A stretch of 64,000 nt of DNA from positions 64,001 to 128,000 of the forward strand of contig CAWJQC010000008.1 of assembly GCA_963844965.1 (NCBI GenBank). Reading direction: 5' to 3'. Positions 1 to 64,000 of the stretch are shown here, in pieces. The notes beneath the pieces are model-generated. The model did no database searches and was not told the DNA's origin. It saw only the letters and a list, made by a program, of their open reading frames with translations. Position 1 is the stretch's first letter. Every line of letters begins with the position of its first letter. This DNA comes from an uncultured bacterium. GTDB lineage: Bacteria > Patescibacteriota > Minisyncoccia > UBA6257 > 2-01-FULL-56-20. The translations under genes and the position numbers were made by a program.

Positions 1-846
1 CTTCCGCATACCTTGGACGCGGGCCATGCCGCCCGGCGCTTCAAGTTTGCTCCCTTTTTTTCTGATATACGCGCGGAAACTGCCCTCGTTAATGTCGCGC
101 AATTCCAAGTCGAACACTTCCAATCCGTGCCGCACGAGAAGATTTTCCAGGGAAAGAAGCGAATAGAGCTCGAGGTGCTCGTGGCAGATGCCATCAAAGG
201 CGTTGCGCTCCAGCGCCCACGGCAGATAAGCCATCTGAACAACAAAAAGACCGTCGTTATCAAGGCATCGCACCACGTCGGCGACAAAAGCATTCGGGTC
301 TTCAAGGTCATAGAACATGGCGATTGCTGTTATGATCTTCGCTTTCCTGCCCCCAAACCCACTTCTCCATCCTTCAAACTTGAAAAAATCGGGAATAACT
401 TCCGTGAGCCCTTCACGACCGTATTTTTCCACAATATTGCGCGCCGGCTCAAAGCCGACGGTATTCAACCCAGGGATCGCGTACGAACGCAGAAGAGTTC
501 CGTCGTTAGAACCGATGTCAATCACGTAATCACCCGCGCGGAGCGGAACCTTTTTCTCGGCCGCCGATGTTATTGAGCCCAATTCATCGGTCATCGTCTT
601 GTTCATGCCGGAACGATACCAATAATTGCGATAGAGGGATTCGTGCGGAACCGTGTGCCGCAGCTGCAAGAGCCCGCAGCCGCCGTTCGCTTCGTTGCAA
701 AGCACAAGTTCAAGCGGCGCTTTTTTTCCCTGCCGCGCGTCGTCCACGAAGTCGGAAACGTACAAATCGCCCAGAGAGAGAACGGGCAGAAGGGGCGAAT
801 GGCCGCAGACGCGGCATGATTTTCTGACCGACATTTGTGGGTTCAT
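1..846 (-). CDS. SAM-dependent C-methyltransferase with N-terminal Zn-ribbon (NDP-hexose C-methyltransferase-like); 3' end lies outside the window
   Basis: Manual minus-strand translation from the ATG at 844-846 gives MNPQMSVRKSCRVCGHSPLLPVLSLGDLYVSDF...VIDIGSNDGTLL...GLFVVQMAYLPW. This is a CxxC Zn-ribbon followed by class I methyltransferase motifs. It is absent from the ORF track because no stop codon falls inside the window. The plus-strand ORF 13..576 is its antisense shadow. Confidence 0.6.
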   Translation of the reverse strand, partial: MNPQMSVRKSCRVCGHSPLLPVLSLGDLYVSDFVDDARQGKKAPLELVLCNEANGGCGLLQLRHTVPHESLYRNYWYRSGMNKTMTDELGSITSAAEKKVPLRAGDYVIDIGSNDGTLLRSYAIPGLNTVGFEPARNIVEKYGREGLTEVIPDFFKFEGWRSGFGGRKAKIITAIAMFYDLEDPNAFVADVVRCLDNDGLFVVQMAYLPWALERNAFDGICHEHLELYSLLSLENLLVRHGLEVFDLELRDINEGSFRAYIRKKGSKLEAPGGMARVQGMRK

Positions 847-930
847 AATATTCTTTGGATAATCGCACAGGTCCCGATTTTTTACAACTACAAATTCCCT
901 TATTGCCTATTGCCTATTGCCGCCAACCTC

Positions 931-2118
931 AAACATCTCTTTCGCAAATTTCTCCCAAGACATATTCTCTTTGACAAATTTCTGACTGGCGGAGGCAATT
1001 CTGTAATATTCTGCCGGACGGTTTATAAGACGCCTGATCTGCGCGGCAATTTGTCTGGCGCCAAAGGATCCACGAGAACCGCTGTTTCGTTGTCCCTAAC
1101 GGCTTCGCAAACATCGTTGGTGCGGCAAACGATCGATGGCAAGCCCGCCGCCATCGCTTCAAAAAGAACCATCTGCCAACCAAAGCCGTGCCGCGGCGGA
1201 GGAAGATAGAATCGGCAAAACTAAGAAGTCGCTTGTCGCATAAATTTCTTTGAGTTCCTTTTCTGTCGCGCCATCAAACATCAATTCTACAAAGGAAGCC
1301 AGACCGCGTTCGCCGACAAAGCGCCTGAGCTCTTCGGCATAAGCGTTCTCCTTCCAAATATTTTTGCAGACAATCGCGGCGCGAACGTCAACTCCATCGC
1401 CGCGCAGGATCTTTACGGCATCCACGATATCCTCAAAACGCCGGTACTTGTTCAAAGCTCCGACGCCGAGGAGACGAAACGTCTTTCTGCCTTCAATCTT
1501 TTTCGGCGGCGCGTAAAATTCGTTGAAATCGATCCCGGTCCAAATGATTTCGGTCCTTATGCCCCGCTCTTCCATCCATTTTTTGTTGCGCGATACAAGC
1601 GTCTTCCCGAAATCTATAAAACGGTAATACCGCCGCTCCTTGAAATCTTTAAGATAGTTGAAAATCCTGCTCAGGATATCGTACAAAAAATTATCCTTCG
1701 GCAAGTATATATAGGGCGGATCGGCCATATACCAAACGATTTTCGCCTTGCCGTTCCGCCTCCTGTAAAATTTGGCCACTTTATACGAAAAATCATGAAC
1801 GTTCACGAAGTCAAAATCGTCATCCATCGCCGCGGCAATTTGCCCGGCCATCGCGACAACCCGCCGCTCCTGTTCTATTTTTTCCACAATCCTGACAATC
1901 AAATTGTCGCTCGTGTACTGCCATTGCGCTGGTTTTCTTGGCCGCACGTTCCTTATCTCAAGCCCCTTCCGCAGTTCCGGATAGACGCCCTCGTTAAAAT
2001 CCGGAGCGTAGATAATCACCCTATGCCCTGCCCCGAGAAGCGCGTGCGCTTCTTCGTAGATAAGTCGGACCCCGCCGGCCTGCCACGATAAATTAAAACA
2101 AGTAATAGCAATTTTCAT
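931..2118 (-). CDS. Glycosyltransferase family 4 (GT4), reading frame broken twice near the 3' end
   Basis: The 319-aa ORF 1159..2118 has a GT4 N-domain. The C-terminal EX7E-region motifs (HGFGWQMVLFEAMAAGLPSIV, then AAQIRRLINRPAEYY...FSWEKFAKEMFEV) continue in two other frames down to about 931. The shifts fall at a short C/T run near 1195-1205 and near 1050. Confidence 0.55.
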
Positions 2119-2162
2119 TGGTTAGATCCGCTTGATAAAAATATCGGCGCTCTTGTTGTTTT

Positions 2163-3090
2163 TCACGGTATATCCGGAGAGCAGACATTCCGTAGAGACG
2201 GGCCCCCGACAACGCCTTTTCTATCGTCAATTTCAAAGAAGGAAAACCCCACGTTGCTCAAGGCTTCCAAATATTCGCATGGATCCGTTCCAAACATCTT
2301 GAGCCCGGCTGGCCAGAACTCCGAAACTATCTTTACCCGCGGATTTCTTTGCAGCAATTTTTTCATGCCTGCCAGCACTCCGCCCTCCGCTCCCTGCACA
2401 TCTATTTTGACAAAACTGACCGGCTTGTCGGCGAAATAATCGTCCAACGACACAGCTTTAACATCCACCGACCGGCGCCTGAGGTTCCGGGCGCCAGCTT
2501 ATCGTATAACGCCGAACCCTTATCCCAGTCCTTGGTTTTTTCATAAGGATCATAGATGCGATGGTCGCCAACATTATAATCGGAAATGAATAATTTCACC
2601 GTACCCGATCTTTCGCAAACGGCGGCCGGTATGATCTGGGTGTTATTATAACCGTTGACTTCCATGTTTTTCTTCAACAACCCCACGTTCACCGGCTCCG
2701 GTTCAAAAGCGAAAACCCTGCCCCCGGTCCCACAGCCCTTGCAAAAATCAGCGTGAAAAACCCGATATTGGCACCGACGTCGATTACCGTATCTCCCTTA
2801 GCTATATTCTCCTCCGCAACGGCAATCTCCCCGCGACTTCTTTCCGACTCCGACCATACAGATAGTTCCAAATTGTCGTAAGGATCCAAAAAAACAGTGT
2901 GGCCGCGGAATTTGACGCTCTCTGGCCTGCCGCTACGGACTGCTTCGCTCATCCATTCACGTATTGAACCGAGCGGCCATATTTTATGAAGGCCGAGGCC
3001 GCCGAAAAATCGGAGCCCGAACTTGTAAATAAAAACCAGTGGTGTTCTGATGATTTTTTTCATGTCACATATCGGTCGCGCGTTATTCAC
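2163..3090 (-). CDS. FkbM-family methyltransferase split over three frames
   Basis: ORFs 2689..3090 (DVGANIGFFTLIFA), 2402..2692 and 2163..2468 (VSFVKIDVQGAEGGVL) are the N-terminal, middle and C-terminal parts of one FkbM methyltransferase. The first shift sits in a C5/G5 run at 2721-2725. Reading through it gives GPGGRVFAFEPEP. Confidence 0.55.
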
Positions 3091-4123
3091 TGATTACTTT
3101 AAAAACAGTTTCCGCAAAATACTCCGGCATAAACCTTCTGAAGGCGGGCGATTCCAGATAACGCCGTATCGCGTTTCTGTAATCTTCCATCTCTCGCGGC
3201 GTCAAGGCACGTAGGAACGTCCTCAGTTCAGCGTAGTCTTTGAACTTCCTCATGTCTATAAAACAATCTGCAGGAACATCCTCTTCTATATCGGGAGCAC
3301 CCCAATACACCGGAATCGTGCCGGCAAAGAAACAATCAAAGATCTTTTCGGTAACATAACCTGGCCATATGGAATTTTCAAAGCAAAGAGAGAACTTATA
3401 ATCGCTTATCGTGGCCGACTTGTTCTCGGCCCTACCTCTCCAGATCTTTTTTATAAAAGGCAAACCGCTCGCTTCCCAGTGGCCGCCGTACAAATCAACC
3501 TCGCCTTCATATTTGCTGAAAAATTCCAGAGCGCGAACACGTTCGCTGTATAATTCCACTCCCCAAAAGCCTTTCGCCCGCCACCAATTGTTCATCATGA
3601 CCATAAACGATTTCCGCGGTTTCCGGAAATATTCCGAATTCAGGACCTTCAAGTTTTGGGCGTGATAGAAATGAGGGAAGCCGTCAACTTTCGGGACAAA
3701 AAGTGATTTGTCAAAACGGCTGACGATGGATGAAATGTTTCTGTAAACCCATGGGTTATTCACCGGCGATTCCCACTGCATCAGAATTTTTTTAGGGAAA
3801 TACCCAAGGATTTCCGGTAAATGTTCGTTCTTGAGCGGGAACGGTTTTTTTCTCCGCACCAGATTCATCAGACCGTACAATAATTTATAAAATCCGACCG
3901 GCGGATAGTTGAACACGATTACGACGTCGTTCGGGCTTCTGTCGTTGGCATTCAAAAAATCTATAGTATGAACCTCAATGCCACGGCCGTTAAGATAGAT
4001 TTTCAAAAAATCAAACGGCGGCGCGCTGTCGCCGTTCCTCGGCGGCAAAAAAAGCTTGTCGCCCATTTCCTGTTCTGAAAACGGCACGATATAGACCACT
4101 TTTTTCATTTTATTCATAGGCAT
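3083..4123 (-). CDS. Alpha-1,3-fucosyltransferase (GT10)
   Basis: The diagnostic FucT motif KFSLCFENSIWPGYVTEKIFDCFFAGTIPVYWG matches Helicobacter FutA-type GT10 enzymes. It is adjacent to GDP-fucose synthesis genes. Confidence 0.8.
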   Translation of the reverse strand: MPMNKMKKVVYIVPFSEQEMGDKLFLPPRNGDSAPPFDFLKIYLNGRGIEVHTIDFLNANDRSPNDVVIVFNYPPVGFYKLLYGLMNLVRRKKPFPLKNEHLPEILGYFPKKILMQWESPVNNPWVYRNISSIVSRFDKSLFVPKVDGFPHFYHAQNLKVLNSEYFRKPRKSFMVMMNNWWRAKGFWGVELYSERVRALEFFSKYEGEVDLYGGHWEASGLPFIKKIWRGRAENKSATISDYKFSLCFENSIWPGYVTEKIFDCFFAGTIPVYWGAPDIEEDVPADCFIDMRKFKDYAELRTFLRALTPREMEDYRNAIRRYLESPAFRRFMPEYFAETVFKVISE

Positions 4124-4169
4124 CGCTTATCGGGCGCACGACAATAAGTCAGCAACGACATTTGCCTCT

Positions 4170-6016
<1,847 letters not shown>

Positions 6017-6071
6017 TTTCACTGTTTTTAATAAAATAACATTGCCCCCGATTGCGGTCAACGAACCGATT

Positions 6072-6539
6072 TCAATCAAAGCCAGCCAAACCAAGCATTT
6101 CCTTAACGTACCGCGGCCAGCGCCTGTCAATCCGCGAAAACCAGCGAAGTTCGGAACTTTGACCATCGGGATGGGGTAACTTTCCGGCGCCCGCCTCCGC
6201 CAAAAACACGGAATTGACCGTGTGCACTGGCGGTCCGAACTCGCTATTATTGAAAATCGTTCCTCTCGCAGCTAGTAGTTTTTTGATCTTAATATCGCGC
6301 AAGCCGGTCTCTTCCCGTATTTTTCGTTTCACCGCGTCCTGAAGGATTTCGTTTTTCAAAATCCTGCCGCCGATGAGCCACCACTTGCCACGCATCGGCC
6401 TGTTCTTTCTTTTGCACAATAAAAATTTGCCGCGCGAGCGGACAACCGCATCCACACACGGAACCGGAACGACCTCCAAAATCTTCCTGTATAAACCGGC
6501 GGCGATCAGCCGCGGACCAAGCCTTATTTTTCTTCTCAT
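6072..6539 (-). CDS. NUDIX hydrolase, GDP-mannose mannosyl hydrolase-like
   Basis: Nudix box GGRILKNEILQDAVKRKIREETGL. It sits between fcl and gmd, as in gmd-fcl-gmm clusters. Confidence 0.55.
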   Translation of the reverse strand: MRRKIRLGPRLIAAGLYRKILEVVPVPCVDAVVRSRGKFLLCKRKNRPMRGKWWLIGGRILKNEILQDAVKRKIREETGLRDIKIKKLLAARGTIFNNSEFGPPVHTVNSVFLAEAGAGKLPHPDGQSSELRWFSRIDRRWPRYVKEMLGLAGFD

Positions 6540-6561
6540 CTCCTTCGGAAATGACGTGCGC

Positions 6562-7617
6562 TTAAAAACTCCCGGTGCGTCCGGCGAAATTCGGCAACTC
6601 GCACTTTATCTGCTCGGCGTAGCTGTGGAGATTATATTTCTCCAAATCGTATTTCAGCATGATCTTAACAATGTCCTCAAACTTGGTTCTCGCTTGCCAT
6701 CCCAACTTTTCTCTGGCTTTGCGCGTGTCCGCTATCAAATTTTCAACTTCCGTCGGCCTGTAATATCTAAGGTCAATTCCGACGTAATCATGCCAGTTCT
6801 CTATGCCGACCTCCTTAAAGGCCGCTTCTACGAAATCCTTAACGCTGTGCGAAACGCCAGTACCTATCACGTAATCTTCCGCTTTCGGCTGCCGCATCAT
6901 AAGATACATCGCCTCGCAATATTCCGGCGCGTAACCCCAGTCGCGGCGCGCGTCCAAATTACCCAAATAAATTTTTTTATCCAGACCGGCGAGAATTCTT
7001 GCGATGCCGCGCGTTATTTTTCTCGTGACAAACGTCTCGCCGCGCCGCTCCGATTCGTGATTGAAAAGTATGCCGTTCACGGCAAAAATTCCGTAGGCCT
7101 CCCTGTAATTCCTAACCGTATCAAAAGCGAACACTTTCGCGACCCCGTAAGGACTGCGCGGGTAGAAGGGAGTGTTCTCATTTTGCGGCGGCGGCGAAGC
7201 TCCAAACATCTCGGAACTCGACGCCTGATAAAATCTTATTTTTTTGCCGACGTGTTCCTCGTAGTCTTTTATCGCCTCCAACATCCTCAAAACTCCCAGA
7301 CCCGTGACATTCGCCGTATATTCCGGAATATCAAAAGAAACGCGCACATGCGACTGCGCACCTAAGTTGTAGATTTCGCCCGGTTGGATCTTATAAACAA
7401 GCCTTCTTATCGTGTTGGCGTCGGCGAGGTCGCCGAAGTGCAGAATCAGCCGCCGCCCGGATTCGTGCGGATCCTGATATATATGGTCCAATCTCCCGGT
7501 GTTAAAAGTTGAAGCCCGGCGCATGATGCCATGTACTTCATATCCCTTAGCGAGCAACAATTCGGTGAGATAAGAACCGTCCTGACCGGTTATGCCGGTG
7601 ATGAGAACCTTAAGCAT
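6562..7617 (-). CDS. gmd: GDP-mannose 4,6-dehydratase
   Basis: [31 protein letters not shown]...[37 protein letters not shown] is canonical Gmd. Confidence 0.9.
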
Positions 7618-7709
7618 AGCGTAATCTATAGCACATTGTTAAAAACAGTCAAGCCATCGCGGCTTCGCGATGCGGAACGTAAAAATGGCATCCCCAGAAT
7701 AATCGCAAG

Positions 7710-8360
7710 TTATTTATTTTTCCCCGATCCCGATGAAGAGGCCTGGCTTCGTATCTGCGCCAAATACTGATCAAGCGCCTGCGGCGTTCGCGTGTCGCTG
7801 GGCCATAGATTCATAATTTCTTGGGCGGTACTAATAGTGTCCTTCACGTCGCCCTCCATCCGGTAAACGTCAAACAGGCCGAAAAGAAACTGCGGCCGCT
7901 CGGGTCCGAGCGCCAATCCCTGACTGTAGTATTCATACGCCTCCTGAAGATATTTCACTTCATTTGTTTTGGTGTAAGCCACTTCGTTGATCGCTCCCAA
8001 AATATAAAGATTCTGCTCAAAACTCATACCCCGCCCCCGATCAACAATCGGCTTATAATAACTCTCAATGTAATCAACCATCTCCCCTATCGATTTCTGA
8101 TCGCTATTTTGCTGAACGCTTCCTAAAACTATGTTTGCGATATTTCTCACCAGTTCCTCTTGGCCGATCGGCGACCAATAATCAAGCGGCACCGATACCT
8201 TTTTCTCGAATTCCGAGAGGGAGCGGGCGGAGTTTAAATTCCTCAGGGTGTCTATAAATGTCTGCGACTTAACAAGAGGCCGAAGATTGCCTATGTAGGC
8301 GATGCACAACAAGAATGCCGAGATTAAAATCCCGATGATTTTTTTAAGCGTAGGATTCAT
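7710..8360 (-). CDS. Hypothetical membrane-anchored protein
   Basis: The ORF has an N-terminal hydrophobic segment (MNPTLKKIIGILISAFLLCIAY) and no recognisable catalytic motif. The likely start is at 8360. Confidence 0.35.
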   Translation of the reverse strand: MNPTLKKIIGILISAFLLCIAYIGNLRPLVKSQTFIDTLRNLNSARSLSEFEKKVSVPLDYWSPIGQEELVRNIANIVLGSVQQNSDQKSIGEMVDYIESYYKPIVDRGRGMSFEQNLYILGAINEVAYTKTNEVKYLQEAYEYYSQGLALGPERPQFLFGLFDVYRMEGDVKDTISTAQEIMNLWPSDTRTPQALDQYLAQIRSQASSSGSGKNK

Positions 8361-10125
8361 TATTGTGTAAATATAAATAATAATAACCAAAGGCAAAAAA
8401 CAGGAAAAGATTCACGTACATCGGCAGGACGTCAAAGATGGCAACGCCCTGAACGAGGTAGCCGATGGGCAACGATATCATGAGGGCCCTGACGATCGGC
8501 GAATGCTTCGTGGGCGACGATTCGGCTTGCCTTACGGCGTTAACCGCTTCAGCGCCATTTTTTCTGAGTGCTCCCCAAAAAACAGCGGCAAAAATACTGA
8601 GATAGCTCAACAAGCCCAAAATTCCTGTTTCGGACAAATAATCAAAGTAAATGCTGTGAGCCCGGTCAAACCATGTTTCCGAACTCGTGCCCGGAATATA
8701 GTGGCGCGGGTTGAAATACTTATCAAAAACCGAGCTGAAATTTTCCGCTCCCCAGCCCAAAACCGGCCTCTCCAAAAAACCACGCCACGCCGAACCCCAA
8801 GTCCAAAAACGAGTACTTGTTGTTGGATCGGTGAGGTTGACGCGCCCGGAACCCACCATATAAGCTCCGAGGACAACGGCGAGAACCTGAAATCCCAACA
8901 AAACCCACCAGAGATATTTCCTCTGGCGCGCAAACGCAATCAACACGGCCGTAAACATCACATAAAGAGATAGGGCGACGAGAGAGAAACCACCTAGCGG
9001 CATGTCAAACATCCGGCCGCCCGGCAGGTTCTGTACAAAAACACTGTTCCTGTAGCGCACGAGCACGCTGCCCGCGATAAGCAGAAAAGCAAGTATGCCG
9101 AGCGAGAATGGGCGGAATTTCGGCATTGCGAAACCCAAATATATGAGGAACGTCAAAATTGCCACAATAAACCCCAAAAACGCTCCGCGCGTTTGGCTGA
9201 GCATGAAGAAAAAGAACAACGCCGCAACTAACGCTATCCAGCCAATCATCACAAGTGTCTTCCTGCGTTTTGCGCTTGTCGCCCAGAGGTACGCCGCGTA
9301 GAACATCGCGAACATCAGATACGGCGCGACATATGCCGGATTTCCTAACGAACCCTGAATGCGCAAATTCGGGCTTACAATCTTGCTTAACCAACCACTT
9401 GGCGCCGTACCGCCCTGGAATGGGCTGATAAAACTATTGGCCCAGCCCAACTGGGCAAAAACGCCGTAGAGAACCAAGAGACCGGCCGCGACAAGTGAAA
9501 CCTTAAAAATGGCGCGCCAATCGTTCTCCTTTTTTAACAATAAAACGAGCAGGACGAAAAATACGTAGTAGTGAAGCATCTCAAAGCCGCCCTCACCGCG
9601 TTCGTAATTTGACCAAAAAGCCGCGTGCGGGTCGTAAGCAAAAATTGAAGAGAGAAGAAAAACAAAAACGAAAAGCGAGACGGCGATGAAAACCGGTTTC
9701 TTATAGACATCTTTTACAAGAGCTTCCACTTCTCCGTCTCTGGACTCAAACGCCCACCAGAGAACAAAAAATATGAGCGCAAGTTCAACCGAAAATCTGA
9801 AAAAGTAATCTTTTCCGCCAATGAACGGGAAAAAGGTTGAGGTCATCACGACAACCACGCTAAAAACCGCGAGATAGAGGTAATATCTCGCCACACCAAG
9901 CAATCTCGGTTTTTGCCAGAGACCAAATAAACCGATAACGCCGAATATTATTACCGAACCGGCCAAGGTCGGGATACTGCCAAAGCCCATCGCTATGAGA
10001 ACGAGGGCCGCTGCACCAATTTGGCCGTAAAGAAGATATCTTGAAGAATTGTGCATGAAAAAATTTGCGAAGTGCTTATCGCGAAGCGTTGAATGATTTG
10101 CGATTTGCGCTACGCACAATACCAA
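8344..10125 (-). CDS. O-antigen ligase/polymerase-like polytopic membrane protein (Wzy_C family)
   Basis: The protein has about 12 predicted TM helices with a periplasmic-loop motif (RIQGSLGNPAYVAPYLMFAMFYAAYLW). The start may be internal, at MHNSS near 10056. Confidence 0.5.
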   Translation of the reverse strand: MVLCVAQIANHSTLRDKHFANFFMHNSSRYLLYGQIGAAALVLIAMGFGSIPTLAGSVIIFGVIGLFGLWQKPRLLGVARYYLYLAVFSVVVVMTSTFFPFIGGKDYFFRFSVELALIFFVLWWAFESRDGEVEALVKDVYKKPVFIAVSLFVFVFLLSSIFAYDPHAAFWSNYERGEGGFEMLHYYVFFVLLVLLLKKENDWRAIFKVSLVAAGLLVLYGVFAQLGWANSFISPFQGGTAPSGWLSKIVSPNLRIQGSLGNPAYVAPYLMFAMFYAAYLWATSAKRRKTLVMIGWIALVAALFFFFMLSQTRGAFLGFIVAILTFLIYLGFAMPKFRPFSLGILAFLLIAGSVLVRYRNSVFVQNLPGGRMFDMPLGGFSLVALSLYVMFTAVLIAFARQRKYLWWVLLGFQVLAVVLGAYMVGSGRVNLTDPTTSTRFWTWGSAWRGFLERPVLGWGAENFSSVFDKYFNPRHYIPGTSSETWFDRAHSIYFDYLSETGILGLLSYLSIFAAVFWGALRKNGAEAVNAVRQAESSPTKHSPIVRALMISLPIGYLVQGVAIFDVLPMYVNLFLFFAFGYYYLYLHNNESYA

Positions 10126-10270
10126 TCTTTAGCGGGCGCACCCGGTAGTGAAAACTCGACCGAATAATTTGCCGATTTTTTCTTTATCTCCAATTGTACC
10201 ATTATGATAACTCAATTAACCAACCCTGTGAATATTTTCTCCGCCTCTTGGCGGAGCAGTCAAGTTTCTA

Positions 10271-11793
10271 CTACCGGGCGTATTCTACCGCCCTCATTTC
10301 TCTTATCACGTTTACTTTAATCTCGCCAGGGTATTTTAACTCAGATTGTATCCTATTGGCAATCTCTCGCGCAAGTTCCAGAGCCCGGAAGTCGTCGATC
10401 TTTTCAGGCACCACGAATACGCGCAACTCCCGGCCGGCAGATATGGCGTAAGCGTTTTTGACCCCGGGGAATTCCATGGCGATCTTTTCAAGGTCCGCTA
10501 GCCGTTTTATATAAGCCTCGAGTGTCCCCCTGCGGGCTCCAGGCCGCGCGGCCGAAAGAACATCCGCCGCCGCAACCACATAGGCCTCCGGCGAAGCATA
10601 TGGGTAGTCGTCGTGATGCGACTGCATCGCCTCAATAACCCGGTCATTTATACCATATTTCTTTAAAATTTTTCTTCCCAGCTCCACGTGTGTTCCCTCA
10701 ACCTCATAATCTATCGCCTTGCCGATATCGTGGAGCAATGCTCCGCGTTTGGCCACATCAACGTTCAGGCCAAGTTCGCCGGCTATCATACCGGAAAGAT
10801 AGGCCATCTCAAGCGAGTGCGTCAGAACGTTCTGGCCGTAACTGGTCCTGAAATTCAAACGCCCCAAAAGCTGCAAAATCTCCTTGGGCAGGTCAAAAAT
10901 CCCGATGTCCTGAGCCGCCGCTTCGCCAATTTCCTGAGTACGTTTTTGAAGTTCGTCCTTCGCTTCTTCCACTTTTTCCTCAATTTTCGCCGGCTGGATC
11001 CGGCCGTCTTTTATCAACTTGTCCAAAGCGATCCTGGCCACTTCCCTACGGTAGGGGTCAAAAGAAGAAATGATGACGCTGTCCGGCGTTTCGTCTATCA
11101 CGAACTCCACTCCCGTCGCGCGTTCCAATGCCCTGATGTTTCTTCCTTCGCGTCCGATTATCTTCCCTTTCAGTTCTTCGTCCGCCAAAGGATACATAGT
11201 CGTCGTAATTTCCGAAACCTGCGACCGAGAATAGCGCTGAAGAGCCGTGGTTATTATACCCACAGATTTTTTCTCAATTTCCTCGTGATTTTCTTTCTCT
11301 ATTTTTTCAAGAGAACGCGCAAGATCTTCGTTATATCTCTCCTTGATCTGACGCAAGAGCTCTTCCTTCGCTTCCCCGGAACTCAATTTCGCAACGGACT
11401 CAAGCCGTGATTGGATTAAATTCTTTGCGGACTCCAGCTCCGTCTCTTTTGTTTTTATGGATTCTTCCTTGGCCCTCAAATTGCGCTCCTCGGCGCTCAA
11501 GGCATTGAGTTTTTTGTCCAAATTCTCCTCGCGGCGCAAAAGCCGGGACTCTAAAGAGTCAATCTCTCTTTTACGGTCGCGTTCTTCGTTTTTAAGCTCA
11601 ACCAAAAGCGAGGCGGCCTTATCCTTCGCCTCCAAAACAATCTCTTTCGCTTTGGTCTCCGCCTCTTCCCAAGTTTCTTGACCCGCTCTTCTGCCGAGCC
11701 TAACTTCTTAGATACCCAAAATTTCCTACCCAAGTAACCTGCCGCAAATCCAACTAAAACGGCGGCAACCATAAGTGCCGTTGAATTTCCCAT
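10271..11793 (-). CDS. rny: Ribonuclease Y (apparent frameshift near 11660 separates the N-terminal TM segment)
   Basis: The main ORF 10271..11635 has KH and HD domains (LLHDIGKAIDYE...SHHDDY). The N-terminal TM anchor (MGNSTALMVAAVLVGFAAGYLGRKF) is in ORF 11551..11793 in another frame. The junction lies beside a cggg run. Confidence 0.85.
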
Positions 11794-12009
11794 GGTATCT
11801 TAGTCCTAAATTTTTCACGAGATAACGCGATGCCAATACGAACACGTGCCAGTGATACCAACTGAATGAATTTGTATCGCCAGTAAAACTTTTATATTGG
11901 TATCGTTCTAGAATTCTTTAGGAATTTTGATGACTTTTATAACGTACTTACATTGTAGCGCGAAATCGTAAAATTAGTCAATACCCAGAAAATCCTTTAA
12001 AATATAGGT

Positions 12010-13570
12010 ATGTCAAAACGTTCCGTTATTCTCATAATCCTGGATGGTTGGGGAATCGGCAGAGATGACGAATCCAACCCGGTTCACGTTGTAAATCCGC
12101 GGACGTTCAGGTGGCTGGCGGATAATTTCCCGATGACGAGCCTGCGGGCCTCGGGAATATCCGTCGGCCTACCCTGGGGAGAAACGGGCAACAGCGAAGT
12201 GGGGCATCTCACGCTCGGCGCCGGTAAAATCGTTTACCAGTACTACCCGAAGATAATGATGGCCATCCGCGACGGGAGTTTTTTCAAGAACGACGCGCTT
12301 CTTCAGGCTCTTCAATCACGCCAAAAAAAATAACTCGTCGGTGAACGCGGCGGGCTTGACCGAAGCCAACGTTCACGCCTCATTAGACCACGTCCAAGCG
12401 CTCATAAAAATGGCCGACACAATGAACGTCCCCATAAAACTTCACCTCTTCGCCGACGCCAAAGACAGCCCACCGCAAACCGTTCAGAAATTTTTAAAAG
12501 AACTGCCGAAAGACAAAATCGCAACCCTCATCGGCCGCTATTACGCCATGGACAGAAGCCGCGAATGGCAACTCACCAAAACCGCCTACGACAATATGAC
12601 GGGCAGTGCCGGCGCGGTAGTTGAAGACCCAACCGAAATGATCCTTGACACGTTCAAGCAAGGGCTCACGGAAGAATATCTGCCGCCGATGCGCTTCGGC
12701 TCGCCTCGCGACAACTCTGGCGAAGCGGGCGAAGATAAAACCATAAAAGACGGCGACTCCCTGATTTTTTTCAACTACCGCGAGGATTCAATCAGGCAGC
12801 TCGCCGAGTCGTTCATTCTCAAAGATTTCAACGATTTCCCGACCATAAAGTTCCGGGATCTCAAAGTTGTCACAATGACGCATTATGAAGACAAGCTTGA
12901 CGTACCGGTCGCGTTTGAAGGCGATACCGTCACCTATCCTCTGAGTAGGGTCATAAGCGACGCCGGAAAAATCCAGCTAAAACTGGCCGAAAGTTACAAA
13001 TACGCCCACGTCACCTTTTTCTTCAACGGTTACCTTGAGCCGGCGTTCAAAAACGAATACAGGGTTTTGATACCGTCAATCCAAACACCGCGACCGGAGG
13101 AACATCCGGAAATGATGGCCTCCGCGATCACCGACCGGCTTCTTGAAGCGGCGCAGGATGGAGGCTTTGATTTCATACTCGTGAACTACGCAAATTCCGA
13201 TACCATCGGCCACACCGCGAACTACGAAGCGGGATTGAAAGCTGTGGCCACGATAGACAAGGAGCTCGGCCGCCTGCTCAAAGTCGCCGTAAATCCGGAA
13301 ACGGTTCTCCTCATCACTTCCGACCACGGAAACATAGAGGAGATGATGAACCCGACGACCGGTCTTCCCGAAAGCCAGCACGACCCGAACCCGGTGCCAT
13401 TCTATCTCATTGCCCCGGAATTCAAAGGCAGAAAATTCGTGAACTCAGAAAATATGCGGAACGAAACCTTGGGAACGCTTGCCGACGTCGCACCGACGGT
13501 TCTAGAATTGATGAACTTGGAAAAGCCGGCGGATATGACGGGAAGGAACTTACTGGAGGGGTTGATGTGA
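12010..13570 (+). CDS. gpmI: 2,3-bisphosphoglycerate-independent phosphoglycerate mutase (apparent frameshift in an A8 run near 12330)
   Basis: ORF 12010..12333 has ILDGWG...GLPWGETGNSEVGHLTLGAG. ORF 12341..13570 has GRYYAMDRSREW...SDHGN. They are the two halves of iPGM, separated by ccaaaaaaaataa. Confidence 0.85.
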
Positions 13571-13661
13571 AAGCTAAATTCAAAAGTGTTCAAACTTTCA
13601 ACTTTTGAACCGAATTTTTGAAAAACCGCTTGCGGCGCAAAATGTTATAATAAGAACGATG

Positions 13662-14030
13662 AAGCTGTTGGCAAAAATAGTCATAACCATCGCCATAAAC
13701 GCCTTCGCTTTATGGGCGGCGGCGACTTATATTCCGGGGTTCAAAATCACATCCGACCTCAAACAAATCATAATCATCGCCCTTATTTTTTCTGTGTTGA
13801 ACTTCATCCTGAAGCCAATCATAAAACTCATACTCGGACCAGTGATAGTTCTCACGCTCGGCCTTGGCATCGTCCTCGTAAACGCAATCATCTTGTATCT
13901 CCTTCCCGTTTTGGCAAATCATCTTGACATCCTCAAAGGAAGCATTAGTATTGAAACCATTCCCGCGCTTATATACGGCACGATTCTCATCGGGCTCATA
14001 AATTTCGTGCTACATCTGGCAATAAAGTAA
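13662..14030 (+). CDS. Small 4-TM membrane protein (phage holin 4/DUF360-like)
   Basis: The hydrophobic pattern is MKLLAKIVITIAINAFALWAAATYIPGF...GPVIVLTLGLGIVLVNAIILYLLPVL. Confidence 0.35.
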   Translation, partial: KLLAKIVITIAINAFALWAAATYIPGFKITSDLKQIIIIALIFSVLNFILKPIIKLILGPVIVLTLGLGIVLVNAIILYLLPVLANHLDILKGSISIETIPALIYGTILIGLINFVLHLAIK

Positions 14031-14124
14031 GTTAAAAATTGAAAAATCAAAGTGCAAAGTAATGGCGTAAAGATTTTAAATCTTTAATTGTCATTTTTGA
14101 TTTTTATATTTTAAATTTTATTCC

Positions 14125-14343
14125 ATGTTCGTCGCCATTCTACAAATCATCGTTTCCGTTATTTTGGTCGTGCTTATCCTGCTCCAAGAGCGTTCCGCCG
14201 GCCTCTCGGGAATTTTCGGCGGCGAAGGCGGCGGATTTTACCAAACGAGGCGCGGCCTGGAAAAGCTTATTTTCGTGGCGACCATAGTGCTTGCCGTCAT
14301 ATTTGTTGGACTCGCCGTGTACCAGCTCGTCTACGGAAAATAG
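14125..14343 (+). CDS. secG: Preprotein translocase subunit SecG
   Basis: The 72-aa protein has two TM helices separated by a Gly-rich loop (LLQERSAGLSGIFGGEGGGFYQTRRGLEKLIF). It is preceded by an AT-rich promoter region. Confidence 0.7.
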   Translation: MFVAILQIIVSVILVVLILLQERSAGLSGIFGGEGGGFYQTRRGLEKLIFVATIVLAVIFVGLAVYQLVYGK

Positions 14344-14430
14344 CCGCGTGATGCCAATATACGAATGCATGCGAATTATTCGTATCCATTCGTATCATTA
14401 GTACAATTTGTATATTAGTATCGTAGTTCC

Positions 14431-16072
14431 ATGCTTAAAAAAATTTATTCTGTCTTTACGCGCGACGAACGGATAATATTTTGGACGGCGCTCGCAGCCG
14501 TGGCCGTGAGCGCCACGGCGCTCGCCGGTTTCGGATTTATAACCAACACGCACGACGTCCCGGCACTCGGCGGCGAATACACGGAAGGAGTTCTGGGCGA
14601 ACCTGTCTACGCAAACCCCGTCACCGCGTCAACGGAAATAGACAAGGGTCTCGTGCGGCTCCTGTTCGCGAACGTTTCCCAGCTCGCGGATAAAATTGAA
14701 CTTTCCAAAGATGGACGAACGTGGGATGTGCGCCTCAAGGAAAATCTCCACTGGCAGGACGGAGAAAAATTGACGAGCGACGACGTGATTTTCACGATAG
14801 AAAAAATACAGGACCCGGAAACATTCCTCGCCGCTTTCGGTCTTCTGGCAGGGAGTAGCGGCGGAACGCCTGAGCGAATTGGAATTTCAGTTAAGTTTGG
14901 TCACCCCGTATGCTTTCTTCTCCGACACGCTGAAGAATCTGTATGTCCTGCCGAAACATTTGTTCGCCGATACGCCGCCGGCAAACTGGCGTCTCTCCGA
15001 CTACAACCTCAAACCGGTGGGTAGCGGGCCTTATAAATTCGTGGACTACGAAAAACGTCCGGATGGCTTCATTTACTCTTATAAATTGGAGGCCTGGGAT
15101 AAATATTTCGGCGACACGCCGCACATTCAAAATTTCAATTTCCAATTTTTTTCGCAGAAGACCGATCTCATAAAAAGCTTCAACTCCGGCCAGATAGACG
15201 GTATCGCCGGCCTCGAGGCCGAGGATTTGATTCAAATTAAAAGACCCTACGAAGAAATTCCGTTCCGCTTGCCCAGTTATTACGCAGTTTTCCTCAATCA
15301 GTCCAAGAGCCTGCCGCTCAAAGATATCGCCGTGCGCGAAGCGCTGAGTTTCGCCGTTTCCAGGGAAAATTTGATAAACGAAGCGCTCGGCGGGCGCGGA
15401 AAAGAAGTGTTCGGTCCCATTCCGCCGGAAACCGAGTACTTTGACCCGGCGGTAGAGTCCGCCACAAGCTCCTTGGACGCGGCCTCAAGCACGCTTGACG
15501 CCGCCGGCTGGAAAATGGACGTGGACGGCGTGCGCAAGAAAACCGTGCAGAACGCGAAAATACCCCTAGTGCTAAATCTCGTTGTGCCGCAGGCGGATTT
15601 CCTCACCAAAACGGCCGATCTGCTCAAGGAAAGTTGGGAAAAAATCGGGTTCAAAATCAATCTGGACGTTTTGTCGCTGGAAGACGCAGACACGGTAAAG
15701 GACAATCGCGACTACGAAATGCTGCTCTTCGGAAATGTCCTTGGGCGCGGTTTGAATTTGTTCGCTTTCTGGCATTCGTCCCAAAGATTTTCCCCATTTG
15801 AAAATTTGAGCCTATACAACAACAAAACGGCGGACTCGCTCATAGAATCAATACAGCAAGATATGGACGACGATAAACGCAAAGCCGAATTCAGCCAGCT
15901 TCAGAACGTGATAATAAACGACTACCCGGCGGTTTTCCTCTACTCGCCCGACTATACCTATGTGGCAAGCAAAAATGTCCACGGAATTGACGGCGGTTTC
16001 ATAGCCGAACCGGCGGATATCTTCGCGAGCACGACCAACTGGTACCTGAAAACGGCGAGGGTGCTAAAGTAA
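14431..16072 (+). CDS. ABC transporter substrate-binding protein, family 5 (Opp/Dpp-like), apparent frameshift near 14850
   Basis: The N-terminal signal anchor and first lobe are in ORF 14431..15024. The rest is in ORF 14879..16072 (LVTPYAFFSDTLKNLYVLPKHLF...GPYKFVDYEKRPDG). The frame change lies in GGCGG/GGGAG runs. Confidence 0.7.
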
Positions 16073-16080
16073 GCGGCCTA

Positions 16081-16110
16081 TTGACATTAAAGCTCAATCT
16101 GCTATAATGG
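16081..16110 (+). promoter_or_regulatory. Sigma70-type promoter TTGACA-N16-TATAAT
   Basis: The sequence ttgacattaaagctcaatctgctataat lies about 440 nt upstream of tRNA-Leu. No ORF follows it. Confidence 0.55.
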
Positions 16111-16384
16111 AACTAACCTTAGTAATTTCTCCTTTGCCCGGTAGTAGAACTGCGACGCCCTTGGGCGAGTTGTAAACTCTGAAACTGGGAAAAAATTCAC
16201 AATCAGCATTAACTCTATTTCATGCACAATCTGCGAGAATCAATAATCGCAGTTTCACTACCGGGCTTTGATTTAATGGGATTCTCGAACACCAAGGCGA
16301 CTGCTTTTTGGCTTTAATAATCAAGCTTGTTTTTCGTCTTTTGGGCAGATGGCGGAATCCGCCGAGGGCGGACAAGTCGGCAAA

Positions 16385-16400
16385 CCTGCCGGCAGGCAGG
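16385..16400. repeat. Partial copy (16 of 20 bp) of the palindrome CCTGCCTGCCGGCAGGCAGG
   Basis: The sequence cctgccggcaggcagg has full 20-bp copies at 50201-50220 and 59284-59303. Confidence 0.6.
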
Positions 16401-16547
16401 CGCACTGGCCAATCCTACAACCTTTTACAAAATAATTATGGGCGGGCGGTGAACCCCGCACCTTAGGAAGGCAGGACCGAAACGTAATTACTTCGTGGCC
16501 TTCCTAAGGTGACGGGGCAAGCTGGCAGATTTACCCCTCACCAATTT

Positions 16548-16631
16548 GCCGCGGTGGCGGAACTGGCAGACGCGCACGTTTCAGGGGCGTGTGAGAGCAA
16601 TCTCATGTGGGTTCAACTCCCACCCGCGGCA
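16548..16631 (+). tRNA. tRNA-Leu(CAG), type II with long variable arm
   Basis: Manual fold: acceptor GCCGCGG/CCGCGGC, D arm GCG-GAACTGGCAGA-CGC, anticodon arm CACGT-TTCAGGG-GCGTG (CAG), variable arm GAGA-GCAA-TCTC, T arm GTGGG-TTCAACT-CCCAC, discriminator A. Confidence 0.85.
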
Positions 16632-16649
16632 CATATAAAATTGGTGTGG

Positions 16650-16717
16650 GGACACGTAGGCTTCAGGAGCCTATGGCCGCAAGGCCGTGAGGGTTCAAGT
16701 CCCTCCTCGCCCACAGA
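16650..16717 (+). other. tRNA-Leu-like 3' fragment (anticodon arm to acceptor 3' strand) lacking a matching 5' half
   Basis: The fragment has anticodon arm TAGGC-TTCAGGA-GCCTA (CAG again), variable arm GGCC-GCAA-GGCC, T arm GAGGG-TTCAAGT-CCCTC and 3' strand CTCGCCC-A. No GGGCGAG 5' acceptor strand lies in position. It sits 18 nt after the complete tRNA-Leu. Confidence 0.55.
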
Positions 16718-16747
16718 AATTTATCACCTAATCGGTAAGACGTTGTC

Positions 16748-17359
16748 ATGATTAAATTAACAAAAAAAGATTTAGCTGGGCTTAGGAAGTTAAAAATAAC
16801 AGAGTTTCCGATAACAATGAGTTGTTTTATGTGTATGGCCTTCCCCCGGGTTAAGATTAGTGTCAAAGATACGACAATTTGGCGACAATTGCCCAATCCA
16901 GTGCCGTCTAACAGGATGTGCTTTCATATTAAGCACGATTTGGAATGTCCTTATTGCAAAGTTGGTTCGGTTTCTGCAGAAGAAGAAAGAAAAAAGTATT
17001 ATATTGAACCGGACTTCGAAGAAAAAATATTTGAAAGAGATAATTATACATGTCGGGCTTGTGGATATAAACAAAAGGGGAAACCTAAACCGGTTCCCCG
17101 TAGAAAAGAAGGGGAAACGGCCAAAGATTATTTATATAGAAGGTTTATGGCGAGTTTAGCAAAACACGATCAGAAAAAGTCATTATTCGTTGCTCATTTT
17201 CATGCGAGATACGGCAAAGAAACATACAAAAATAGGCACGAAATAGAGAATGCGAGAACGTTGTGTGTTGATTGTCATAACACCGAAACAGCGATGCATC
17301 AGATGTTGGGATGGATAGATAAAATGAATAAATGCCCCAGGTTAAAAAAACTTGAATAG
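16748..17359 (+). CDS. HNH endonuclease
   Basis: The HNH/Zn motif is CRACGY...LFVAHFHARYGKETYKNRHEIENARTLCVDCHN. The gene lies in an AT-rich (~38% GC) segment immediately after the tRNA-Leu genes. Confidence 0.7.
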   Translation: MIKLTKKDLAGLRKLKITEFPITMSCFMCMAFPRVKISVKDTTIWRQLPNPVPSNRMCFHIKHDLECPYCKVGSVSAEEERKKYYIEPDFEEKIFERDNYTCRACGYKQKGKPKPVPRRKEGETAKDYLYRRFMASLAKHDQKKSLFVAHFHARYGKETYKNRHEIENARTLCVDCHNTETAMHQMLGWIDKMNKCPRLKKLE

Positions 17360-17438
17360 CGATGAGCCGCACCATTGTTTATGTCATAAAATTAACCCCG
17401 ACCGATGTACAATTCCGATAATAAAAAAATAAAATAAC

Positions 17439-19516
17439 ATGACACCAAAACCAGAAGAGCGGCCGCGGATAAAGCCGCCAGCGGTACCTGCCCGCCGTAG
17501 TCTTGATGAAGGAGGGAGACGTCCCGAACCGCCCGCAGTACCTGCCCGCCGGCCTGTCCGCCGAAATTTGAATGAAGGCGGAAGTTTTGACGGAGAAGGG
17601 AAACATTCCGAACCGCTTGCGGCCCGGCACCACAAATCGCCGGCAACCCACAAGAAACCCGCCGCAGGCCAGCTTCGCCCGCGAAGCGAGGCGAGCGAGG
17701 CTCGCCCGAACACAGGGGGGCGGCCCGCTGTAGGCACCGCCCGTTCATATCGCTCAAAATTCGGTGAAGCACATGGAAAAACTTCCGCTCCACACACAGA
17801 GGACACGGCCGGACTCGCGCGCCGCCGCCTCGGAGAAGAAACGGAAGAAAACGGCACGCCGCTCCGTTTTGTGCCGCTTGGGGGACTGGAAGAAATCGGC
17901 CGCAACTGCATGTTCTACGAGTACAAGAACGAAATCGTCATTCTTGACATGGGATTGCAATTTCCTGAAGAAGAAACTCCGGGCATGGATTATATCATTC
18001 CGAACATTTCCTATCTGGAAAAGAAGCGGGCGAATATCCAAGCTTTAATCCTCACGCACGCGCCACTACGACCACATCGGCGCCATTCCGCACGTGATAC
18101 AGAAACTCGGCAATCCGCCGATCTATGCAACGTCCATCACCAAGGCAATCGTGGAAAAGCGGCAGGAAGATTATCCCAATAGCCCGAAGATTCACATTGA
18201 AGTCGTGAAGAACGGCGACAAGGTAAAAATTTCCAATTATTTTGACGCCGAATTCTTCGGCGTGCCGCACACCGTTCCCGAAACGACCGGCGTGGTTTTG
18301 AAAACTCCCGTCGGCAACATGGTTCACTTCGCCGATTTCCGCGTTGAATACGACGAAAACGGCGTCGCGCACGGCTTGGATGAATTTGAACGCATCGGGA
18401 AGATCGGTATCCACACCTTCACCATAGACAGCACGAACGCCGAGGAAGACGGGCAGAACGCTTTCCGAAAAAACGGTAGAAAAAAATCTTGAAGAAATTT
18501 TCCGCAAAGCCGAGGGGCGGATCATCGTCGCCACTTTCGCCTCGCTCCTCACGCGCATCGGCGAAATCATAAAAATTGCCGAAAAACTCGGAAGAAAAAT
18601 CGCGGTCTCCGGCTACTCCATGAAAACGAACGTCCAAATCGCGCAGAATCTCGGGTTCATCAAGGCGAAACCGGGCACTATCGTATCGCTGGACGAAATC
18701 CACAAGTTCCGCGACGACAAGCTGATCATTCTTTCCACCGGCGCGCAAGGTGAAGAAAACGCGAGTTTAATGAGAATCATCAACGCCGAACACCGCCAGA
18801 TCAAGATCAAACCCGGTGATACAGTAGTCCTCTCGTCCTCGGTTATCCCCGGAAACGAGCGCAGCGTGCAGGTCGTGAAGGACGACCTCTCGCGGCAGGG
18901 CGCCATCGTCTACCACTCCGCGCTCGTTGACATTCACGCCTCCGGCCACGCGCCCAAAGACGACCTGAAACTGATTATGAAATTAATAAATCCGAAATTC
19001 CTCGTCCCCGTGCACGGCTATTACTTCATGCGCGCCGCGAACGCCCAATCCGCGCGCGAAATCGGCATTCCCAAAGAAAACGCGATACTGATGGACAACG
19101 GCCAGGTGGCGGAACTGACGCCGGACAGCTTTAAGATTGCACAGGAAGCGATTCCGGCGTTCTACGTCATGGTTGACGGCTTGGGCGTCGGCGACGTGGA
19201 AGAAGTCGTCCTACGCGACCGGCGCATGCTCGCCAAAGAAGGAATGATTGTAATTATCGTCACGATCGACCGCGACAAGGGAAAACTCCTGAAAAATCCC
19301 GACATCATCTCGCGCGGCTTCATCTATCTCAAAGAGAACCAGGAAATTCTTGAGGATACGCGCAAGCGCATCCGCGGACTCATTGAGCGCCTGCCAAGCT
19401 ACCAGCCGGTGGAAGCGGATTACCTGAAAACGCTGATTCGCGACCAAATCGGCCAGTTCCTGTATAGCAAAACGAGGAGACGTCCCATGATTATACCGGT
19501 CGTCATAGAAATATAA
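17439..19516 (+). CDS. rnj: Ribonuclease J (two apparent frameshifts) with Pro/Arg-rich N-terminal repeat extension
   Basis: ORFs 17439..18182, 18094..18492 and 18620..19516 together give MBL/beta-CASP RNase J (LILTHAHYDHIGAIP read through a CC run near 18050; VHGYYFMRAANAQ). The second shift is in an A6/A7 run near 18470. The first ~130 aa are low-complexity tandem repeats (PPAVPARR). Confidence 0.85.
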
Positions 19517-19567
19517 GGCCGACTTGCCCCGCATAATCGCCGAAGGCGATTTGTGCGGGGTGATAAT

Positions 19568-19588
19568 TCCGGTGGTAATAGAAATCTA
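19568..19588 (+). repeat. Duplicate of the last 7 codons of rnj (PVVIEI*), 53 nt downstream of the real stop
   Basis: ccggtggtaatagaaatctaa compared with ccggtcgtcatagaaatataa at 19494-19514. A hairpin CCCCGCAtaATCGCC...GGCGATttgTGCGGGG lies between them. Confidence 0.6.
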
Positions 19589-19632
19589 AACACCAGGCCG
19601 CGATAAGCGGCTTTTGTGTTAAAATACTCAGT

Positions 19633-20130
19633 ATGGACGCCGAAAAAGAAAACTTTGTAAAAAGCTTAGTGAAAGGAAAAATTGCTGAGATAATTTTCGA
19701 GCAAATGTTCCGCGACTCCGGAAAATATACCATACTCCATGCCGGATATGAGTATACCCTGCCAGAACTAGCCCAATATCAACACTATGCAGAGGTTCGG
19801 GCAGTTATAGAAAACATCAGAAATGCGCCGGACTTCATTCTTATTTCTCAAGATCATAAAAAAGTATATTTGGTGGAGGTTAAGTATCAACGAGAAAGAC
19901 ACCCGGATAAACTTAGAGAAACCGCAAAAAAAATCCTAGAAACATGGAATGTTTCCTGGCTCTTTGTGGCGTCTCCTGACGGATTTTTTCTGGAACCATG
20001 CAGCAGAGTTGCGGACAATGGCGTAATGAATAAACTTTATGGGTATGGCAATAACGAAAGCGATATTTGGATAGAACCAAGTATTCAAGACGATTATCTA
20101 AAACTACTCAATCGATACGAACTAAAATGA
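19633..20130 (+). CDS. Hypothetical protein with PD-(D/E)xK nuclease-like motif
   Basis: The segment PDFILISQDHKKVYLVEVKYQ resembles a restriction-endonuclease-fold core. The region is AT-rich. The stop overlaps the trpS start (ATGA). Confidence 0.35.
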   Translation: MDAEKENFVKSLVKGKIAEIIFEQMFRDSGKYTILHAGYEYTLPELAQYQHYAEVRAVIENIRNAPDFILISQDHKKVYLVEVKYQRERHPDKLRETAKKILETWNVSWLFVASPDGFFLEPCSRVADNGVMNKLYGYGNNESDIWIEPSIQDDYLKLLNRYELK

Positions 20131-21272
20131 CATCAAAACCAATCCTCGTTTCCGGCGTCCAGCCCACGGGCCGATTGCATATCGGCAATTACCTAGGCGC
20201 CCTCAAAAATTTCGTGGAACTCCAGAACTCCGGCAAATACGAGTGCTACTTCTTTATCGCCGACCTGCATTCTTTGACGGAAGCCTACGAGCCCAAAGAA
20301 AAATCGGCGCAAATCCTGGAACTTGCGGCCGATTTCCTGGCCGTCGGCCTGGACCCGAAAAAATCCGTCATCTTCCAGCAATCGCAGATTCCGGCGCATA
20401 CAGAACTGTCTTGGATTTTAAGCACCTTAACATCTCTTGGAGAACTAGAAAGAATGAGACAATTTAAAGAAAAGGGTTATGAAAAATCGTATCTTCAGGA
20501 TCTTGAAAAAATTTTTGAGTTATTTCAGAAACATAGACAAGAGTTCGAAAGACAAGGTAATGAGCCTGTCGTTAAGTACTATCAAAATATGATCTCCCAA
20601 ATAAGAAATGTCGTAACGCATGGCATGGAATCAAAAATAGAGATAAATGTCGGACTATTGAATTACCCCGTCCTTATGGCCGCCGATATTTTGCTTTACG
20701 ACGCAAAATTCGTGCCCGTCGGTGACGACCAGGACCAACACCTGGAACTTGCGCGGACGCTGGCCCGGAAGTTCAACGCGAAGTTCGGCAAAACATTCGT
20801 TGAGCCGCAGGGACTTCACACACCGACTCCGCGCGTGATGAGTTTAACCGACCCGGAAAAGAAAATGTCCAAATCCGAGCCGTCCGGATGCCTTTTTATT
20901 GACGACTCGCCGGATGAAATCAAGAGAAAAATCGCGCGCGCAACAACCGATTCCGGCTCCGAAATCAAATATGGACCGGCGAAGTTCGGCATAAGTAATT
21001 TATTGGAAATTTACTCCGCTTTGTTGGGCGATACGATCCCGACGCTAGAGAAAAAATTCGCCGGCAAAAATTATTCGCAGTTCAAATCATCACTCGCGCA
21101 ATTGGTCGCAGACCATTTCGCTGGCTTCCGCAAAAAGAAGAAATTGCTATTGGCTAAACCCTATACTCTATCGGCTGCATTAAAATCAGGCTCAAAGCGG
21201 GCCACCAAGGTGGCGAATAAAAAAATAGACGAGGTTAAAGAAAAAATCGGGCTTCGCCTCGGACTATTCTAA
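20127..21272 (+). CDS. trpS: Tryptophan--tRNA ligase with a ~50-aa AT-rich in-frame insertion
   Basis: PTGRLHIGNYLGAL (HIGH) and KMSKS are present. An insertion lies between QFKEKG and GLLNYPVLMAADILLY, relative to canonical TrpRS. Confidence 0.85.
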   Translation: MTSKPILVSGVQPTGRLHIGNYLGALKNFVELQNSGKYECYFFIADLHSLTEAYEPKEKSAQILELAADFLAVGLDPKKSVIFQQSQIPAHTELSWILSTLTSLGELERMRQFKEKGYEKSYLQDLEKIFELFQKHRQEFERQGNEPVVKYYQNMISQIRNVVTHGMESKIEINVGLLNYPVLMAADILLYDAKFVPVGDDQDQHLELARTLARKFNAKFGKTFVEPQGLHTPTPRVMSLTDPEKKMSKSEPSGCLFIDDSPDEIKRKIARATTDSGSEIKYGPAKFGISNLLEIYSALLGDTIPTLEKKFAGKNYSQFKSSLAQLVADHFAGFRKKKKLLLAKPYTLSAALKSGSKRATKVANKKIDEVKEKIGLRLGLF

Positions 21273-21292
21273 GATTTCTGGCCAGCTGCTTT

Positions 21293-22183
21293 CTAATCAA
21301 TAGCTTCTAACCACTCGACGGGCGTTTTCATATCAAGTCCCATGTGCGGCCGTTCGGTATTGTAGTAGTGAAGAAAATCGGGAATCTCCTTGCGCCACGC
21401 GGCAAGAGTGTTAGGGATACGTCGTAAACAGTCCCGCTGAAGCGTTTGGATGAACCGTTCCACATGGCTGTTATCTGTTGGCGTCCGTACGCGCGAGTGG
21501 CGATGTGAAAATCCCTGATGCTCGATGACCTTGGTAAACCATTTTGAAAACTCCCCGCCACGGTCGGATTGGATTGTGACGAAAGGAAACGGAGCTGCCG
21601 CTTGCGCTTGCTGGACGAACCGTGCGCTTAAGCGGCTTGAGACCTGGGCGGCTGGCCATGCCCACGCCCAACGGGAACATACGTCGATCAAGGCGTACGC
21701 ATGGAGGTGGTCCATGGCAATACCTTCTTGCATTGAATCGATCTCAACCAATATGCCTGGCTTTGTGGGCATGGGACGCGGAAGATACTGGTGCCACTTC
21801 TTCCATTTTGAATATCGCGTGATACCGTGGCGTTTGAGTGTACGCTTCACGGACGAAAGGCTAACGGCAATCTTTTCCTCTTCTAGCCGGTGATGGACGA
21901 TCTCCGCGCATTGGTCCCGTTCGCTGCGAAGTGCAAGGATGCGGCCAATGACCGCTCGGTCGAGTTCGCGTGGATGATGGTGCGGCCGCGATGAAAGCGT
22001 CGGGATGACAAGATGACCGCCTTCGCCATATTCCGTGCCCCGCTTCACCCATAACCGGACCGTACAATGGCTGAACCCATACTTCCGAGCGGCCTTGCGG
22101 ATACTCCACCCGGACTGCGTGAGCGCGACTGCTTCCGCCCGTACCCGGGGCAGATGGGGATTCTTGGTGTATGCCATGTACAT
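21293..22183 (-). CDS. IS481-family DDE transposase (rve integrase core)
   Basis: MYMAYTKNPHLPRVRAEAVALTQSGWSIRKAARKYG (HTH) ... IQSDRGGEFS ... TPTDNSHVERF (DDE). The ORF track extends the N-terminus spuriously. Confidence 0.8.
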   Translation of the reverse strand: MYMAYTKNPHLPRVRAEAVALTQSGWSIRKAARKYGFSHCTVRLWVKRGTEYGEGGHLVIPTLSSRPHHHPRELDRAVIGRILALRSERDQCAEIVHHRLEEEKIAVSLSSVKRTLKRHGITRYSKWKKWHQYLPRPMPTKPGILVEIDSMQEGIAMDHLHAYALIDVCSRWAWAWPAAQVSSRLSARFVQQAQAAAPFPFVTIQSDRGGEFSKWFTKVIEHQGFSHRHSRVRTPTDNSHVERFIQTLQRDCLRRIPNTLAAWRKEIPDFLHYYNTERPHMGLDMKTPVEWLEAID

Positions 22184-22219
22184 AGCTTTGCAAATTCTTG
22201 GGTGGTTACAAGCTATTGA
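21293..22219. mobile_element. IS481-family insertion sequence, ~925 bp, 18-bp imperfect terminal inverted repeats
   Basis: Left TIR tcaatagcttctaaccac at 21297-21314. Right TIR gtggttacaagctattga at 22202-22219 (17/18 match). It encloses a DDE transposase gene. Confidence 0.7.
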
Positions 22220-22448
22220 ACCACGACACAGTCTTGACAATCCGGATGGGTTAGAAAGGAAATTCCAAGATTTAAATAGATTTGTTAAGGGCAAAGGGGA
22301 AAGAGATCTAGAATTAATTACGACATTCCATTTCTTATCAAAAACAGAGGGGAGCGCAAAAGCGAAAGAGAGACTCAAGGAGTTGAAGGGGGCGACACCT
22401 GAAGAAATAAAATACGCCACGGAAGCAATTAAGCAAATTCCATCATAA
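22176..22448 (+). CDS. Hypothetical small protein, start uncertain (would begin inside the IS right end)
   Basis: The only in-frame ATG is at 22176, inside the IS terminal repeat. The product ends ...KELKGATPEEIKYATEAIKQIPS. It is AT-rich, and its stop overlaps the next start (ATGA). Confidence 0.2.
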   Translation: MYIALQILGWLQAIEPRHSLDNPDGLERKFQDLNRFVKGKGERDLELITTFHFLSKTEGSAKAKERLKELKGATPEEIKYATEAIKQIPS

Positions 22449-22642
22449 TGGGTCCAGCAATCACATTAGAAGAAGCCAAGGTATTGGGAGATAGAGACGT
22501 CCTTAATGCAGTGAGAAACCCTGATTCTAATGAGGGGGGTGTTTTTAAGATTGAGAAGGGGGCGGAAATCCACAACGACCCGCTTGTCGAAATAGGAATT
22601 GCTATAAGAAAAGTGGAGAGGCTAAGTTCGTCAAAAGACTAG
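22448..22642 (+). CDS. Hypothetical small protein (64 aa)
   Basis: MGPAITLEEAKVLGDRDVLNAVRNPDSNEGG... It is translationally coupled to the preceding small ORF. Confidence 0.3.
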   Translation: MGPAITLEEAKVLGDRDVLNAVRNPDSNEGGVFKIEKGAEIHNDPLVEIGIAIRKVERLSSSKD

Positions 22643-22713
22643 CCGATAATCCGAGCAAGCAACTCGAGTTATCTCAAGAAAATTGCTGAAATAAAAAAGA
22701 TAGATATCATTGT

Positions 22714-25700
22714 TTAAACCTTCCTCACCGCCAGCCAGATTTCTTTGTCTTCAAATTTCGTTGTTTCTTCCGCGTCAAATTTTTCGGATTTTTTATATTC
22801 TATTTCGCGCGCGCCGGTTTCTTTTTTCAGCAACTCCTCCTTCTTGCCCAAGACAAGACGGATTTCCGCAGGGAATACGGCCGACAAAATCATTTCGTCT
22901 TTGGGCTTCAGGCCCGCTCTCTGCCGCAGTTCCTGGACCATGCGCACCACCTCGCGCAAAATCCCCTCTTCGCGCAATTCCGGCGTGATCGCTGCGTCCA
23001 ACTCAATCTCGCCCTTCATCTTTGAGTCCACAACAACTTCCTTGACATTCACCTCTTCCGCCAAAACCGCAAGTAAATCTTTGTTTGTTTTTAATTTTTG
23101 ATTCTTAATTTTTAATTTTTGCAATGGCTGGCGGACCTTGATTCCCGCCTCCGCCCGCTTTGCAAGTCCCAAGCTCGCGAGCCGCCGCACCTCGGCCATA
23201 GCCTTCAACAATTTTGAATTTTCAATTTTCAATTTTGCACTGGCAGGCCAATCGTGCAGGTGCACGGAATTTTTATAACCGAAGCTTTCGTGTAAATATT
23301 CCGCAAAGAACGGCATGAACGGTGCGGTCAACTTGGTTGTTTCACGCAAAACAAATCCCAATGTCGCCGAAGCCACCTTGAAATCCGCCTGACTTTGGGG
23401 CTTTTGCAGTCGCCTCCGCGAACGTCTTATATACCAGCGCGACAGGTCATCAACGAATTTTTCTATCGAAAGCGCCGCCTCGCGAATTTCATATCTGTCA
23501 AGATTTTTCGTTACACTAGCGACGGTTTGGTTGAGGCGCACAAGGATCCAATTATCCAAAACGTTTTTACTCGCCGTCGGCAGCTTTCCAACTTTAGCCG
23601 CTGACTCCGCATACGTCCGATAGAATACGAATGAATTCCAAAGAAGGAGGTGGAAGCGGCGATATGCCTTAAGAATTTCTGCCTCGTCAAAACTTTTCGG
23701 CTCGCCCAGGGGGGTTACGGTATAAAAATACCAACGCACCGCATCGATTCCGTATTTCCGTATTACTTCCCAAGGATCAACCACATTACCCCTGGATTTA
23801 GCCATTTTCTGCCCGTTCTTGTCGTTTATAAGCCCGAGCGATACAACATTCTTATATGGCGATTCGTGCCCCAAGGCGGTCGCGATGGCAAGCAACGTGT
23901 AAAACCAGCCGCGCGTCTGGTCCATCCCTTCGGCGATGTAATCGGCTGGATAATCCAAACCACGAGGCACGTATCCCACAACACGACCAACTTTTGTGTT
24001 GCGTGTCACGTGCTTTGTGCTTTGTGCGAACGGATAGTGAGCCTGAGCGAACGGCATCGCCCCCGAGTCGTACCACACGTCGGCAACTTCCTTCACCCGT
24101 GAAATTCTCTTGCCGCATCTGGGGCATTTTATGGAAATCATGTCGGCGTAGGGGCGGTGCAGGTCAACCTCGCCGGTGTCGTTCCTCGGAATTATCTTCA
24201 GTTCCAATTTGTGGCACTCCGCAGGCGCGACGAAATCGCTTCCACGGCTCACTTTTTCCACGACCGCTTTCTTTTCGCTCCAGCCAAGCGCTACCTGGTT
24301 CAGCATCCAAACCGGATATTCGTGCGTTACTAAAAGTATGTTCCTGCCCTTGTACTTTTTTTCCAGGTCCCGCAGCAGATCCCAGAGGCGCACGCGGAGA
24401 TCACGCAACGATTCGCCCCCTTCCGGCCCTTTTTCAAATCTTTCCGCATGCGTAGGGAAAAGTTCCCTGTACCTACCTTCGGGCTGCCCCTCCAGTACAC
24501 CCATATTTATCTCATGGAGCCGCCTGTCAAAAATAATCTTCTCCACACCAAGCGTCCGCGCGACAATCCTTGCGGTTTCTTGCGTTCTCAGAATATCGGA
24601 GGCGATAACCAAATTCATTTTATTTCCGGTCTCCTCAAGCGCATCCTTAAGTTTTTTGGCCGATTCTTCAGCCTCACTCTTGCCTTGCGGCGTAAGGTGA
24701 TACTCGCCCCGACCGCTGTCTATCACGTGAGCAAGAAGCGTCTCGGAAAATCCGTGGCGCATCACCCAATAATTATTTTTCGGGCCGCCGGCCAACCGAT
24801 CCAGTTCATCCAAACCGCCCACGACTTCCACATTCCCGCAACTTTTGCATTCCCAGATCGGCAACGGCGTTCCCCAATAACGCTCGCGGGAAAGATTCCA
24901 GTCCTTAACTTCTCTCAGCCACTCGCCGAAGCGACCGTCTTTTAGATGCTCCGGAACCCAGTTGATTTTTTTATTGTTTGCGAGGAGTTTATCGCGCAAC
25001 TTGCCCATGGCGATGAACCAAGAACTGCGCGCGTAATAAAGCACCGGCGTTTCGCAGCGCCAGCAATAAGGATATTCGTGCGTGTAATTTTCTATTTTGA
25101 AAAGATTGCCGTTCTTGCGGAGATGTTCAAAAATTTTCTCGTCTGTTTCTTCGGTTTTGACTGGCAAGCCACCAAGTTCCGGCACGTCGCGCGTGAATTT
25201 TCCTTCCTCATCAACAGTGTGCTTCTGCGGCAAGCCCACCTTAACGCCCAACCGGTAATCGTCTTCGCCGTACATAACGGCGGTATGCACAACGCCAGTT
25301 CCCTCGTCGGTCGCCACGAAATCCGCGGCGTAAACTTTATACGCGGCGGGGGTGCGGAGCGGCTTTATTTCAAACAGCGGCTTATAGTTCAGGCCAACCA
25401 GATCTTTGCCGCTCAGAACCTCACGCACGTCGGACTCCGTCCCGAACGGATTACCCTCTTTTTTGATTATCTCCTCGGCGACAATCCAGCGCTCAATTTT
25501 GCCGCCAACCATTTTCTTCACCAAGGCGTAATTTATTTTCTCCCCGACCGCCAGTGCAACGTTTCCCGGCAACGTCCATGGCGTCGTCGTCCATGACAAA
25601 ATATAGGTATCTTCGTCCGTGTGAATATCCTCGCCGATTCTCTGTCCGCGCTTTAATCTGAATTTAAGATAAACCGACTGCTCCGTTGTTTCTTTGTAGC

Positions 25701-26277
25701 CCATGGCAAGTTCGTGCGAAGAAAGTGCCGTGCCACATCTCGAGCACCAAGGAACAACTTTGTGGCCCTTGTACAAAAGCCGGCGCTTCGCGATCTGCGC
25801 AATCGTCCACCACAACGTTTCAATATATTCCGGATCGTAGGTAACGTAAGCGTCTCTAAGGTCAAGCCAGTAACCGATGCGGCGCGTCATTTCTTCCCAC
25901 TCATCCTTATGAAGCCAAACCTGCTCCTTCGCTTTTTTATTGAAAGCCGCGATGCCGAATTTTTCTATGTCTTTTTTGGATTTCAAGCCGAGCGCTTTTT
26001 CGGTGGCCATCTCCACCGGCAAGCCGTGTGTGTCCCAGCCGGCGCGGCGCGGCACAAAATAGCCGCGCATGGATTTGTAGCGCAAAATGATGTCCTTAAC
26101 TATCCGCGCGAGAATATGATGAATTCCCGGCTTGCCGTTCGCATAAGGAGGGCCTTCGTAAAACACGAATTTCCGCTTGCCACGCCGCTCGGCAAGCGTC
26201 TTTTCAAAAACATGATTTTCTTCCCAAAATTTCAGGACTTTCTCTTCTATTTTCGGGAGGTTGAATTCTTCGGGCAT
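22714..26277 (-). CDS. ileS: Isoleucine--tRNA ligase (type 2) carrying a ~200-aa histidine-phosphatase-like insertion
   Basis: PYANGKPGIHHILARIVKDI (HIGH region), the CP1 editing domain and KMAKSRGN are present. The true start is MPEEFNLPK at 26277. An extra segment NNYWVMRHGFSE...ILLVTHEYPVWM is inserted between WGTPLPIW and DLHRPYADM. Confidence 0.9.
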   Translation of the reverse strand: MPEEFNLPKIEEKVLKFWEENHVFEKTLAERRGKRKFVFYEGPPYANGKPGIHHILARIVKDIILRYKSMRGYFVPRRAGWDTHGLPVEMATEKALGLKSKKDIEKFGIAAFNKKAKEQVWLHKDEWEEMTRRIGYWLDLRDAYVTYDPEYIETLWWTIAQIAKRRLLYKGHKVVPWCSRCGTALSSHELAMGYKETTEQSVYLKFRLKRGQRIGEDIHTDEDTYILSWTTTPWTLPGNVALAVGEKINYALVKKMVGGKIERWIVAEEIIKKEGNPFGTESDVREVLSGKDLVGLNYKPLFEIKPLRTPAAYKVYAADFVATDEGTGVVHTAVMYGEDDYRLGVKVGLPQKHTVDEEGKFTRDVPELGGLPVKTEETDEKIFEHLRKNGNLFKIENYTHEYPYCWRCETPVLYYARSSWFIAMGKLRDKLLANNKKINWVPEHLKDGRFGEWLREVKDWNLSRERYWGTPLPIWECKSCGNVEVVGGLDELDRLAGGPKNNYWVMRHGFSETLLAHVIDSGRGEYHLTPQGKSEAEESAKKLKDALEETGNKMNLVIASDILRTQETARIVARTLGVEKIIFDRRLHEINMGVLEGQPEGRYRELFPTHAERFEKGPEGGESLRDLRVRLWDLLRDLEKKYKGRNILLVTHEYPVWMLNQVALGWSEKKAVVEKVSRGSDFVAPAECHKLELKIIPRNDTGEVDLHRPYADMISIKCPRCGKRISRVKEVADVWYDSGAMPFAQAHYPFAQSTKHVTRNTKVGRVVGYVPRGLDYPADYIAEGMDQTRGWFYTLLAIATALGHESPYKNVVSLGLINDKNGQKMAKSRGNVVDPWEVIRKYGIDAVRWYFYTVTPLGEPKSFDEAEILKAYRRFHLLLWNSFVFYRTYAESAAKVGKLPTASKNVLDNWILVRLNQTVASVTKNLDRYEIREAALSIEKFVDDLSRWYIRRSRRRLQKPQSQADFKVASATLGFVLRETTKLTAPFMPFFAEYLHESFGYKNSVHLHDWPASAKLKIENSKLLKAMAEVRRLASLGLAKRAEAGIKVRQPLQKLKIKNQKLKTNKDLLAVLAEEVNVKEVVVDSKMKGEIELDAAITPELREEGILREVVRMVQELRQRAGLKPKDEMILSAVFPAEIRLVLGKKEELLKKETGAREIEYKKSEKFDAEETTKFEDKEIWLAVRKV
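24166..24777 (-). other. Histidine phosphatase (PGAM-like, RHG motif) domain inserted within ileS
   Basis: The RHG catalytic motif (VMRHGFSE) and the distal His (LLVTHEYP) are spaced as in histidine phosphatase superfamily branch 1. The segment is in frame inside the IleS catalytic core. Confidence 0.55.
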
Positions 26278-26452
26278 TAGATTAAAAATATCAAATTTTT
26301 GACACATTTCCAAGCGAAAAATCCGCCAAGCATTTCCACGTACCGGACGGGACGGTCGCAGAGACGACAACACACGATTGACGTCTTTGTGCATATTTGA
26401 TAGTCTGAACCACAGAAACGTTGACAAAAATCTACCGAGATGGAGGTGTTAT

Positions 26453-27220
26453 GTGCCGAAAAACAACGTTATAAATCTAGAAAGCGGGGTGGAAAGCATT
26501 ACCCTCGTCGGTCTAATCAAAAAAGCTGCCCGCCTTAAAGGACTGGTTTATTGGGACGGCTGCGAACGCGCTTGTTCGAAACCGATTGCGACTTATGCCC
26601 TGGACAACGAAACGCTTGCTTTCCTTGCGAAGCACGGGGTTAAACAAAATCCCCGACCGGACGGAATTTTTACCTTATCCGACACGACAGAGCGGCCTGA
26701 ACCTCGTGGCGACACGGTAGAAACGGCATTTTGGAATTTCCGGCGCCGCAAAGATCGCAAAGATGAAAAAATAGACGAGCTCGAAATCGCTCTCTCCGTC
26801 GGATTTGGTATCACGATGGAAAAGAGGGGGATTATTCTACTTCCGCAGGCATATGGGACATTTCTCTCGCCCGGCTATAATGGCGCGCATCGCCACATGT
26901 TCAAGTTGCTTGTGGAATACCACCAAGACGCTCCAGCGGTAGCTCAGGAAATTGCCGCGAGCGACGACACCTTCGTTGTCGGATTCACCGAATTGGGGCT
27001 CGGCGGCATTCGCAGGCTCTCCGATCTTTTCGAAGAATTCGCGAGGGGGAACCATACGATCAAACAACTCGCCAACCATCAGGAGGTTTTTAATCCGATG
27101 CCGTATCCTTATTACCAGAATCCAGGCGATGAACTTTTTATTATTGAGCCGGCGCAGCCGAAGGTAATCGGAGTGTGGCGGGCGCAATTAACAGAGTATC
27201 GCTCAAATCTCGTCGCCTAA
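26453..27220 (+). CDS. Hypothetical protein (GTG start 6 nt after GGAGGTG)
   Basis: The 255-aa ORF has no recognisable motif. It is followed by a strong terminator. It lies between the real ileS start and a duplicated argS-end fragment. Confidence 0.4.
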   Translation: MPKNNVINLESGVESITLVGLIKKAARLKGLVYWDGCERACSKPIATYALDNETLAFLAKHGVKQNPRPDGIFTLSDTTERPEPRGDTVETAFWNFRRRKDRKDEKIDELEIALSVGFGITMEKRGIILLPQAYGTFLSPGYNGAHRHMFKLLVEYHQDAPAVAQEIAASDDTFVVGFTELGLGGIRRLSDLFEEFARGNHTIKQLANHQEVFNPMPYPYYQNPGDELFIIEPAQPKVIGVWRAQLTEYRSNLVA

Positions 27221-27242
27221 CAAGCAAAAATGTTCAGCCCAA

Positions 27243-27280
27243 ACCGCGGGGTCTGCCTAAACCTCGCGGCTTTTTATTGA
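27243..27280 (+). terminator. Rho-independent terminator
   Basis: ccgcggggtctgcctaaacctcgcgg followed by ctttttatt. Confidence 0.6.
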
Positions 27281-27304
27281 TTCGGTGCCGAGTATTTCAA
27301 TTTC

Positions 27305-27399
27305 TCAAATCTCCTCCAGCACCTTGATTCCCAAAAGGCCGAGCTCTTTTCAAAACCATTCTCGTCCCAAAATTTCGGCAGATTGAATTCCTCAGGCAT
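27305..27399 (-). repeat. Duplicated aaRS junction: copy of the argS 3' end (27305-27343) fused to a copy of the ileS 5' end (27351-27399)
   Basis: On the minus strand it reads ATG-PEEFNLPKFWDENGFEKS-SALLGIKVLEEI*. The first half matches the ileS start (MPEEFNLPKIEEKVLKFWEEN) with a small deletion. The last 13 codons match the argS C-terminus (GLGLLGIKVLEEI) with one synonymous change. Confidence 0.7.
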
Positions 27400-27479
27400 T
27401 ATGAAAATTTTACTATTTTTTCTTTCTACTTACAAAACCCGGAATAAAAAAGGGCCGCACTTGGCGGCCGAGAAACGAT

Positions 27480-27890
27480 TCACTCCTTTTCTTTCTTCCC
27501 CTTCGGATGCGTGGATAAATAAGATCTCTTTTCAATGGTCCCTACATACTTAAGAGGAATGAGGTTGTTTTTACCTCCGTTTCTGTTCTTTCCATTCCCG
27601 TTTCCATTCTCATCTTCCAAAGAAAGACGCACATACTCCTCACCCGCTTCGTCCACGAATATGTCAACAAGGCAATTCCCCTCCAAGAGCAGGGTGAAAA
27701 AAGATCTTTTGGATATTCCTTGCGGCGTTTCAAGGGTCAACCCGCTACAAAATTTCCCATCCACCACTCGCTCGCCAACCCTGCAAGACCCGTTTGGCAT
27801 CATCTCAATCTTGCAATCCAAATTTACGCGAAAATAGATTAGCCATCTGTAGGTTCTCTCTACAAGAACCTTCTTTTCTTTAGCGTCCAT
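27480..27890 (-). CDS. Hypothetical protein with Asn/Gly-rich segment
   Basis: The 136-aa ORF contains ENGNGNGKNRNGGKNN. It lies between the duplicated ileS start and the real argS end. Confidence 0.3.
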   Translation of the reverse strand: MDAKEKKVLVERTYRWLIYFRVNLDCKIEMMPNGSCRVGERVVDGKFCSGLTLETPQGISKRSFFTLLLEGNCLVDIFVDEAGEEYVRLSLEDENGNGNGKNRNGGKNNLIPLKYVGTIEKRSYLSTHPKGKKEKE

Positions 27891-27947
27891 GAACCCCCCC
27901 TCTAAGGCAATAGCTTAGAAGAGTTTATCAAGCAATAATTTGCCCTG

Positions 27948-29672
27948 TCAAATCTCCTCCAGCACTTTGATTCCCAAAAGGCCGAGGCCTTTTTTTAGCA
28001 CGAGCGCCGCTGTTACAACAAGAATCAGAAGCGCATCGCGGCGGTATGCGTTCTCTTCCTTTATGACCGGCGTTGTTTCGTAAAGCCGGTTCGCGAGGAC
28101 GGCGAGCTTGTAGAGATAGGCGGCAAGATTTGACGTCCCTAAGTCCTTCGCGCTCCGCAAAACCTCGTCGGGAAATTCCGTTATTTTCCTTATGAGCCGC
28201 AGTTCCGTTTCGCCGCGGAGCTCGCGCAGGTCAACTTCGCCAATCTCTCCGGCTTTCTTTTTAATGCTCATAAGGCGCGCGTAAGTATATTGGAGATATG
28301 GCGCGCTGTCGCCCGTCAAGTCCAGCATTTTTTTCCAGTCAAAAACGATATCCGTCATGCGGTTTTCTTTGAGGTCGTTGTACTTCAGGGCGCCAACGCC
28401 GACCACTTCCGCGATCTTCCGTTTTTCCTCATCGGACGGGCCCTCGGCGGCTTTTTCATAACGCTTGAGGGATTTCTCGTCCACAACGTCGCGCGCAAGC
28501 GTAATCGCTTTCTCCAAGACGTCCGCAAGTAAAATCGTTTTGCCCTCGCGCGTCGCCAATTTTTTGCCAGCTTCGCCGAGAACCAAGCCGTATTTAACGT
28601 GCATTAACTCGGCCCCGTCCAACCCCACGATCTTCGCTATCGCGAAAAGCTGTTCAAAGTGCAGCGACTGTTCGTTTCCTACGACATACAAAATCTTGGC
28701 CGGCTTGTATTTCGTCAGGCGGTAATTAAGGTTAGCGATGTCGCGCGTGAGATATAGGCTTGCCCCGTCCGACTTCCGCACCAGCGCCGTCGGCAGGTGA
28801 AAACTTTCCAGATTGACGATTAAGGCGCCCGCACTTTCCTGCGCGATGCCCCGCTCCTCCAGATTCTCAAGGAGCGGCTTCAAATCCTTCTCAAAAAAGC
28901 TCTCGCCGATCCACTCGTCAAATTCAATTCCAAGGACTTTATACGTCTTCTTGAGCTCCTTTATGGATTCTTCCCGGAACAGTTCCCACAATTTCCTGTT
29001 TTCATTGTCGCCCTCCTCAAGTTTCTTGAATTCTTCCTGCCCGCGTTTTTCCAGATCCAAATTATTTCCCAGTTCTTCGTGAAAACGGACATAAAGTTTT
29101 TGCAATTCCTCAATCGGCCTTGTTCCCATCGCTCTCGCATCGCCCCACAATTTATAGGCGGCGATGATCTTGCCGAACTGCGTGCCCCAATCGCCCAGGT
29201 AGTTCCAGCGGACAACTTTGTAGCCCAAAAATTCAAAAATATTAGCGAGAGCGTCGCCGATGATCGTCGTCCTCAAATGCCCCACGTGCATTAGCTTCGC
29301 GATATTCGGCTGCGAATATTCCGCGATAACCGTTTTCCATCCACCAATGGAACTTCTGCCGAACCTCTCAGCGTTCTCGTGGATGCTTCCGAGCTCGTCC
29401 TGAAGCGCCTCGTTGCTTATCCAAAAATTCACGAACCCCGGCGGTGCCGTATCTGTTCTCTCAAAAAATCCCCGCGGTGCGCCGTTCCAAACGTTAATGG
29501 CGATTTCCCTAGCCAAATCAATTGCATTCCTGCCGTTTTTTTTCGCGAGCCGCAGAGCCAAATTAGTGGAATAGTGGCCAAATTCTTCCCTCTCCGGGAC
29601 AAAAACGTCAATAACCTCGGCGTCGGTGCCGGCAACCGCTCCTTTTATAATTTCCACGATTTTTTCCTTCAT
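27948..29672 (-). CDS. argS: Arginine--tRNA ligase
   Basis: The class I signature is PNIAKLMHVGHLRTTIIGDALANI. The anticodon-binding C-terminal domain is present. Confidence 0.9.
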   Translation of the reverse strand: MKEKIVEIIKGAVAGTDAEVIDVFVPEREEFGHYSTNLALRLAKKNGRNAIDLAREIAINVWNGAPRGFFERTDTAPPGFVNFWISNEALQDELGSIHENAERFGRSSIGGWKTVIAEYSQPNIAKLMHVGHLRTTIIGDALANIFEFLGYKVVRWNYLGDWGTQFGKIIAAYKLWGDARAMGTRPIEELQKLYVRFHEELGNNLDLEKRGQEEFKKLEEGDNENRKLWELFREESIKELKKTYKVLGIEFDEWIGESFFEKDLKPLLENLEERGIAQESAGALIVNLESFHLPTALVRKSDGASLYLTRDIANLNYRLTKYKPAKILYVVGNEQSLHFEQLFAIAKIVGLDGAELMHVKYGLVLGEAGKKLATREGKTILLADVLEKAITLARDVVDEKSLKRYEKAAEGPSDEEKRKIAEVVGVGALKYNDLKENRMTDIVFDWKKMLDLTGDSAPYLQYTYARLMSIKKKAGEIGEVDLRELRGETELRLIRKITEFPDEVLRSAKDLGTSNLAAYLYKLAVLANRLYETTPVIKEENAYRRDALLILVVTAALVLKKGLGLLGIKVLEEI

Positions 29673-29783
29673 TTCCGGTCAATCCAACTCATTACAATAC
29701 TTATTCTAACCGACAACCGCCAAAAAAAACACCACCGACAGGACGGCCTAGAACAGCGCCGTCCCTGCCACGGCACGGACAAA

Positions 29784-30581
29784 CTATATTTTCACGGCGA
29801 CCAATGCCCTTTCCCTAAAAAATTCGTCGTTATTTTTATTAGCTTTCTGCAGCAGCGTCATAGCGGCATAAATTTTTTTCTTATCAAACGAGAAAAGTGC
29901 CTTCCGGAATCCGAGGTCGGACAAATACATCTCAAACCCGTCGGTCGCGAGCAGATAGACGGCATTTTTTCTCAAGTTCGCTTTTCCATAGCGAACGTAA
30001 ATTTCGGCCGCCCTCTCGCCCGTGACGACGCCATATCCCTTTTTCTCTCCCCGCGCTCCGACCGCGTTTCTGAAAACCGTGCGCAAAAGGAAGGTTCTAT
30101 CCATCTCGGAGTAGCGGGACAAGTCAAATCCGTGGTGGTGAGTGTGGTCGCGATTCCAAAATAATAACCTTCCATCGGGGCCGATCGCAGCGACGCCGGC
30201 ATCGCAGATATTTCCATATTCAACCCGACGACTGCAAATCCGAAGGAAAGCCGCCGTCGCGGCGTAGTAGCAACTCGCGTTTTGGAAAACGGAATATTTA
30301 TCACGATTTTTATTGAAAATAAACACGCTGCGGTTTGCCTTTCTGAACGCGTTTTTTAACATTCCGCGCCTAGCGTTGCGGACAAACACGTCACAAAATT
30401 TCTGCGCGAGTTTTCCCGCCGGCGACGGACGGGGATATTTCTTCTTGTATTCGATTCCCTTGTATAGGTGAACTCCGTCCGCCACAGCAAAAATTTTATT
30501 CTTGGCGTCAACTACCCAAGCGTCTTCTTTCGGAAGGCGTGGTCGATGAGTATGCGGAAAATAAAGTTGAATAATTTTCAT
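29784..30581 (-). CDS. PPM-type (PP2C/SpoIIE-like) phosphatase, putative
   Basis: Motifs FAVADGV, CDAGVAAIGPDGRLLFW and LLATDGFEMYL resemble PPM metal-binding blocks. The match is weak. Confidence 0.4.
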   Translation of the reverse strand: MKIIQLYFPHTHRPRLPKEDAWVVDAKNKIFAVADGVHLYKGIEYKKKYPRPSPAGKLAQKFCDVFVRNARRGMLKNAFRKANRSVFIFNKNRDKYSVFQNASCYYAATAAFLRICSRRVEYGNICDAGVAAIGPDGRLLFWNRDHTHHHGFDLSRYSEMDRTFLLRTVFRNAVGARGEKKGYGVVTGERAAEIYVRYGKANLRKNAVYLLATDGFEMYLSDLGFRKALFSFDKKKIYAAMTLLQKANKNNDEFFRERALVAVKI

Positions 30582-31213
30582 TTGCGCCGTTTATAAAGAT
30601 AATGTCCCAAAGCCCAGGCTCTCGTGCCAGGAGGCTTAATTTTGGTAATACGTTTCCCATCTTTAAACATTTCTTTCTGGACTATAAATTTTTTACGCAA
30701 CGCCTCTTTCCATGCGCGTGTTGGCCCTTTTCCCCAGTTGAACCAGGGAGTAAGGTCATCAATCACAATCAGAGAATCTTTGTCGCAAAGCAGCCTGAAA
30801 TTAGTGATGTCGGATTTGGCCACTACGTAATCATGTCCGCCGTCTATAAAAACTAAGTCGAAATGAGCATGAGGGTGCTTCTTTTTAAACTGGGATATGG
30901 TTTTTTTAGAGTCCCCATAAATTAACGTGTGTCGTCCGGGAAACTTTCTGTCAACAAATGCCTTGGCGGTTTTTGTATATGGATGATCTCCGGTATCGAA
31001 TGAGATTACCTTGGCGTTGGGTTTTGCCCCTAGGAAGGCATAACTAGAGAAACCAGCATTGAATCCAGTTTCTCCGATAAAGCGCACATTGTATCGCCGC
31101 ACCAATCCTATAAGGTAATTGAGTTCTTGTGGGGAGGTAGACCCCTCTGTTACTACATACCCTTTTTTCTTTAAATAGCCAACGATTTTTTTGATCTCTT
31201 TTTTGATAGACAT
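30578..31213 (-). CDS. Class I SAM-dependent methyltransferase
   Basis: VRFIGETGFNAGFSSYAFL ... LVFIDGGHDY is typical of TylF/MycF-type O-methyltransferases. Confidence 0.55.
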   Translation of the reverse strand: MSIKKEIKKIVGYLKKKGYVVTEGSTSPQELNYLIGLVRRYNVRFIGETGFNAGFSSYAFLGAKPNAKVISFDTGDHPYTKTAKAFVDRKFPGRHTLIYGDSKKTISQFKKKHPHAHFDLVFIDGGHDYVVAKSDITNFRLLCDKDSLIVIDDLTPWFNWGKGPTRAWKEALRKKFIVQKEMFKDGKRITKIKPPGTRAWALGHYLYKRRK

Positions 31214-31216
31214 GTT

Positions 31217-32110
31217 TCAGTCATGAGAAATCTTATCGGGATTTTGTTGGCCACCGTTGTTTAACTTATAGAAATTTTCAAATACTTTGGCGACCAGAAT
31301 CGGGCCGGTGCCGCCCGGAGTGGGAGTGTAAAACGACAATGACGATAATAATGACGAAGACACATCCAGATCGCCGACCAATTTGCCTTTTTCCGCGTCG
31401 GTCTGCGTCAAGTCCGCGTTTGTCTGCGACGGCGCGGGCGCCGTATCATAGCCGAAATCAATCACGCCCGCGCCGGATTTGAGCATTTCCGGTTTTATAA
31501 GGCCGGCTTTTCCGACCCCCGTTATTACAAGGTCCGCGTTTTTGAGCAAAGAAAAATCGCTGCCACGATGCAAAAGATGAAGTCCCTTAACTTTTCTCAT
31601 TAGCCATGTTGAGATCGGTTTCCCCACAAGCGGGCCGAGGCCGACAATGGCAACGGTGGCAGTTGAAAGTTGAAGGTTGAAAGTTGAAAGGATTTTTTCA
31701 ACGACGCCGACAGCCGGCGGCACGACAGGATTCCGGTCAGCGTAGAAGGCACCTAGGGCACGCTCGCCCAAAATGTCAACGTCCTTCTCGCGCGGAATGA
31801 CATTCAAGATGTACTGGGCATTCACGTGTTCCGGCAAAGGCAGCTGCACGATCACTCCGCCGCAGGTTTTGTGTTCGGAAATTTTCTGGACCTCATCGCG
31901 CAATTCGTCGTTTTTGATATCGGGCGGAAATTTATACAAACGGAAATCAACGCCGAGCTCTTTAGCCGCTTTTTCCTTTTGTTTTATGAAACTTGCGGAG
32001 CTCAGATCGTCGCCGACCAAAAATACTGCCAAGAATTTTTTTGGCGCTGTCTGGGACTTCAATTTTGTCAAAATCTCCGAAGCGATTTTTTTACCATCAA
32101 TCACAATCAT
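31217..32110 (-). CDS. folD: Bifunctional methylenetetrahydrofolate dehydrogenase/cyclohydrolase
   Basis: MIVIDGKKIASEILTKLK...GVIVQLPLPEHV...GKAGLIKPEMLKSGAGVIDFG ... TPTPGGTGP. The true start is at 32110. A ~30-aa insertion precedes the C-terminal motif. Confidence 0.85.
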   Translation of the reverse strand: MIVIDGKKIASEILTKLKSQTAPKKFLAVFLVGDDLSSASFIKQKEKAAKELGVDFRLYKFPPDIKNDELRDEVQKISEHKTCGGVIVQLPLPEHVNAQYILNVIPREKDVDILGERALGAFYADRNPVVPPAVGVVEKILSTFNLQLSTATVAIVGLGPLVGKPISTWLMRKVKGLHLLHRGSDFSLLKNADLVITGVGKAGLIKPEMLKSGAGVIDFGYDTAPAPSQTNADLTQTDAEKGKLVGDLDVSSSLLSSLSFYTPTPGGTGPILVAKVFENFYKLNNGGQQNPDKISHD

Positions 32111-32299
32111 CAATTTATTATAACAATAAATAATAGAGGCCGGATCAAGAATCCGGCCCTGGCACCGTGTGGGCTTGTTTGGCCAGACACAACACAACTC
32201 TATCCAAAAGCATCTTAGCTTTCGGTTCTTTCCCCTTCTTTGACTGGAAATCCGTTGAGTAAAGATTGAGAAAATTGCCAGGCCAGCCGTCAATGCAAA

Positions 32300-32663
32300 G
32301 TCGCGCTACTATCCATTTTCCCGGAAGATCTTTCGTCCATAACAACGGCCTGCTCGCGTTCTTCGCCGAATTCCTCTTCCACCTCAACATCTCCCTCCTC
32401 TGTTTCCTCGGGCCCCGCAAAAAATAAATCTGTTTCGTAGTTAGTGAACTTGTGCAAAATACCGTTGAGGGACCATTACGAATATAGGCGCTGAAAAGCT
32501 CCCGGCCGTCGGCGCGCCTGAACTTATTTGAAAGAGAAAGGCACAGATCTTTGAACCCGGAAATGAAACGCTGCAGTTCCGGCGATGGATTCGTAAAATC
32601 GGCCGGAATAATGTCTGGGACCTCTATTATTACTTTCAAAACGACCTCCGCTTGATGGAACAA
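32300..32663 (-). CDS. Hypothetical protein with acidic C-terminal tail (apparent frameshift at a C3/C4 run near 32470)
   Basis: Reading through the shift gives ...IRNGPLNGILHKFTNYETDLFFAGPEETEEGDVEVEEEFGEEREQAVVMDERSSGKMDSSATLH*. The 172-aa ORF in the track runs into antisense folD sequence. Confidence 0.35.
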
Positions 32664-32720
32664 GATTCTGGAAACAAGAATACAAAATTTACCGGATTAT
32701 TTCAAGTTGGTTTCTAAGGA

Positions 32721-33960
32721 TCAATGTTTTAATGGGAATTTCCTGCAGAGTTTTTTCACCGCGCCGTTCACATTCCTGTTTTGCGCCAAAACTTCGTCTA
32801 TCAGCCGCGCGACCTCCTTCATCTCTTTTTCTTTCATGCCGCGTGTCGTGAGAGACGGCGTGCCGATTCTTATTCCCGACGGGTCAAAGGGCGGCCTGGT
32901 GTCGTAAGGCACCGTATTTCTGTTCACAATAATGCTATTCCGCTCCAGACGATCCTGCGCTTCGCGGCCGGAAATTCCGAAATTCGTGAGGTCAATAAGC
33001 ATCAGGTGATTTTCCGTACCGCCAGAGACAAGATTGAAACCACGATGGACGAGTTCACGGGCAAGAGTGCCGGCGTTTTTAACTATCTGCCTACCGTACT
33101 TTTTGAAGGACGGCTGCATAGCTTCGTAGAGGCACGCAGCGATGGCGGCGGTTTGGTTGTCGTGCGGTCCGCCCTGAAGCGCCGGGAACACCGCCCTGTC
33201 AATTTCCTTGCCGATGTCAATTTTCTTCTTAAGGGCAAGCGGCGATACTCTGATTGGCGAAAATCAGCGCGCCGCGCGGTCCGCGCAGGGTCTTGTGCGT
33301 AGTCGTGGTCACGACATCGGCGTAAGGAAACGGCGAGGGATGCGCACCAGCGGCGACGAGACCGGCAATGTGAGCCACGTCCACGAGAAGATAAGCGCCA
33401 ACCTCGCGGGCTATCTTCCCGAATTTTTTGAAATCAAACTTTCTTGTATAAGCGGTCGCGCCGGCAACGATAATCTGCGGACGCTCTTTGCGCGCCATTT
33501 TTCTCACTACTTCGTAATCAATGAAGCCGTTGCGGTCAACGGAATACTGCGCGGACTTGTAAAATCGCGCGGAAAAATTCACCTTCCAGCCGTGCGTCAA
33601 GTGACCGCCGAAGGGAAGCGACATTCCCATGATTTTTTCTCCCGGCCGGAGCAGGGCGTAATAGACAGCCATATTCGCCGGCGAACCGGAATACGGCTGA
33701 ACGTTCACATGCCAATTTTTACCAAGATGGAAAACTTTCCTTGCCCTCTCCTGCGCCAATAACTCAATCTCATCAATCACCGAATTGCCCGCGTAGTATC
33801 TCTTACCCGGGTAACCCTCGGAATATTTGTTGGTTAGCGCGGACCCCAGTGCCCCGAGCACTCCGGCCGAAACGATATTCTCCGAGGGAATCAAGTCCAG
33901 AGTGTCGTTCTGACGCCGCGTTTCTTTTTTGATTAAATTTTCCACAATCTTGTCGCGCAT
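32721..33960 (-). CDS. glyA: Serine hydroxymethyltransferase (apparent frameshift around 33200-33240)
   Basis: ORF 33229..33960 has LIPSENIVS...[13 protein letters not shown] 32721..33191 has [11 protein letters not shown] ... The halves are joined through a different frame ([16 protein letters not shown]). Confidence 0.9.
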
Positions 33961-34037
33961 TCGTTAATTTTACACTTTTGCGCGCAGGAAAACAAAACAG
34001 CGCACGCGGTGGCGTGCGCCAATTCTCAAATATCCCC

Positions 34038-34403
34038 CTATTCATCACATGCGACAAGGCCCACGAAGAAAAGAAATGTAATCATTATGGAATAAGCGGC
34101 TATTCCGATGAGAATGGAATAAAGAAGTGACAGCGGCGGCGCGGCGGAGGATATTTTAGAAAAAGCCATGCCGCTTGCGATCGCCGGCGCGAGCATCGTC
34201 GTGGCCAAGAGTCCAAGAACTGCCGATGTCTCAATGTCTTCCATCAGCAATCCACCAAAGGTGAATGCCCCATGAATCATTTTATACATAAATCTGGCTC
34301 CACGGATATTTAGCAGGTCCACGGCGAATACCAGGACGAAGGGAGCAATGACGCAAAGAGGAATTACCCACCTTAGCGCAACAAAAAAATTAAGCCAGAA
34401 CAT
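34038..34403 (-). CDS. Hypothetical membrane protein
   Basis: The 121-aa ORF has 3-4 predicted TM helices. Confidence 0.35.
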   Translation of the reverse strand: MFWLNFFVALRWVIPLCVIAPFVLVFAVDLLNIRGARFMYKMIHGAFTFGGLLMEDIETSAVLGLLATTMLAPAIASGMAFSKISSAAPPLSLLYSILIGIAAYSIMITFLFFVGLVACDE

Positions 34404-34556
34404 AGCAATGCCTCCACTTAGCTAATAATCAAGCTAAAAACTAAGTAGTATGATAATCGCCTTGCGTAAAAATGTCAAGTACGCCACGAAAGCCAACTGA
34501 TACCGCGACATAATTGTGATGCGGCATTGGTTTGATGACGGTTCGGACAGCTTCGC

Positions 34557-35084
34557 CTAGGCGATATTCACTTCGCCCTCGTTCACGCGCTCCGGTATCT
34601 CCTCGGAAAACGTCCGGAACAATTCACCGCGCCATTCTGGCTTCTCTTTATATTCCACAACTTCCACTCCGGCCGCCCGTAACATATCCAACGTTTTGGA
34701 ATTGCGGTAAATCTTCCCAACGACCATCCGCTTCACGCCGCAAGCGATGGCATACTTGGCGCAATGGATGCATGGAGCATATTTGCTGTACATGACGGAG
34801 CCGACGGTATCTATATTGCCCTGGATCGCCGCCTGCAGAAGCACGTTATGCTCGCCGTGTATGGTGCGGACACAGTGGCCTTCTTCCATGAGATGACCGA
34901 CGTCGTTGCAGTGCGGCAAACCGGGCGGAGCACCGTTGTAACCGGTGGCTATAATCCGGTTGTTTTTGATAAGTATCGCACCCGAATAAAGGCGATCGCA
35001 GGTGCCGCGCGTGGCCACCAGCTTCGCGATGGCCATAAAATAATCATCCCAGGACGGCCGATAATGTTTTCTTTCTTCCGGCAT
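34557..35084 (-). CDS. dCMP deaminase (ComEB-like cytidine/deoxycytidylate deaminase)
   Basis: Zinc-binding motifs are HGEHNVLLQA and PCIHCAKYA. Confidence 0.8.
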   Translation of the reverse strand: MPEERKHYRPSWDDYFMAIAKLVATRGTCDRLYSGAILIKNNRIIATGYNGAPPGLPHCNDVGHLMEEGHCVRTIHGEHNVLLQAAIQGNIDTVGSVMYSKYAPCIHCAKYAIACGVKRMVVGKIYRNSKTLDMLRAAGVEVVEYKEKPEWRGELFRTFSEEIPERVNEGEVNIA

Positions 35085-35284
35085 GGTTTTTTTTGTAGTG
35101 GATTTTAATTATTTTACTTTGTCAGATCCTGAACCGCAATGCCAACCCCGCCTGCGCTGCTTTTAACGGAACGGAATCCGGTCGCTCAACGAAAGCATTG
35201 GCCTATCCTACGATTCTACAATCTTTCGCGGGAAAACAAAACCCGCTTCTCAAATTTGAGAAACGGGGTCGGAGGTGGCCGGTT

Positions 35285-35533
35285 TTAGCCGATAATACCC
35301 GCGCCGAAGATCGGCGCCTTGGGATTGCCCAGCCAGACCGCAAGCATGAAGACAGTGAGTAGGATGGCAATAAGCAGAAGCAGCAAGCTTGTGGTAGCGG
35401 AGCCTGTGGTAGTGGGTTCCGACTTCAAAATCGGCATCGGTGGTATACGAAAAGACAAGAAGGCAAAAATGAGGGAAGCCAACACTATGATCGCGATGCG
35501 CACCAAGATTGACGGGCAAAACAAATCCTCCAT
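35285..35533 (-). CDS. Hypothetical small membrane protein
   Basis: The 82-aa ORF has two hydrophobic helices. Confidence 0.3.
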   Translation of the reverse strand: MEDLFCPSILVRIAIIVLASLIFAFLSFRIPPMPILKSEPTTTGSATTSLLLLLIAILLTVFMLAVWLGNPKAPIFGAGIIG

Positions 35534-35600
35534 CGGTCACCTCGCCTACAGAATTCAACCACGGAACTAGTTTGACTATAAAGCGGTAAGTTGCGTCGTG

Positions 35601-36530
35601 TCAAATGCAACCGCCGAAAGTGAAGGCATACGCCCGCAGTCCACGGTCTTTCGCGAAAATTATGAGCTCGCCGCGCGGGGGAGCCGCCAACGGTCCGCCA
35701 CCGAAGTCCTTCGCGTTCGCGAGATTGTACATTTTAGTTTCACTTACCTCCAATTCCTTCAAAAGTTTTCCGTCAAGCTCCACGCGGACCTTTGCAGCGC
35801 GCTCGCCATCCGCTCCCATCACGAGATTAATTTCCATCGCTTCAAAATTGAGCGACAGATAATCAACGAATTCTTCGGTTTTCCTTTCGTACTCAATATA
35901 TTCCGGATAAACTTTCCAATCACCGGAGAAATTCCAGGTTTTTCCGGCGCGGCCGCGCATCGTACCGAGATAGGTTTCCGGCGTGGTTGGATAACAAACC
36001 CCGCCTTCGCCCTCCGTGGCCTTGACAACGGAGGGCAACTTCTCCCCCGGGTTAATTTCCGAAAGCGCCTTTCGGATTGCCTCTTCGGTCTCCGCATAAG
36101 CTCCCTCTCCGGCATGCTCGTATACTGCTTGGCCATCTTTATTTATCAAAAATTTATGCGGCCAGGAGTTATTGGAATATAAACTCCAAATTTGATAGTC
36201 GCTATCCATCACGACAGGATATTCAATTCCGAATTCCTTTATGGCCCTCGCGACGTTTTCAACATTCTTCTCAAATTCAAATTCTGGAGTATGCACGCCA
36301 ACGATCACGAGACCGAATTTTGCGTATTTATCGTGCCAGCTTCTTATGTGCGGCAGGGTACGGATGCAGTTCACGCAGGAATAGGTCCAAAAATCCACAA
36401 GCACGACATGCTTGCCGCGCAAATCTTTCATACTAAGGCGCTGTTCGCCGCCCAATCCCCCGCCGCTGGGCAAAAGGCCGGCGGGTAAGTTGAACCAGCG
36501 CAAATTTGGAGGAAACTCCGGTGAATGCAT
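35601..36530 (-). CDS. Thioredoxin-fold protein (CxxC, TlpA/redoxin-like) with C-terminal extension
   Basis: VVLVDFWTYSCVNCIRTLPHI is a CxxC redoxin motif. An uncharacterised domain of about 150 aa follows it. Confidence 0.55.
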   Translation of the reverse strand: MHSPEFPPNLRWFNLPAGLLPSGGGLGGEQRLSMKDLRGKHVVLVDFWTYSCVNCIRTLPHIRSWHDKYAKFGLVIVGVHTPEFEFEKNVENVARAIKEFGIEYPVVMDSDYQIWSLYSNNSWPHKFLINKDGQAVYEHAGEGAYAETEEAIRKALSEINPGEKLPSVVKATEGEGGVCYPTTPETYLGTMRGRAGKTWNFSGDWKVYPEYIEYERKTEEFVDYLSLNFEAMEINLVMGADGERAAKVRVELDGKLLKELEVSETKMYNLANAKDFGGGPLAAPPRGELIIFAKDRGLRAYAFTFGGCI

Positions 36531-36586
36531 TGTTTAAATATTAATTTGAACCGCGAAAAAAAACAAACACCCCTGCGCGCTACGCG

Positions 36587-37096
36587 TCAGGGGTGAAACT
36601 TCCTGATGATTCTCACCGAAAAGTCGGCCGCAAAAAATTCCTTGTCCCTCGGGCACTTTTTCCCATATGCCTCGGGGTTGGTTTGATAATCCACGATGTG
36701 GCCGACTTCATGGAACAAATCGCCCACCGTCGCGTCCTCCTGAAGGATAATCTCATTAGTGTCGGGCCAGCAGAACGATGTGCTTGATTCTTCAATGCCA
36801 ACGCGGTAGCAGAGATACAGGTACGGCCGTAAAAATGTCTTTCGCATGTCCTTCGGCAGAATATAAACGCGCGGGACATCCAGGTTGCCAAGGCCGGCGC
36901 GCGTCAAACCACCGTGAGCGATAAATTCCTTCGTGCTGTCGCGACGCAAGAGAAAACCCGGATTGGAAATAATGCTGAAGCCGACAGTGACGTAAAAAAA
37001 GGCAAAGATTATGCACGCGTAGACCGGACCGCGAAACAAATCGGGCAGCGGCTTGGCCAAAAAATCAAACCAGAGCCAGCGCAGGGATTTTTTCAT
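36587..37096 (-). CDS. Membrane-anchored putative zinc metallopeptidase (HExxH)
   Basis: The ORF has an N-terminal TM helix and a DLFHEVGHIVDY motif. Confidence 0.4.
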   Translation of the reverse strand: MKKSLRWLWFDFLAKPLPDLFRGPVYACIIFAFFYVTVGFSIISNPGFLLRRDSTKEFIAHGGLTRAGLGNLDVPRVYILPKDMRKTFLRPYLYLCYRVGIEESSTSFCWPDTNEIILQEDATVGDLFHEVGHIVDYQTNPEAYGKKCPRDKEFFAADFSVRIIRKFHP

Positions 37097-37270
37097 GAAC
37101 CACCTCGGTTTATATGTCCTCAGGATCCTATTCTTAGATTACCACTATTTGAAACAAAATCTACCGCACGGCTCCATGGTCCGTGCCTGTATATCACATG
37201 GCAGATACTGCGCAAAAATCAAAAATCTTGTACAATACAGGTCAGCAACTATAAAAACAAGGAGGTGTTT

Positions 37271-37601
37271 CGTGGCGGAGGAAAAAAATAATAAGCAGAA
37301 ACTCGCTGCTATCATCGCGTATGTAAGAAAACGGCGGAGGGAATCCAGAATAAAAATCGGCGTACCCCAGCCGCAAACCTCATGCTGGGGCGGTGGCATA
37401 GGAGAATTCGGCAATCTTGTTGAACTTAGTTTACCGTACAGACACGAAGAAGAATGGGATGAGCTCAAGGACCAGGAAACCCTTGACGGCGTACACCGGT
37501 ATGTTTCCTATAAACCGCCAAAAAAACCAGAAAAAATGAAGGGAGCCGCAATTAGCGGCCCTTTTTATTTTTTTTGGAGGTGCCTCACCCGAGGACGTTA
37601 G
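37271..37601 (+). CDS. Hypothetical protein (GTG start after AAGGAGGTG)
   Basis: About 110 aa. Its 3' end overlaps the repeated GGTGCCTCAC motif. Confidence 0.3.
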
Positions 37602-37672
37602 AACCTGTTTTACAGAAATGGCCAGCAAATTGTGAGTCCGGCAGGTTCGAATCCTGTAGGGGTGTCTGCTCC

Positions 37673-37701
37673 AGAACTGTGTTTGAGAGGAAAAACGATA
37701 C
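37673..37701 (+). promoter_or_regulatory. Promoter module TTGAGA-N17-TATATA with conserved spacer (copy 1)
   Basis: ttgagaggaaaaacgatacgacgtatatat. It is near-identical to a second copy at 38924-38953. The spacer contains the palindrome ATACGACGTAT. Confidence 0.5.
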
Positions 37702-37840
37702 GACGTATATATTCCGGGCCTAGGGCCAACCAACGAGTCGGCTGCCCGTCCTTGACGATTACCAGCTCCTTGTGCTTTCATCTAAATGGCTGGCGAGCCG
37801 CAAGCGAGCCAGACTACTTGACAAAGGAGGAAGTGGCCCA

Positions 37841-38134
37841 ATGAGAAACGGGAAACTTCTGCAAATTCCAGGTACTGAACTTTGGAACGGTTTGGAGGCT
37901 CTGCAGGTGGGGGGTGTCACGCCCAACCTGTGGCAGCGTCTCCGCTTAGATCTTTATTTTAGACGATATGCTGTCGAGATGATGGTCCAAGAGAACATAC
38001 GCCACCCCGGCCTTTCCGAAGCGGTGGAAGGTTTCCATTACGACACCCCTCGCTCCAAACTCGCTAACGGACTTCGGGAAAGGGGTTTCTATGTTGTGAA
38101 AGGTGAGATACGTAGAGGCCCTCGAGCCACATAG
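37841..38134 (+). CDS. Hypothetical protein
   Basis: The ORF starts at an ATG 10 nt after AAGGAGG. It has no recognisable motif and lies downstream of promoter module copy 1. Confidence 0.35.
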   Translation: MRNGKLLQIPGTELWNGLEALQVGGVTPNLWQRLRLDLYFRRYAVEMMVQENIRHPGLSEAVEGFHYDTPRSKLANGLRERGFYVVKGEIRRGPRAT

Positions 38135-38471
38135 CACGTGGCCAGTACACGCAATGGACATCGTTTTCTACCCAATACAGCCATTCCGCGCTCTTAATCA
38201 GGAAGAGGCCAGAGCTGAGCTCGACGAACGCAAGGTCCGTCCTGCTTACACCGAGGAATTTCTGCGTTTTTGCATGACCAAGCTTGCATTGGATACCACC
38301 TGTAGCCGACAAATCGGCGGGGTGGTAGCTCTGAATGCCTACCGAGATGATTGCGGAGTTCGCGAATATCTTTGTCTGGATCGCCGCCTTGACGGCAATC
38401 CGGCATTGGGTTTCTGGCACCCCGAGCCGACTTTCCCTGGGACGTGGGCGTTTCTGGGAGTCAGGCCATAG
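38103..38471 (+). CDS. Hypothetical protein (possibly the continuation of 37841..38134 through a frameshift)
   Basis: It overlaps the preceding ORF by 32 nt in a different frame. It starts at GTG. Confidence 0.3.
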   Translation: MRYVEALEPHSTWPVHAMDIVFYPIQPFRALNQEEARAELDERKVRPAYTEEFLRFCMTKLALDTTCSRQIGGVVALNAYRDDCGVREYLCLDRRLDGNPALGFWHPEPTFPGTWAFLGVRP

Positions 38472-38677
38472 GTTCAATCTTGCAGATCGAGCAACTGCTC
38501 GTCGCCACGACAAAAAAATCGTGGCGCTTTTTTACGAAAAACACCAGGGTGCCTCACTAAAGGACGTCAGAACCAGAATAATCGGGGCGTTACTGAAAAA
38601 TCGGTATATTTACATACCGGATTTAACTTTGCCAATAACTGCGAGGTAAAGGAATCTATCAGATTTGATAAGCTTCT

Positions 38678-38866
38678 TTACTTTCCGGCCTTGTCTAAAA
38701 TCTTTGAACCTATGTTTATTGAACCGACCAAGACAACACCCGCCAGAATTGCATAAATAAGAGAAAATCCTATCGTATCAATCAAGTATAACGAGAACAT
38801 AAAAGAAATGCAGACGATTATAATAGCCGGAATCCAAATCAACAAGTAGCCGAGGAGTTTTTTCAT
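38678..38866 (-). CDS. Small 2-TM membrane protein
   Basis: MKKLLGYLLIWIPAIIIVCISFMFSLYLIDTIGFSLIYAILAGVVLVGSINIG. Confidence 0.4.
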   Translation of the reverse strand: MKKLLGYLLIWIPAIIIVCISFMFSLYLIDTIGFSLIYAILAGVVLVGSINIGSKILDKAGK

Positions 38867-38923
38867 AGATTTATTTTACCTTATTTTACCCCACCCCACC
38901 ACTCACCGTATCTCCAGGCATAT

Positions 38924-38953
38924 TTGAGCGGAAAAACGATATGACGATATATA
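38924..38953 (+). promoter_or_regulatory. Promoter module TTGAGC-N18-TATATA (copy 2)
   Basis: ttgagcggaaaaacgatatgacgatatatat. It lies about 145 nt upstream of the secreted-protein gene at 39096. Confidence 0.5.
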
Positions 38954-39095
38954 TTCCGGATGTAAAATCGCAAAATATTCCAGGCCATAGGCAGTATCGA
39001 CAATTTTTCTCATCTGTTATATAAGGGATATAGGCCCGCCAGCAAGTATGCGGCGGATGAGGCAGTTTACATCATAAAACAAGGAGGCGAACGCA

Positions 39096-39500
39096 ATGCG
39101 ACGATTTGGATTTCTGGCACTCTTTTTGGGAATGACCATTCTGGGGACGTCTGCGCTGGCGGGATCCGCCAAAGACGGCGAATATGTTCTTGAAAAAAAT
39201 CAAATACAACCCATGGGTGAAGATAAGAGCTGCGGTCCATATTTTATCCTGACCACATATGGCGGGCGTTCTGCGGAGAGGATTGTCTTTCATTTCGTTG
39301 ACGATGATGGAAAGATTCAGGCCGACGCAATCAAGATTTCGATGGTTTCGGTCGTCGGCGACAAAGACAAAAAAGTCCCAACCGTTCAGTTCGAAAAAAA
39401 CGAGGACGAGAGGACAATGATTTTGCGAATTAGCCCGGAGGACAGGCAAGAGGCAACCTGCCTTAAAGCCAAGAGCGACGATACCAAAGGAGGCCGCTGA
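39096..39500 (+). CDS. Secreted hypothetical protein with signal peptide
   Basis: A strong RBS (aaggagg) precedes MRRFGFLALFLGMTILGTSALAGSAKDG. Confidence 0.5.
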   Translation: MRRFGFLALFLGMTILGTSALAGSAKDGEYVLEKNQIQPMGEDKSCGPYFILTTYGGRSAERIVFHFVDDDGKIQADAIKISMVSVVGDKDKKVPTVQFEKNEDERTMILRISPEDRQEATCLKAKSDDTKGGR

Positions 39501-39649
39501 ATCTAAACGGCCCCTTTTTCTTTTCTCGACGCCCTAAAAATATCAACATTTTTCGCCGGGTGCCTCACTTGAGGATGTTATTGTTTCGAAAAGAAAAAAC
39601 CGCCTCGGAAAACCAAGACGGTCGATGCACGTTTCCAGTACATTGGCTT

Positions 39650-39680
39650 GAGTGAACGGACGGCGAGGGGTATAATGAAG
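39650..39680 (+). promoter_or_regulatory. Promoter TTGAGT-N17-TATAAT
   Basis: ttgagtgaacggacggcgaggggtataat. A 33-codon basic mini-ORF at 39700..39801 follows it. Confidence 0.45.
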
Positions 39681-39948
39681 TTACTAAAGAAGAAATAGCA
39701 TGGCTCATCGCGGAGGCAAGAGAACGAAAAATAAGAGGAACCGAAAAGCACGGCGAAAGTTTAATAGTCGGGTTATTTTCCCGTCAGAAAGAAGGAGATG
39801 ATATCGTGGGCAGTCCGGTCGCGCCGACATGGTAGCCGTATCTGTCCCTCGATAATAAAAATACTTGGGGTGCCTTGTTGGATGTGTTTAGAACCGTGAA
39901 TTGGAATGAATTACGGGAAGGTATGGCGAATTTAAGCTTTGTGGGCGG

Positions 39949-40365
39949 TTAATAAACCCAGATTCCAATAGCAAGCAGGATAATCCGCACGAGCATAAAG
40001 GCAATTAAGTGGAGCATATAAAATATACCCTTTTCGAACATATCAATGCCCCAAATTTTGAAACAGATAAGAATGACGGCGGAGTGGACGATAAGGTAAG
40101 AGAAACTGCCAATTATCCGGTTGACAGATGGAGGAAGGCCGTTGGATTGGCGCATCCTTCCGAAAGTCATTGCGGTAAAAACGACAGAAACCAACACGAG
40201 GAAGATACCGATTACGATCGTTGGGATGAGGGGTGAAATAAACGATTGCCACAATTGCACGAAAGGCGCATCAAGGGCGTTAAATATCGGCTGGAGCATT
40301 TGGGTCGCCGAGGCGACAGCGCTGGAGGAATACACTGGGAAGATAACCGGCGGTGTAGATGTCAT
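39949..40365 (-). CDS. Hypothetical membrane protein
   Basis: The 138-aa ORF has 3 predicted TM helices. Confidence 0.4.
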   Translation of the reverse strand: MTSTPPVIFPVYSSSAVASATQMLQPIFNALDAPFVQLWQSFISPLIPTIVIGIFLVLVSVVFTAMTFGRMRQSNGLPPSVNRIIGSFSYLIVHSAVILICFKIWGIDMFEKGIFYMLHLIAFMLVRIILLAIGIWVY

Positions 40366-40431
40366 CCCAGCAACATACAGCAGTTATGGCGGGCTGGTCA
40401 ATTGGTGGCCGCGGGTTATATAATATCTTTA

Positions 40432-41667
40432 ATGAAAATCGAGAGCCAAAAACTCAACGTAACCGAGGCGTTTAAAAACTTCTATTACATCGTCCCGCCG
40501 TATCAGCGGGAGTATGTTTGGAAGGAGAGAAACGTTGCCCAGTTATTTAACGATATTTACGACGAATATACCAACGATAAAAACTCCGAATACTTTATCG
40601 GCAGTATCGTCGTAAATAAGCGTGAGGATGGCACATACGAAGTGATCGACGGCCAACAGCGATTAACCACTTTATTTATTAGTCTTTGTGCGCTTAAACG
40701 TGTGTTCAAAAATTCCCAAGATCATTTAAGCGTTATAGAAAATCTGCTCACTTCCCCGACGACGAACGATAAAGGCGAAATCATCCGCAGCTCCCATCTT
40801 GAACTGCAATATGAAGGCACAGCAGACATTTTACGCGATATTTTGAATGACAAGGAATTAAGCAAAAAAACGTCTGGTTCGGCAGAACACATCAAAGAAG
40901 CCCTCGAAACCATCCTCGAATACCTGAACGCAAACTTCAAAACAGAAAATGACCGAACGCGGTTTTATGGATATTTTATGCACAAGGTAAATTTTGTGCA
41001 GATTGAAACGCCGAGCGTGAGCGACGCTTTGAAAATTTTTGAAACGATCAATGAGCGCGGCGTTGGCCTGAATCCGATGGATTTGCTCAAAAATTTGATA
41101 TTTCAGCAATTGCCACGCGACGAGTTTCAAAAGGTTAATGTCGAATGGAAGAAAATAACGAGGACGTTGGAAAAGAATGGGCAGAAGCCACTCCGCTTTT
41201 TACGCTACTTCATAATGGCCAACTATCAGGTCAAGGATACTAAAGACGTCGAGGTTGTGCGTGAGGACGAGATTTACGACTGGGTGGTAAGACACGCCGA
41301 GGTTTGCGGCTATAGGAAAGATCCATTCGGGTTTGTGGGAAAAATCGCCACAGATGCCGAAGCCTACGTTTCATTTTTCAACGGTATGACGCTGGAGGGC
41401 AAGAATAGCGTCGAATTGGAAAACATCAGGAGCTTGGGCGGCGGTGCATTCAGCCAACATTTAGTTATGCTGCTTGCGGCCAAAGAGTTGCCCGAAGACC
41501 TTTTTCTTCATCTCGTTCGACAGGTGGAAAGCTTATCTTTTACTACTTCATTACGAAAACTCCCGCGAAAGCACTGGAAGCCCGTTTTTCCCGATGGGCG
41601 GATGATTTGCGTGATGTAGCGGGCGATGCAGATCAAAAAGCCGCCCTCAATAAATTCATAATGTAAA
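40432..41667 (+). CDS. DUF262 (ParB/Srx-fold, GmrSD N-terminal type) domain protein; apparent frameshift near 41550
   Basis: VPPYQREYVWKERNVAQLFNDIYDEY ... IDGQQRLTTLFISL are DUF262 hallmarks. The C-terminus continues in another frame (...KTPAKALEARFSRWADDLRDVAGDADQKAALNKFIM*). No DUF1524/HNH partner domain is present. Confidence 0.6.
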
Positions 41668-41718
41668 GGATAGGTTTCTTTAGACAGTGATTCGACGGCT
41701 TTTTGCCGTTTTTTTTCG

Positions 41719-42501
41719 TTAAGCCGCAATCTTCTCGGCAAACACGGACGGCGGCATCTTGAGGGCGGAGTGGATCCGCGTGTGGTTGTACTGCCACAAG
41801 GTGCTGTAGATCTCCGCCACGAGCTCGCCGAAGGTCCCGAACCGGTTGGGATCACCGAGGTCAATCTTGAACTTGTCATAGAACGATTCCTGGTAGCCGT
41901 TTTCCCATGGGGCACCGGGCCGCGACCGCGAGATCGTGATGCCACAGTCCCCCAGTGTATCGGTGAACGCTCGTGCCTTGTACTCGCTGCCGTTGTCCGA
42001 ATGGAAGATGACCGGATGCGGATGGTGGAAAAGCGCGTTGGCCAGGGTCTGTATCGTGAGGGGCGATCCTTTCCGCAACGCCACATGGACGCCCATCAAT
42101 CGTCTCGTGAAAAGATCGAGTATCGTGGACACGTACACTTTCTTGCCGCGATACAGGAACTCCGTGAAATCGGTTGCCCAGACGTGGTTCGCGTACGAGG
42201 GCATGATGGCAAGTAAGAGGTTCGGAAAGGCCCGCGATGCCTTTGATTTCCGGTATTTCCTGCCTCGCCTCCGGTACGGCCTTATGCCGAAGATTCGCAT
42301 GACGCGCTGCGCTCGCGGACGGCTCACGCCCAGAGCTTGTCCCAAGCGCCGGGAACCGTATGCCGGATGGCGCTGCAATTCTTCTTCCATGCGGATCTTG
42401 AGCGCCCAATCTTTCTTGTCCTGCCGTGATACGTAGTAGAGCGATGCCCGCGAGACGCCCATGGCCCGCGCCATGGCGGACTTGTTCCGCTTTTCCGTCA
42501 A
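41719..42501 (-). CDS. IS3-family transposase OrfB (DDE integrase core)
   Basis: HSDNGSEYKARAFTDTL ... PGAPWENGYQESFYDKFK. Confidence 0.85.
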   Translation of the reverse strand: MTEKRNKSAMARAMGVSRASLYYVSRQDKKDWALKIRMEEELQRHPAYGSRRLGQALGVSRPRAQRVMRIFGIRPYRRRGRKYRKSKASRAFPNLLLAIMPSYANHVWATDFTEFLYRGKKVYVSTILDLFTRRLMGVHVALRKGSPLTIQTLANALFHHPHPVIFHSDNGSEYKARAFTDTLGDCGITISRSRPGAPWENGYQESFYDKFKIDLGDPNRFGTFGELVAEIYSTLWQYNHTRIHSALKMPPSVFAEKIAA

Positions 42502-42761
42502 TTCTTTTTTTGGGCCTGGGAGAGCTTCACGGTGAGCTCGCCCACCACTTCAAACAGCTCCCTGTTCTGCTTCTGGAGACGGCTGAACTCGCCCCAGGAA
42601 GGGACGCCCGATGCTCCTGCGCCTAGCCAATTGTAGATGGTGGACTCGTGCAAACCGTGGTCCTTCGCAGCCTGCGCTACGGGGACTCCTTCTTCCTTCA
42701 CCCGGCGGAGGATGTCCGCCTTCACTTCCTTCGCAATCCGATGCCCTTTTTTGTTGCTCAT
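42498..42761 (-). CDS. IS3-family transposase OrfA (HTH)
   Basis: HTH and leucine zipper (ELTVKLSQAQKKN). The ORF ends at the AAAAAAG frameshift window. Confidence 0.8.
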   Translation of the reverse strand: MSNKKGHRIAKEVKADILRRVKEEGVPVAQAAKDHGLHESTIYNWLGAGASGVPSWGEFSRLQKQNRELFEVVGELTVKLSQAQKKN

Positions 42762-42903
42762 GACACAATGGTAGTTTGTTTCGACCTTTGTGTCTAAATT
42801 ATCCTATCCGGGTCAGTTGAACTCAAAACAGTTTGCCATCAATGCGGATTATTGTTATAAACAAGGCAGCATGACGCCACCCAAAGCGAAACAAGGAGAG
42901 GGA

Positions 42904-43611
42904 ATGAATTTGAAGCTCGGCTTTTCTACCGGCTGTTTACATAGGGCACAATTGCATATTCGTGAGAAGCTGGCCATCATTCAAAAAATGGGCTGTCGCG
43001 CCGTGGAGCTCGGATATGTCAGACTGAAGGATTTCAATTCCGGCGAGCTTGAAACGATAACGACCGAGAATCTCCACGATTTTGATCATGTCAGCTTACA
43101 CGCACCAAAGTTCGATTATGGCAACAACGATGGAACTATCGGGATATTCGAACGAATACGAAAACTGAACAGGGTAAGAAAATTGGACCTGGTTGTTTTT
43201 CACCCCGACACCATCGTCGATCTAGACGTTTTTACGAGAGCCGATTTCAATGTGGCTCTTGAGAACACGGACAACAGAAAAGAATTTTGTCGGCGCCCAG
43301 AAGAGTTAGAACGATTACTTGCTGGCAACAACTTCGGATTTGTCCTCGATGTAAACCATGTATACAGCAATGATGCCTCGATGAGGATGGCTGCCGAGTT
43401 TTATAAAAAGCTTGGCGGTAGGATTTCCGAGGTTCATCTGAGTGGTTATCGTGGTTACCACGAGCCGCTTTTTGAAACGAAGCAAGTCGAAATTGTACAG
43501 TCAATAATAGATTTCGGCGTGCCGATAATCGTGGAGGGAGAACTGACCCCGGAAAATATCCAAAGTGAACAAGAATATATTCTGGGCATCATCGGCGGGC
43601 TTGAACAATAG
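42904..43611 (+). CDS. TIM-barrel protein, xylose isomerase-like/sugar phosphate isomerase-epimerase family (putative)
   Basis: The RBS aaggagaggg precedes MNLKLGFSTGCLH...AVELGY...LHAP... The family assignment is tentative. Confidence 0.4.
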   Translation: MNLKLGFSTGCLHRAQLHIREKLAIIQKMGCRAVELGYVRLKDFNSGELETITTENLHDFDHVSLHAPKFDYGNNDGTIGIFERIRKLNRVRKLDLVVFHPDTIVDLDVFTRADFNVALENTDNRKEFCRRPEELERLLAGNNFGFVLDVNHVYSNDASMRMAAEFYKKLGGRISEVHLSGYRGYHEPLFETKQVEIVQSIIDFGVPIIVEGELTPENIQSEQEYILGIIGGLEQ

Positions 43612-43790
43612 GTCCGCTTTTTGTTTTTCCCACTTCTGACAAATGAACTTTGTGTACGTCGTGTACGTCCTACGGGACCGGGGTAATTGCCCCGTTCAGC
43701 AGTCCTGGCAGTTTTTGCAAGTATTCCCCGAGTCCCAATAATGTCCACTATTTCCACCAAAAATAAAACGTCCCATTATAACGGGACGTT

Positions 43791-44438
43791 TTATTTTTGT
43801 ACATTCTGCACTCTCTCCACGTTGGCGCGGCGCAAAAGTTCGTCGCGGATCTTTTCGGCAACATCCTTGTCCAGGGCCGGCAAAATTCCTTCCGCTTCGC
43901 CGGTCTCTCCGGCTTCCTCGTGGCCGGCGGTCAAAATCGTAAGCCTACTCAAGCCGAACATCTGGTAAGACAAGTCGCGTTCGATCGTCGCATCCTGAAT
44001 CTGCCTATAAGGTACGGCGATTTCCTCCTTGTTGAATATTCCCCTCTTAATTTTCAAAGCGTTGTCGCCGAGGCAAAATTTATAATTCACGTACACAAGC
44101 CAGCCGACGAACGCAGTCACAAGGAAGACCGCAACAAATAAAGCGAACCCGAAAAAACATATCACATACATGTTCAAAGTAAACAAATTAAAAACATTCA
44201 GGGGCCCTGTTCCCTTTCCGACAAAAAACAACCCTAGAGAAACGAGCAAGACAATCATCGCGAGCCAGCTGCGGTCAAAAATAAAAAGCCAAAGCGTTTT
44301 GCTTCCCAAATTTTCATATTTTTCGGCGCTTGCGACCTCCGGTGTGTCGGGCATAAATTTATTATACCAAATACCAACTGAAACCAGAAATAAAAACGCC
44401 CCGAGTCTGATCGGGGCGCAGGTATCAGACAATAACAT
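43791..44438 (-). CDS. bPH_2 (YdbT-like) PH-domain membrane protein
   Basis: TM helices are followed by KIKRGIFNKEEIAVPYRQIQDATIERDLSYQMFGLSRLTIL. Confidence 0.5.
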   Translation of the reverse strand: MLLSDTCAPIRLGAFLFLVSVGIWYNKFMPDTPEVASAEKYENLGSKTLWLFIFDRSWLAMIVLLVSLGLFFVGKGTGPLNVFNLFTLNMYVICFFGFALFVAVFLVTAFVGWLVYVNYKFCLGDNALKIKRGIFNKEEIAVPYRQIQDATIERDLSYQMFGLSRLTILTAGHEEAGETGEAEGILPALDKDVAEKIRDELLRRANVERVQNVQK

Positions 44439-45498
44439 CTCTTAGCTCTTTGGCCGCGATTTCCGGCGGCACCGGATTGATGTACATCTCGGTGTTAATC
44501 TCAAAACCGGCCAATTTGGTCATCCTCGGCTTGATCTCAAAATGCCAATGGAAATCATGCTCAATGGTGGATCCATTAGAACGCTCGTCATTATGGAACC
44601 AGGGAGCGGTGTGTAACACGATATTGAAATTGGCATCATTCGTAGCCGATCTGAGTTTCGTAAGTAATTGCACAAACGCCTCCGCGAGTTCTTCCACTCT
44701 CCCCCGAATCTGCATATATTGCTCGAAACAATGATGATGGAGGTCCCGCTTCGGCGCAAGCCATAATTCGTAGGGAAGCTCGCCGGCGAAATAACACCAG
44801 GCGACGAGAGATTTGTTTTCCCAAACAATTCTTTCCTGTGCCGCGTATTCGTCGTCAATAATCCGGCACAACAGGCAGCATCTTTTCTTGCTGTAATAGT
44901 GGCGGGAGTTGTCCAGCTTCTGCATGATGCTGGGTGGCACGATCGGCATGACGATCAATTGCGAATGCGGATGCTCCAACGAAGTGCCGGCTTCTTTGCC
45001 GTGATTCTTGAACAAGACCGGGTATTTAAACCTGTCGTCCACCGAAAACGCGAGCATGCGCAATTTCCACGCCGTGATCAGGACCTTCCAGTCATTTGCC
45101 GTAAAATCCGCAGGGTGACGGTGGTCTTCGTAGGGATGGTCAACTATCACTTCATGCGCACCAACGCCGTTTTCTATCCAAAATTCGCTGAAGCCGACTC
45201 TTCTCAATTCCGCGTAATACTCAAGCACATTGAACATATTTGGAGTCACTCTCACGTGCCAATCCGTGCCCTGCGTTTCGGAAAGATCGGCTTTCAGTGC
45301 CAAGATCGTTGAAGGCGTCTTGTGTTCGTTACCGCGGCAAAAAACGCATACATCTTTATCGCCCAAACCATGCGGCCTCCCCGCTCTCCTTTTATCCATG
45401 GCCACAACAACCCAGTTCCCGCTCATCGGGTCTGACCGAAACTTATGAGTAGGATCCAACATTGTGGTTCCCTCCTTTGTAAAAAAGCTGATGCTCAA
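44425..45498 (-). CDS. galT: Galactose-1-phosphate uridylyltransferase (HIT family)
   Basis: VCVFCRGNE (Zn site) and EHPHSQLIVMP (HxHxQ active site). Confidence 0.7.
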   Translation of the reverse strand: MSISFFTKEGTTMLDPTHKFRSDPMSGNWVVVAMDKRRAGRPHGLGDKDVCVFCRGNEHKTPSTILALKADLSETQGTDWHVRVTPNMFNVLEYYAELRRVGFSEFWIENGVGAHEVIVDHPYEDHRHPADFTANDWKVLITAWKLRMLAFSVDDRFKYPVLFKNHGKEAGTSLEHPHSQLIVMPIVPPSIMQKLDNSRHYYSKKRCCLLCRIIDDEYAAQERIVWENKSLVAWCYFAGELPYELWLAPKRDLHHHCFEQYMQIRGRVEELAEAFVQLLTKLRSATNDANFNIVLHTAPWFHNDERSNGSTIEHDFHWHFEIKPRMTKLAGFEINTEMYINPVPPEIAAKELRDVIV

Positions 45499-45634
45499 CT
45501 GTTAGTTATTATAATTCCCATTCACCGCCGATGTCCACCGCCCTTCTCCGCAATTTTGACAAATTGCTGACCGTCGCGTAGTATTAAGAAGATTGCGCAG
45601 TCAAAAGAGGGTTCAAAAGCCCCATTAAAAAGCC

Positions 45635-46139
45635 ATAATCAAGCCCAGAATAAACAGCCAAATAATCGCGCAGGAATTGCGCGTGATAGACGAAAGCGGG
45701 AAGAACCTCGGCGTATTGAAGCGGGAGGAGGCGCTTGCCTTGGTGAGGCCCGGGTCGGGAATCGATTTGATAGAAATCTCGCCGAACGCGAAGCCGCCGG
45801 TCGCGCGGCTCATGAGCTACGACAAATATCGTTACGAGGCGGAGAAGAAAGAAAAAGGAGCGCCTCGCGCAAAAAGGCGCCGGTACAAAACAGGTGCAAA
45901 TAAGCGCCCGCGCCGCCACGAATGATCTCCTGATAAAAATCCGCCAGCTGGAAAAATTCCTTGCCGAAGGCCACCAAGTTGAGGTGCATATGCGCCTCAG
46001 GGGGCGCGAAAAATATAATAAGGACTGGGCACGGAAGAAACTTAACGATTTTATGAAGATGATAACAACCGAATATAAGGTGGTAAGCGAACCGAAATTC
46101 GGCGGGAGAGGAATGATAATGCAAATAACCAAAAAATAA
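45635..46139 (+). CDS. infC: Translation initiation factor IF-3 (non-ATG ATA/ATC start; apparent frameshift in an A5 run near 45888)
   Basis: KPRINSQIIAQELRVIDESGKNLGVL...DLIEISPNAKPPVARLMSYDKYRYE is in ORF 45677..45925. VQISARAATNDLLIKIRQ...RLRGREKY is in ORF 45894..46139. No in-frame ATG precedes the conserved N-terminus, as is usual for infC. Confidence 0.8.
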
Positions 46140-46146
46140 ACCATGA

Positions 46147-46263
46147 ATCCCGTTAGAAGCCACGGTCGCGTTGCGGAAAACACCTATCGGGATAAAAATA
46201 AGGATTGCGAATTATAAATATAACCATCAGCAGGCGCCGACCGCGACCTGCTTCTAACGGGAT
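46147..46263. repeat. Inverted-repeat mini-element with 14-bp perfect TIRs ATCCCGTTAGAAGC/GCTTCTAACGGGAT
   Basis: The arms are at 46147-46160 and 46250-46263, with a nested stem GGTCGCG/CGCGACC. The right arm overlaps the rpmI start codon. The same CCCGTTAGAA arms recur at 50107/50221. Confidence 0.6.
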
Positions 46264-46429
46264 GAAAAAAAGTGTTTCCAAAAGAATCAGAATCACGAGG
46301 AACGGCAAAATGATGCGGCGGCCGATGGCCACCGATCATTTTCGCACGCGCCACACGCAAAAAAATATAAGGCGTAAATCAAAAACGCTCGGAGTTGACT
46401 ATCCGAGGAAAAAAATCGTAAACTACTAA
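46262..46429 (+). CDS. rpmI: 50S ribosomal protein L35
   Basis: The 55-aa basic protein MKKSVSKRIRITRNGKMMRRPMATDHFRTRHTQKNIRRKSK lies between infC and rplT. Confidence 0.7.
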   Translation: MKKSVSKRIRITRNGKMMRRPMATDHFRTRHTQKNIRRKSKTLGVDYPRKKIVNY

Positions 46430-46432
46430 GCA

Positions 46433-46777
46433 ATGCCAAGGGTTAAGAGAGGAGTAAACGCGACAAAAAAACGGGAGCGGCTTCTCCGATACACGAAGGG
46501 TTTCCGCTGGGGAAGAAAATCAAAGGAGCGTGCGGCGAAAGAAGCTCTGCTTCACGCATGGACACACGCTTTCCGGGGGCGGAAAGAAAAAAAGCGGGAT
46601 TACCGCGGGCTTTGGAATGTCCGCATCAACGCCGCTGCCCGCGCCGAAGGCACAAAATACAGCAAACTTATTGCCGATCTCAAAAAGAAAAACGTGAGGC
46701 TCGATCGGAAAATCCTGGCGGAACTCGCCGCTAACGAACCGGCAGTGTTCAAAAAAATTGTGGAATTCGCGAAATAA
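46433..46777 (+). CDS. rplT: 50S ribosomal protein L20
   Basis: MPRVKRGVNATKKRERLLRYTKGFRWGRK... is canonical bL20. Confidence 0.9.
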   Translation: MPRVKRGVNATKKRERLLRYTKGFRWGRKSKERAAKEALLHAWTHAFRGRKEKKRDYRGLWNVRINAAARAEGTKYSKLIADLKKKNVRLDRKILAELAANEPAVFKKIVEFAK

Positions 46778-46810
46778 AAGCTCCGGAATTGCGCCGGAGC
46801 TTTTTGATTC

Positions 46811-47143
46811 TTAGTTGATCCATCGGTTCACGCTTCCACTGCGCGCTGTAAAGGACGCATCTTTGGAAATTTTCGGATTTGGATGTTCAATAAGATAAAT
46901 AACGGCAAATACAAGTATATAGGCAAAGGCCGCCACGAGGCCGAAGAGCCAGAAAAATAAACTTCCCGTTCCAAGTTGGCGGTCAAGTTTCATTCCCTCA
47001 ACAAATGCGTTTGCCGTAACAAGCGAAGCGAGTAACACAAAAAGAAAAAAGGCAGAAACTGGACGTCCACGGCCGCGTGGACCCCGGAAAAAATTTCTCC
47101 ATACCAGAAGCATCGCCCAGTAGTATTTCGGTACTATTCGCAT
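46811..47143 (-). CDS. Hypothetical membrane protein
   Basis: The 110-aa ORF has two TM helices. Confidence 0.35.
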   Translation of the reverse strand: MRIVPKYYWAMLLVWRNFFRGPRGRGRPVSAFFLFVLLASLVTANAFVEGMKLDRQLGTGSLFFWLFGLVAAFAYILVFAVIYLIEHPNPKISKDASFTARSGSVNRWIN

Positions 47144-47204
47144 CGCAAGTCTCCTCTCAATATGCCGGAGGTAATGTTAACAAACCAGACAGAAGAAATC
47201 AATG

Positions 47205-47711
47205 CTAACGAACAGCGCCGTGATGATGCCGCCGACTCCTTGCCAAAAGAAAGTCATGCGCCTGTTTTAAAATCCGCTTTACGCCTTGATACTTTTTCCC
47301 AACGGTCTTTACGGCGTCTTCGTAAGTGAACCAACCAAACCCGCTATGCTCGCGTGTCGATATTTTCACTTCCGCCTTGTGGGTTTCCGCAAGATAGAGA
47401 ATAACTGTGTCGTGTATCTTTTCCTCGCCGCGCTGGAAATAAAATTTTTCGTACGCGCGGAATCCCTGCATCATCCGGAGTTCGGATTTCCTGATCCCCG
47501 TTTCCTCCTCAACTTCCCGCAGAGCAGCCTCCAAACTTGTTTCGCCGACCTCAAAATGCCCCTTGGGAAAATTCCAGTATGAACCACGGCGGTATAAAAG
47601 TAAAAACTTTATGCCTTCGTGGGTACGCCTGTAAATCACAAAACCGGCGACAAACTGCCGCCGTGCTCGCACTTCATTGCGCCTAAGATATGTACGGAGA
47701 TTTGTTGTCAT
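47205..47711 (-). CDS. NUDIX hydrolase
   Basis: Nudix box GHFEVGETSLEAALREVEEETGI. Confidence 0.7.
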   Translation of the reverse strand: MTTNLRTYLRRNEVRARRQFVAGFVIYRRTHEGIKFLLLYRRGSYWNFPKGHFEVGETSLEAALREVEEETGIRKSELRMMQGFRAYEKFYFQRGEEKIHDTVILYLAETHKAEVKISTREHSGFGWFTYEDAVKTVGKKYQGVKRILKQAHDFLLARSRRHHHGAVR

Positions 47712-47714
47712 TGG

Positions 47715-49448
47715 TTATTTAAGAAACTTTAACATCTTTTCAATTGGCCAGGAATTAATTATATCTTTTTTCCCAGCCCAGCCGCGGCGTGCCTGCGCGA
47801 TGCCGTACTCCAAACATCCACAATGCGCCGGCGAATGGGCGTCGGAGTCAATCGCCAATTTAACACCAGCATCCACGCATTTTTTTATGTATTCGTCTTT
47901 GAGGTCAAGCCGGTCGGGAAAGGCGTCTATTTCCATTATCGTCCCGGTCTGCTTTGCGGTTTTTATAAGTTCATCCACGTCAACTTCGTAAGGAGGGCGG
48001 CGGTTGATGATACGCCCCGTCGGATGGAAAATTATGTCCACATTCGGATTCCGCATCGCTTTCCTAATCCGCTCTGTCTGCTCCTCGCGCGGCAGATTGA
48101 AATATGAATGGACTGACGCGCCGACAACATCAAGCTTGGCCAAAATATCGTCAGGCAAGTCAAGCGAACCATCTTTCAAAATATCGCATTCGCTGCCCTT
48201 TAAAATTTTAATTTTACCGCCGAACTTTTTATTGAGCCGGTCAATTTCGGTCATTTGTTTCAAAATTCCCTTTTCATCCAAACCATGGGTCATCGCCAGA
48301 CGTTTTGTGTGATCCGTGATAGCGATATATTCCAATCCGGCCTCGCTCGCGATCTTGGCCATTGTTTCTATGGAATCCGAGCCGTCTGTCCAGTCCGTCT
48401 GCACCTGTAAGTCGCCAAGCAAATCGTCATAGCCGATTAATTTCGGGAGTGTGTGGTTCTGCGCCAATTCTATCTCGCCCGTATTTTCTCTCATCTCCGG
48501 CTCTATATAATCCATTCCCAGTGCTTTATATAATTCTTCCTCTGTTTTCCCAGCGATTTGCACTTCGCGCTTCGCGCCCTGCTTAAACAACCCATACTCG
48601 TTGAGTTTATATCCTTTTTTAATGGCAATCTGCCGCAGGGCAACATTATGGTCTTTGGAACCCGTAAAGTAGTTAAGGGCCGCGCCGTAGGAATCGCTCT
48701 CAACGACGCGCAGATCAACATTAATGCCGGATTTGAGTTTAATTGCCGATCTCGTTTCGCCGTGCGCATTAACTAGGGCAACTTCCGGCATTTTCACGAA
48801 GTAATTCATGACCGGTCCTGGGTTTTTGGAAATCGCTAGGATATCTGCATCGCCAATCGTCTCTTTCATCCGCCTTACCGAGCCGGCGACAACGACGCGC
48901 TCAATACCACCAAACTCCCGCAGGCGTTTTTCTATCATCCGTATCTCCGGCATGACAAAGCCTAAAACGAAACGCCCGCCGGATTTTTTGGTGAACTCTA
49001 TGCCTTGCAGAATTTTCTCCTCGCTTTTTTTGCCGAAGCCCTCAAGCTTGGCAATCTTTCCGGCCTTGGCCGCCTTTTCCAAATCGGCGATATTCCTGAT
49101 TCCCAATTTTTGATAAAGTTTTCTGACGGATTTCGGTCCCAGCCCTTCAATCGCCCCGAGCGAAGCAAGGTCAACTGGCGTTTTCTTTTTCAAATTTTCG
49201 TAGTCCTTTATCCGTCCGGTTGTGAGCAATTCTTCTATCCGTTCAGCTATTCCCCTGCCGACCCCGGGAATTCCTTCAAGCGCCTTCACGCCGCCCTTCC
49301 TGTATATTTCTTCCACTTCTTCTTCCAGACCAGCGATCACGCCCGCGACTTTCTCGTAAGCGCGTGGCTTGAACGGCACATCATACATCTCCAGATATTC
49401 GGCGATCTCCTTCAAAATTTCCGCGATTGATTGGTTAGAAATATTCAT
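47715..49448 (-). CDS. polX: DNA polymerase X family protein with C-terminal PHP domain
   Basis: HhH motifs (GIPGVGRGIAERI) and the Pol beta palm (VVAGSVRRMKETIGDADILAI) are present. The PHP domain has ITDHTKRL ... IDSDAHS. Confidence 0.85.
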   Translation of the reverse strand: MNISNQSIAEILKEIAEYLEMYDVPFKPRAYEKVAGVIAGLEEEVEEIYRKGGVKALEGIPGVGRGIAERIEELLTTGRIKDYENLKKKTPVDLASLGAIEGLGPKSVRKLYQKLGIRNIADLEKAAKAGKIAKLEGFGKKSEEKILQGIEFTKKSGGRFVLGFVMPEIRMIEKRLREFGGIERVVVAGSVRRMKETIGDADILAISKNPGPVMNYFVKMPEVALVNAHGETRSAIKLKSGINVDLRVVESDSYGAALNYFTGSKDHNVALRQIAIKKGYKLNEYGLFKQGAKREVQIAGKTEEELYKALGMDYIEPEMRENTGEIELAQNHTLPKLIGYDDLLGDLQVQTDWTDGSDSIETMAKIASEAGLEYIAITDHTKRLAMTHGLDEKGILKQMTEIDRLNKKFGGKIKILKGSECDILKDGSLDLPDDILAKLDVVGASVHSYFNLPREEQTERIRKAMRNPNVDIIFHPTGRIINRRPPYEVDVDELIKTAKQTGTIMEIDAFPDRLDLKDEYIKKCVDAGVKLAIDSDAHSPAHCGCLEYGIAQARRGWAGKKDIINSWPIEKMLKFLK

Positions 49449-49465
49449 CTATGGCGTGCAATTTT

Positions 49466-50128
49466 CTATGGCAAAGTAATTCGCGGAGGCGACGATTTTC
49501 TCTCCATCCTCGAACCATCCAATTTCGGAAAAAGCATGAGAAGAAGTGAGGATGCGATCAAATTTAGAATTGCCGCCACGGCAAAAGTCGTTCTAAAGCC
49601 ATAAGCATCGGCAATTATCCCGCCAATCGCGCCGCCGACGGCAGTGGAAACGGTCAGACCGAAAACGCTGAATATGCTCCACTCAACACCCTCGGAAACC
49701 TTGTCAACGTGATGCGCGAAGATCGTATAGTAAGCAGCCATAAGACAAGCATCGCCGACCCCGCAGACGGCTTCCATTACGTATAACTGCCAGGTAAACT
49801 TTATGAACATTAAGGTTAAGGGATAAACAACGCCTATCGCGCAGCCCAAAAGCATCACGCGGAAATCGTCTTTTTCCCCGGATTTTCTGTCTATTCTTCT
49901 CGCAATCGGTATCTGGAGAATTGATTTCACTATCGCGTAGATGGCGATCGCGAAACCAGCCGTTCTTAGGCTCGCCCCGACGAGCGTGCCCGTGATGAAA
50001 ACCGCGAAAAGCGGCGCGAAAAGTCCGCCGCTCGCGTTCAGGATAAACAGGAAAAAAAGCAGGAGTTCAATTACCCTATTTATGGAAATGTTCAGTTTTA
50101 TTCTCATCCCGTTAGAAATAGGGCGCAA
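49466..50128 (-). CDS. MFS transporter, 6-TM N-terminal half only (truncated or half-size)
   Basis: Six TM helices with motif A (IARRIDRKSGEKD) after TM2. No second half lies downstream, because polX starts 18 nt later. Confidence 0.45.
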   Translation of the reverse strand: MRPISNGMRIKLNISINRVIELLLFFLFILNASGGLFAPLFAVFITGTLVGASLRTAGFAIAIYAIVKSILQIPIARRIDRKSGEKDDFRVMLLGCAIGVVYPLTLMFIKFTWQLYVMEAVCGVGDACLMAAYYTIFAHHVDKVSEGVEWSIFSVFGLTVSTAVGGAIGGIIADAYGFRTTFAVAAILNLIASSLLLMLFPKLDGSRMERKSSPPRITLP

Positions 50129-50233
50129 CGCCGCCGCTCGTCCTCTTTATTATTTAATATTCGGCCATTTTGTTGATGTAATATCCGCAAAGCGTCCGCG
50201 CCTGCCTGCCGGCAGGCAGGATTTCTAACGGGA
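50107..50233. repeat. Inverted-repeat mini-element: 13-bp TIRs TCCCGTTAGAAAT/ATTTCTAACGGGA enclosing the 20-bp palindrome CCTGCCTGCCGGCAGGCAGG
   Basis: The arms are at 50107-50119 and 50221-50233. The palindrome is at 50201-50220. The element lies between the half-MFS and the clp-like gene. Confidence 0.6.
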
Positions 50234-50237
50234 CCCA

Positions 50238-52813
50238 TTACTGTTTTACTATCTGATCTCCCAGTTCCACAAAACCGACCTCGTCGCCCTGCGTCGTGAG
50301 TTTTATATGGCTCCCGTGCTCAACTTTTTTCTCCAAAATTTTCTGCGCGAGCGGCGCGCGCAATTTTTCTTCTATCACGCGCCGCAGAGGTCTCGCGCCG
50401 AACGCGGGATCATATCCGATCCGCGCGAAAAGTTTTATAACCGCCGGATCAATTTCCATCTTTATCCCCTGCTCGCTCACCAACTCTGCGACATCCTTAA
50501 GATTCAGCGCGACTATTTTTTCCAAATCCGCCGGCTCTAAATTTTTGAACACGACAATCCGCGAGAACCTGTTCAAAAGTTCTGGTTTGAAAATGTCGGT
50601 CAGTTTTCTCTTCAGATAGTCGGCGATCTGCGCCACCGATTGACCCTGGCTCAGGGCGTCATTGATGATATCCGAATGGGCATTAGAGGTGGCGATTATA
50701 ATCGTGTTCTCAAAATCAACCGTGCGGCCGAGATTATCCGTGAGCCGGCCATCGTCAAACACCTGCAAAAATAAATTCAAGATATCAGGGAAGGCCTTCT
50801 CAAATTCATCCAAAAGGATCAAACTATACGGCTTTTGCAGAATCGCGTCCGTCAAAGCTCCGCTTACCTGGCCATCGGGCGTTCCGATAAACCTGAAAAA
50901 ACTCTGCTTATCCTGATATTCCGTCATGTCAAACCTCACCATTTCCTTATCCGAACCGAATTGGACCTTCGCCAAGATTTTGGCGAGTTCGGTTTTGCCG
51001 ACGCCGGTCGGACCGACGAAAAGAAAACTGGCGATCGGTCCGCCTGGCCGCGCGAGCCCGCTCCTGTACTCGCGCAGGGCATCCGCCACGACCCCCACCG
51101 CCTCCTCCTGGTCGATCATCCGTTCGTGTATTGTCTCCTCCAACTTGAGAAGTTTTTGCGCCTCGGCTTCGGTTGCCTCGTGCAGCGGAATATTTACCTT
51201 TGCTTCGGCCACGCTTACCACCCTGTCCGGCCCCACGTACTTTTCCCCGCGCCTTTGGGCGTCAACCAAAGCGCTCTTCAATATCTCCTCGGCGCTTGAA
51301 GGCAGAAATTTACTGCGCAAATATTTTTTTGCGAGCACAACCGCCTTCTTTATCGCGCCGAAACTTATGGTTACCCTGAACTGACGCTCGAGTATCAGAC
51401 TCTCGTAGGTTAAAATTTTTTCCGCGTCGGCGACGCTCACTTCGCTCACCCTGATTATTTCAAACGCGCCAGCAAAATCGCTACGCGGCTCTATGAACTG
51501 CTTGAAGTCGCGCGGAAAAGTGAGCCGATCACCGGAAAGGCATTGTTTGTTATTATCGGCATCAAGGCATCAGCGGCGGAAATGTACGCGGCGCCGGAGG
51601 TGCGCACCAAGTTGTGTATGTTCGGGATGTAAATGATGATGTTCCCGGCGATGGTGATTTCTTCAATTATGTCTTTGAGCCGCGCGGTCAGTACTTCGGG
51701 CGGCGCGCCCGCCACAAGACTTTCAAGCTCAAGCGACACCAACCGCTTGTCAAACAACGCCGGCGGAACTTCGTCCTTAACAAGTTCCGCGGCGAGGTGA
51801 GAAATTATGGTTTCCTTGCCGATGCCGGCCTCCCCGACCAAAATAGCGTTGGGATTTATCGGCCGCGCCAACACTTCCACCAGCCGTTCAAACTCCTCTT
51901 TGTGACCGATCAAAAAACCGGTCTGATTCTGGCGGGCAAGATCGGTAAAGTCGGTTGAATATTTATCAAGGGTAGGCGTCGGCCGCGACGTCCACGCCCT
52001 ATTCATTATGCGGTGTCGTATTTTCGGAGCACCAAACACAAAAAAGCCGCCGAGCGTCACTGGAATGCGGCGACTCATACTATGACCCAGGGAACTGAAG
52101 ATCATAGCGCGCTCAAGGTCGCCTACCTCGATCCCAAAAATGTTGAAAAGTCGGCTCATGGCTTCGTTTTTGACGAGAGGCATCGCCGAAAACAGGTCAC
52201 TTGATTCTATGAAGTTGTGGCTCGCGCCCATGGCCTGTTCCAAGGCCAAAAGCACGAGCGTTTCCGCGTTCGCCAATCTATCTTCTTTGGAAATCGCGGA
52301 CCACTCCCCGCTTTTTGAACTCTCGCCGAGAAACGCTTCTGTTTTCTGTTTGAATTCCTCTGGTTTTACATCAAGACGCTTTAACCCCTCTTCTATGTCG
52401 GACAAATTTAGAAGCTGATGCGCCGTTTCCAGAAAGAAATTCTGCTTGGTGATCATGCTCCGGTCAAATGCCCTCTCCAGGGCGGCGAACGCCTTCGGCC
52501 GCAGATAACTCGCCATATTAACTCTGCCTCTTTTCGGCAACTCTATAAGCGGCTTGTCGCCCTCGTTCAGGTGGAGAAAGCGGTCAAACAGGAACAAAGC
52601 GAGAAATATTCCCGCATAGCGCAGTCCCCAGACCCCGGAGAGAAGAAACGAAGCCGCCGTAGCCGCAGTCACGAGGTACATCACATAACTTAGAACTCTT
52701 ACGAATAATCTGCCCGGAAACGTCATCAAGAGTCGCGGGTCCTTATAACAGAAAACCGGACCCTCTCCAGCGACGCCCGCTGACGCTGTTCCTTTACTAT
52801 TTTCTTCGCTCAT
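50238..52813 (-). CDS. Clp-family double-AAA+ ATPase with N-terminal transmembrane helices (apparent frameshift near 51470)
   Basis: ORF 51491..52813 has two TM helices, a Clp_N-like region and AAA-1 (VGEAGIGKET). ORF 50238..51449 has AAA-2 (FLFVGPTGVGKTELAK ... sensor motifs). The frames are joined through a T4 run. Confidence 0.7.
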
Positions 52814-53172
52814 GGAGAATAGGAATGGAAATTAGTAGCGGCGAGAATAATAATAACCGGCGGAATCAAAACCCAAACAAGGTAAATAACAAGGAACACC
52901 AATCCCAAGAATAAATAGAGAACGCCGCCGATAAGTATCCTCCCTAAACGAAAGATCACGCCGAGAACTCTCCCGACTATCGTGTAATCCTTGTATAACG
53001 GCTGGAAGAAATATTTTATGGTAAGGCGAATCGCCAAAGACTTGTCCACCTCCTCCAAGATGGAAACAAACTTATGCGCCAAAAGACGCGAGCCGTCCAC
53101 GTACCAGTGATGGAAAAAATCCAAAATCCTGTAAATGGCGCGATTGATTAAATAAACCAAGGCGAAGTTCAT
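52810..53172 (-). CDS. Hypothetical membrane protein
   Basis: 120 aa. Its stop overlaps the clp-like gene start. Confidence 0.35.
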   Translation of the reverse strand: MNFALVYLINRAIYRILDFFHHWYVDGSRLLAHKFVSILEEVDKSLAIRLTIKYFFQPLYKDYTIVGRVLGVIFRLGRILIGGVLYLFLGLVFLVIYLVWVLIPPVIIILAATNFHSYSP

Positions 53173-53303
53173 TTATTTAAATTATACCCGTTTGAGCCCA
53201 AGAGAACAAAAGATGCGCACGAAGGACGAAAATAAAAAAACCCGCGCATTGGTGCAAGCAATGGCGAGTATTCATATGAACACCGACTATCTCCACGGAC
53301 CAA

Positions 53304-53705
53304 TCACTGTCTTTTCAGTTTGTGTTTTTCGCAACGCTTCACGAAAAGACTTGTCGCGCAAATCGCGCCATCGGGTAGCCGTACCAAAAATGGGAGAGAT
53401 TCGGTAAAATAGAATAATCCTGTGTAATCTATCCACGAACCAAGCAAGCCGAATAGCATGTACTCAGGATCAAGCCCTTTCGTTTTGTAGAAAGCCAGAA
53501 GCTCTTCAAACGTAAACTGCGTCCAACGACCCTTTTCCTGGAAGAAACGGACCAGTGCCACGGCGGCTTCTTCCACCTCGCACTTTCCGAACGTCTCTGA
53601 AAGTCCGTCGGAGAGATCAATATCGCTTGGCCTGGTTTTTTGGCTTGGTTTGTCGGCGGATTCACTGATCACACTAAAACTAACCCCCTCTGCTGTTTTA
53701 AACAT
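53304..53705 (-). CDS. Hypothetical protein
   Basis: The 133-aa ORF has no recognisable motif. Confidence 0.3.
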   Translation of the reverse strand: MFKTAEGVSFSVISESADKPSQKTRPSDIDLSDGLSETFGKCEVEEAAVALVRFFQEKGRWTQFTFEELLAFYKTKGLDPEYMLFGLLGSWIDYTGLFYFTESLPFLVRLPDGAICATSLFVKRCEKHKLKRQ

Positions 53706-53780
53706 AACACCTCCTTCACACTACAAGCTAAGCGCAGATTAGCATATCGGCAATTTATCTGTCAAATTCGTCGCCGGGTT

Positions 53781-54422
53781 TTAAAACAACTTCGGCTGCG
53801 GCGGTTTCTTCGGCTTAGTTTCTTTCGCGGCGACGGCACCCGGCATTATGACGGTGAGCGGTGATTCTGTAAGAAATTTTCCCGAAACGATGTCCGGAAG
53901 CTTTTTGAAATCATCGCGGAGCTGATTCAAAACTTCGGTGGAGCGCAAGGCTGCTGCCGTGTGAAAAAGAGGAATGACCAGCCGACCGTCAACTTTAAAA
54001 ACCTTCCCGTGATCTCTTGAAATTTTGGCTTCGGGCAAAAAATAATTCATGGCGAACCGCCCCACGGCCGCAATGATTTTCGGGTTGATTATTTCAACCT
54101 GCTTTGTCAGATATGGCTTATATGCCTCAATTTCGTCCGGGCTAGGGTCGCGGTTCTCCGGCGGGCGGCGCTTGACAATGTTCGTGATATATACATTCCC
54201 ACGCTTCCAGCCGATTGCTCTGATAAACTCGTCCAAAAGTTGCCCGGCGCGACCGACAAACGGCCGCTTGAGGCGGTCTTCGTGAAACCCCGGTGCCTCG
54301 CCAATGAACATAACTTCGCAATCGGGATTGCCTTCGCCGAAGACCAAATTCGTCTGAAGTGGCAGGGACTTGTCGGCGGCGATTTCGGCTTCAAGTTTTT
54401 TGAGTTCGTCGTCTTTGCTCAT
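53781..54422 (-). CDS. Uracil-DNA glycosylase, family 4
   Basis: GEGNPDCEVMFIGEAPGFHEDRLKRPFVGRAGQLL and HTAAALR. The start is MSKDDELKK at 54422. Confidence 0.8.
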   Translation of the reverse strand: MSKDDELKKLEAEIAADKSLPLQTNLVFGEGNPDCEVMFIGEAPGFHEDRLKRPFVGRAGQLLDEFIRAIGWKRGNVYITNIVKRRPPENRDPSPDEIEAYKPYLTKQVEIINPKIIAAVGRFAMNYFLPEAKISRDHGKVFKVDGRLVIPLFHTAAALRSTEVLNQLRDDFKKLPDIVSGKFLTESPLTVIMPGAVAAKETKPKKPPQPKLF

Positions 54423-54573
54423 ATCAGAAATTATACACGAGTTCATTTTTTGTAGTAATACCGGAAAATTATCGTGACACTGAAACGAAAGATGGCAACG
54501 TAAATCTTCCCAACGTAAAAAGCCGGTCGCCTGAGGCGACCGGCTTTTTATTTGCTGTCGCGACAGCAAATCG

Positions 54574-54855
54574 TTAGAGTATCGCTTCCTTCGCGGCTTT
54601 GGCAACGCGGAATTTCACAACCGTCTTCGCCTTGATCTGGATCTGCTCGCCGGTTGCCGGATTTCGTCCCATTCGGGCCGCGCGGTGCTTCTTCACCAGT
54701 TTTCCAAATCCAGGAAGAGAAAACTCGCCCGCGGATTTAACCTGGCCGTAAGCAATCTCAGCAAGAGTGTCCAAAAACATTCCCGCCTGCTTTTTTGACA
54801 CCTCGGCTTTCTCGGCAAGCTTCCCCAAAAGCTCCGACTTCGTCATTTTCGCCAT
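54574..54855 (-). CDS. hup: DNA-binding protein HU
   Basis: MAKMTKSELLGKLAEKAEVSKKQAGMFLDTLAEI...RMGRNPATGEQIQIKAKTVVKFR. Confidence 0.85.
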   Translation of the reverse strand: MAKMTKSELLGKLAEKAEVSKKQAGMFLDTLAEIAYGQVKSAGEFSLPGFGKLVKKHRAARMGRNPATGEQIQIKAKTVVKFRVAKAAKEAIL

Positions 54856-54981
54856 GAGTTTGGTTTTGAATTAAATTTATGCCGACCTTGTGTATATGTA
54901 TATTATATAACAAATCAGGGCTTGCACACAAAGCGGCTTATATGCTAAAACACAATCAGTAAAAATTGGCAGGAGAATAAG

Positions 54982-56187
54982 GTGAAAATCGAAATTGCCT
55001 TCAAGGATTTCAAACTGCAATCCCTGAACGCGCTCCCGGTGGGAAAACGCATCCAGCGGATATCTTTGGGGATCAAAAAGGGCATGGATTACCCCCGCGG
55101 TAAGGTTGGCAAATTCATCTTATCGCAATTCGGCACCATACACCTCGTAAGTCCGCTTCTTCCGGAAAGCATAGTCACGACAAATTACGCGCTTTGCAAT
55201 GAGGCGAGAGAACTGCTCGGCGAAATGTATGAATCCTGTGGCAAAGAAGCGCCGAAGGTGGCCTGCGGGAGTAGGGTAATTCCCGGTTCAAGCTTCGAAA
55301 AATCACGGCGTTTGGAAAGAAATGGTGTCGTTATCCCATTTTCCGGCGGGAAAGACGGCGCGCATCATTACCTGAAATCCATGAAATCCGGTCTTACCCC
55401 GCGCCTTGTCCATATTCGCAACATGAACCTCGCGTCCACTTCTGAAGAATTCGCGTGGGCGGGAAAACTTTCAAGTTTTCTTGAGGAAGATCTGGACATA
55501 ATTCATCTGCACAACGGCGTACCCAAGAACGGCTTTGACACCATGAGATTCCGCGACATGTTCCTCGTCGCTCTGATGATCCCATATAACCTCAAATACG
55601 GCGCCGAAAAAACGATCATAGAGGGCTTTGCCGACGAACTTGAGGGCAACATGGAGCTTTTCAGCGGCAAAGAAAGTGAAATGAAAAAATTTAACGAGCT
55701 GCTCAACGATTTGGGATTCCCGATAAAAATTTCGTGGTACAACATGCCGGAATGGCGAGTTTTGAAATGGCTGATCCTGAACCATCCCGATGTTCTCGCG
55801 AATACTAACAGCTGTTTCGCGTATCCACTCTTGAAACTCCAGCAGAAGGATAGGGTAAAAGAACTTTTTCCCGGCTTCCCTTTCTTTGAAAGCCAATGCG
55901 GAATGTGCTTCAAGTGTTTCATAGTGAACCTCGCGCGAATCGCTTTTGACGACGTAGATTGTCCGGCAGAAATTTTGAGAAGATATGTAATTACCGCCGA
56001 TGCGTGGCTTGCGAAGAAAATCAAGAATTTGGGCGCGTATTACAATGACCCGAGTTTTTCCCGCCTGCTCGCGCTAACCAAACAAAAGATACAGACAGTT
56101 CAGCCGCCGACCAAGGGTCCGGCGGTTTTAGTTTTCGGCCGCGCGCCAGAAATCCTCTTATTGCGCCCCGGCGGTATTCCGTGTTAA
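54982..56187 (+). CDS. PP-loop superfamily ATP pyrophosphatase (TtcA/diphthamide-synthase-like), putative
   Basis: A PP-loop (VVIPFSGGKDGAHH) is present with a C-terminal Cys cluster (SQCGMCFKCF). Confidence 0.45.
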   Translation: MKIEIAFKDFKLQSLNALPVGKRIQRISLGIKKGMDYPRGKVGKFILSQFGTIHLVSPLLPESIVTTNYALCNEARELLGEMYESCGKEAPKVACGSRVIPGSSFEKSRRLERNGVVIPFSGGKDGAHHYLKSMKSGLTPRLVHIRNMNLASTSEEFAWAGKLSSFLEEDLDIIHLHNGVPKNGFDTMRFRDMFLVALMIPYNLKYGAEKTIIEGFADELEGNMELFSGKESEMKKFNELLNDLGFPIKISWYNMPEWRVLKWLILNHPDVLANTNSCFAYPLLKLQQKDRVKELFPGFPFFESQCGMCFKCFIVNLARIAFDDVDCPAEILRRYVITADAWLAKKIKNLGAYYNDPSFSRLLALTKQKIQTVQPPTKGPAVLVFGRAPEILLLRPGGIPC

Positions 56188-56301
56188 AAATTAAGCAGCA
56201 AAATTAAAGTCGCTGGAGCGGATAATGAGCAAGAAACACCGGAAAAATAAGCGGTTATTAGGACTATCTACTGTTCAGGAAGGAAACCGCGGGAGCGTGC
56301 C

Positions 56302-56595
56302 ATGCGATGGCTGATTACACTTAAAACCGAAGATGGCCTTATCGTACCCTGCCGGCTCATGAATGCGTTCCGCTGCAAGGGATTGAAAATCGTGACCTTG
56401 GCCATGGCGGCCCGGCCGTGTGGCTATTCCATGATGGCGGTCGTGGAGCCACCGGAAGGCGCTGACGCCGACTACATCTTTAACTTCCTGCGCCGCATGG
56501 GGGGCGTTCAGAGTGTTGTTATCAACAAAAAACCACCATCAGCAGAAAAAGAGGAGTACGAAATTGTTTTTTTCGCGCCGCCTGCGCCAAAGTAG
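56302..56595 (+). CDS. Hypothetical protein
   Basis: The 97-aa ORF has no recognisable motif. Confidence 0.3.
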   Translation: MRWLITLKTEDGLIVPCRLMNAFRCKGLKIVTLAMAARPCGYSMMAVVEPPEGADADYIFNFLRRMGGVQSVVINKKPPSAEKEEYEIVFFAPPAPK

Positions 56596-56637
56596 GCGGC
56601 TTTTTGTTTTGTCGCACAAACACGCAAAAAATTAAAT

Positions 56638-56712
56638 TGGTGCCCCCGCGAGGAATTGAACCTCGACCACCTCCTTCGGAGGGAGATATTCTATCCGTTA
56701 AACTACGGGGGC
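56638..56712 (-). tRNA. tRNA-Arg(CCG) with encoded CCA
   Basis: Minus-strand fold: acceptor GCCCCCG/CGGGGGC, anticodon arm TCTCC-CTCCGAA-GGAGG (CCG), T arm CGAGG-TTCAATT-CCTCG, then A-CCA. The D stem is weak (GTTT/GAAT). Confidence 0.8.
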
Positions 56713-56730
56713 TGGCTTTGAGCTTACTTT

Positions 56731-56790
56731 ACCCCCACACCCAACAGCAAGCAAGTTTTCTGCTTACAGTTACTTGCTGTCAGGTGTGGG
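56731..56790. terminator. Long near-perfect hairpin (about 25-bp stem); likely bidirectional terminator
   Basis: ccccacacccaacagcaagcaagt / acttgctgtcaggtgtggggg. It lies between the 3' ends of tRNA-Arg and the membrane protein gene 56780..57913. Confidence 0.45.
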
Positions 56791-57913
56791 GGCTTACAAT
56801 AAAATAGTAGACCCCGTAAATTGCAGCAAGTATGAACACAAGCGAAATCACGTTCAAGAGAATTCGTTTCACGCCGCCGATCTGGAGAACTTTTTTCCCG
56901 ACCAAAATTATCAAGAGATACTGCAAGCTCAAGAACACGCCGCCGGTGAGGCCAATCACGTTAGCGAAATTATTCAAACCAAGGTAAACCAGAGCTAGCG
57001 GCAAAAGAAGCGTAATTCCAAGGCCTAATCCTCGCGACAGGCGCAGGTCGTTAACGAGCGAGTGCTTGATCTCCAAACTTATGGGTAAATGCGAGGTCCA
57101 GATCGCGAAGATGCCCATAACGGCGAGCAGGGCAATTTTGTAGCCCGGCCAGCCGATGAGCCCAGACAAAGTATCCGATGTGATCATGGACGATGAACCG
57201 AAAATTCCCACGACAAACATAAGATACAGCACCGCGACGATCGCAGTTCCCGCGGCCAGCGCCAAATACGGCTGAGCCGCCGGCGCAAGGTCGGATTTCA
57301 ATCTCCTCTCCGTGTCAAACACCGGCTCAACCGCGGTCCAGCCGGCCAATGCGAAAAGGATCGCGCCGAAAGGAAAAAAAATATTCCTGAAATTGACGGC
57401 GTGAGCGGCAGACAACGCCCCGACCGGATTTGAAGAAAAAAAGATGAAAAATATTATGGCTGCGGTTAAAATTATTCCTAAAATTTCCAAGTTAAGACCG
57501 CGGCGTTCCTTAAGTAGGAGCGGCAACGCTGTCACAAACCAAAAGATGGGTAAAGCCAGTGCCACAGGCACAAAAGGAAACAATAATCTGACGAACTGAC
57601 CTCCCAAAATCAAATAAGCGACAAGCGCCAAGATCAAGCCTCCCAATATCACGAACAATCCAACGCCAAAACCCAATCTGCCAAGGTATCCGCGCGAGAG
57701 GCCGAGCAATCTGTTCCTCTCTTTAACTTTTTCCAAGACGCGGAAATACAAAGCGTGAGCGGACACGACAATCGCCGAAAAAATCAGCAAATAAAAAAGG
57801 CCGGTAAACCATCCGGCCGCGAGAAACACGTAAGGCAGTGCGAAAACTCCCGCTCCGATAGTCGCCGCGGCCGCAAGCCCGGCTTCTTTCACGAAACTTT
57901 TTAGCGGACCCAT
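56780..57913 (-). CDS. Polytopic membrane protein (transporter-like)
   Basis: The 377-aa ORF has about 11 predicted TM helices. Confidence 0.4.
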   Translation of the reverse strand: MGPLKSFVKEAGLAAAATIGAGVFALPYVFLAAGWFTGLFYLLIFSAIVVSAHALYFRVLEKVKERNRLLGLSRGYLGRLGFGVGLFVILGGLILALVAYLILGGQFVRLLFPFVPVALALPIFWFVTALPLLLKERRGLNLEILGIILTAAIIFFIFFSSNPVGALSAAHAVNFRNIFFPFGAILFALAGWTAVEPVFDTERRLKSDLAPAAQPYLALAAGTAIVAVLYLMFVVGIFGSSSMITSDTLSGLIGWPGYKIALLAVMGIFAIWTSHLPISLEIKHSLVNDLRLSRGLGLGITLLLPLALVYLGLNNFANVIGLTGGVFLSLQYLLIILVGKKVLQIGGVKRILLNVISLVFILAAIYGVYYFIVSPHT

Positions 57914-57953
57914 TGAGGATTTACCGATTACTAATTGCCAATTTCCAAACTAG

Positions 57954-58217
57954 TTATTCCGCCCCAAAAACCTGGTCTCCTTCCCGGACCTTGCCCTCAA
58001 CTTTAATGCCGACTTCCTGGCCCTTTTTTGCTGACTCTATCGGTTTGTGGTCGTACTGCATTGATTTTATATCTTCCGTAAAATCGGTTGTCGCGCCCTT
58101 ATAGTGGAGTTTTGCGCCAACGTCAACCTTCTTATTGAATTTAACGATGGCAACCTCCAAATTGCCGAAGTAGTGGGTCACCTCCCCGATCGGTTTTGGT
58201 TCCGAAGATTTTGGCAT
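57954..58217 (-). CDS. Hypothetical small protein
   Basis: The 87-aa ORF has a beta-barrel-like composition. Confidence 0.3.
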   Translation of the reverse strand: MPKSSEPKPIGEVTHYFGNLEVAIVKFNKKVDVGAKLHYKGATTDFTEDIKSMQYDHKPIESAKKGQEVGIKVEGKVREGDQVFGAE

Positions 58218-58312
58218 TGTATTATTGTTAATCGCTCAGCGCCAAGCACGTATCACACAATTCGCAGTTCGCACTTTGCGCTTAGCCAATAAATTTTCGA
58301 CCTTTGCTCAAT

Positions 58313-58906
58313 TTATTTCTCCTTCTCCTCTTCTTCTATCAAGGTCACGACCTTGTCCAGAAGCTCCTCTGGATCACCCGAATAAACCACCTTGCCGCCG
58401 CCTTTGCGCGACTTCTCAATTATTTCCTTAATCATATCGCATACGCCACCCGTGCCGGTCAAAACCCCCTGTGGCTTCTGATCCTCAAAGCCGATGGTGA
58501 ATTCGTTCAAGGTCCCCATGCGCCCGCAAATCGTGATAATCGCGTCCGCGGAACGCGTGAGAAGTAAATTGCGCCCGGAGTATTCAAAGCCGGTATAAAC
58601 TATAAGATCGTGATAGTCGGTGGGCAAATGGTAAGAATTCACGTGAGCAAGTTTTGACGCCGCCGGAGAAAGTCCTATCACTATCCCTCCGGCTTCCTTC
58701 GCGCCCTTCGCTGCCCAGTAAGGGATGCCTGTCGTCGCGCCGGTGACCAAAATCATATTGCGCTCGGCGATTAATTTGCCGAGCCTCTCGGCCTTCTCCA
58801 CGGCGTCTTGCGAGCAAATATCGGTTTCGGCCGCTCCCGAAATGCAAATTTTATACTTAAGATGCTGTGTCCCCAATTTGGAATGATTTGCCTTCATCTT
58901 TGGCAT
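58313..58906 (-). CDS. TIGR00725/LOG-like Rossmann-fold protein
   Basis: ICISGAAETD ... ILVTGATTGIPYWAAKGAKEAGG ... ITICGRMGTLNEF. Confidence 0.55.
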   Translation of the reverse strand: MPKMKANHSKLGTQHLKYKICISGAAETDICSQDAVEKAERLGKLIAERNMILVTGATTGIPYWAAKGAKEAGGIVIGLSPAASKLAHVNSYHLPTDYHDLIVYTGFEYSGRNLLLTRSADAIITICGRMGTLNEFTIGFEDQKPQGVLTGTGGVCDMIKEIIEKSRKGGGKVVYSGDPEELLDKVVTLIEEEEKEK

Positions 58907-59230
58907 GGTCTAAGTATAACAAATATAAAAAATAATTCGAGCGTTGAACACTCTATAACTTTCCAATTTCTGTCCGGCGCGACGCGAAGCTGGCCTTTTT
59001 CGTAGATGCGTCTTATGTGGTGCTCGCAAGATTTAAAATGAACTACCGCCGCTTAAGAGCGGTGGTATTAGAACTGCCACGCCTCGCACGCAACCAGATT
59101 TTACATCACTTAGCATGCGGTAGTTCACCCCGCCCCCACTTTTACTTATGACACTTGCGATTCTTTTTCCGTGTTGATGGCACAAACCTATACATTTTTC
59201 TCCTGACGTTTTAAGTAAAAGTGAGGCGGG

Positions 59231-59328
59231 GTTTATGTTTTCCATTCCGCAATCCTGCCCCGCTCTACTGGCGGGGGGGTATTCCTGCCTGCCGGCAGGC
59301 AGGCTTGCGGGGAAAACATAAAACAAAT
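59231..59328. repeat. Inverted-repeat mini-element enclosing the 20-bp palindrome CCTGCCTGCCGGCAGGCAGG (59284-59303)
   Basis: The arms are gtttatgttttcc (59231-59243) and ggaaaacataaaac (59311-59324), with an inner CCCCGC/GCGGGGG stem. It sits in the 300-bp spacer between the MBL RNase and the LOG-like gene. Confidence 0.5.
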
Positions 59329-60709
59329 TAAGTCAGTTCAACTTCTTCTCCTGCCTTCGGCACTTCGGCGAGAACCGCGAAGTCGTCCTTGATTTTAGTG
59401 GCCAAGGCCTCGCTTGCGCCTTCCTCGCCCTGCACGACGAAAACTTTTTTAAGCGTTCTGCGCATTGGTTCAAGCCATTTCAAAAGCAACGGCTGGTCGG
59501 CGTGCGCGGAATAACCGCCGATTACCACCTTCCTGCAACGAACGGGGACTTCTTCCCCGAAAATTTTTACAGAGGTGGCGCCGTCAAGAATCTGCCTGCC
59601 GAGCGAGCCCGCCGCCTGATATCCGACAAAGAGAATCGTATTTTTCTCCCCGGGAAGGTAGCGCAATTCGTGATGCAGGATCCTTCCACTGTGCGACATG
59701 CCGGAACCGGCGACAACGACTTTCGGCGGCGGCACGTCGTTGATTTCTTTGGATTGCTCCGTGGTAAGCGTGAGCCGCAAGCCGGGGAAATTCAGGATGT
59801 CATCGCCGGAATGCGCCAATTTTTCCGTTTCGGGATTGAAATAATTCTCGTATTTTTTATAAATCGCCGTAAGTTTTATGGCTAGCGGGCTGTCAATGAA
59901 AACCGGTACTCGCGGCACTCTTTTTTCCGTAAACAACTGGTGCAGGTGGTATAGAAGCTCCTGCGTGCGTTCCATCGCGAACGTCGGTATGAGCAGCACG
60001 CCCTTCCGCCTCACGGTGTCTTCAATCGCGTCCTCAAGCATTTCCCTGCGCTTGTCTATCCCCTCGTGAACCCTGTCACCGTACGTGGACTCAATCAGAC
60101 AATAGTCGGCAGAATTTATCTTTTCCGTCGGTTGAATTATCGGCGCGGGATAATTTCCGAGGTCACCGGAGAAAACAACCGTTTTCCCCTCGGCGATAAC
60201 TTTTATTATGGCTGAACCCAGTATGTGTCCCGCGTCAAAAAGCTCAACCCGCCAGCCCGAGGCCGGTCCGCCTCCGGAGGAGAAATTGCCGATACTCAAC
60301 CGGCGTGTGGTAATCAAGTTTCCGCCACAATTTCATCAGTTCAAATATATCCTGCGTAGTGTAGAGCAACGGTTTTTTCTCCCGTTCCGCTTCCTGGGCC
60401 AATATGTGCTCCGAATCTAAAAGCAAAAGTTCTGCGAAGTCTTTTTGTCGCGGGCGTGGAATAAACCGTTCCGCGGAAACCATCTTTCCAAAGTTTGGGT
60501 AAAAGACCTATGTGGTCAATGTGCGAATGGGTTATGAAAACCGCCTCTACGTTCTTGGGATCGTAAGGAAACGGTTCAAAATTTCTGCGCTCGGCATAAT
60601 GGCCTCCCTGGTGAAGTCCGCAATCAATCATAATCTTTTTCCCACCCGACTCAAGAATATAGTTGGCGCCGGTAACCTCGCCGACGCCACCATAGAAAGT
60701 TAAACGCAT
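59328..60709 (-). CDS. MBL-fold beta-CASP ribonuclease (apparent frameshift near 60320-60340)
   Basis: ORF 60341..60709 has the HxHxDH motif (FITHSHIDHIG). ORF 59328..60317 has the beta-CASP and C-terminal parts (GYSAHADQ). Confidence 0.7.
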
Positions 60710-60771
60710 TCTTAAATTGTAAATCTCCTTAATGATAAAAACAAAGCGCGTTGACGCAAATTTGTGTGAAG

Positions 60772-62082
60772 TTATCGATGCCCGCTCTTGAGTGTCTCCT
60801 CAACGACAAGTCGTTCGTTCCAGGGAATTTTTTCGCCTTTTTCTATATGAATCCAGTCCTCGCTTCCCTTGCCGGTCAGCACAACAACGTCGCCGTTTCT
60901 GGCCACAGAAACCGCTTTCTTAATCGCCTCGCGCCGGTCGGTAAGTTCCCTTGTCGCATATCGCTTGTCACTTGTCACTCCGGATTTTATCTCCGATAAA
61001 ATCTGGCTAGGATTTTCGTCGTATGGGTCTTCGTTCGTCAGAATAATTTCATTGCAATATTCGGCGGCGATTTTTCCCATTTCCGGCCGCTTCCACCTGT
61101 CTCTGCCGCCACCCGCCGCCCCGAGAACACATATCAACTTGGACCTTGGAACTTTCAAAAAAGAATAAACTTTTTTTAATGAATCCGGCGTATGGGCGTA
61201 ATCTATAACAACCGAGAACGGGGTTCTTTGCACAAATTCCATCCTCCCCGGAACACCGCGGAAGGATCGTATCGCCTCTCTCGTCGCGTCTTCGCCGACC
61301 CCGATATCTCGCGCTACCGCAACGGCGGCGGCAATATTTTCTTTATTGAAATCTTCCAGCGGAAATTCACTGCGTGAATTGTCGGCGGCAACCCGAAGCG
61401 GACCTCGCCGCGGCAATAGCCGAGAAACATTCCCGTCATTCACCGAATACGCGGCTGGTCTGAATTTCTTGAGCGCATCAAAAAAGAAACCGGCGCTCTT
61501 ATCCTCCGCATTGATGAAAATCTTTCCGCCCTTCTCGCCCACATAGCGCAAGAAATCAAGCTTGGCCTCACGATATTTTTCAAAAGAACCGTGCGCTTCA
61601 ATGTGCTCCGGAGCGAGATTTGTCAAAATCCCCATATTCCAATTCACGAACAGATGGCGCGACAAAATCACGCCCTGCGAAGTGGCCTCAATCAACGCAT
61701 ACTGGCAATCGGCGCGGACTGCTTTACGCAAGAAGCGTTGAATGTAGGCGCGGCCTGGCATACTGTTTCCCGTTGGGTTCTTCTCGGAGCGATCGCCGAT
61801 TTTCACGCGAAGCGACGAAAGCAGGGCAGTTTTTTTGCCCGCCGCCTCTAGAATTGCGTTCAAAAGTTCAAGAGTCGTCGTCTTGCCCTTCGTGCCCGTT
61901 ACGCCGACCACAAAAATATTCCTGCTTGGAAAACCGCAAAAAACTGCGCCGAAAAAAGCCCAAAGGAAATGGTAAAGCCAAGCCGCGCCCGACAAATTAT
62001 AGAAAAACCCGACCAGGGGAAAATTTTTTATTTTCTCCATCATAAATAATGACCGGCCAATAAGATTGCTAAACTTTACCAC
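60772..62082 (-). CDS. Mur ligase family protein (MurE-like)
   Basis: VGVTGTKGKTTT P-loop, DYAHTPDSL and the C-terminal Mur ligase domain. The N-terminus is hydrophobic and short. Confidence 0.6.
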   Translation of the reverse strand: MVKFSNLIGRSLFMMEKIKNFPLVGFFYNLSGAAWLYHFLWAFFGAVFCGFPSRNIFVVGVTGTKGKTTTLELLNAILEAAGKKTALLSSLRVKIGDRSEKNPTGNSMPGRAYIQRFLRKAVRADCQYALIEATSQGVILSRHLFVNWNMGILTNLAPEHIEAHGSFEKYREAKLDFLRYVGEKGGKIFINAEDKSAGFFFDALKKFRPAAYSVNDGNVSRLLPRRGPLRVAADNSRSEFPLEDFNKENIAAAVAVARDIGVGEDATREAIRSFRGVPGRMEFVQRTPFSVVIDYAHTPDSLKKVYSFLKVPRSKLICVLGAAGGGRDRWKRPEMGKIAAEYCNEIILTNEDPYDENPSQILSEIKSGVTSDKRYATRELTDRREAIKKAVSVARNGDVVVLTGKGSEDWIHIEKGEKIPWNERLVVEETLKSGHR

Positions 62083-62650
62083 TCAGAATCTTAAGCGCAG
62101 CCTTCAACCGTTCTTCCAAATTAACAATTTTCTCGTCAACTTTTCCGAGCGCTGCCTTGGCCTGTTCGCGGCGGTAGCCCAAGCCGACGAGCGTCTCAAC
62201 GAGGTCAGCGTCAACCTCCATTTTGCCCACGGCAATCTCGGATTTTTCTGATTGTACTTTGCTCTTCAATTCCAGAATAATCCGCTCGGCCGTTTTCCTG
62301 CCGATCCCCGACGCGCGCGTGAGCAAATCCGGTCGCCCCTCTTTGATGGCTGCCGCCAAATTTTTCAGCTCGGCAACTTCCATTATAGACAACGCCGACT
62401 TCGGCCCCACGCCGGAAACGGAAATCAATAGCTCAAAAAAGTTCAATTCGGCTTCCGTCAGAAATCCGTAGAGTTCCAGTCCGTCCTCGCGCATATGCAA
62501 ATGACAGAAAAATTTAACGGCCAAGCCAATGGGTGGTAAAGCACCCAGCGTGCGACCGCTTACAAAAACCTTGAGCCCCAATCCAGCCGCGTCCACAACC
62601 GCGAAGTGTTCGCTCTTTGACATCAGTTTGCCCGAGACGCTGTAGAGCAT
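62069..62650 (-). CDS. ruvA: Holliday junction branch migration protein RuvA
   Basis: MLYSVSGKL...GLGLKVFVS...LISVSGVGPKSALSIM...ASGIGRKTAERI. Confidence 0.85.
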   Translation of the reverse strand: MLYSVSGKLMSKSEHFAVVDAAGLGLKVFVSGRTLGALPPIGLAVKFFCHLHMREDGLELYGFLTEAELNFFELLISVSGVGPKSALSIMEVAELKNLAAAIKEGRPDLLTRASGIGRKTAERIILELKSKVQSEKSEIAVGKMEVDADLVETLVGLGYRREQAKAALGKVDEKIVNLEERLKAALKILSGKV

Positions 62651-62844
62651 ACCCAGTAGAGGAATTTCGAATTATAACTTTCGGCTTTCTCGACTAAGCC
62701 GTTGACTTGTTCCCGTTGCGCTGATGGTGAAATTGTCCATAAAATAGGTGTTCGGCAGTAGGCGTTCGAAATTCTCCTACTGGGCATAATTCAATTATAC
62801 GGCTACTTGCACTTTTTTTCATATGCCATATACTGAAACCTAAC

Positions 62845-63120
62845 ATGCCCATCACCCAGTCCGCAAAAAAAGCCATGCGCCAGACGAGAAGGCGGTACGC
62901 AAGGAACCTCATCAAAAAAGAGGCCTATAAAAAAGCGGTAAAAAATTTCAGGAAACTGGTCGTAGAAAAGAAAGTGGAGGAAGCAAAAAAAATACTGCCT
63001 GCGGTTTATAAAGCACTGGACAAAGCAGCTAAAACAAACGTTATCGCGAAGAATAAAGCTTCGCGGCTCAAGTCGCGGCTTTCTCATCTGATAGCCAAAT
63101 CAACCAAGACCTCCTCGTAA
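62845..63120 (+). CDS. rpsT: 30S ribosomal protein S20
   Basis: MPITQSAKKAMRQTRRRYARNLIKK... Confidence 0.85.
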   Translation: MPITQSAKKAMRQTRRRYARNLIKKEAYKKAVKNFRKLVVEKKVEEAKKILPAVYKALDKAAKTNVIAKNKASRLKSRLSHLIAKSTKTSS

Positions 63121-63905
63121 TCCAATTTCCCGGATTTTACCTTAAGATCATATTCCGCCATCTGCGGAACTCTCTCGCGCCAGCCGGAAGCCAAAATATT
63201 AAATATCTTGGGCGGCGGGTCGCCAATCGCAAAAAGTTTTTCAAGCGCTGCGATACGGGTTTTCAAATCCTGGCTTTTCAGTCCGCCGAATAACGCCCAG
63301 TAGTCGGGCGCTATTTCCAAATCCAAGTCGGCCAAGTCCTTCTTGTCAATAATGCCGCTTTTTAAGTTTCTGATTTTTTCAAGCTCGGTCACGAGTCCCC
63401 AGGTGTTATTCTGATAAACCGCGGCAAGGAATTTAAACGCGAAATCCGAAAATTCCAACCCAAGTTTTTTCGCCCGTCCCCTCGCGAATATTTCCCATTC
63501 ATAGCCGGTCAAAAATTCAAATTTCTCCGCTGTCGCGGTCGGCTTTTCAATCAAAAAATCCAGGGCCTTGTTGGGCTTCCCTTTTTCCGAGCACAGAACA
63601 ATTGTATCTTTTTTTGCGACAATTTCGTGGAGCACATCCTTTATTTTTTCCTCGTCCGCCTCATAAAGATTTTCCAAAATTGCCAGTTTCTTGCTCTCTC
63701 CTCCGGAGGCGGATCCGCCTACGGCGGAAAAAAGTGGCTGCGCGCGAGCGAACCCCCTGAATTCCTCAAGTGTATCTTTTCCCTCCTCGGCAAAATCAAA
63801 TGTCCGCACGCTCAGGGCGGAGTATTTTTTCTCAAACTCCTTTATATACCATCTCTTTTTTTCTTCCCGGCGATAATCGTCCGGGCCGTAGAGGAAAATT
63901 ATCAT
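63084..63905 (-). CDS. holA: DNA polymerase III subunit delta
   Basis: The N-terminus is [11 protein letters not shown]. The length and helical C-terminal domain fit HolA. Confidence 0.65.
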
Positions 63906-64000
63906 TTTTTGATTGCCACTTTGATAAATTCTTTAAATAATGGATGCGGGCTAAGAGGGCGTGATTTCAATTCTGGATGAAATTGCGTTCCGACAAAGAA
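63902..64000 (-). CDS. Class I glutamine amidotransferase, C-terminal end (partial; start outside window)
   Basis: The minus-strand translation ends [31 protein letters not shown]. The QFHPE active-site His/Glu block is present. The stop overlaps the holA start. Confidence 0.4.

Follow-up and report, generated by a model that had tools for sequence, protein, structure and literature searches.

A complete tRNA-Leu(CAG) gene nested in the D-loop of an older, split tRNA-Leu(CAG) gene in Patescibacteria

In the 64-kb stretch of DNA analyzed here (the window), an apparent tRNA-Leu 3′ half (16652–16713) is the rear part of an older tRNA-Leu, which was split by the insertion of a complete tRNA-Leu. 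This older, outer gene is interrupted twice within its D-loop: by a GC-rich palindromic hairpin (hp1) and by a 123-nt segment consisting of a complete inner tRNA-Leu(CAG) flanked by 14-nt inverted repeats. One half of the outer gene borders the inner gene on each side, and with an interruption of 198 nt the outer gene is not a contiguous cloverleaf. The same nested architecture, of which we found no description in the literature searched, is present in at least 11 independent Patescibacteria loci. We consider it rather probable that three generations of one tRNA-Leu(CAG) are preserved at the locus, produced by serial self-compensating replacement. The features of the locus are as follows.

16343–16409, + strand: oldest (third) tRNA-Leu(CAG) relic, 5′ half only, assigned by similarity to the tRNA-Leu(CAG) of L037
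16440–16453, + strand: outer (split) tRNA-Leu(CAG), 5′ piece, with acceptor strand GGGCGGG, C8 G9, D-stem strand GTG and AA
16454–16517, + strand: hp1 hairpin in the outer D-loop, with a CCCCG...CGGGG clamp and inner arms CCTTAGGAAGGC/GCCTTCCTAAGG, then CAAG
16518–16533, + strand: CAAGCTGGCAGATTTA, which includes the D-loop core of the outer gene, CTGGCAGA (16522–16529)
16534–16547, + strand: h5, left inverted repeat CCCCTCACCAATTT, running up to the first base of the inner tRNA
16548–16632, + strand: inner complete tRNA-Leu(CAG), detected by ARAGORN, Rfam and a tRNA-Leu model
16638–16651, + strand: h3, right inverted repeat AAATTGGTGTGGGG, defined by the fold, by pairing with h5 and by covariation across loci
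16652–16713, + strand: outer tRNA-Leu(CAG), 3′ piece, with A, D-stem strand CAC (16653–16655), G26, anticodon arm (CAG at 16664–16666), variable and T arms, acceptor 3′ strand CTCGCCC (16706–16712) and A73 (16713)
16748–17359, + strand: putative free-standing HNH endonuclease gene, between the 3′ end of the outer tRNA and RNase J

The inner gene encodes a type-II cloverleaf with a long variable arm and A73. It is called by ARAGORN and scores 46.5 bits on the Rfam tRNA model (cut-off 29) and 83.3 bits on a tRNA-Leu model built from the sequences of relatives; the agreement of all three bears out the complete type-II tRNA-Leu(CAG) that a first-pass annotation of this DNA had placed at 16548–16631. 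Its top match among relatives reaches just 69 of 85 positions. We presume that it is the working gene of the locus.

The outer 3′ piece scores 43.6 bits on the tRNA-Leu model (E ~4e-8) and is 95% identical over 65 nt to the tRNA-Leu of L008; on the Rfam tRNA model it remains below the cut-off (23.1 bits, model positions 8–63), and ARAGORN does not call it when it is presented alone. It ends with ...CTCGCCCA at 16713, and CCA is not encoded. The first-pass annotation had correctly recognized a second tRNA-Leu-like stretch with an anticodon arm (CAG), a variable arm, a T arm and a 3′ acceptor strand, but its start, given as 16650, lies at 16638 if the stalk formed by the inverted repeats is included and at 16652 for the tRNA body. 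Nor is the fragment devoid of a matching 5′ acceptor or D arm, as had been stated: the CAC strand of the D-stem is in place, and the 5′ strand is found at 16440–16451 (GGGCGGG CG GTG), where it precedes the complete tRNA by 96 nt. This is the sole match in the window, on both strands, to GGGYGRGNGGTG, the pattern required by the 3′ piece (0.08 matches expected), and its acceptor strand pairs with CTCGCCC at all seven positions, one of them a G-U. Furthermore, when 16454–16521 and 16530–16652 are excised in silico, ARAGORN calls a tRNA-Leu(CAG) that is identical at 76 of 84 positions to the tRNA-Leu of L008, the closest relative, which is uninterrupted and located at the same tRNA-Leu/RNase J locus.

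The minimum-free-energy fold of 16441–16716 (z = -6.35, equaled by none of 200 shuffles) contains the outer acceptor stem, hp1, a stalk around the inner cloverleaf, and the outer anticodon, variable and T arms. In the stalk, 13 of 14 positions of h5 are paired with 16638–16651 (dG -20.3 kcal/mol, z = -4.6); hp1 is a computed inverted repeat as well as a hairpin in this structure. The 14-nt stalk and hp1 are extended helices in place of an RNA loop, as in intervening sequences of the RNase III type, and the junction helices of the nested locus are plain stems. No second occurrence of h5, CCCCTCACCAATTT, was found within the window, where CAAGCTGGCAGATTTA also occurs only once; at the 31 loci with a called tRNA behind CAAGCTGGCAGATTTA, this is always a tRNA-Leu. 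Hairpins followed by CA(A/G)G, like hp1, are dispersed in the window, and given these units part of the nested structure may have its origin in a distinct family of repeats.

The 3′ piece of the outer copy in the window is undamaged and every stem is paired; the near-universal U8 position is occupied by C, although this and similar single-base details are not secure, as frameshifts are present in neighboring genes of the assembly, among them RNase J and the solute-binding gene. Three other candidate readings were rejected. The fragment alone can fold as a D-armless mini-tRNA (GUGUGGG with CCCACA), but the bases so paired belong to the stalk and acceptor, whose better partners are conserved across loci. 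GGGCGAG at 16163–16169, considered as the missing 5′ strand, is without a D-stem continuation, and the pattern search gives 16440 only. A T-arm-like site at ~37644–37654 is supported neither by Rfam nor by ARAGORN. Rfam (15500–18500 at E up to 10, and the window at gathering thresholds) reported only two tRNAs and the sub-threshold fragment; the cmscan of 15500–18500 at E up to 10 detected no group I intron or other intron, ribozyme, tmRNA or HNH-associated RNA. Moreover, the outer gene is interrupted in the D-loop, unlike the anticodon-loop site of a group I intron.

Upstream of the outer gene, the relic at 16343–16409 reads GGGCAGA TG GCG GAA, the hairpin TCCGCC-GAG-GGCGGA CAAG, TCGGCAAA, the palindrome CCTGCCGGCAGGCAGG, and CGC A CTGGC. 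Without its two hairpins it is identical to positions 1–32 of the tRNA-Leu(CAG) of L037 at 29 of 32 positions. No 3′ partner was found for this relic.

The layout is common to the window and to L134, L132, L058, L029, L107, L090, L128, L122, L139 and L144. Inner and outer anticodons (CAG, UAG or CAA) are identical in all 11 loci with a readable outer copy, and 11 loci representing three isoacceptors are interrupted at one and the same tRNA position. Across 11 loci, 99.5% of the cells in the outer acceptor, D-stem and stalk helices are paired, as compared to 30–45% in slid controls, and 11 of the 17 pairs are altered on both sides; for the stalk (helix 3), the corresponding values are 98.7% and four of seven pairs. 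A stalk is found wherever a 3′ piece exists. Since the architecture recurs in independent GenBank, JGI and ENA assemblies, we rejected an assembly artefact; a phage origin was likewise rejected, a motif scan of viral contigs having produced one chance match inside a protein gene. The apparent constancy of hp1 is in part a search effect, because the end of hp1 was part of the motif used to find the metagenome examples.

L134 contains three nested levels. It has homologous hp1, stalk, and inner acceptor and D arm in common with the window, while the outer genes of the two loci are unrelated (GGGCGGG in the window versus GCCCCCC) and their inner tRNAs differ in the anticodon, variable and T arms. 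The inner tRNAs are thus mosaic, and recombination among tRNA-Leu copies blurs any fixed cassette. A tRNA of the GGCCGAG type is the outer gene in L122 and the inner gene in L139. In about 70 syntenic relatives, the locus of the window carries one tRNA-Leu(CAG) each, with very different acceptor stems. Small GIY-YIG ORFs (Pfam, 54 bits) recur in sister arrangements, separating a 5′ relic from a complete tRNA-Leu in L047, L088, L091, L092, L105, L116, L117 and L142, and at the window's own locus in L010, L019 and L086.

Under the replacement reading, an insertion would break a single-copy essential tRNA gene and at the same time supply a working copy of the same isoacceptor. As there is no room for a promoter of its own, the inner copy would be transcribed from the promoter of the resident gene through the 5′ relic. 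Cleavage of the stalk of inverted repeats would free the inner tRNA, with ordinary RNase P and 3′ processing to follow. The outer halves, now dispensable, would decay or gain further hairpin insertions, and repetition of the process would generate nested genes and replace the tRNA sequence at a fixed chromosomal site. The presence of a small GIY-YIG ORF inside or beside a disrupted tRNA-Leu in the sister arrangements suggests that a nuclease probably drives spread between related strains in a homing-like manner. Against the replacement reading, the nested unit of the window has no nuclease ORF inside, relative to the empty site it represents two insertions rather than one, and the outer gene, presumed inactive in the window, retains an undamaged 3′ piece and fully paired stems.

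The state of the outer copies bears on a different reading, which we regard as unlikely: both tRNAs work, and the insertions behave like 23S rRNA intervening sequences. Either the stalk and hp1 would be removed, or RNase P and 3′ processing would release the inner tRNA, and the outer tRNA-Leu would survive in two pieces or re-ligated, kept together by its acceptor stem, its D stem and the stalk. Both insertions lie within or at the edge of the D-loop, and non-intron insertions in CPR rRNA are thought to be excised without ligation (PMC11270868). As this reading would have it, L134, L132, L058 and the window have an intact, canonical acceptor stem and anticodon, variable and T arms in the outer gene, and the stalk shows compensatory changes (GTCAC/GTGAC in L029 versus GCTAC/GTAGC in L107). 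However, at least 11 of the ~15 outer copies are damaged further, in support of their being dispensable under the replacement reading: L029, L107 and L096 have a decayed anticodon arm or T arm; L097 and L093 are without a 3′ piece; and hairpins occupy the outer anticodon loop or its 5′ edge in L090, L128, L122, L139, L144 and L117. The compensatory changes, too, occur in loci that have already lost the outer anticodon arm, which argues that the stalk serves the inner and not the outer tRNA. C8 in the outer copy of the window also counts against a working outer tRNA, and we know of no bacterial tRNA splicing system for such sites.

It is about as doubtful, in our view, that no dedicated mobile element is involved and that nesting is a by-product of recombination with DNA of related strains taken up by natural transformation, with one end joined by homology, the other illegitimately at GC-rich palindromes, and donor segments left beside the recipient's copy. 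Such events would be in keeping with the mosaic inner tRNAs, with the dispersed hairpin-CA(A/G)G units and with the last nine codons of RNase J, which are duplicated around a hairpin (19488–19516 and 19561–19589) and differ only synonymously. They would not readily account for a single insertion position in 11 loci and three isoacceptors, for outer 5′ and 3′ strands that always come from one gene, for an inner gene that always lies between inverted repeats ending at the tRNA, or for the recurrent GIY-YIG ORFs in sister arrangements. Taken together, these features are more in line with a site-directed process than with random illegitimate joining.

We consider it quite improbable that the nested gene is a working bacterial split tRNA gene, with one gene yielding two tRNAs. 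Excision of the inner tRNA from a shared transcript would cut the outer precursor in the D-loop, and the pieces, still paired via the acceptor stem, the D stem and the 14-bp stalk, would act as a tRNA-Leu in two parts, a natural bacterial equivalent of the split tRNAs of Archaea.

The gene downstream of the outer tRNA encodes a protein of 203 aa. The first-pass annotation had called it an HNH nuclease, an assignment supported by matches to ten PHROG HNH families (E 2.5e-7 to 7e-3), while the Pfam HNH score (PF01844) of 20.0 bits falls short of the cut-off of 21.4, with two homologs being equally borderline. The segment is AT-rich, as had been noted, having a GC content of 36.9% compared to 49.1% for the window and 51–55% for the flanking genes. 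The gene is missing from every syntenic tRNA-Leu/RNase J locus among the RNase J loci of 80 relatives, and hence is not a conserved core gene; about 15 homologs lie in unrelated contexts, which differ in L001–L007 and L152–L157, and nucleotide homology to the closest homolog (L007) stops at the ORF. Sporadic occurrence at a conserved site, with homologs at unrelated sites, is the pattern of a free-standing homing endonuclease and agrees with the earlier proposal of a selfish cassette. The upstream regions of six homologs neither align nor contain a common element, and among the homologs tRNAs adjoin the gene only in L007. Judged by these comparisons, the HNH gene is an independent insertion of a free-standing selfish nuclease, separate from the nesting.

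That the HNH nuclease itself drives the nesting, by cutting tRNA-Leu genes such that the split gene is a repaired target, is very unlikely. Its start codon is only 35 nt past A73 of the outer tRNA, and the ORF in L007 starts ~17 nt after a tRNA-Ser, likewise a tRNA with a long arm; yet none of the other nested loci has an HNH homolog, about ten other HNH contexts have no adjoining tRNA, and L134 contains the nested unit at the same locus without the HNH gene.

The first-pass annotation overlooked the nesting of one tRNA gene in another. The integrase scar it proposed, with the fragment as a displaced 3′ att copy and the HNH segment as the remnant of an island, is hardly tenable: a partial tRNA copy does adjoin a complete tRNA, with a low-GC gene beside it, but the fragment belongs to a different gene and does not repeat the 3′ end of the complete tRNA, it abuts that tRNA, lying between it and the supposed island rather than beyond the island, its 5′ portion precedes the complete tRNA, and neither flanking direct repeats nor a nearby integrase accompany it. 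Direct repeats of at least 9 nt do not flank the HNH ORF, the search for the expected att-like repeats around it in the window and at five homologous loci found only chance-level 7–8-mers, and no tyrosine or serine recombinase is encoded within ~6 kb. The sole gene resembling a recombinase encodes an IS-type DDE (rve) transposase (21293–22420); Pfam identified the large ORFs between 7.7 and 22.4 kb as RNase Y, iPGM, SBP_bac_5, a class I aminoacyl-tRNA synthetase and RNase J.

Should the replacement reading hold, an essential single-copy tRNA gene would be open to repeated invasion because each invader carries its own working copy, and this would explain why the acceptor stems of tRNA-Leu at one fixed site diverge among close Patescibacteria relatives; the nested relics would be a record of successive replacements at that site. 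With tRNA finders, the inner gene alone is reported or the relic is labeled as a pseudogene or att site, so in CPR genomes the presence of islands and integration scars may be inferred wrongly. The structurally intact outer copies offer a concrete test of split-tRNA use in bacteria. Finally, the link of the nested genes both to very small GIY-YIG proteins devoid of a DNA-binding domain and to GC-rich palindromes suggests a possible target for a widespread nuclease family.

As with integrative phages or islands, which target tRNA genes, restore them and leave attL and attR at tRNA 3′ ends, mobile insertion occurs here in a tRNA gene, a working tRNA is kept and a partial copy is left. In contrast to these elements, a whole tRNA gene rather than a 3′ segment is brought in, insertion is into the D-loop, the two parts of the old gene persist on either side of the new one, and identical att repeats and an integrase are absent. 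A second parallel is provided by the phage T4 GIY-YIG enzyme SegB, a free-standing homing endonuclease in a tRNA gene cluster (PMC2330249): in both systems, small GIY-YIG or HNH genes lie beside tRNA genes and occur sporadically among relatives, and the donor version replaces neighboring sequence. However, homing in T4 is a clean allele replacement between co-infecting phages, whereas here two relics are kept and events stack as nested genes, and the proteins are putative nucleases.

The split, permuted and multi-intron tRNA genes of Archaea and red algae (PMC3218864, PMC3293823, PMC3978253) resemble the nested genes in being interrupted outside the 37/38 site, in having complementary flanks that bring the pieces into contact and in their proposed origin from mobile elements. 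Their pieces are joined by the splicing endonuclease and a ligase at bulge-helix-bulge motifs and make the only copy of that tRNA, whereas here, in a bacterium, the interruption itself holds a complete tRNA with the same anticodon, and many outer copies are visibly dead. Self-splicing tRNA introns of the same phylum also produce interrupted tRNA genes that annotation tools miss, some of them with HNH, but are located in the anticodon loop; here the D-loop is interrupted and the insert is a tRNA gene. The rRNA genes of CPR bacteria contain non-intron insertions and RNase III-processed intervening sequences, helix-closed and located in loops, and GIY-YIG ORFs occur only in the non-intron insertions (PMC11270868). 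The nested genes are likewise helix-closed inserts in the loops of a structural RNA gene of CPR bacteria, but while the rRNA insertions bring no replacement gene, here the host is a tRNA gene, of which the insert provides a second copy.

ARAGORN called a single tRNA in the region, a tRNA-Leu(CAG) at 16548-16632 that scores 46.5 bits on the Rfam tRNA model (cut-off 29), which bears out the complete gene claimed in the first-pass annotation. A second Rfam match at 16642-16705 (23.1 bits, sub-threshold, model positions 8-63) comprises a CAG anticodon arm, a long variable arm and a T arm, followed by CTCGCCC and an A, so that the second tRNA-Leu-like 3' portion of that annotation, with its acceptor strand, is also present. 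On a tRNA-Leu model built from 40 relatives, 16643-16714 scored 43.6 bits (E ~4e-8), and because complete genes score 67-93 bits on this model, the stretch is clearly of tRNA-Leu origin yet incomplete as a gene.

The same annotation had found no matching 5' acceptor or D arm, but both are there. Together, CTCGCCC and the D-stem strand CAC (16653-55) demand GGGYGRG-N-G-GTG on the 5' side, a pattern that the 64-kb window matches only once, at 16440-16451, with 0.08 matches expected by chance; the match begins the part of the locus 96 nt ahead of the complete tRNA. The complete (inner) gene thus lies between the halves of a split (outer) tRNA-Leu(CAG).

Elements of the nested locus
16343-16409, 5' half of a third tRNA-Leu(CAG), 29/32 identical to the gene of a relative (L037) once two hairpin insertions are removed
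16454-16517, hp1, a GC-clamped hairpin in the outer D-loop, between the outer 5' and 3' pieces
16518-33, CAAGCTGGCAGATTTA, with a normal tRNA-Leu D-loop core within
16534-47, h5, a 14-nt repeat between the outer 5' piece and the inner tRNA
16548-16632, complete inner tRNA, then a 5-nt spacer
16638-51, h3, an inverted copy of the h5 repeat, after the 5-nt spacer

Folded as one RNA, 16441-16716 reached a z of -6.35 with -137.6 kcal/mol, a fold that no shuffle out of 200 equalled. In the predicted fold, the outer acceptor stem closes everything; inside it come hp1, then the stalk of h5 and h3 around the inner cloverleaf, followed by the anticodon, variable and T arms of the outer gene, which is the nested layout exactly. 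When 16454-16521 and 16530-16652 were removed in silico, ARAGORN called a tRNA-Leu(CAG), while it found no tRNA in the 3' fragment alone.

The source genome belongs to the Patescibacteria (CPR), near Candidatus Liptonbacteria, the C-terminal part of its RNase J being 83-84% identical to Liptonbacteria MAGs. Among 80 RNase J loci fetched from relatives, about 70 have just one tRNA-Leu(CAG) immediately 5' of RNase J, and most of the others end before the tRNA position; in the relatives checked, 10-210 nt mostly separate the tRNA from the RNase J start codon, as opposed to 726 nt in the window. In L008, the closest relative, the tRNA is uninterrupted; the spliced outer gene is identical to it at 76/84 positions and the outer 3' piece is 95% identical to it over 65 nt, so that L008 shows the empty site. 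For the inner gene, the best match among relatives is 69/85. Of the two, the outer gene is the long-standing resident of the lineage and the inner one the newcomer.

There is further evidence of movement and replacement. The window and L134 represent the same RNase J locus (78% identity) and have homologous hp1, stalk and inner acceptor/D arm in common, while their outer genes are unrelated. L134 has three nested levels, and for each of them there is another relative in which a gene of that type is the only resident; the GGCCGAG type is inner in L139 and outer in L122, and in L038 a different complete gene is followed by a decayed 3' relic of the GCCGCGG type. Across close relatives (L008-L087), the syntenic tRNA-Leu(CAG) upstream of RNase J has at least eight unrelated acceptor stems (GGGCAGG, GCCCTCC, GCTGGGG, GCCGAGG, GCCGCGG, GCTCGGG, GCCCCTC, GCCCGGG), a diversity to be expected if replacement is serial.

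The nested layout recurs. An unrelated locus in a relative (L058) shows it round a tRNA-Leu(UAG), and a scan of metagenome contigs with a motif that takes in the end of hp1 gave 63 loci, about half of them chance matches inside protein genes; in every true case a tRNA-Leu comes next. Besides the window, 10 further loci have the full layout. With the 5' strand of the outer gene placed as the stretch preceding YG-GYG, and its 3' strand from the second T arm, the outer acceptor strands paired 7/7 by script in 8 of the 10 scored loci. Pairing was likewise 7/7 by eye in L134, after a one-base register shift, and in L029, whose T arm is decayed and whose 3' strand the script missed; L144, outside the ten, was parsed by eye. 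In constructs cut by hand from 11 loci (three segments each), the outer acceptor was fully paired in 11/11, and over outer acceptor, D-stem and stalk helices 99.5% of cells were paired. Both sides were altered in 11/17 pairs, no shuffle reached these values, and sliding the partner by 1-3 columns lowered pairing to 30-45%. Inner and outer anticodons (CAG, UAG or CAA) agree in all 11 loci with a readable outer one. The stalk (9-14 bp) occurs wherever the 3' piece does and is missing where that is missing.

Condition of the outer copies, by locus
Intact in structure: window, L134 (middle level), L132, L058
Hairpin inserted within the anticodon loop or at the 5' edge of it: L090, L128, L122, L139, L144, L117
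Loss of the anticodon arm or the T arm: L029, L107, L096
3' piece missing: L097, L093

The hairpins in the second group are 18-40 nt long, end in CA(A/G)G and sit mostly between positions 33 and 34 (at the 5' edge of the loop in L117); the anticodon stems of these six copies still pair perfectly. Position 8 of the outer copy is C in the window and T in the other ten. Inner copies are canonical in every case. We infer that the outer copies are dispensable relics, of which the structurally intact ones may still function. L029 and L107 descend from one common insertion event and differ in the stalk by paired compensatory changes; because these arose though the outer anticodon arm is gone, the stalk seems to serve the inner tRNA and, by analogy with rRNA operons, is probably a processing stalk.

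The AT-rich HNH gene of the first-pass annotation is real: the ORF at 16748-17359 has a borderline Pfam match, matches ten PHROG HNH families and has 36.9% GC, compared with 49.1% for the window and 51-55% for flanking genes. Integrase-mediated insertion, also proposed there, found no support, as no integrase lies near the gene and a search for flanking repeats, including the suggested att-like ones, found none. The proposed selfish HNH cassette held up better. Nucleotide homology between the window and L007 stops at the ORF, and members of the family (about 16 proteins, 50-65% identity) lie behind a Mur ligase or a tRNA cluster (L007), next to restriction-modification genes, in an opp operon with toxin-antitoxin genes around them, or among small, overlapping ORFs strung together as in phages; none occurs in the other nested loci. 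The best reading is that of a selfish, free-standing nuclease gene inserted into a spacer that is a hot spot for insertions; this spacer spans 290-760 nt in several relatives.

Both neighbouring genes are frameshifted in the assembly: RNase J (17439-19516) lies in three frames, with junctions near 18062 and 18452, and the SBP_bac_5 solute-binding gene (14431-16072) in two, so that either gene decay to pseudogenes or assembly indel errors are possible. RNase J has its last nine codons and stop twice (19488-19516 and 19561-19589, within 19488-19589), with differences at synonymous sites only, around a GC-rich minus-strand hairpin (19523-19560, CCCCGCAC...GCGGGG CAAG); in its logic, an 'insertion with a replacement copy', this matches the tRNA. 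Dispersed in the window (50201-50220, 59284-59303, 59254-59276(-), 17553-17582(-), 16358-16400) are short palindromes or hairpins, GC-rich and with CA(A/G)G at the end, among them CCTGCCTGCCGGCAGGCAGG; one lies inside the Pro/Arg-rich N-terminal extension of RNase J, and others interrupt relic tRNA pieces in the window and relatives. An approximately 130-nt repeat (16138-16265 (+), 10141-10277 (-); also L055 and, in two copies, L093) is conserved at its inverted ends, CCGGTAGTAGAA...TTTCACTACCGGG, but variable between them; it matches nothing in Rfam and looks like a miniature inverted-repeat element. Just 3' of the solute-binding gene, a perfect sigma-70 consensus (16081-16108; TTGACA, 16 nt, TG-TATAAT) is oriented into the repeat and tRNA region, and an IS-type DDE transposase (rve, rve_3 and HTH domains; 21293-22420 (-)) lies 4 kb downstream of the locus.

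In the full-text literature searched, the coverage of which was incomplete, we came across no account of one tRNA gene nested within another, which is absence of evidence only. Group I introns are known from Patescibacteria tRNA anticodon loops (PMC13011429), and split and permuted archaeal tRNAs are on record (PMC3218864, PMC3293823, PMC3978253). In sister arrangements (L047, L088/L136, L091, L092, L105, L116, L117, L142), a tRNA-Leu 5' relic and a complete tRNA-Leu enclose a GIY-YIG ORF (about 80 aa; Pfam 52-54 bits); the RNase J locus itself is built in this way in L019 and L086, and there L010 shows the mirror image, a complete tRNA, the ORF and a T-loop-to-3'-end relic in that order. In L010 (4742-5050), the ORF begins right after the tRNA-Leu 3' end, and in the second T-loop-to-CCA end, which follows the ORF, a perfect palindrome of 23 bp interrupts the T-loop. 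In L047, a structured stretch of about 150 nt (2447-2605) beyond the 3' end of the complete tRNA-Leu ends in a second copy of T-stem, acceptor 3' end and CCA; it contains CTGGCGGAAGAT, which L029 and L107 also have in their decayed outer copies.

The GIY-YIG layouts fit the gain, decay and loss cycle of homing endonuclease genes, in which the nested form without an ORF would come at a later stage. T4 SegB is a GIY-YIG homing enzyme of a tRNA cluster (PMC2330249), and in CPR rRNA genes, too, GIY-YIG ORFs are linked with non-intron insertions, to which they are confined (PMC11270868).

Follow-up and report, generated by a model that had tools for sequence, protein, structure and literature searches.

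The ileS gene of the window (the whole 64,000-nucleotide stretch of DNA analysed here) appears to encode a two-enzyme polypeptide: nested within the body of a type-2 isoleucyl-tRNA synthetase (IleRS) is an entire histidine phosphatase domain of branch 1, similar in type to PhoE, PspA, and GpgP. The phosphatase subfamily occurs in two forms, either as a ~195-aa gene directly upstream of ileS or as a domain embedded in IleRS. The split and fused states are complementary. On balance, the evidence favors a catalytically competent phosphatase of the small-molecule type, which is probably a dedicated partner of IleRS in Patescibacteria. The stand-alone counterpart directly upstream of an insert-less ileS and the multi-copy forms are new here; like the wide occurrence of the fusion, they lay beyond the reach of the initial annotation. 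No description of a phosphatase-IleRS fusion was found in the literature searched, which included work on IleRS2 evolution and left most subscription journals outside its scope.

The synthetase and the site of insertion

The open reading frame at 22714..26427 on the minus strand encodes IleRS. The TTG at 26427 is the limit of the mechanical open reading frame, and the true start is likely the ATG at 26277 (MPEEF...), which gives a protein of 1187 aa. A database protein of the same length (P0001) is 100% identical to it. NCBI labels such proteins only as 'class I tRNA ligase family protein'. The window protein scored 841 bits against the isoleucine--tRNA ligase model TIGR00392 (cut-off 621), with the match split in two by the insert, and Pfam tRNA-synt_1, Anticodon_1, and DUF5915 were all matched. 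The type-2 assignment comes from a ranking of PDB entries, in which 1ILE and the 8C8x structures matched at 1e-218 to 1e-227 as opposed to 1e-98 to 1e-104 for type-1 structures. The DUF5915 C-terminus that type-2 membership requires is also present, whereas type-1 enzymes have a zinc-binding C-terminus. The editing-domain motifs WTTTPWTLPGN and GTGVVHTAVMYGEDD align to the IleRS of Thermus thermophilus (Tth). With the GIHH and KMAKS signatures, the editing motifs, the anticodon-binding domain, and the DUF5915 C-terminus all intact, the IleRS body is predicted to be functional.

A GXHH motif in IleRS2 has been linked to mupirocin hyper-resistance (bioRxiv 10.1101/2023.01.31.526100), and the window IleRS has the same signature variant as these hyper-resistant enzymes. 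The acquired mupirocin-resistance synthetases MupA and MupB were rejected as identities (NF000257 and NF000258; 728 and 735 bits against a cut-off of 1900). The ileS_w_GNAT family was rejected as well (NF040702; 314 bits against a cut-off of 1999), and the window protein had no acetyltransferase match in Pfam.

The initial annotation had described this IleRS as about 200 aa longer than type-2 enzymes, and the lengths bear this out: the window protein has 1187 aa, insert-less relatives have 938-984 aa, and the IleRS2 of P. megaterium has 1032 aa. The window IleRS otherwise shares with the type-2 (eukaryote-like, mupirocin-resistant) enzymes of T. thermophilus (1ILE; 1e-227) and P. megaterium (8C8U/V/W; 1e-221) the same domain order, the editing domain, the four-Cys zinc knuckle, and DUF5915. 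The difference lies in the zinc-knuckle loop, where ~200 extra residues replace only six residues of the Tth protein (482-487). The Tth sequence aligns up to residue ~497 of the window protein and again from ~704, and a close insert-less relative (L089) reads 'ELREKAKISSEIN-DLHRPY' at the insertion point. These two alignments set the bounds of an in-frame insertion between the WGTPLPIW and DLHRPY/Zn-finger blocks, as had been proposed. In other words, the insertion interrupts the loop of the four-Cys zinc knuckle. This knuckle belongs to the second half of the Rossmann fold, and the site corresponds to CP3 of the ValRS and LeuRS structures.

The insert is a real, native feature of the gene. 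The segment 24166-24777 on the minus strand (residues 501-704) is stop-free and reads NNYWVMRHGFSE...LLVTHEYP...TGEV. Its GC content (0.51-0.55) matches that of the remainder of ileS, and the homologues all carry it, which upholds the earlier view that the segment is native coding sequence and no recent mobile insertion. The phosphatase domain is flanked by linkers (GPKNNYW... and ...IIPRNDTGE), in which N501, Y503, P697, R698, and G702 are conserved among 120 homologues. An intein or another mobile in-frame element was rejected because no Hint or homing-endonuclease family was among the Pfam matches and the residues at the junctions (GG|PKNNYW and TGEV|DLHRP) are not intein-like.

In a full-length AF2 model (pLDDT 90.4, pTM 0.85), the insert was the most confident region. 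The modeled IleRS body matched IleRS2 structures with a TMt of 0.78-0.92; solved IleRS structures leave the phosphatase domain uncovered (TMq <=0.72).

Table 1. Coordinates of ileS, its neighbor argS, and the features of the encoded protein. Conservation is given as the number of homologues or genome loci that carry the residue.
Feature	Position in window	Strand	Basis or remark
argS, arginyl-tRNA synthetase, upstream of ileS	27948..29672	-	Pfam
ileS, type-2 isoleucyl-tRNA synthetase	22714..26277	-	1187 aa + stop
G-I-H-H, non-canonical class I HxGH signature	26116..26127	-	Translation and alignment
C477 and C480, N-terminal half of the four-Cys zinc knuckle	24838..24849	-	C477 120/120, C480 119/120; equivalent to Tth C461/C464
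Insertion of ~206 aa (residues 498-703), His_Phos_1 domain and linkers	24169..24786	-	Relative to insert-less IleRS2
R507-H508-G509 (RHG); H508, predicted phospho-accepting nucleophile	24751..24759	-	R and H 120/120; G 119/120
R564, second phosphate-pocket Arg (S-D-x-x-R-T-x-E-T-A)	24586..24588	-	120/120 homologues, 80/80 genome loci; equivalent to Arg of PhoE 'SGRALETA'
E589, predicted general acid (L-x-E-I-x-x-G)	24511..24513	-	E 118/120, D 2/120; E in 80/80 genome loci; equivalent to Glu of PhoE 'LREIHLG'
H652, second catalytic His (L-L-V-T-H-E-Y-P)	24322..24324	-	Invariant 120/120; equivalent to His of PhoE 'IVTHGV'
C718 and C721, C-terminal half of the knuckle (IKCPRCG)	24115..24126	-	Invariant 120/120; align to the cysteines of Tth 'AC-ACGG'
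K-M-A-K-S, KMSKS loop of the synthetic site	23794..23808	-	K824, M825, K827, and S828 invariant

The phosphatase domain and its active site

The proposal that a histidine phosphatase is embedded in IleRS was confirmed by a profile search on the excised segment, which matched His_Phos_1 (PF00300) at E=2.2e-29 with 103 bits (cut-off 21.7) over profile positions 2-165 of 194. The match persisted in the full-length protein (E=6.5e-28), and the domain has the alpha/beta fold of phosphoglycerate mutase-like phosphatases. The RHG histidine and the distal histidine noted earlier are the catalytic pair of this family, H508 and H652. In the predicted active site, H508 would act as the nucleophile, R507, R564, and H652 would form the phosphate pocket, and E589 would serve as the acid. 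The predicted reaction is the hydrolysis of a phosphomonoester via a phospho-histidine intermediate because the full catalytic set is kept.

The insert could have been a lineage-typical extension lacking conserved catalytic residues. It is indeed lineage-typical, but R507, H508, R564, and H652 are invariant in the 120 closest homologues, which are 57-81% identical to the window protein. E622 and R630 are likewise invariant in this set. In the 80 genome loci, R507, H508, and H652 were partly fixed by the motif-scan pattern itself. The Asn that usually follows RHG is variable, being N in 73 of the 120 homologues and L in the window protein. Mean pairwise identity is 51% for the insert and 53% for the IleRS C-terminal domain. 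Invariant catalytic residues at this level of divergence, together with an insert identity close to that of the C-terminal domain, indicate purifying selection on the insert.

Which histidine phosphatase does the domain resemble most? Among solved structures, the nearest are small-molecule phosphatases of broad specificity or metabolic function, and the helical cap typical of such enzymes is retained. The protein phosphatases SixA, PGAM5, and Sts were also recovered as structural matches, at lower scores. A small molecule, rather than a protein, is therefore the expected substrate, given the retained cap and the closer likeness to small-molecule phosphatases than to SixA, PGAM5, or Sts. The insert is only 20-23% identical to PhoE/YhfR (1H2E), PspA (4IJ5), glucosyl-3-phosphoglycerate phosphatase (6S2Q/4PZA), the riboflavin-pathway HFP (9MMH), and CobC (6E4B). 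It differs from these branch-1 metabolic phosphatases in its IleRS-nested or IleRS-adjacent setting, in its missed equivalog cut-offs, and in a signature of its own subfamily (N-x-Y-[WFY]-x-x-R-H-G and S/T-H-E-Y-P-I-W-M-L).

Several named families were rejected on these cut-offs. Cofactor-dependent phosphoglycerate mutase (dPGM) fell short in both models (TIGR01258 pgm_1, 17.9 against 81.7; NF038349 dPGM_arch, 64.5 against 225), and the insert has H-E-Y-P at the second His, not the H-G-N-S motif that dPGM has there. The alpha-ribazole phosphatase CobC (TIGR03162; 60.8 against 162.9), the phosphoserine phosphatase PspA (NF045917; 46.1 against 350), GpmB (NF002901; 51.2 against 261), and SixA (TIGR00249; 31 against 74.5) were likewise below their thresholds.

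Distribution of the fused form

The initial annotation had called for a survey of relatives, and the insertion proved to be common among them. The PF00300 domain is present in all 120 of the closest IleRS homologues. A scan for the insert motif found it in at least 269 GTDB species representatives of Paceibacteria/Parcubacteria lineages, with names including Paceibacterota, Minisyncoccia, Liptonbacteria, Sungbacteria, Nomurabacteria, and Campbellbacteria. An exhaustive profile search of 1.84 billion proteins recovered 239 representatives (50% identity) at E<=1e-30; it superseded a word-indexed search with the insert alone, which gave two weak stand-alone matches and missed the protein itself. 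Assemblies from NCBI, JGI, ENA, and Logan show this architecture independently, hundreds of times over.

Some IleRS carry two tandem phosphatase copies, and one ValRS-like open reading frame carries four. The tandem-copy IleRS belong to Peribacteria, and the four-copy frame (P0135) comes from two contigs of 3.9 kb. The high summed scores of such multi-copy proteins are additive artefacts.

A stand-alone phosphatase gene beside ileS

The best non-fused matches in the whole library are stand-alone relatives of ~190-200 aa, with scores of 145-185 bits. Seven of the nine with usable context lie directly upstream of an insert-less ileS. The gene order in these split-gene relatives is argS-hp-ileS, and the gap between the phosphatase gene (hp) and ileS ranges from -12 to a few tens of nt. 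One stand-alone protein (P0200), the neighbor of a 45-54%-identical insert-less IleRS, can be aligned over its whole length with the window insert (35% identity).

A set of 80 metagenome loci gave the same picture. The ileS start lay <=300 nt downstream of the phosphatase gene for 50 of the 57 informative stand-alone genes and <=1.4 kb downstream for a further three; 20 further loci held embedded forms. The association also holds in reverse: when an insert-less IleRS, in this case one from Nealsonbacteria, was picked solely for its IleRS similarity, a His_Phos_1 gene of 198 aa lay 6 bp upstream of it. Altogether, ~95% of the sampled subfamily loci are inside ileS or directly upstream of it. 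At least six stand-alone members are not beside ileS, and one stand-alone member adjoins genes for a ROK kinase, a HAD hydrolase, and GlmS.

Fused loci show the converse pattern: a stand-alone copy upstream of ileS was found in none of 80 fused genome loci, and argS lay upstream on the same strand in 60 of them. In the window, a six-frame HMM search of the argS-ileS spacer (26278-27947) found no remnant of a stand-alone phosphatase, and the two open reading frames in the spacer had no Pfam match. Elsewhere in the window, a PP2C-like gene lies next to argS, an IS-type transposase open reading frame lies just downstream of ileS, and TrpRS also carries an insertion.

In a neighbor-joining tree of the phosphatase domains, most ileS-adjacent stand-alone genes form one cluster nested among embedded forms, and the multi-copy and ValRS copies fall outside that cluster. 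Built from 214 columns and lacking support values, this tree is too crude for a claim on the direction (fusion or fission) or the number of events. In a comparison of charge and pI, the stand-alone forms were the more basic, with a mean pI of 9.5 and a net charge of +15.6. This was not taken as a sign of RNA binding because the proteome is generally basic too.

Possible roles of the phosphatase

A separate phosphatase gene before ileS in relatives suggests that the two enzymes work together in a way not yet described, and a split-gene counterpart tied to ileS is a textbook example of the Rosetta-stone signal for functionally linked proteins. What might such a partner act on? A working guess is a nucleotide-type phosphoester or phosphoanhydride tied to aminoacylation, such as AMP, PPi, or a related nucleotide. 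A tentative extension is that the phosphatase supplies a previously unrecognised accessory activity of IleRS, in cis or in trans, on species of the reaction cycle or on IleRS or tRNA-Ile itself. It might clear PPi, AMP, or another nucleotide by-product, reverse an inhibitory phosphorylation, or destroy a phosphorylated inhibitor. Such an activity would explain the embedded-or-upstream placement across Patescibacteria as well as the similar domains in ValRS. The multiple tandem copies argue against one precise geometric coupling to the synthetic site.

Adjacency in a housekeeping operon could reflect co-expression only. A credible but rather unlikely alternative is that the domain is active but serves general metabolism, for example the salvage of sugar phosphates, phosphoserine, or nucleotides, and has nothing to do with the chemistry of IleRS. 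The phosphatase would have been first in the argS-ileS operon and would later have entered a surface loop of IleRS that tolerates insertions, with guaranteed co-expression and stability in a minimal genome as the only gain. The metabolic character of the nearest solved structures, the copy number of one to four at the same site, the member beside the ROK kinase, HAD hydrolase, and GlmS genes, and the insertions in other proteins of these organisms, such as the window TrpRS, are consistent with this alternative. However, it does not readily account for the concentration of the subfamily in or directly upstream of ileS or for the complementarity of the split and fused states. Furthermore, a mid-gene insertion is not a simple read-through fusion, and the conserved linkers and the fixed docking predicted by the model (pTM 0.85) also speak for a dedicated partner of IleRS.

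An improbable alternative is a phosphatase directed at a macromolecule, which would reverse an inhibitory phosphorylation of IleRS (for example near the KMSKS/ATP site) or trim a terminal phosphate of tRNA-Ile. Hip-type toxin kinases phosphorylate GluRS and TrpRS in this inhibitory fashion. The superfamily includes protein phosphatases, among them the lower-scoring SixA, PGAM5, and Sts; the insertion lies within the catalytic domain; the phosphatases encoded as separate genes are very basic; and the PP2C-like gene by argS suggests phospho-signalling in this organism. The structural likeness set out above favors a small-molecule substrate.

It is very improbable that the fold is kept as a non-catalytic module, that is, as a structural, tRNA-binding, or ligand-sensing pseudo-enzyme. 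The variable Asn after RHG and a stand-alone representative (P0240) in which Ser replaces the second His would fit this reading, but both His and both Arg are invariant and E589 is nearly so, in the 120 homologues and in the more divergent genome loci, which is hard to explain without catalysis. Explanations by artefact (a chimeric assembly or a wrongly called frame) or by a selfish element (an intein or a mobile insertion of recent date) could at most appeal to the transposase open reading frame downstream of ileS and can practically be dismissed, given the hundreds of independent assemblies that share the architecture, the stop-free reading frame of native composition, and the lack of an intein/Hint match in Pfam or of intein-like boundaries.

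Implications and relation to known systems

Aminoacyl-tRNA synthetases are among the best-studied enzymes, and the catalytic domains that have been added to them are mainly a feature of eukaryotes and usually sit at a terminus. In hundreds of species of uncultivated Patescibacteria, by comparison, the catalytic Rossmann-fold region of an essential synthetase contains a complete second enzyme whose predicted active site is intact. Were the phosphatase to act on the aminoacylation cycle, it would represent a new kind of synthetase accessory activity, and it could bear on nucleotide management, fidelity, or antibiotic pressure in ultra-small symbiotic bacteria. Metabolic reconstructions of CPR bacteria miss a phosphatase because pathway annotation does not see the nested domain. 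The split pair of a stand-alone phosphatase and an insert-less IleRS, as in Nealsonbacteria GCA_026396095.1, and the fused form offer a ready experimental system.

The fusion of a CobC-like histidine phosphatase with an enzyme of nucleic-acid metabolism has a precedent in the bifunctional RNase H/acid phosphatase of the Rv2228c type (PRK07238). Among NCBIfam models, it scored highest on the insert (80 bits, far under the cut-off of 326). That fusion is end-to-end with RNase H, whereas the IleRS phosphatase is nested. The leucine-specific domain of LeuRS is a lineage-specific insertion in the catalytic body of a class Ia synthetase. The ileS_w_GNAT family likewise has a lineage-specific module inside a class Ia synthetase body; the window insert differs in being a complete, independent enzyme fold. 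In one relative (P0204), a His_Phos insert and a GNAT domain occur together.

A histidine phosphatase within the catalytic domain of IleRS

The initial annotation placed a histidine phosphatase inside the isoleucyl-tRNA synthetase (IleRS), and this observation is real and far beyond chance. The flagged segment alone matched Pfam His_Phos_1 (PF00300) with E=2.2e-29 and 103 bits (gathering score 21.7), and the protein containing it matched NCBIfam TIGR00392 (841 bits; cut-off 621). The view of the segment as native and not AT-rich was also borne out by its GC content (0.51-0.55), which resembles that of the remainder of the gene. Within the histidine phosphatase superfamily, the insert belongs to the PhoE-like branch, of which it is an ordinary member.

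The rest of the protein is an ordinary type-2 IleRS with a GXHH motif. Homologue alignments and an identical database protein (P0001, 1187 aa) placed the likely ileS start at the ATG at 26277 (MPEEFNLPKIEE...). Pfam tRNA-synt_1, Anticodon_1 and DUF5915 were each matched, and the protein retains GIHH (a variant of HxGH), KMAKS, the anticodon-binding domain and both editing motifs (Thr-rich and GTG..H...G.DD). Judged by its sequence, the IleRS body looks functional. GIHH is (nearly) invariant across the 120 homologues described below and is found in the insert-less relative at locus L089, and the canonical HYGH occurs in another split-type IleRS (L085). The GXHH motif has been experimentally tied to mupirocin hyper-resistance in IleRS2 (Brkic et al., bioRxiv 10.1101/2023.01.31.526100).

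Where does the phosphatase enter IleRS? The Thermus thermophilus (Tth) enzyme (1ILE, E=9e-227), a type-2 IleRS without the insert, aligns to the window protein as two blocks, and six of its residues (482-487) lie opposite about 206 residues of the window protein. The L089 IleRS, a much closer relative, is 54% identical before the insertion point and 45% identical after it, and reads WGTPLPVWQCAKCNKIICLGSIKELREKAKISSEIN-DLHRPYIDKIILKCDCSGKMKRVPEVIDCWFDSG at that point. Therefore, the domain is nested in the loop of a four-Cys zinc knuckle, whose cysteines C477/C480 and C718/C721 correspond to Tth C461/C464/C502/C504. The WGxPxPxW strand lies on one side of the insert and the DVWYDSG segment of the second Rossmann half on the other. 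We take this position to be the CP3 site of class Ia enzymes, near the leucine-specific domain of LeuRS.

A full-length AF2 model (pLDDT 90.4, pTM 0.85) could be superposed on crystal structures of IleRS2 (TMt 0.78-0.92); no solved structure covers the insert. The sole low-confidence stretch of the model (pLDDT below 50) is a second small insertion at residues 755-772, flanked by the DVWYDSG block and the DYIAEGMDQTRGWF strand.

Features of the ileS region, and one ValRS-like ORF from elsewhere (window positions unless a locus is named; residue numbers are those of the 1187-aa IleRS)
Feature	Position	Strand	Remarks
TrpRS gene (trpS)	20067-21272	+	Pfam tRNA-synt_1b in two stretches
IS-type transposase ORF	21293-22420	-	rve integrase core and HTH domains
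ileS ORF	22714-26427	-	one long ORF covering the flagged region
Second small lineage-specific insertion (...KHVTRNTKVGRVVGYVPRGL...)	23962-24015	-	IleRS residues 755-772; relative to T. thermophilus IleRS
Flagged segment, 204 residues (NNYWVMRHGFSE...LLVTHEYP...TGEV)	24166-24777	-	IleRS residues 501-704
Class I signature, G-I-H-H, not H-x-G-H	26116-26127	-	IleRS residues 51-54
argS-ileS spacer	26278-27947		two ORFs, neither with a Pfam match
Spacer ORF, 280 aa	26378-27220	+	no Pfam match
Spacer ORF, 136 aa	27480-27890	-	no Pfam match
Weak PP2C-like protein phosphatase ORF	29784-30581	-	Pfam PP2C_2 E=3.6e-5, slightly under gathering score
P0135, ValRS-like ORF	L096/L097, 366-3851		valS models 380-411 bits

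Conservation and distribution

Conservation was assessed in the 120 best full-length homologues (57-81% identity to the window protein), which are unbiased for phosphatase motifs because they were picked by overall IleRS similarity. PF00300 was present in all 120. R507, H508, R564 and H652 of the predicted catalytic set were invariant, as were Y503, E622 and R630; G509 was kept in 119, and position 589 was E in 118 and D in two. The Asn that usually follows RHG was not conserved (N in 73 of 120; L in the window protein). The four zinc cysteines were conserved. Mean pairwise identity was 51% for the insert, 53% for the IleRS C-terminal domain and 72-74% for the Rossmann core. Linker residues N501, P697-R698 and G702 were also conserved, which together with the pTM of the model suggests that the insert docks in a fixed position and is not a floppy tether.

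When 1.84 billion representatives were searched exhaustively with a profile, 239 proteins scored E<=1e-30. Scanning one genome per species for motifs revealed relatives in at least 269 GTDB species representatives, under record titles including Paceibacterota, Parcubacteria, Minisyncoccia, Liptonbacteria, Sungbacteria, Nomurabacteria and Campbellbacteria. The scan patterns include both RHG and SHE, so the conservation of these two motifs among the representatives is partly built in; R564, E589, E622 and R630, which the patterns do not fix, were present in 80/80 genome loci. Overall, the results show a histidine phosphatase that is native and widely conserved, with its predicted catalytic residues intact.

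A stand-alone counterpart in front of ileS

The main extension of the earlier sequence-only observation is a split-gene counterpart. Among the best 150 matches of the exhaustive search, 20 were complete phosphatase-only proteins (187-231 aa). The stand-alone proteins share the insert's signature N-x-Y-[YF]-x-x-RHG ... SH[GE]-x-P-L-W, and one of them (P0200) aligns end to end with the window insert at 35% identity. The conserved gene order is argS - hp - ileS - x - recO, where hp is the phosphatase gene; the hp stop codon and the start of an insert-less ileS (938-984 aa) are 1-10 nt apart or overlap. This arrangement was found for P0233, P0228, P0200, P0258, P0219 (the downstream ORF is an IleRS N-terminus), P0218 (Candidatus Staskawiczbacteria) and the P0240 cluster, and P0193 and P0264 are located elsewhere. 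A metagenome scan queried with the stand-alone alignment gave 80 loci, 50 of which are stand-alone genes followed on the same strand by an ileS N-terminus within 300 nt; the others comprise three with ileS at 0.6-1.4 kb downstream, four with none, 20 embedded and three uninformative. The reverse test gave the same picture: P0297, an insert-less IleRS from Candidatus Nealsonbacteria chosen purely on IleRS similarity, is preceded, at a distance of 6 bp, by a His_Phos_1 gene of 198 aa.

No upstream stand-alone copy was found at any of the 80 fused genome loci, and argS is still upstream on the same strand in 60 of them, likewise in the window. The 120 closest relatives of the L089 IleRS include 47 with the insert and 73 without; both states carry the label Nealsonbacteria, so fused and insert-less states interleave among close relatives.

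A minority of stand-alone members lie away from ileS (L087 1547-2164; L094 266-883; L030 9483-10127). One overlaps a ROK-family kinase gene with a HAD hydrolase and GlmS close by, one adjoins glycosyltransferase and methyltransferase genes, and one follows a fused ileS at a distance of ~3 kb. In the stand-alone P0240 (alignment A3), the second catalytic His is replaced by Ser (LLVSSEGP), which may reflect an inactive form or a sequencing error.

Multi-copy and composite variants

Six IleRS representatives (P0180, P0206, P0222, P0197, P0259 and P0266, the last from Candidatus Peribacteria) carry two tandem phosphatase copies and reach 1468 aa. R, H, R, E and H are kept in every copy; the first domain of P0197 is exceptional in having Q at both the E622 and R630 positions, and P0222 has lost the zinc-knuckle cysteines. 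The ValRS-like P0135 has four His_Phos_1 copies: one precedes the WWGHRIPVWY strand and three follow it. P0135 is tentative because its ORF stops inside 3.9-kb contigs and may be interrupted or a pseudogene. P0204 (1066 aa, JGI) combines IleRS, a Y1-transposase-like segment, the phosphatase and GNAT. The tyrosine transposase-like segment, of the Y1/REP-associated type, lies in frame within the editing-domain region (residues ~326-472), and the GNAT acetyltransferase domain is at the end; NCBIfam keeps a separate 'ileS_w_GNAT' family.

Possible function

Nesting or tight operonic adjacency ties the phosphatase to IleRS, which shows a Rosetta-stone pattern. We infer an active phosphomonoesterase that would serve IleRS as a dedicated partner. 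A small-molecule substrate is favoured by the domain's fold neighbours and by its cap; our working guess is a nucleotide-type compound connected with aminoacylation (AMP, PPi or a related nucleotide). Copy number varies, which speaks against strict substrate channelling and also keeps alive the explanation in which the phosphatase serves general housekeeping and merely hitch-hikes on ileS. Less likely are a role directed at protein or tRNA and a non-catalytic role. An artefact, an intein or a recent mobile insertion is ruled out by native GC, the Pfam matches, PF00300 with conserved residues in 120 homologues, and the relatives in at least 269 species.

The sequences are already in databases with automatic PF00300 labels and the NCBI name 'class I tRNA ligase family protein'. 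Full-text searches and papers on IleRS2 evolution yielded no account of either the fusion or the operon. What is unusual is the combination of a whole enzyme nested in the catalytic-domain zinc knuckle and an ileS-locked stand-alone form.

Neighbours of ileS in the window

No trace of a stand-alone phosphatase gene emerged from a six-frame HMM search of the argS-ileS spacer. The IS-type transposase ORF is placed between trpS and the ileS 3' end and has a GC content of 0.54-0.58 versus 0.40-0.50 in its flanks. The PP2C-like ORF adjoins argS and is followed by O-methyltransferase and FolD genes. TrpRS seems to be interrupted by an insertion of some 50 aa (around ...EKGYEKSYLQDLEKIFELFQKHRQEFERQGNEPVVKYYQNMISQIRNVV...), making it another synthetase with a lineage-specific insert.

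Follow-up and report, generated by a model that had tools for sequence, protein, structure and literature searches.

A 64,000-nt window from an uncultured Patescibacteria genome contains, between the synthetase genes argS and ileS, a 95-nt fossil (27305–27399) in which the end of one gene is fused to the start of the other. The block is most likely a recombination scar that stacks two alternative versions of a variable spacer. More specifically, and with somewhat better than even confidence, we propose that two spacer haplotypes recombined, one of them imported from a relative, and that the incoming DNA was joined by homology at one end and at a microhomology at the other.

Along the window, the locus reads ileS-start (A1), cargo gene X and argS-end (B1), followed directly by a second ileS-start (A2), cargo gene Y and a second argS-end (B2). 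This is the layout given in an earlier note on this DNA, including its central observation that copies of the argS 3′ end and the ileS 5′ end adjoin. The start of ileS (26277) and the end of argS (27948), both on the minus strand, are separated by 1671 nt, as had been claimed. Both synthetase genes are intact: ileS (22714–26277, minus strand) encodes 1187 aa with the Pfam domains tRNA-synt_1, Anticodon_1 and His_Phos_1, the last of which is inserted within the product, and argS (27948–29672, minus strand) encodes 574 aa with tRNA-synt_1d, DALR_1 and Arg_tRNA_synt_N. A1 (26200–26279, minus strand) is the true ileS 5′ end, covering the first 26 codons, and represents the parent-type sequence of A2; B2 (27948–27986, minus strand) is the true argS 3′ end, comprising the last 12 codons and the stop. 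A promoter-like site ahead of ileS (26285–26313, minus strand; TTGGAA, 17 nt, TGaTATTTT, 7 nt to the ATG) would, judged from its sequence, produce a leaderless transcript or one with a very short leader, and many relatives carry TTGAAA-N17-TGnTATTTT located 6–9 nt upstream of the ileS ATG. The genes around the locus are housekeeping genes, with the exception of an rve transposase (21293–22420) that lies 4 kb off, beyond ileS and outside the repeats.

Within the block, B1 (27305–27343, minus strand) is a relic of the last 12 codons and stop of argS and is identical to 27948–27986 at 38/39 positions. Extending the comparison to 27305–27350 and 27948–27993 gives 43/46 identities, and hence a copy length of 39–46 nt. 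When up to 3 mismatches were allowed, the 39-mer of the argS end had two matches in the window, against 0 expected from 100 shuffles, and B1/B2 is the sole direct repeat of its size in the 64 kb apart from one 37-nt set. The 37-nt stretch is built on a short palindromic motif and occurs as three imperfect copies (65–76%) in the window. A2 (27346–27401, minus strand) is a relic of the ileS 5′ end that retains 18 codons. It aligns with the ileS start in two blocks (25/29 and 17/19 identical) and carries deletions of 21 nt, flanked by GAAA repeats, and of 3 nt. The 7 + 1 missing codons, bracketed in the N-terminal peptide of the live gene, MPEEFNLPK[IEEKVLK]FWEEN[H]VFEK, include an EEKxL helix that is kept in the ileS of essentially all relatives; the relic peptide reads MPEEFNLPKFWDENGFEK.

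B1 and A2 meet at 27344–27350, where CTTTT alone is common to both parent sequences (27338–27352 compared with 27981–27995 and 26195–26210). The junction region contains no attC-like hairpin, its fold being no better than those of shuffled sequences (z +1.5 and +0.6), and Rfam and tRNA scans of the region returned no matches. The block had also been described as a 31-codon chimeric ORF, which is incompatible with its length of 95 nt and with the one-base offset between the ileS′ and argS′ frames. Instead, a 41-codon ORF (27274–27399, minus strand) runs from the relic ATG (27399) through B1 outside the argS frame to a stop at 27274, and is probably meaningless. Because conserved genes on this contig (RNase J and SHMT) contain 1-nt frameshifts where short homopolymers occur, these single-base frame statements are soft. 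Upstream of A2 we found a terminator, −35 and −10 elements, 7 nt and the ATG, a layout common to the live ileS and many relatives, which indicates that A2 was formerly a real ileS 5′ region. The relic ileS-type promoter (27407–27435, minus strand; TTGTAA, 17 nt, TAAAAT, 7 nt to the relic ATG) reads as having the same geometry as the live one. It may remain active, with transcription entering the 41-codon ORF and running antisense to X, and one might speculate that X is now controlled by an antisense transcript from this promoter. The scar itself is probably functionless.

The two units resemble each other in coding sequence alone: on the argS side the similarity ends with the stop codon, and on the ileS side it ends 2 nt past the ATG. 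Five synonymous and two non-synonymous substitutions distinguish A1 from A2, and one synonymous substitution distinguishes B1 from B2, such that third codon positions hold 7/8 changes (binomial estimate, P about 0.003 against 1/3). The copies would thus have diverged under purifying selection as working genes, not after duplication in place, which argues for an origin in two lineages. This pattern bears directly on a tandem duplication of the ileS-start/spacer/argS-end segment in place via microhomology, with the spacer later replaced or lost in one copy. The CTTTT microhomology and the head-to-tail order are the classic signature of such a duplication, and 38/39 identity between B1 and B2 fits a recent event, but decay of a dead copy would not be expected to place 7/8 substitutions in third positions. 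Moreover, a simple tandem duplication implies homology throughout, whereas the spacers share nothing beyond the coding ends (46 nt and roughly 56/81 nt), and at least two further precise events would be needed, with cargo swapped up to the stop and start codons. We therefore regard duplication in place as quite unlikely.

Comparison with related Paceibacteria placed the scar in a variable interval. At 120 related loci, ileS comes after argS in the same orientation, with a spacer of 1–5032 nt (median 395; below 100 nt in 43/120). The cargo is unrelated between loci and includes RVT_1, a DNA methylase, GFO_IDH_MocA, a DUF2238-like protein and small-ORF families. Conserved synteny combined with variable, unrelated cargo identifies the argS–ileS interval as a gene-turnover hotspot, and this fits the core-gene-flanked hotspots that are free of mobile genetic elements (MGEs). 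Thus, the earlier suggestion of a site-specific insertion hotspot stands as regards the hotspot; its site-specific part does not, as we found no integrase or recombinase, no att-type hairpin and no relic ends in relatives. Of the 41 spacers of at least 120 nt compared there (genome_contigs set), none held a copy of its own argS end or ileS start above shuffle level.

A site-specific origin would entail one or more integrative elements directed at the argS 3′ or ileS 5′ end and supplying a substitute gene end, as with attL/attR. Direct repeats do surround the cargo (B1/B2 around Y and A2; A1/A2 around X and B1), and the locus is a hotspot. However, neither the units nor their vicinity encode an integrase, recombinase or excisionase, the rve transposase being the sole candidate, and insertion at the same target does not recur in relatives. 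A single 'element' would also need a piece of the other target gene, and homologues of X reside in unrelated contexts away from argS and ileS. A search of X and Y against phage and plasmid proteins had been suggested; neither matched phage, plasmid or IMG/VR sequences, and neither matched a known family in Pfam, PHROGs, PADLOC or NCBIfam. We consider site-specific insertion highly improbable. An integron cassette array was likewise rejected, with no attC-type hairpin at the junction and no IntI or other integrase. The scar resembles gene-end-rebuilding integrative elements and integron cassettes in that gene-end repeats bracket the cargo and the units lie in tandem; it differs from them in lacking an integrase, attC-like structure or recurrence, and its repeat ends at codon boundaries only.

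The turnover of MGE-free hotspots has been ascribed to recombination within the core genes that flank them (Oliveira et al. 2017, PMC5635113). Like the argS–ileS interval, they consist of a conserved core pair around a highly variable stretch without integrases, in a survey that did not include the Paceibacteria clade. The mechanism modelled in that work is double homologous recombination, which is scarless, whereas here one side is non-homologous and a scar survived.

This combination of a homology anchor at one end with an illegitimate join at the other is that of homology-facilitated illegitimate recombination (HFIR). The event we propose would have begun with two related lineages, one with argS-Y-ileS and the other with argS-X-ileS. 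A linear DNA fragment of one would then have entered the other and been anchored by homologous recombination inside one synthetase gene, while its other end would have been joined illegitimately at the 5-nt CTTTT inside the terminus of the other gene. Both synthetase genes would emerge intact and both cargo genes stacked, leaving the displaced 13 codons of the argS end fused to the displaced first ~18–26 codons of the ileS start; the relic ileS start would afterwards have lost 21 nt and 3 nt. The anatomy, the conserved synteny around a variable spacer, the codon-position pattern, the microhomology and the absence of recombinases were observed, whereas the one-step mechanism, the way in which the DNA entered and the identity of donor and recipient lineage are inferred. 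Coding-only similarity, the third-position bias and the ileS-like layout upstream of the relic all support such an event, as do the 5-nt junction without a hairpin, the fit of the 120 loci to an MGE-free hotspot, the match of Y to the commonest spacer type of relatives and the precedents proposed for T6SS and Rhs loci (see below). In keeping with the coding-only similarity, the closest relative (L092), whose argS has 86% amino acid identity, also ceases to resemble the window exactly at the stop codon.

Other observations weigh against HFIR. Neither parent haplotype, argS-X-ileS or argS-Y-ileS, was present among 160 related loci, and the homologues of X never adjoin argS or ileS. Sliding-identity analysis of argS against L092 and of ileS against seven relatives revealed no mosaic breakpoint, the relatives being too distant for this purpose at ~80% nucleotide identity. 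The two repeat pairs also differ in identity (38/39 for B1/B2; 41/48 for A1/A2), and one A2 block is as close to a distant relative (22/24) as to A1 (20/24). A single donor should give similar divergence in both pairs, unless local divergence varies or the B copies were homogenised. Finally, the locus is represented by a single assembly.

Illegitimate joints in HFIR fall at microhomologies of about 3–10 nt, and the CTTTT at 27344–27350 is a non-homologous joint of this kind. HFIR is otherwise known from selections in the laboratory, in most of which recipient DNA was deleted. As in HFIR, foreign DNA would here have been added beside a conserved gene without mobile-element functions; the differences are that the scar is a natural one from an uncultured Patescibacteria genome, with a putative donor, anchor and competence, and that both flanking genes were restored and both gene ends duplicated. 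HFIR during natural transformation has been described in Acinetobacter, S. pneumoniae and P. stutzeri, as cited in PMC5361080 and PMC3240628. For Vibrio cholerae T6SS loci, Kirchberger et al. (2017, PMC5361080) put forward HFIR as the putative mechanism for orphan immunity-gene arrays, one of which retains a displaced effector 3′ end; HFIR is also hypothesised there to have produced the orphaned 3′ regions of Rhs loci. As described there, a new module beside conserved sequence displaces the old 3′ end and the partner gene downstream, leaving truncated gene-end relics in tandem, much as at argS–ileS. Those loci encode polymorphic toxins, and the retained immunity genes provide a selective reason for the arrays; the argS–ileS interval, by contrast, has housekeeping flanks, unassigned cargo and a single step rather than an array, with none in relatives.

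The same topology is exactly that expected of a Campbell-type single crossover, in which a small circle bearing one spacer haplotype and short gene ends, already closed at ileS′|argS′, integrates and duplicates both ends. The crossover would be placed within the short argS-end or ileS-start homology. The codon-position pattern and coding-only similarity fit this scenario as well as they fit HFIR. In an E. coli screen designed to detect HFIR (Amarir-Bouhram et al. 2011, PMC3240628), duplications from circular molecules made up 56/60 analysed Lac− recombinants and measured 109–950 bp in the 14 sequenced; as here, the homologous segment was directly duplicated around the inserted DNA. Integration of this type needs a circular donor and usable homology, and the homology here is 46–80 nt and imperfect: 46 nt for B, where the exact runs are 18 and 20 nt long, and ~80 nt for A, which is roughly 87% identical and has no exact run above 12 nt. 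A fragment of 0.65–1.1 kb would first have had to circularise illegitimately, and the units contain no replication or mobility function. We thus judge a Campbell-type origin to be unlikely.

An artefact also appears unlikely, whether it arose from a chimeric read or from a metagenome assembly that wrongly joined the haplotypes of two co-existing strains. X and Y each occur on a single 156-kb contig of one assembly, this contig is error-prone, as its RNase J and SHMT frameshifts attest, and mixed haplotypes are plausible given that the spacer varies between lineages. Nevertheless, the units share no repeat long enough to mislead an assembler: their exact matches reach 20 nt at most, with 5 nt in common at the junction, such that k-mer or overlap graphs would not link them. 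The deletions in A2 remove a helix that essentially all relatives keep, as expected of a decayed fragment and not of the intact start of a second strain. Furthermore, the errors are of the homopolymer type, which points to long reads, and such reads would cover the whole 1.7 kb.

Read as an HFIR scar, the block neatly illustrates a known process and reveals no new mechanism or functional system. It is a dated, base-resolution footprint of how an accessory gene came to lie between two essential genes of an uncultured Patescibacteria genome that is poor in mobile elements, and it supports the view that recombination, rather than integrases, accounts for turnover at core-gene-flanked hotspots. 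It also flags the argS–ileS interval as a site at which to seek lineage-specific genes in this clade. More tentatively, the interval might be a regular landing pad, a conjecture we find doubtful but worth stating, at which spacer 'cassettes' are swapped between lineages by transformation, with the two highly conserved synthetase termini as recombination arms, and one-ended events stack genes. The cassettes envisaged are small ORFs, reverse transcriptase, methylase and X-like genes. If so, one-ended events would be a gene-stacking route of tiny genomes without classical mobile elements, and the scar would represent its first direct trace within the Candidate Phyla Radiation.

The two cargo genes differ in their relationships. 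X (26453–27220, plus strand) encodes 255 aa from a GTG start, with GGAGG at 26442–26446 and a predicted intrinsic terminator at 27244–27279 (plus strand). These features had been recognised previously, and the homologues align from the same start. X is a member of a conserved family confined to Patescibacteria, with no known fold and no assigned function; its homologues occupy five different gene contexts.

Y (27480–27890, minus strand) lies on the same strand as argS and ileS and encodes 136 aa with an N/G-rich stretch, in agreement with its first description as an Asn/Gly-rich gene. It is an orphan, with itself alone found among 5.8 billion proteins; an exhaustive phmmer search gave a single repeat-summed match, to the repeats of one S8 peptidase. 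A structure predicted from the single sequence was unusable (pLDDT 40). When compared with the families of small ORFs in relatives' spacers, Y ranked top among 467 background ORFs by hmmsearch at a non-significant E value of 0.18, and hhalign gave a weak match (local P 0.0076, probability 5%). The kinship is suggestive only, and we make no claim for it. The commonest spacer type in relatives consists of same-strand small ORFs, then a terminator and the ileS promoter, and Y is arranged alike. It has its own G-rich SD, a predicted intrinsic terminator (27443–27469, minus strand) and a promoter-like site (27922–27951, minus strand; TTGACA, 18 nt, TG-TAAACT), the −35 element of which overlaps the argS stop codon.

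Between argS (29672-27948, minus strand, 574 aa) and ileS (26277-22714, minus strand, 1187 aa) lie two cargo genes, Y (27890-27480, minus strand, 136 aa) and X (26453-27220, plus strand, 255 aa). A 95-nt block (27399-27305, minus strand) between Y and ileS, on the far side of X from ileS, consists of a relic copy of the argS 3′ end, B1, abutting a relic copy of the ileS 5′ end, A2. B1 (27305-27343, minus strand, with a weak extension to 27350) repeats the last 12 argS codons plus the stop codon and is identical to the argS end at 38/39 positions, or 43/46 including the extension. A2 (27346-27401, minus strand) repeats the first ileS codons as one block identical at 25/29 positions and another at 17/19, with deletions of 21 nt and 3 nt. 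With ≤3 mismatches allowed, the window contains two occurrences of the argS-end 39-mer (0 expected from 100 shuffles), which is the sole direct repeat of its size in the 64 kb, one other family aside, which has three imperfect copies with a short palindromic motif at their core. Because both relic copies are present and the 39-mer is unique as a repeat, the layout A1-X-B1|A2-Y-B2 set out in the earlier note, where A1 and B2 are the live ileS and argS ends, is correct. The chimeric ORF that it read in frame through both halves did not hold: 27305-27399 spans 95 nt, the halves are out of frame, and the ORF from the relic ATG ends at 27274 after 41 codons. Such single-base statements on frame are soft either way, because the contig carries 1-nt homopolymer frameshifts in RNase J and SHMT.

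These frameshifts lie at 18042-18064 and 18430-18461 (RNase J) and at about 33190-33230 (SHMT), in short homopolymers, for example GCGCCAC for an expected GCGCAC, or an A-run; overlapping ORF chains are found at 4170-6539, 31217-32663 and 41508-42501. Such breaks in conserved genes point to an assembly prone to errors and perhaps built from long reads, or alternatively to decay of the genes, and limit trust in single-base details of the contig. We nevertheless consider it unlikely that assembly created the double junction: the longest exact match between the units is 20 nt, the joint shares 5 nt, and A2 is a decayed fragment, not the intact gene start of a second strain. The homopolymer-type errors also hint at long reads, which would be able to span the region.

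For comparison, we collected 160 loci of Paceibacteria/Parcubacteria type around argS homologues (L-numbers), from 80 GTDB species genomes and 80 metagenomes, with argS identities to the window of at most 67% except for L092 (86%, on a 1.6-kb contig). Both gene ends were placeable in 120 loci, and ileS lies downstream of argS on the same strand in 120/120. Spacer length varies between 1 and 5032 nt (median 395): 43 loci have <100 nt, 61 have 300-999 nt and 8 have ≥1 kb. Spacer contents show no relatedness between lineages. As synteny is kept while spacer contents are unrelated, the interval between these two conserved core genes is a hotspot of gene turnover, which bears out the hotspot previously proposed. 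Cargo in relatives includes two families of 96-127-aa ORFs, DUF2238-like membrane proteins encoded in the opposite orientation and, in L092, a GFO_IDH_MocA oxidoreductase. Defence-type cargo is seen in L012 (8701-11400; reverse transcriptase RVT_1, E 2e-23, plus two unknown ORFs) and L045 (3448-5331; N6/N4 DNA methylase, E 6e-36, adjoining an ORF of 251 aa that has Cys-rich, HNH-like motifs).

The scar itself is unique to the window's genome. Of the relatives' spacers with a length of ≥120 nt, 41 were tested, and none contained a copy of the argS end or ileS start of its own locus above shuffle level; neither X nor Y was found in relatives' spacers. The idea that a site-specific element inserted here, also raised in the earlier note, is very unlikely given this lack of recurrence, the absence of an att-like structure at the joint, the lack of a phage or plasmid link for X and Y, and the fact that an rve transposase past ileS is the only recombinase within about 10 kb. 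The rve-type transposase (HTH plus integrase core; 21293-22420, minus strand) lies directly downstream of ileS in a patch with a GC content of 0.55-0.57, compared with about 0.45-0.50 around it.

The two units resemble each other only up to the argS stop codon on one side and up to two bases past the ileS ATG on the other, and their flanking non-coding DNA and cargo are unrelated. Between the window and L092, its closest relative, similarity also ends precisely at the argS stop codon. Similarity confined to coding ends looks like the pattern of two lineages compared, unlike that of the halves of a fresh duplication. A1 and A2 differ by 5 synonymous and 2 non-synonymous substitutions, and B1 and B2 by 1 synonymous substitution; 7/8 fall at third codon positions (binomial estimate, P about 0.003 versus a neutral one third), and the copies therefore diverged while each belonged to a working gene. 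Both the third-position bias and the halt of similarity at the coding ends contradict tandem duplication in place, which we regard as quite improbable. The A pair is 41/48 identical over 18 aligned codons and the B pair much closer at 38/39, a difference based on small counts (rough Fisher estimate, P about 0.07) that could reflect uneven donor–recipient divergence, conversion between B copies or two events. In its PEEFNLPK block, A2 matches L016/L095 at 22/24 positions and A1 at 20/24, and is equally near both.

Upstream of A2 are a terminator and then TTGTAA-17-TAAAAT, 7 nt from the ATG. The arrangement at the live ileS is geometrically identical (TTGGAA-17-TGaTATTTT with a 7-nt gap before the ATG; 26285-26313, minus strand), and in the 55 nt upstream of ileS many relatives carry TTGAAA-N17-TGnTATTTT 6-9 nt before the ATG (L010, L012-L014, L020, L029, L031, L045, L051, L052, L055, L096, L114, L143, L144 and others). 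This conserved, promoter-like architecture comes without a Shine–Dalgarno sequence, implying that ileS mRNA is probably leaderless or near-leaderless across the clade. A2 was once the 5′ end of a functional ileS. It has since lost the EEKxL helix kept in essentially all relatives; its 21-nt deletion is bounded by two GAAA repeats, making slippage the likely cause.

Our preferred explanation, to which we give somewhat better than even chances, is homology-facilitated illegitimate recombination (HFIR) between spacer haplotypes, that is, versions of the argS-ileS interval, of two related lineages. One would have been argS-Y-ileS, with ileS starting ATGCCTGAGGAATTCAATCTGCCGAAA..., and the other argS-X-ileS. 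One joint would have formed by homologous recombination inside one synthetase gene, and the second joint illegitimately in the other gene's terminus, by way of a 5-nt microhomology. If donor DNA replaced the stretch of recipient DNA lying between the joints, the product would be exactly A1-X-B1|A2-Y-B2, with both synthetases intact and one fused relic. CTTTT is all that the parent sequences have in common at the B1|A2 joint, and the joint region showed no folding. A single crossover of a small circle would yield an identical topology and was the majority outcome in an E. coli screen (PMC3240628), but the homology here is just 46-80 nt and imperfect, leaving this route a minor contender. Under HFIR, X and the present ileS 5′ end are mildly favoured as the import, since relatives commonly have the Y-type layout, in which a small same-strand ORF is followed by a terminator and the ileS promoter, and X-family genes change contexts. 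HFIR is described in naturally transformable bacteria and has been suggested as a possible mechanism for T6SS orphan immunity-gene arrays and orphaned 3′ regions of Rhs loci (PMC5361080). It is also in keeping with the idea that hotspots lacking integrases turn over via recombination in the core genes that flank them (PMC5635113).

X is a real gene, with 46 homologues of ~250 aa at 40-53% identity; all those with a source name come from Patescibacteria-group or unclassified-bacterium MAGs. Invariant family motifs include LGLGGIR and EPAQP. X had no match in Pfam, PHROG, PADLOC or NCBIfam and no similarity to phage, plasmid or IMG/VR sequences, and its homologues occupied five different neighbourhoods, none beside argS or ileS. 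The family is conserved and Patescibacteria-only, with a confident structure model and no known fold. Y has its own Shine–Dalgarno sequence, promoter-like site and terminator, and sits where a small same-strand ORF occurs in many relatives; its similarity to one family of these ORFs was non-significant (hmmsearch E 0.18; hhalign P 0.0076, probability 5%). It is an orphan whose sole match among 5.8 billion sequences is itself, and exhaustive phmmer against 1.84 billion representatives added only one S8 peptidase, at an E-value of 1.9e-8 that is a sum over seven 46-aa repeats. This peptidase (P0048, 1074 aa; similar to Y residues 22-78) has a C-terminal region of ~46-aa repeats with the pattern DWSSGW...YLFLLK.GNG.VHIH, to one unit of which Y is likened (FFTLLLEGNCLVDIF); that region is probably the only distant relative of Y.

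The recombination scar, which lies in a hotspot flanked by core genes in a Patescibacteria genome, is real and cleanly readable; it is a fresh instance of a known event type and has no evident function. By-products of the analysis may be worth more, namely the X family and a His-phosphatase insertion in IleS (22714-26277, minus strand), in which a complete His_Phos_1 domain (PF00300, E 6e-28; residues 504-669) interrupts the middle of the class I synthetase core. The insertion is clade-wide, as tblastn with this segment matched inside ileS in 78/78 relatives with room for a full-length gene. Elsewhere, the window encodes a GmrSD-type restriction endonuclease N-domain protein (40246-41619, plus strand) and PolX (pol beta thumb plus PHP; 47715-49448, minus strand). 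The palindromic motif CCTGCCGGCAGGCAGG, a possible intergenic repeat element or terminator motif, occurs at 16385-16400, 50201-50220 and 59284-59303 (0 expected by chance), and a near-copy lies in the L009 argS-ileS spacer, just upstream of ileS.

Follow-up and report, generated by a model that had tools for sequence, protein, structure and literature searches.

A putatively tRNA-His-derived repeat and a possible array of small gene cassettes in a CPR bacterium

Results

Genes and features of the locus

The window, the whole 64-kb stretch of DNA that was analyzed, belongs to a Patescibacteria (CPR) bacterium near Candidatus Liptonbacteria and contains a 2.4-kb region in which copies of a 27-nt motif are separated by sequences unrelated to one another. 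To its left, gene order (IleRS ... thioredoxin-like gene, 92-aa gene) is conserved in relatives. An earlier interpretation made from the sequence alone (hereafter, the sequence-only reading) had described the region as AT-rich, a description that does not hold: GC content is 0.478 versus a window mean of 0.491 (s.d. 0.014 for same-size windows, 16% of which are equally low). Composition is heterogeneous by part (0.533, 0.435 and 0.468), with a contrast between cassettes of 0.533 versus 0.435.

The left anchor is the ortholog of a conserved 92-aa gene (37272-37601, plus strand), which we aligned by eye with its counterparts in the relatives L023 (8851-9129, minus), L025 (8361-8639, minus) and L029 (2583-2861, plus); by BLASTN, this region is 73% identical to L023 over 188 nt. 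The C-terminus of the 37272-37601 ORF is probably frameshifted in an A-run, and relatives end the gene at the TAG of the terminator loop (37553-37555 in the window). The bidirectional terminator itself (37545-37575) consists of GCCGCAATTAGCGGC and a T-run, and the same hairpin occurs in L023.

Measured from one motif copy to the next, the region divides into three units, which we refer to as cassettes A (37579-38547, 969 nt), B (38548-39558, 1011 nt) and C (39559-39868, 310 nt), with a further unit after C comprising a 138-aa ORF and a GmrSD-type gene. In the orientation of the window, the cassette layout is a motif copy (the putative scar), 3-350 nt of intervening DNA, a putative sigma-70-like promoter module, one or two genes and a terminator.

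Cassette A carries a 209-aa gene (37841-38471, plus strand) that is split in the window by a frameshift at 38110. Two of the five small ORFs proposed by the sequence-only reading (37841-38134 and 38103-38471) are halves of this one gene, and a 207-aa homolog (P0121) aligns with 99% of the fused length at 60% identity. The protein has no Pfam, NCBIfam, PADLOC or PHROG match and looks cytoplasmic; the gene is found elsewhere beside dnaG. Its 5′UTR contains a hairpin (37790-37812, plus strand; CTGGC-GA-GC-CGCAA-GC-GA-GCCAG) that recurs in L028 with one compensatory change from C-G to U-A, and a terminator follows the gene at 38503-38532 (plus strand).

Cassette B has two genes. On the minus strand, a 62-aa membrane protein with two hydrophobic spans (38678-38866; the gene is also called in the near-identical contig L001) has its own terminator (38602-38619, minus strand) and is flanked by a 12/13-nt inverted repeat (38609-38621 and 38954-38966). 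The plus-strand gene (39096-39500) encodes a 134-aa protein with a signal-peptide-like N-terminus, read directly from the translation, and has homologs in P0124 (68%, at the same locus in L029) and P0123 (76%); profile searches including Pfam, NCBIfam, PADLOC and PHROG gave no family match. The signal peptide and one tiny membrane protein had thus been recognized correctly. Two 33-aa ORFs have no support. Cassette C is decayed and contains only tiny unsupported ORFs.

To the right of cassette C, a 138-aa ORF for a multi-span membrane protein (39949-40365, minus strand) lies between the fourth motif copy and the promoter of a DUF262 gene and parallels the 62-aa gene of cassette B; it has no family match and is not called by the gene caller on L001. 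The DUF262 gene is a GmrSD_N-type defence gene (PADLOC Orf5/HEC-06-like; 40432-41664, plus strand); it covers about 370 of the roughly 555 positions of the profile and so lacks its 3′ part. Next comes an IS3-family element with orfA and orfB (41665-42812, minus strand; inverted repeats at 41668-41686 and 42791-42809), for which no target duplication was seen. Scans of the segment ORFs and of the larger ORFs of the window gave two DDE transposases and no tyrosine or serine recombinase, and tRNA-His is absent from the 64-kb window, where ARAGORN and Rfam give only tRNA-Leu (16548) and tRNA-Arg (56638).

The 27-nt motif ends like tRNA-His

All three motif copies reported earlier are present (c1, 37579-37605; c2, 38548-38574; c3, 39559-39585), a count above the chance expectation of none. 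They share one strand: the motif had been written on the plus strand and reads as tRNA-derived on the minus. We add a degenerate fourth copy that had been missed (c4, 39869-39895, minus strand; 18/27 ungapped), which retains both motif ends, GGTGCCT and TAGAACC. No copy beyond these four occurs in the window, the other 61 kb being empty. Compared with c1, c2 is identical at 23/27 positions and c3 at 19/27; differences among c1-c3 all fall within the right 17 nt, with the left 10 nt invariant. The CCTC..GAGG hairpin formerly ascribed to the motif is present in c1 and c3 only and is missing from c2 and from L001.

On the minus strand, the motif (in c1, GGTTCTAACGTCCTCGGGTGAGGCACC) ends in GTGAGGCACC(C), the exact 3′ acceptor strand plus discriminator of the tRNA-His of L023. 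Taking that tRNA as the reference, the match is 10 nt in c1 and 8 nt in c4 (which ends in AAGGCACC, then CCA), while c2 and c3 end in the exact 11-mer GTGAGGCACCC common with tRNA positions 62-72 of 72. In c2, where TGG follows, identity to the L023 tRNA-His 3′ end and trailer extends to 14 nt; exact matches are only 10-14 nt long, and single 10-11-mers common to a tRNA also arise by chance elsewhere in the window. A gapped alignment additionally recovers T-arm GGTTC and TCC, although this part of the motif has five surplus bases and cannot fold as a T-arm. The GT before the acceptor fits a 3′ but not a 5′ reading, because the latter would expect U8. The minus strand may accordingly comprise an element-side block, GGTTCTRACGTCCT.., loosely mimicking a T-arm, followed by 10-11 nt of acceptor 3′ strand and discriminator. 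Because its last 10 nt match the tRNA-His 3′ end, we read c1, which begins 3 nt past the T-run of the 92-aa gene's terminator, as a displaced, attR-like tRNA-His fragment.

A second tRNA-like feature is a T-arm-like hairpin at 37641-37657 (plus strand; GCAGG-TTCGAAT-CCTGT), which contains the 11-mer GGTTCGAATCC at 37644-37654. The sequence-only reading had noted this 11-mer as a tRNA remnant at the left edge; it is indeed there and no tRNA is called at it by ARAGORN or Rfam, but the tRNA-derived element would be the 27-nt motif itself and not this 11-mer alone. The hairpin is oriented opposite to c1, with whose right end it forms a weak inverted repeat (37598-37607 and 37642-37651), and it sits in a 77-nt stretch absent from the compact counterpart in L023. 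No known RNA family or tRNA gene accounts for the area: Rfam gave no match at any gathering threshold, its weak matches were terminators only, and folds of 37576-37672 are ordinary (z of −0.75 and −0.95).

Promoter-like modules follow the motif copies

P1 (37683-37727, plus strand; TTGAGA-17-TATATA) starts at 37683 rather than 37673 as first reported. Its spacer holds tandem 8-mers, AACGATAC and GACG-TAT, and TTCCGGGCC follows; the proposed spacer palindrome ATACGACGTAT lies at 37698-37708. P2, for which the reported position stands (38924-38957, plus strand; TTGAGC-18-TATATA), is 92% identical to P1 over 37 nt with one indel. Both fail a promoter scan because their −10 element is TATATA, and the term promoter is an interpretation. 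P3 (39648-39676, plus strand; TTGAGT-17-TATAAT), also anticipated earlier, heads the 310-nt cassette C and is possibly a diverged P module. The 134-aa gene has a second core promoter at 38997-39025 (plus strand; TCGACA-17-TATAAG), conserved in L029 as TGGACA-17-TATAAG (read directly).

tRNA-His and its fragments in relatives

In every relative with enough contig (L023, L024, L025, L030/31/34 and L036/37/39), tRNA-His shares a strand with the thioredoxin-like gene and is found 0.1-5 kb upstream of it, with the tRNA 3′ end facing the conserved 92-aa gene, and the orientation of the tRNA agrees with that of the motif in all of them. Content between the 92-aa gene and tRNA-His differs among L023, L025, L029, L036 and the window. 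At the exact position of c1, three relatives have displaced tRNA-His 3′ fragments: in L025 a 16-nt exact direct repeat 99 nt from the tRNA, in L036 CCCGTCGGGCACCC and in L023 CATCGGCAC, the last of these common with the resident tRNA-His only over GGCACCC.

L023 also contains a composite in the same relative orientation as the window: motif GGTGCCATCGTGGAGGACGTTGGGATT, 3 nt, a P module (4845-4891, 83-86% identical to P1), one adh_short gene, a terminator and the intact tRNA-His (3864-3935). Target and fragment enclose about 990 nt, approximately the size of cassettes A and B. Only the window organism and L023 showed the composite; an nhmmer search of L024, L025, L028-L039 and L074-76 had no hit. 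Motif and promoter module are therefore not unique to the window, which removes a ground on which the sequence-only reading would have been refuted, and the 209-, 134- and 92-aa proteins have homologs.

A possible tandem array at the tRNA-His 3′ end

We propose, with a probability of roughly 0.55 based on sequence comparison, that the segment descends from a tandem array of which only part is left: cassettes of some 0.3-1 kb, none carrying an integrase, inserted at the tRNA-His 3′ end. The 27-nt motif would most likely be a scar copied from the end of the tRNA-His gene and marking cassette insertion points. Being apparently tRNA-derived, it looks more like a mark left by recombination where cassettes meet than like the hairpin or upstream regulatory site suggested earlier. 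The previous idea of a cassette array acquired by integration near a tRNA remnant thus pointed in the right direction, although the remnant would lie in the motif itself.

In the ancestral layout, tRNA-His would have stood tail-to-tail with the 92-aa gene. Small one- or two-gene cassettes, each with its own promoter, would have entered the chromosome one after another, every insertion regenerating the tRNA end and pushing a copy of that end farther off. The recombinase would act in trans from elsewhere and the promoter module would drive the cargo; we infer both cassette mobility and promoter function. The array would probably have lost its tRNA-proximal end to the IS3 element, the same one that cuts short the DUF262 gene, and tRNA-His may plausibly have been lost with it.

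An invariant left 10 nt beside a variable right 17 nt would fit a motif made of a resident tRNA part, restored with every insertion, and an element part that is not the same in all elements. The tRNA-His-bracketed gene in L023 supports the window cassettes as inserted units of the same size. Against the proposal stand the absence of tRNA-His, and with it a defining end of the array, from the window, the lack of a recombinase among the ORFs scanned, the shortness of the exact tRNA-His match and the restriction of the composite to two organisms. We saw neither excision products nor an empty site, and no differences in cassette presence among strains.

An unlikely alternative dispenses with site-specific recombination: a boundary unit (tRNA-His fragment plus promoter) would have been duplicated locally, homologous recombination or gene conversion would have shuffled its neighbors, and the composite would be vertical in the window organism and L023. 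Every copy does lie within 2.4 kb on one strand, the identity of the composite between window and L023 about equals that of coding DNA, and L029 keeps the 134-aa gene and its 5′UTR in synteny with P2 absent there; a working promoter passed down vertically could account for P-module conservation without mobility. However, with inter-copy sequences unrelated, duplication would need complete cargo replacement three times, and the copies differ only within their element-side 17 nt. L025 and L036, moreover, each show a target fragment duplicated independently at this locus, a signature of integration.

We consider it quite improbable that the motif is simply regulatory DNA, with a transcription factor on the 27-nt site and RACGATRY spacer repeats co-regulating accessory genes and the likeness to tRNA-His incidental. 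Such a role would suit a motif that precedes a promoter-like site at c1, c3 and in L023, a P module that two species preserve in all of its 37 nt, the spacer among them (which exceeds the need of a bare promoter), and the retention at the orthologous place in L029 of a promoter and a partial counterpart of c3 (about 5735-5760). Yet the spacing between the motif and the promoter after it is not constant (3 nt in the L023 composite, otherwise 62, 77 and 349 nt), the invariant part is the tRNA-His acceptor, the L023 version differs as tRNA-His acceptors do between lineages, and c1 occupies the site of relatives' displaced tRNA fragments. A regulator gene is likewise not apparent, and none of the small ORFs matches a DNA-binding family. 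The motif could nonetheless serve in both capacities: recombination proteins frequently occupy sites close to att and repress promoters as well.

It is very doubtful that only the short composite from scar to promoter is mobile (70 nt in L023; 138, 410 and 122 nt here), as a promoter-carrying mini-insertion between resident genes: L029 homology from 38958, right after P2, makes the 134-aa gene with its own conserved promoter look resident and the 209-aa gene retains its own 5′UTR in another context (L028), but the composite has no terminal inverted repeats, target duplications or dispersed copies in 64 kb, and in L023 exactly one gene separates the fragment from the intact tRNA-His, to which it is directly oriented, as when a segment has been inserted together with its gene.

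Discussion

Islands targeting tRNA and tmRNA genes were reportedly treated by Williams in 2002. The proposed tRNA-His array is a variant of a known gene-gain route, that of tRNA-targeted islands and CIME-like accretion, small and enzyme-less here. The general principle of such islands is described in PMC4383910 (Islander), whose definition asks for an integrase gene per island and an intact tDNA. As in those islands, a regenerated target and a displaced direct 3′ fragment delimit the insert in L023 and, as a 99-nt remnant, in L025. The window has the displaced direct fragment, judged against the tRNA-His of L023 rather than that of the host, and its DNA beyond the syntenic left flank varies between relatives. 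Unlike Islander islands, however, it has neither an integrase (segment ORFs and larger window ORFs scanned) nor an intact target tRNA, which is found at one end in L023, and the cassettes are far below the usual island size.

The closest parallels in layout include the ssrA islands of Dehalococcoides, in which direct repeats of the target 3′ end bound units in a tandem array downstream, a conserved element-side motif beside the repeat does not align with the target and places the crossover near the T-loop, and some units without integration genes were proposed to be cis-mobilizable (PMC3146451). Target 3′-end repeats, an adjoining element-side motif and tandem units recur here. Those islands are 10-30 kb long, many with a serine recombinase (DsiB) module, and have a 20-bp repeat and an intact ssrA, whereas our units span 0.3-1 kb and hold one or two genes each; we saw no recombinase, the exact target stretch is 10-14 nt and the target tRNA is absent from the window. 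CIMEs retain att sites after losing the genes for integration and transfer, and they accumulate one behind another at a target gene's 3′ end (PMC5704250; on accretion of integrative elements, Pavlovic 2004 as cited there). Cassettes A and B, bounded by c1/c2 and c2/c3, are similarly flanked by att-like repeats and hold cargo only. CIMEs, however, are decayed ICEs or IMEs of several kilobases in Firmicutes; nothing of a parent element can be seen in our segment, and the units here have a putative att-proximal promoter in common.

Tycheposon islands of Prochlorococcus are tRNA-adjacent hot spots that are filled serially, with partial tRNAs scattered and newcomers displacing older elements (bioRxiv 10.1101/2020.12.28.424599). 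Successive insertions beside a tRNA would have left partial tRNAs here too, but tycheposons are kilobases long and carry tyrosine recombinases and replication modules, none of which we saw. With integron arrays the locus shares serial single-gene units of about 1 kb, one orientation and a short recombination-site-like repeat between units. Integron arrays adjoin an intI integrase with attI and Pc, whereas the window has no intI or other tyrosine recombinase; the repeat here also has no attC architecture and would be taken from a tRNA end, and the cassettes have their own promoters and terminators.

Other site and repeat classes fit poorly. attC sites are imperfect palindromes with the core pair RYYYAAC ... 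GTTRRRY. The motif lacks an inverse core; GTTAGAA and GTCAGAA do not conform to GTTRRRY, and dyads are at most 4 bp. Xer/dif-type sites are about 28 nt, with two inverted arms of about 11 nt around a 6-8-nt spacer, and IMEX lie at the replication terminus. The motif's arms match at 4/10 positions and cumulative GC skew has no sign change at the locus, which argues against IMEX and pdif modules. REP and MITE repeats are dispersed in many copies and usually have terminal inverted repeats; within the 64 kb analyzed, the confinement of all motif copies to 2.4 kb speaks against such a repeat.

A bolder extension, which we regard as unlikely, is an undescribed gene-capture platform in Liptonbacteria-like CPR. 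In it, cassettes of about 1 kb with their own promoter and terminator would be placed serially at the tRNA-His 3′ end by a recombinase encoded elsewhere (chromosome, phage or plasmid), at a composite site of acceptor end plus GAGGACGTT; it would be integron-like, with a tRNA target and self-expressing cassettes. CPR bacteria have tiny genomes, and their gene-gain routes are little known. If the cassettes of about 1 kb do move, they would be among the smallest self-expressing integrative cassettes known, and they would suggest that a trans-acting recombinase and a tRNA-His hot spot provide a route for accessory genes in CPR, including those for secreted, membrane and defence proteins. Cargo would not be specifically secreted or membrane-bound, as had been supposed, since it includes the cytoplasmic-looking 209-aa protein, the short-chain dehydrogenase of L023 and the GmrSD-type defence gene. 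Should the cassettes be immobile, the locus would still show cleanly that repeated integration at a tRNA end leaves short scars which may pass for regulatory sites. The analysis further revises how three frameshifted genes of the window are annotated.

Tandem motif copies and promoter modules

Our reading of this segment, drawn from sequence comparison with related loci, is that small cassettes were integrated one after another at tRNA-His to form a tandem array. Its repeat is a 27-nt motif (GGTGCCTCAC..GGAYGTYAGAACC), previously claimed to occur three times, and all three forward-strand copies were verified, at 37579-37605 (c1), 38548-38574 (c2, 23/27 identical to c1) and 39559-39585 (c3, 19/27 identical to c1), where none would be expected by chance. 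A degenerate fourth copy (c4, 39869-39895) retains both motif ends, and the remainder of the 64-kb window contained no others. Differences among c1-c3 all fall within the right-hand 17 nt while the left 10 nt are identical, which is the pattern expected if each event copied the left part from a resident tRNA, with the right part coming from the incoming DNA.

The promoter module is present in two copies (P1 and P2; 37 nt, 92% identity, one indel), with P2 starting at 38924, as originally placed, and P1 at 37683 rather than 37673. A third promoter-like site, TTGAGT-17-TATAAT, lies at 39648-39676 (P3). Between c3 and P3 the minus strand also holds a strong terminator-like hairpin (39598-39623, within 39592-39658) with no obvious minus-strand gene upstream, for which a weak, sub-threshold Rfam match represents a terminator signal. 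The 11-mer GGTTCGAATCC at 37644 is contained in a neat T-arm-like hairpin (37641-37657) that is inverted relative to c1, and no tRNA was detected there by ARAGORN or Rfam. GC content of the region is 0.478 versus a window mean of 0.491, or about one standard deviation low (parts, 0.435-0.533), which is not distinctly AT-rich as had been described.

The motif as a probable tRNA-His 3′ end

Judged by its minus strand, the 27-nt motif is most likely a tRNA-His 3′ end, and the sequence-only reading, which took it for part of a regulatory architecture, would have mistaken its nature. On that strand c1 ends in GTGAGGCACC followed by T, c2 in GTGAGGCACCC followed by TGG, c3 in GTGAGGCACCC and c4 in AAGGCACC followed by CCA. 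Because c2 and c3 both end in GTGAGGCACCC, and tRNA-His of the relative's contig L023 ends in ..TTCCCGTGAGGCACCC followed by TGG, the final 11 bases of that tRNA recur exactly in both copies; for c2 the match extends to 14 bases with the trailer included. The acceptor stem reads alike on both strands, and the two preceding bases (GT) suit the end of the T-stem and not U8-N9. Gapped alignment with tRNA-His recovered the T-arm elements GGTTC and TCC, separated by five additional bases. Single 10-11-mers shared with a tRNA are not rare in 128 kb of sequence, so the case rests on the match at the very 3′ end combined with orientation, position and synteny.

On the left flank, relatives share the gene order IleRS, ArgRS, FolD, SHMT, dCMP deaminase and a thioredoxin-like gene; the closest named relatives of the thioredoxin-like protein, with identities of no more than 72%, come from Candidatus Liptonbacteria and other Patescibacteria. 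In all relatives with enough contig, tRNA-His is found 0.1-5 kb past the thioredoxin-like gene on the same strand, and where a conserved 92-aa gene is present the tRNA 3′ end points at it, an orientation with which the motif agrees. What lies between tRNA-His and this 92-aa gene varies among relatives. One apparent strain difference, between contigs L031 and L034, reflected gene calling only, the DNA being identical.

The strongest support comes from the position of c1, which starts 3 nt past the T-run of the 92-aa gene terminator, exactly where displaced tRNA-His ends are located in relatives. In contig L025 the displaced end is a 16-nt exact duplicate of that locus's own tRNA-His end, 99 nt from the tRNA; in L036 its acceptor type differs from that of the resident tRNA; and in L023 it is a shorter remnant. 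The L036 arrangement (8212-8321; also in L037 and L039) has a resident tRNA-His with acceptor GAGACAT and, 22 nt downstream, a displaced GTGCCCG-type end, and by this comparison a whole tRNA allele appears once to have been replaced. Elsewhere, relative L029 carries a 16-nt exact copy of a tRNA-His 3′ end (ATTCCCGTGAGGCACC; 3985-4007, minus strand). This copy, preceded by a second partial one, CCCATCGGCA, falls within a 474-aa ORF of unknown function and is 1.1 kb away from the 92-aa gene.

The composite in a relative

The composite of motif and promoter module consists of an acceptor end, GAGGACGTT and TTGAGAGG..AACGAT..GACGATATATATTCCGG. Nhmmer profiles of the module and of the motif matched only the window and L023 among the relatives' loci, so that both elements, which the earlier note had proposed to seek in relatives, recur in this one. 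Read in window orientation, L023 has the terminator of a 204-aa gene followed by GGGGTGCCATCGTGGAGGACGTTGGGATT, which 3 nt separate from TTTGAGAGGTTGAACGATGCGACGATATATATTCCGG; a short-chain dehydrogenase gene comes next, and a terminator lies between that gene and an intact tRNA-His. Its composite is compact, lacking a 77-nt stretch in which the window's T-arm-like hairpin sits, and its module shares 83-86% identity with P1 and P2. The L023 motif retains GGTGCC and GAGGACGTT, and the six differing bases between them vary as tRNA-His acceptor stems do among lineages (CTC, CCG, CAT). Target and fragment bracket about 990 nt in L023, and motif-to-motif spans in the window are 969 and 1011 nt. An occurrence of GGAGGTGCCTC at L023 5863-5873 was rejected as a motif copy because it is a glycine-rich coding stretch.

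Small genes of the segment

Two of the small ORFs originally listed (37841-38134 and 38103-38471) are a single 209-aa gene, frameshifted in the window at 38110, since a 207-aa homolog (P0121, 60% identity) spans 99% of the fused sequence; two further ORFs of 33 aa were unsupported. Four positions distinguish the window from a near-identical public contig (L001, 99.9%), and two of them are indels inside these ORFs. The window and L001 carry different indels in the 209-aa gene, with frameshift sites at 38110 and 38420. Its 5′UTR (window 37790-37812; L028 1125-1147) is better conserved than the coding region in comparison with relative L028 (81% versus 67%). It folds into a hairpin in which tandem G-A mismatches occur and one C-G pair is replaced by U-A, a compensatory change, and it may be a leader element.

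The signal peptide noted earlier on one small ORF was borne out by the 134-aa protein, which has a signal-peptide-like N-terminus and homologs at 68% and 76% identity. No small protein had a match in Pfam, NCBIfam, PADLOC or PHROGs, and AlphaFold2 models from three-row alignments (pLDDT 36 for the 134-aa protein and 35 for the 207-aa homolog) were too poor for fold search.

To the left of the segment, ORF 37272-37601 is the ortholog of the relatives' 92-aa gene, and its C-terminus is probably frameshifted in the window because the natural stop is a TAG in the terminator loop. Frameshift-like sites were seen in an A-run in this C-terminus (about 37520-37540) and in the DUF262 C-terminus (about 41570), and the SHMT ORF (33229-33960) covers only profile positions 4-248 of 399, compared with 412-453 aa for SHMT in relatives. 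These apparent frameshifts suggest either assembly indel errors or decay.

Model of the proposed array

Each cassette would consist, in window orientation, of a tRNA scar, a promoter module, one or two genes and a terminator. Cassette A (37579-38547) contains P1 and the 209-aa gene; cassette B (38548-39558) contains a 62-aa membrane protein gene on the opposite strand, P2 and the 134-aa gene; and cassette C (39559-39868) has P3 but lacks any credible gene. The 62-aa gene is flanked by a 12/13-nt inverted repeat, TTTACAT(A)CCGGA (38609-38621 and 38954-38966), which overlaps the end of P2; the gene itself may have inserted secondarily into the composite. Past c4, a 138-aa membrane ORF is followed by a GmrSD/HEC-06-like defence gene. 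The defence gene stops after about 370 of some 555 profile positions, and at that point an IS3-family element starts (41665-42812; inverted repeats 41668-41686 and 42791-42809; no visible target-site duplication). Truncation at about two-thirds length suggests an IS-mediated deletion, which may have removed the tRNA-proximal end of the array and would account for the absence of tRNA-His from the window. No tyrosine or serine recombinase was found in the window, so any recombination would have to depend on an enzyme acting in trans, as has been suggested for cis-mobilizable elements (PMC5704250); alternatively, the units could be fixed relics. What the earlier note observed stands for the most part, and its proposal of integrated cassettes was partly right, apart from the nature of the motif; the co-regulation it suggested is conjectural.

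Several observations weigh against the array model: the target tRNA and the enzyme are both absent from the window, the stretch that matches the target exactly is short, the composite is known from only two organisms after a search of the relatives' loci, and its conservation between the window and L023 is at the level of coding DNA. We saw no excision junction or presence/absence polymorphism. In L029 the 134-aa gene is syntenic together with its 5′UTR and a second core promoter (38997-39025), but P2 is missing, so at least this gene may be resident and not cargo. Two rivals to the array model are local duplication followed by cargo replacement, and insertion of a miniature promoter-carrying element made up of just the composite. 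Two features make a purely regulatory role for motif and module less likely, namely the distance from motif to promoter, which varies (3-349 nt), and the tRNA-like left half of the motif, although the conserved module spacer, with its tandem RACGATRY repeats, suggests protein binding.

Comparison with known systems and flanking genes

The left end of the motif, GGTGC, resembles E. coli dif, but an Xer/dif-like site was ruled out by poor dyad symmetry and the lack of a GC-skew switch. An integron attC reading was rejected because the motif shows no inverse core site and no dyad longer than 4 bp, and under strict tests the locus belonged neither to integron cassettes, Xer/dif elements or dispersed repeats nor to Islander islands, tDNA and integrase both being absent from the window. 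A coding-sequence remnant (GASxxDVRT) was ruled out by the lack of downstream similarity and an inconsistent upstream reading frame. For an RNA element or pseudo-tRNA over c1 and the T-arm piece, Rfam and ARAGORN gave zero matches and fold z-scores were ordinary. Collection scans with GGTGCCTCACNNNAGGAYGTYA returned 10 genome, 10 metagenome and 0 viral matches, all chance singletons from unrelated taxa in coding DNA (G-A-S-x-x-D-V). In the viral collection, GGTGCC-N6-GAGGACGTTRG gave 34 matches, all to unrelated coding DNA, and the promoter module gave none.

By analogy, the locus may work like a tRNA-targeted integration hot spot that accretes decayed or integrase-less elements, as in the Islander principle (PMC4383910), CIMEs (PMC5704250) and tycheposon islands (bioRxiv 10.1101/2020.12.28.424599). 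The array has the same anatomy as the Dehalococcoides ssrA islands, tandem arrays in which a direct repeat of the target 3′ end adjoins a conserved element-side motif with no alignment to the target (PMC3146451). Unusual features are the 0.3-1 kb size, the host group, and a design in which promoter, gene and terminator form a self-contained unit whose att-proximal promoter is conserved.

Among the flanking genes, IleRS (22714-26427, minus strand; 1,237 aa) carries a His_Phos_1 histidine-phosphatase domain inserted at residues 554-719, splitting the halves of the catalytic domain, an architecture shared by the L023 IleRS (16974-20573). A second DDE transposase gene (21293-22420, minus strand; HTH and rve domains) lies between IleRS and a TyrRS/TrpRS-type synthetase gene. 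A 169-aa HEVGH-motif protein (36587-37096, minus strand) occupies the place and strand of the relatives' 190-aa DUF5317 gene but is unrelated to it, with only six homologs among 1.8 billion representative proteins.
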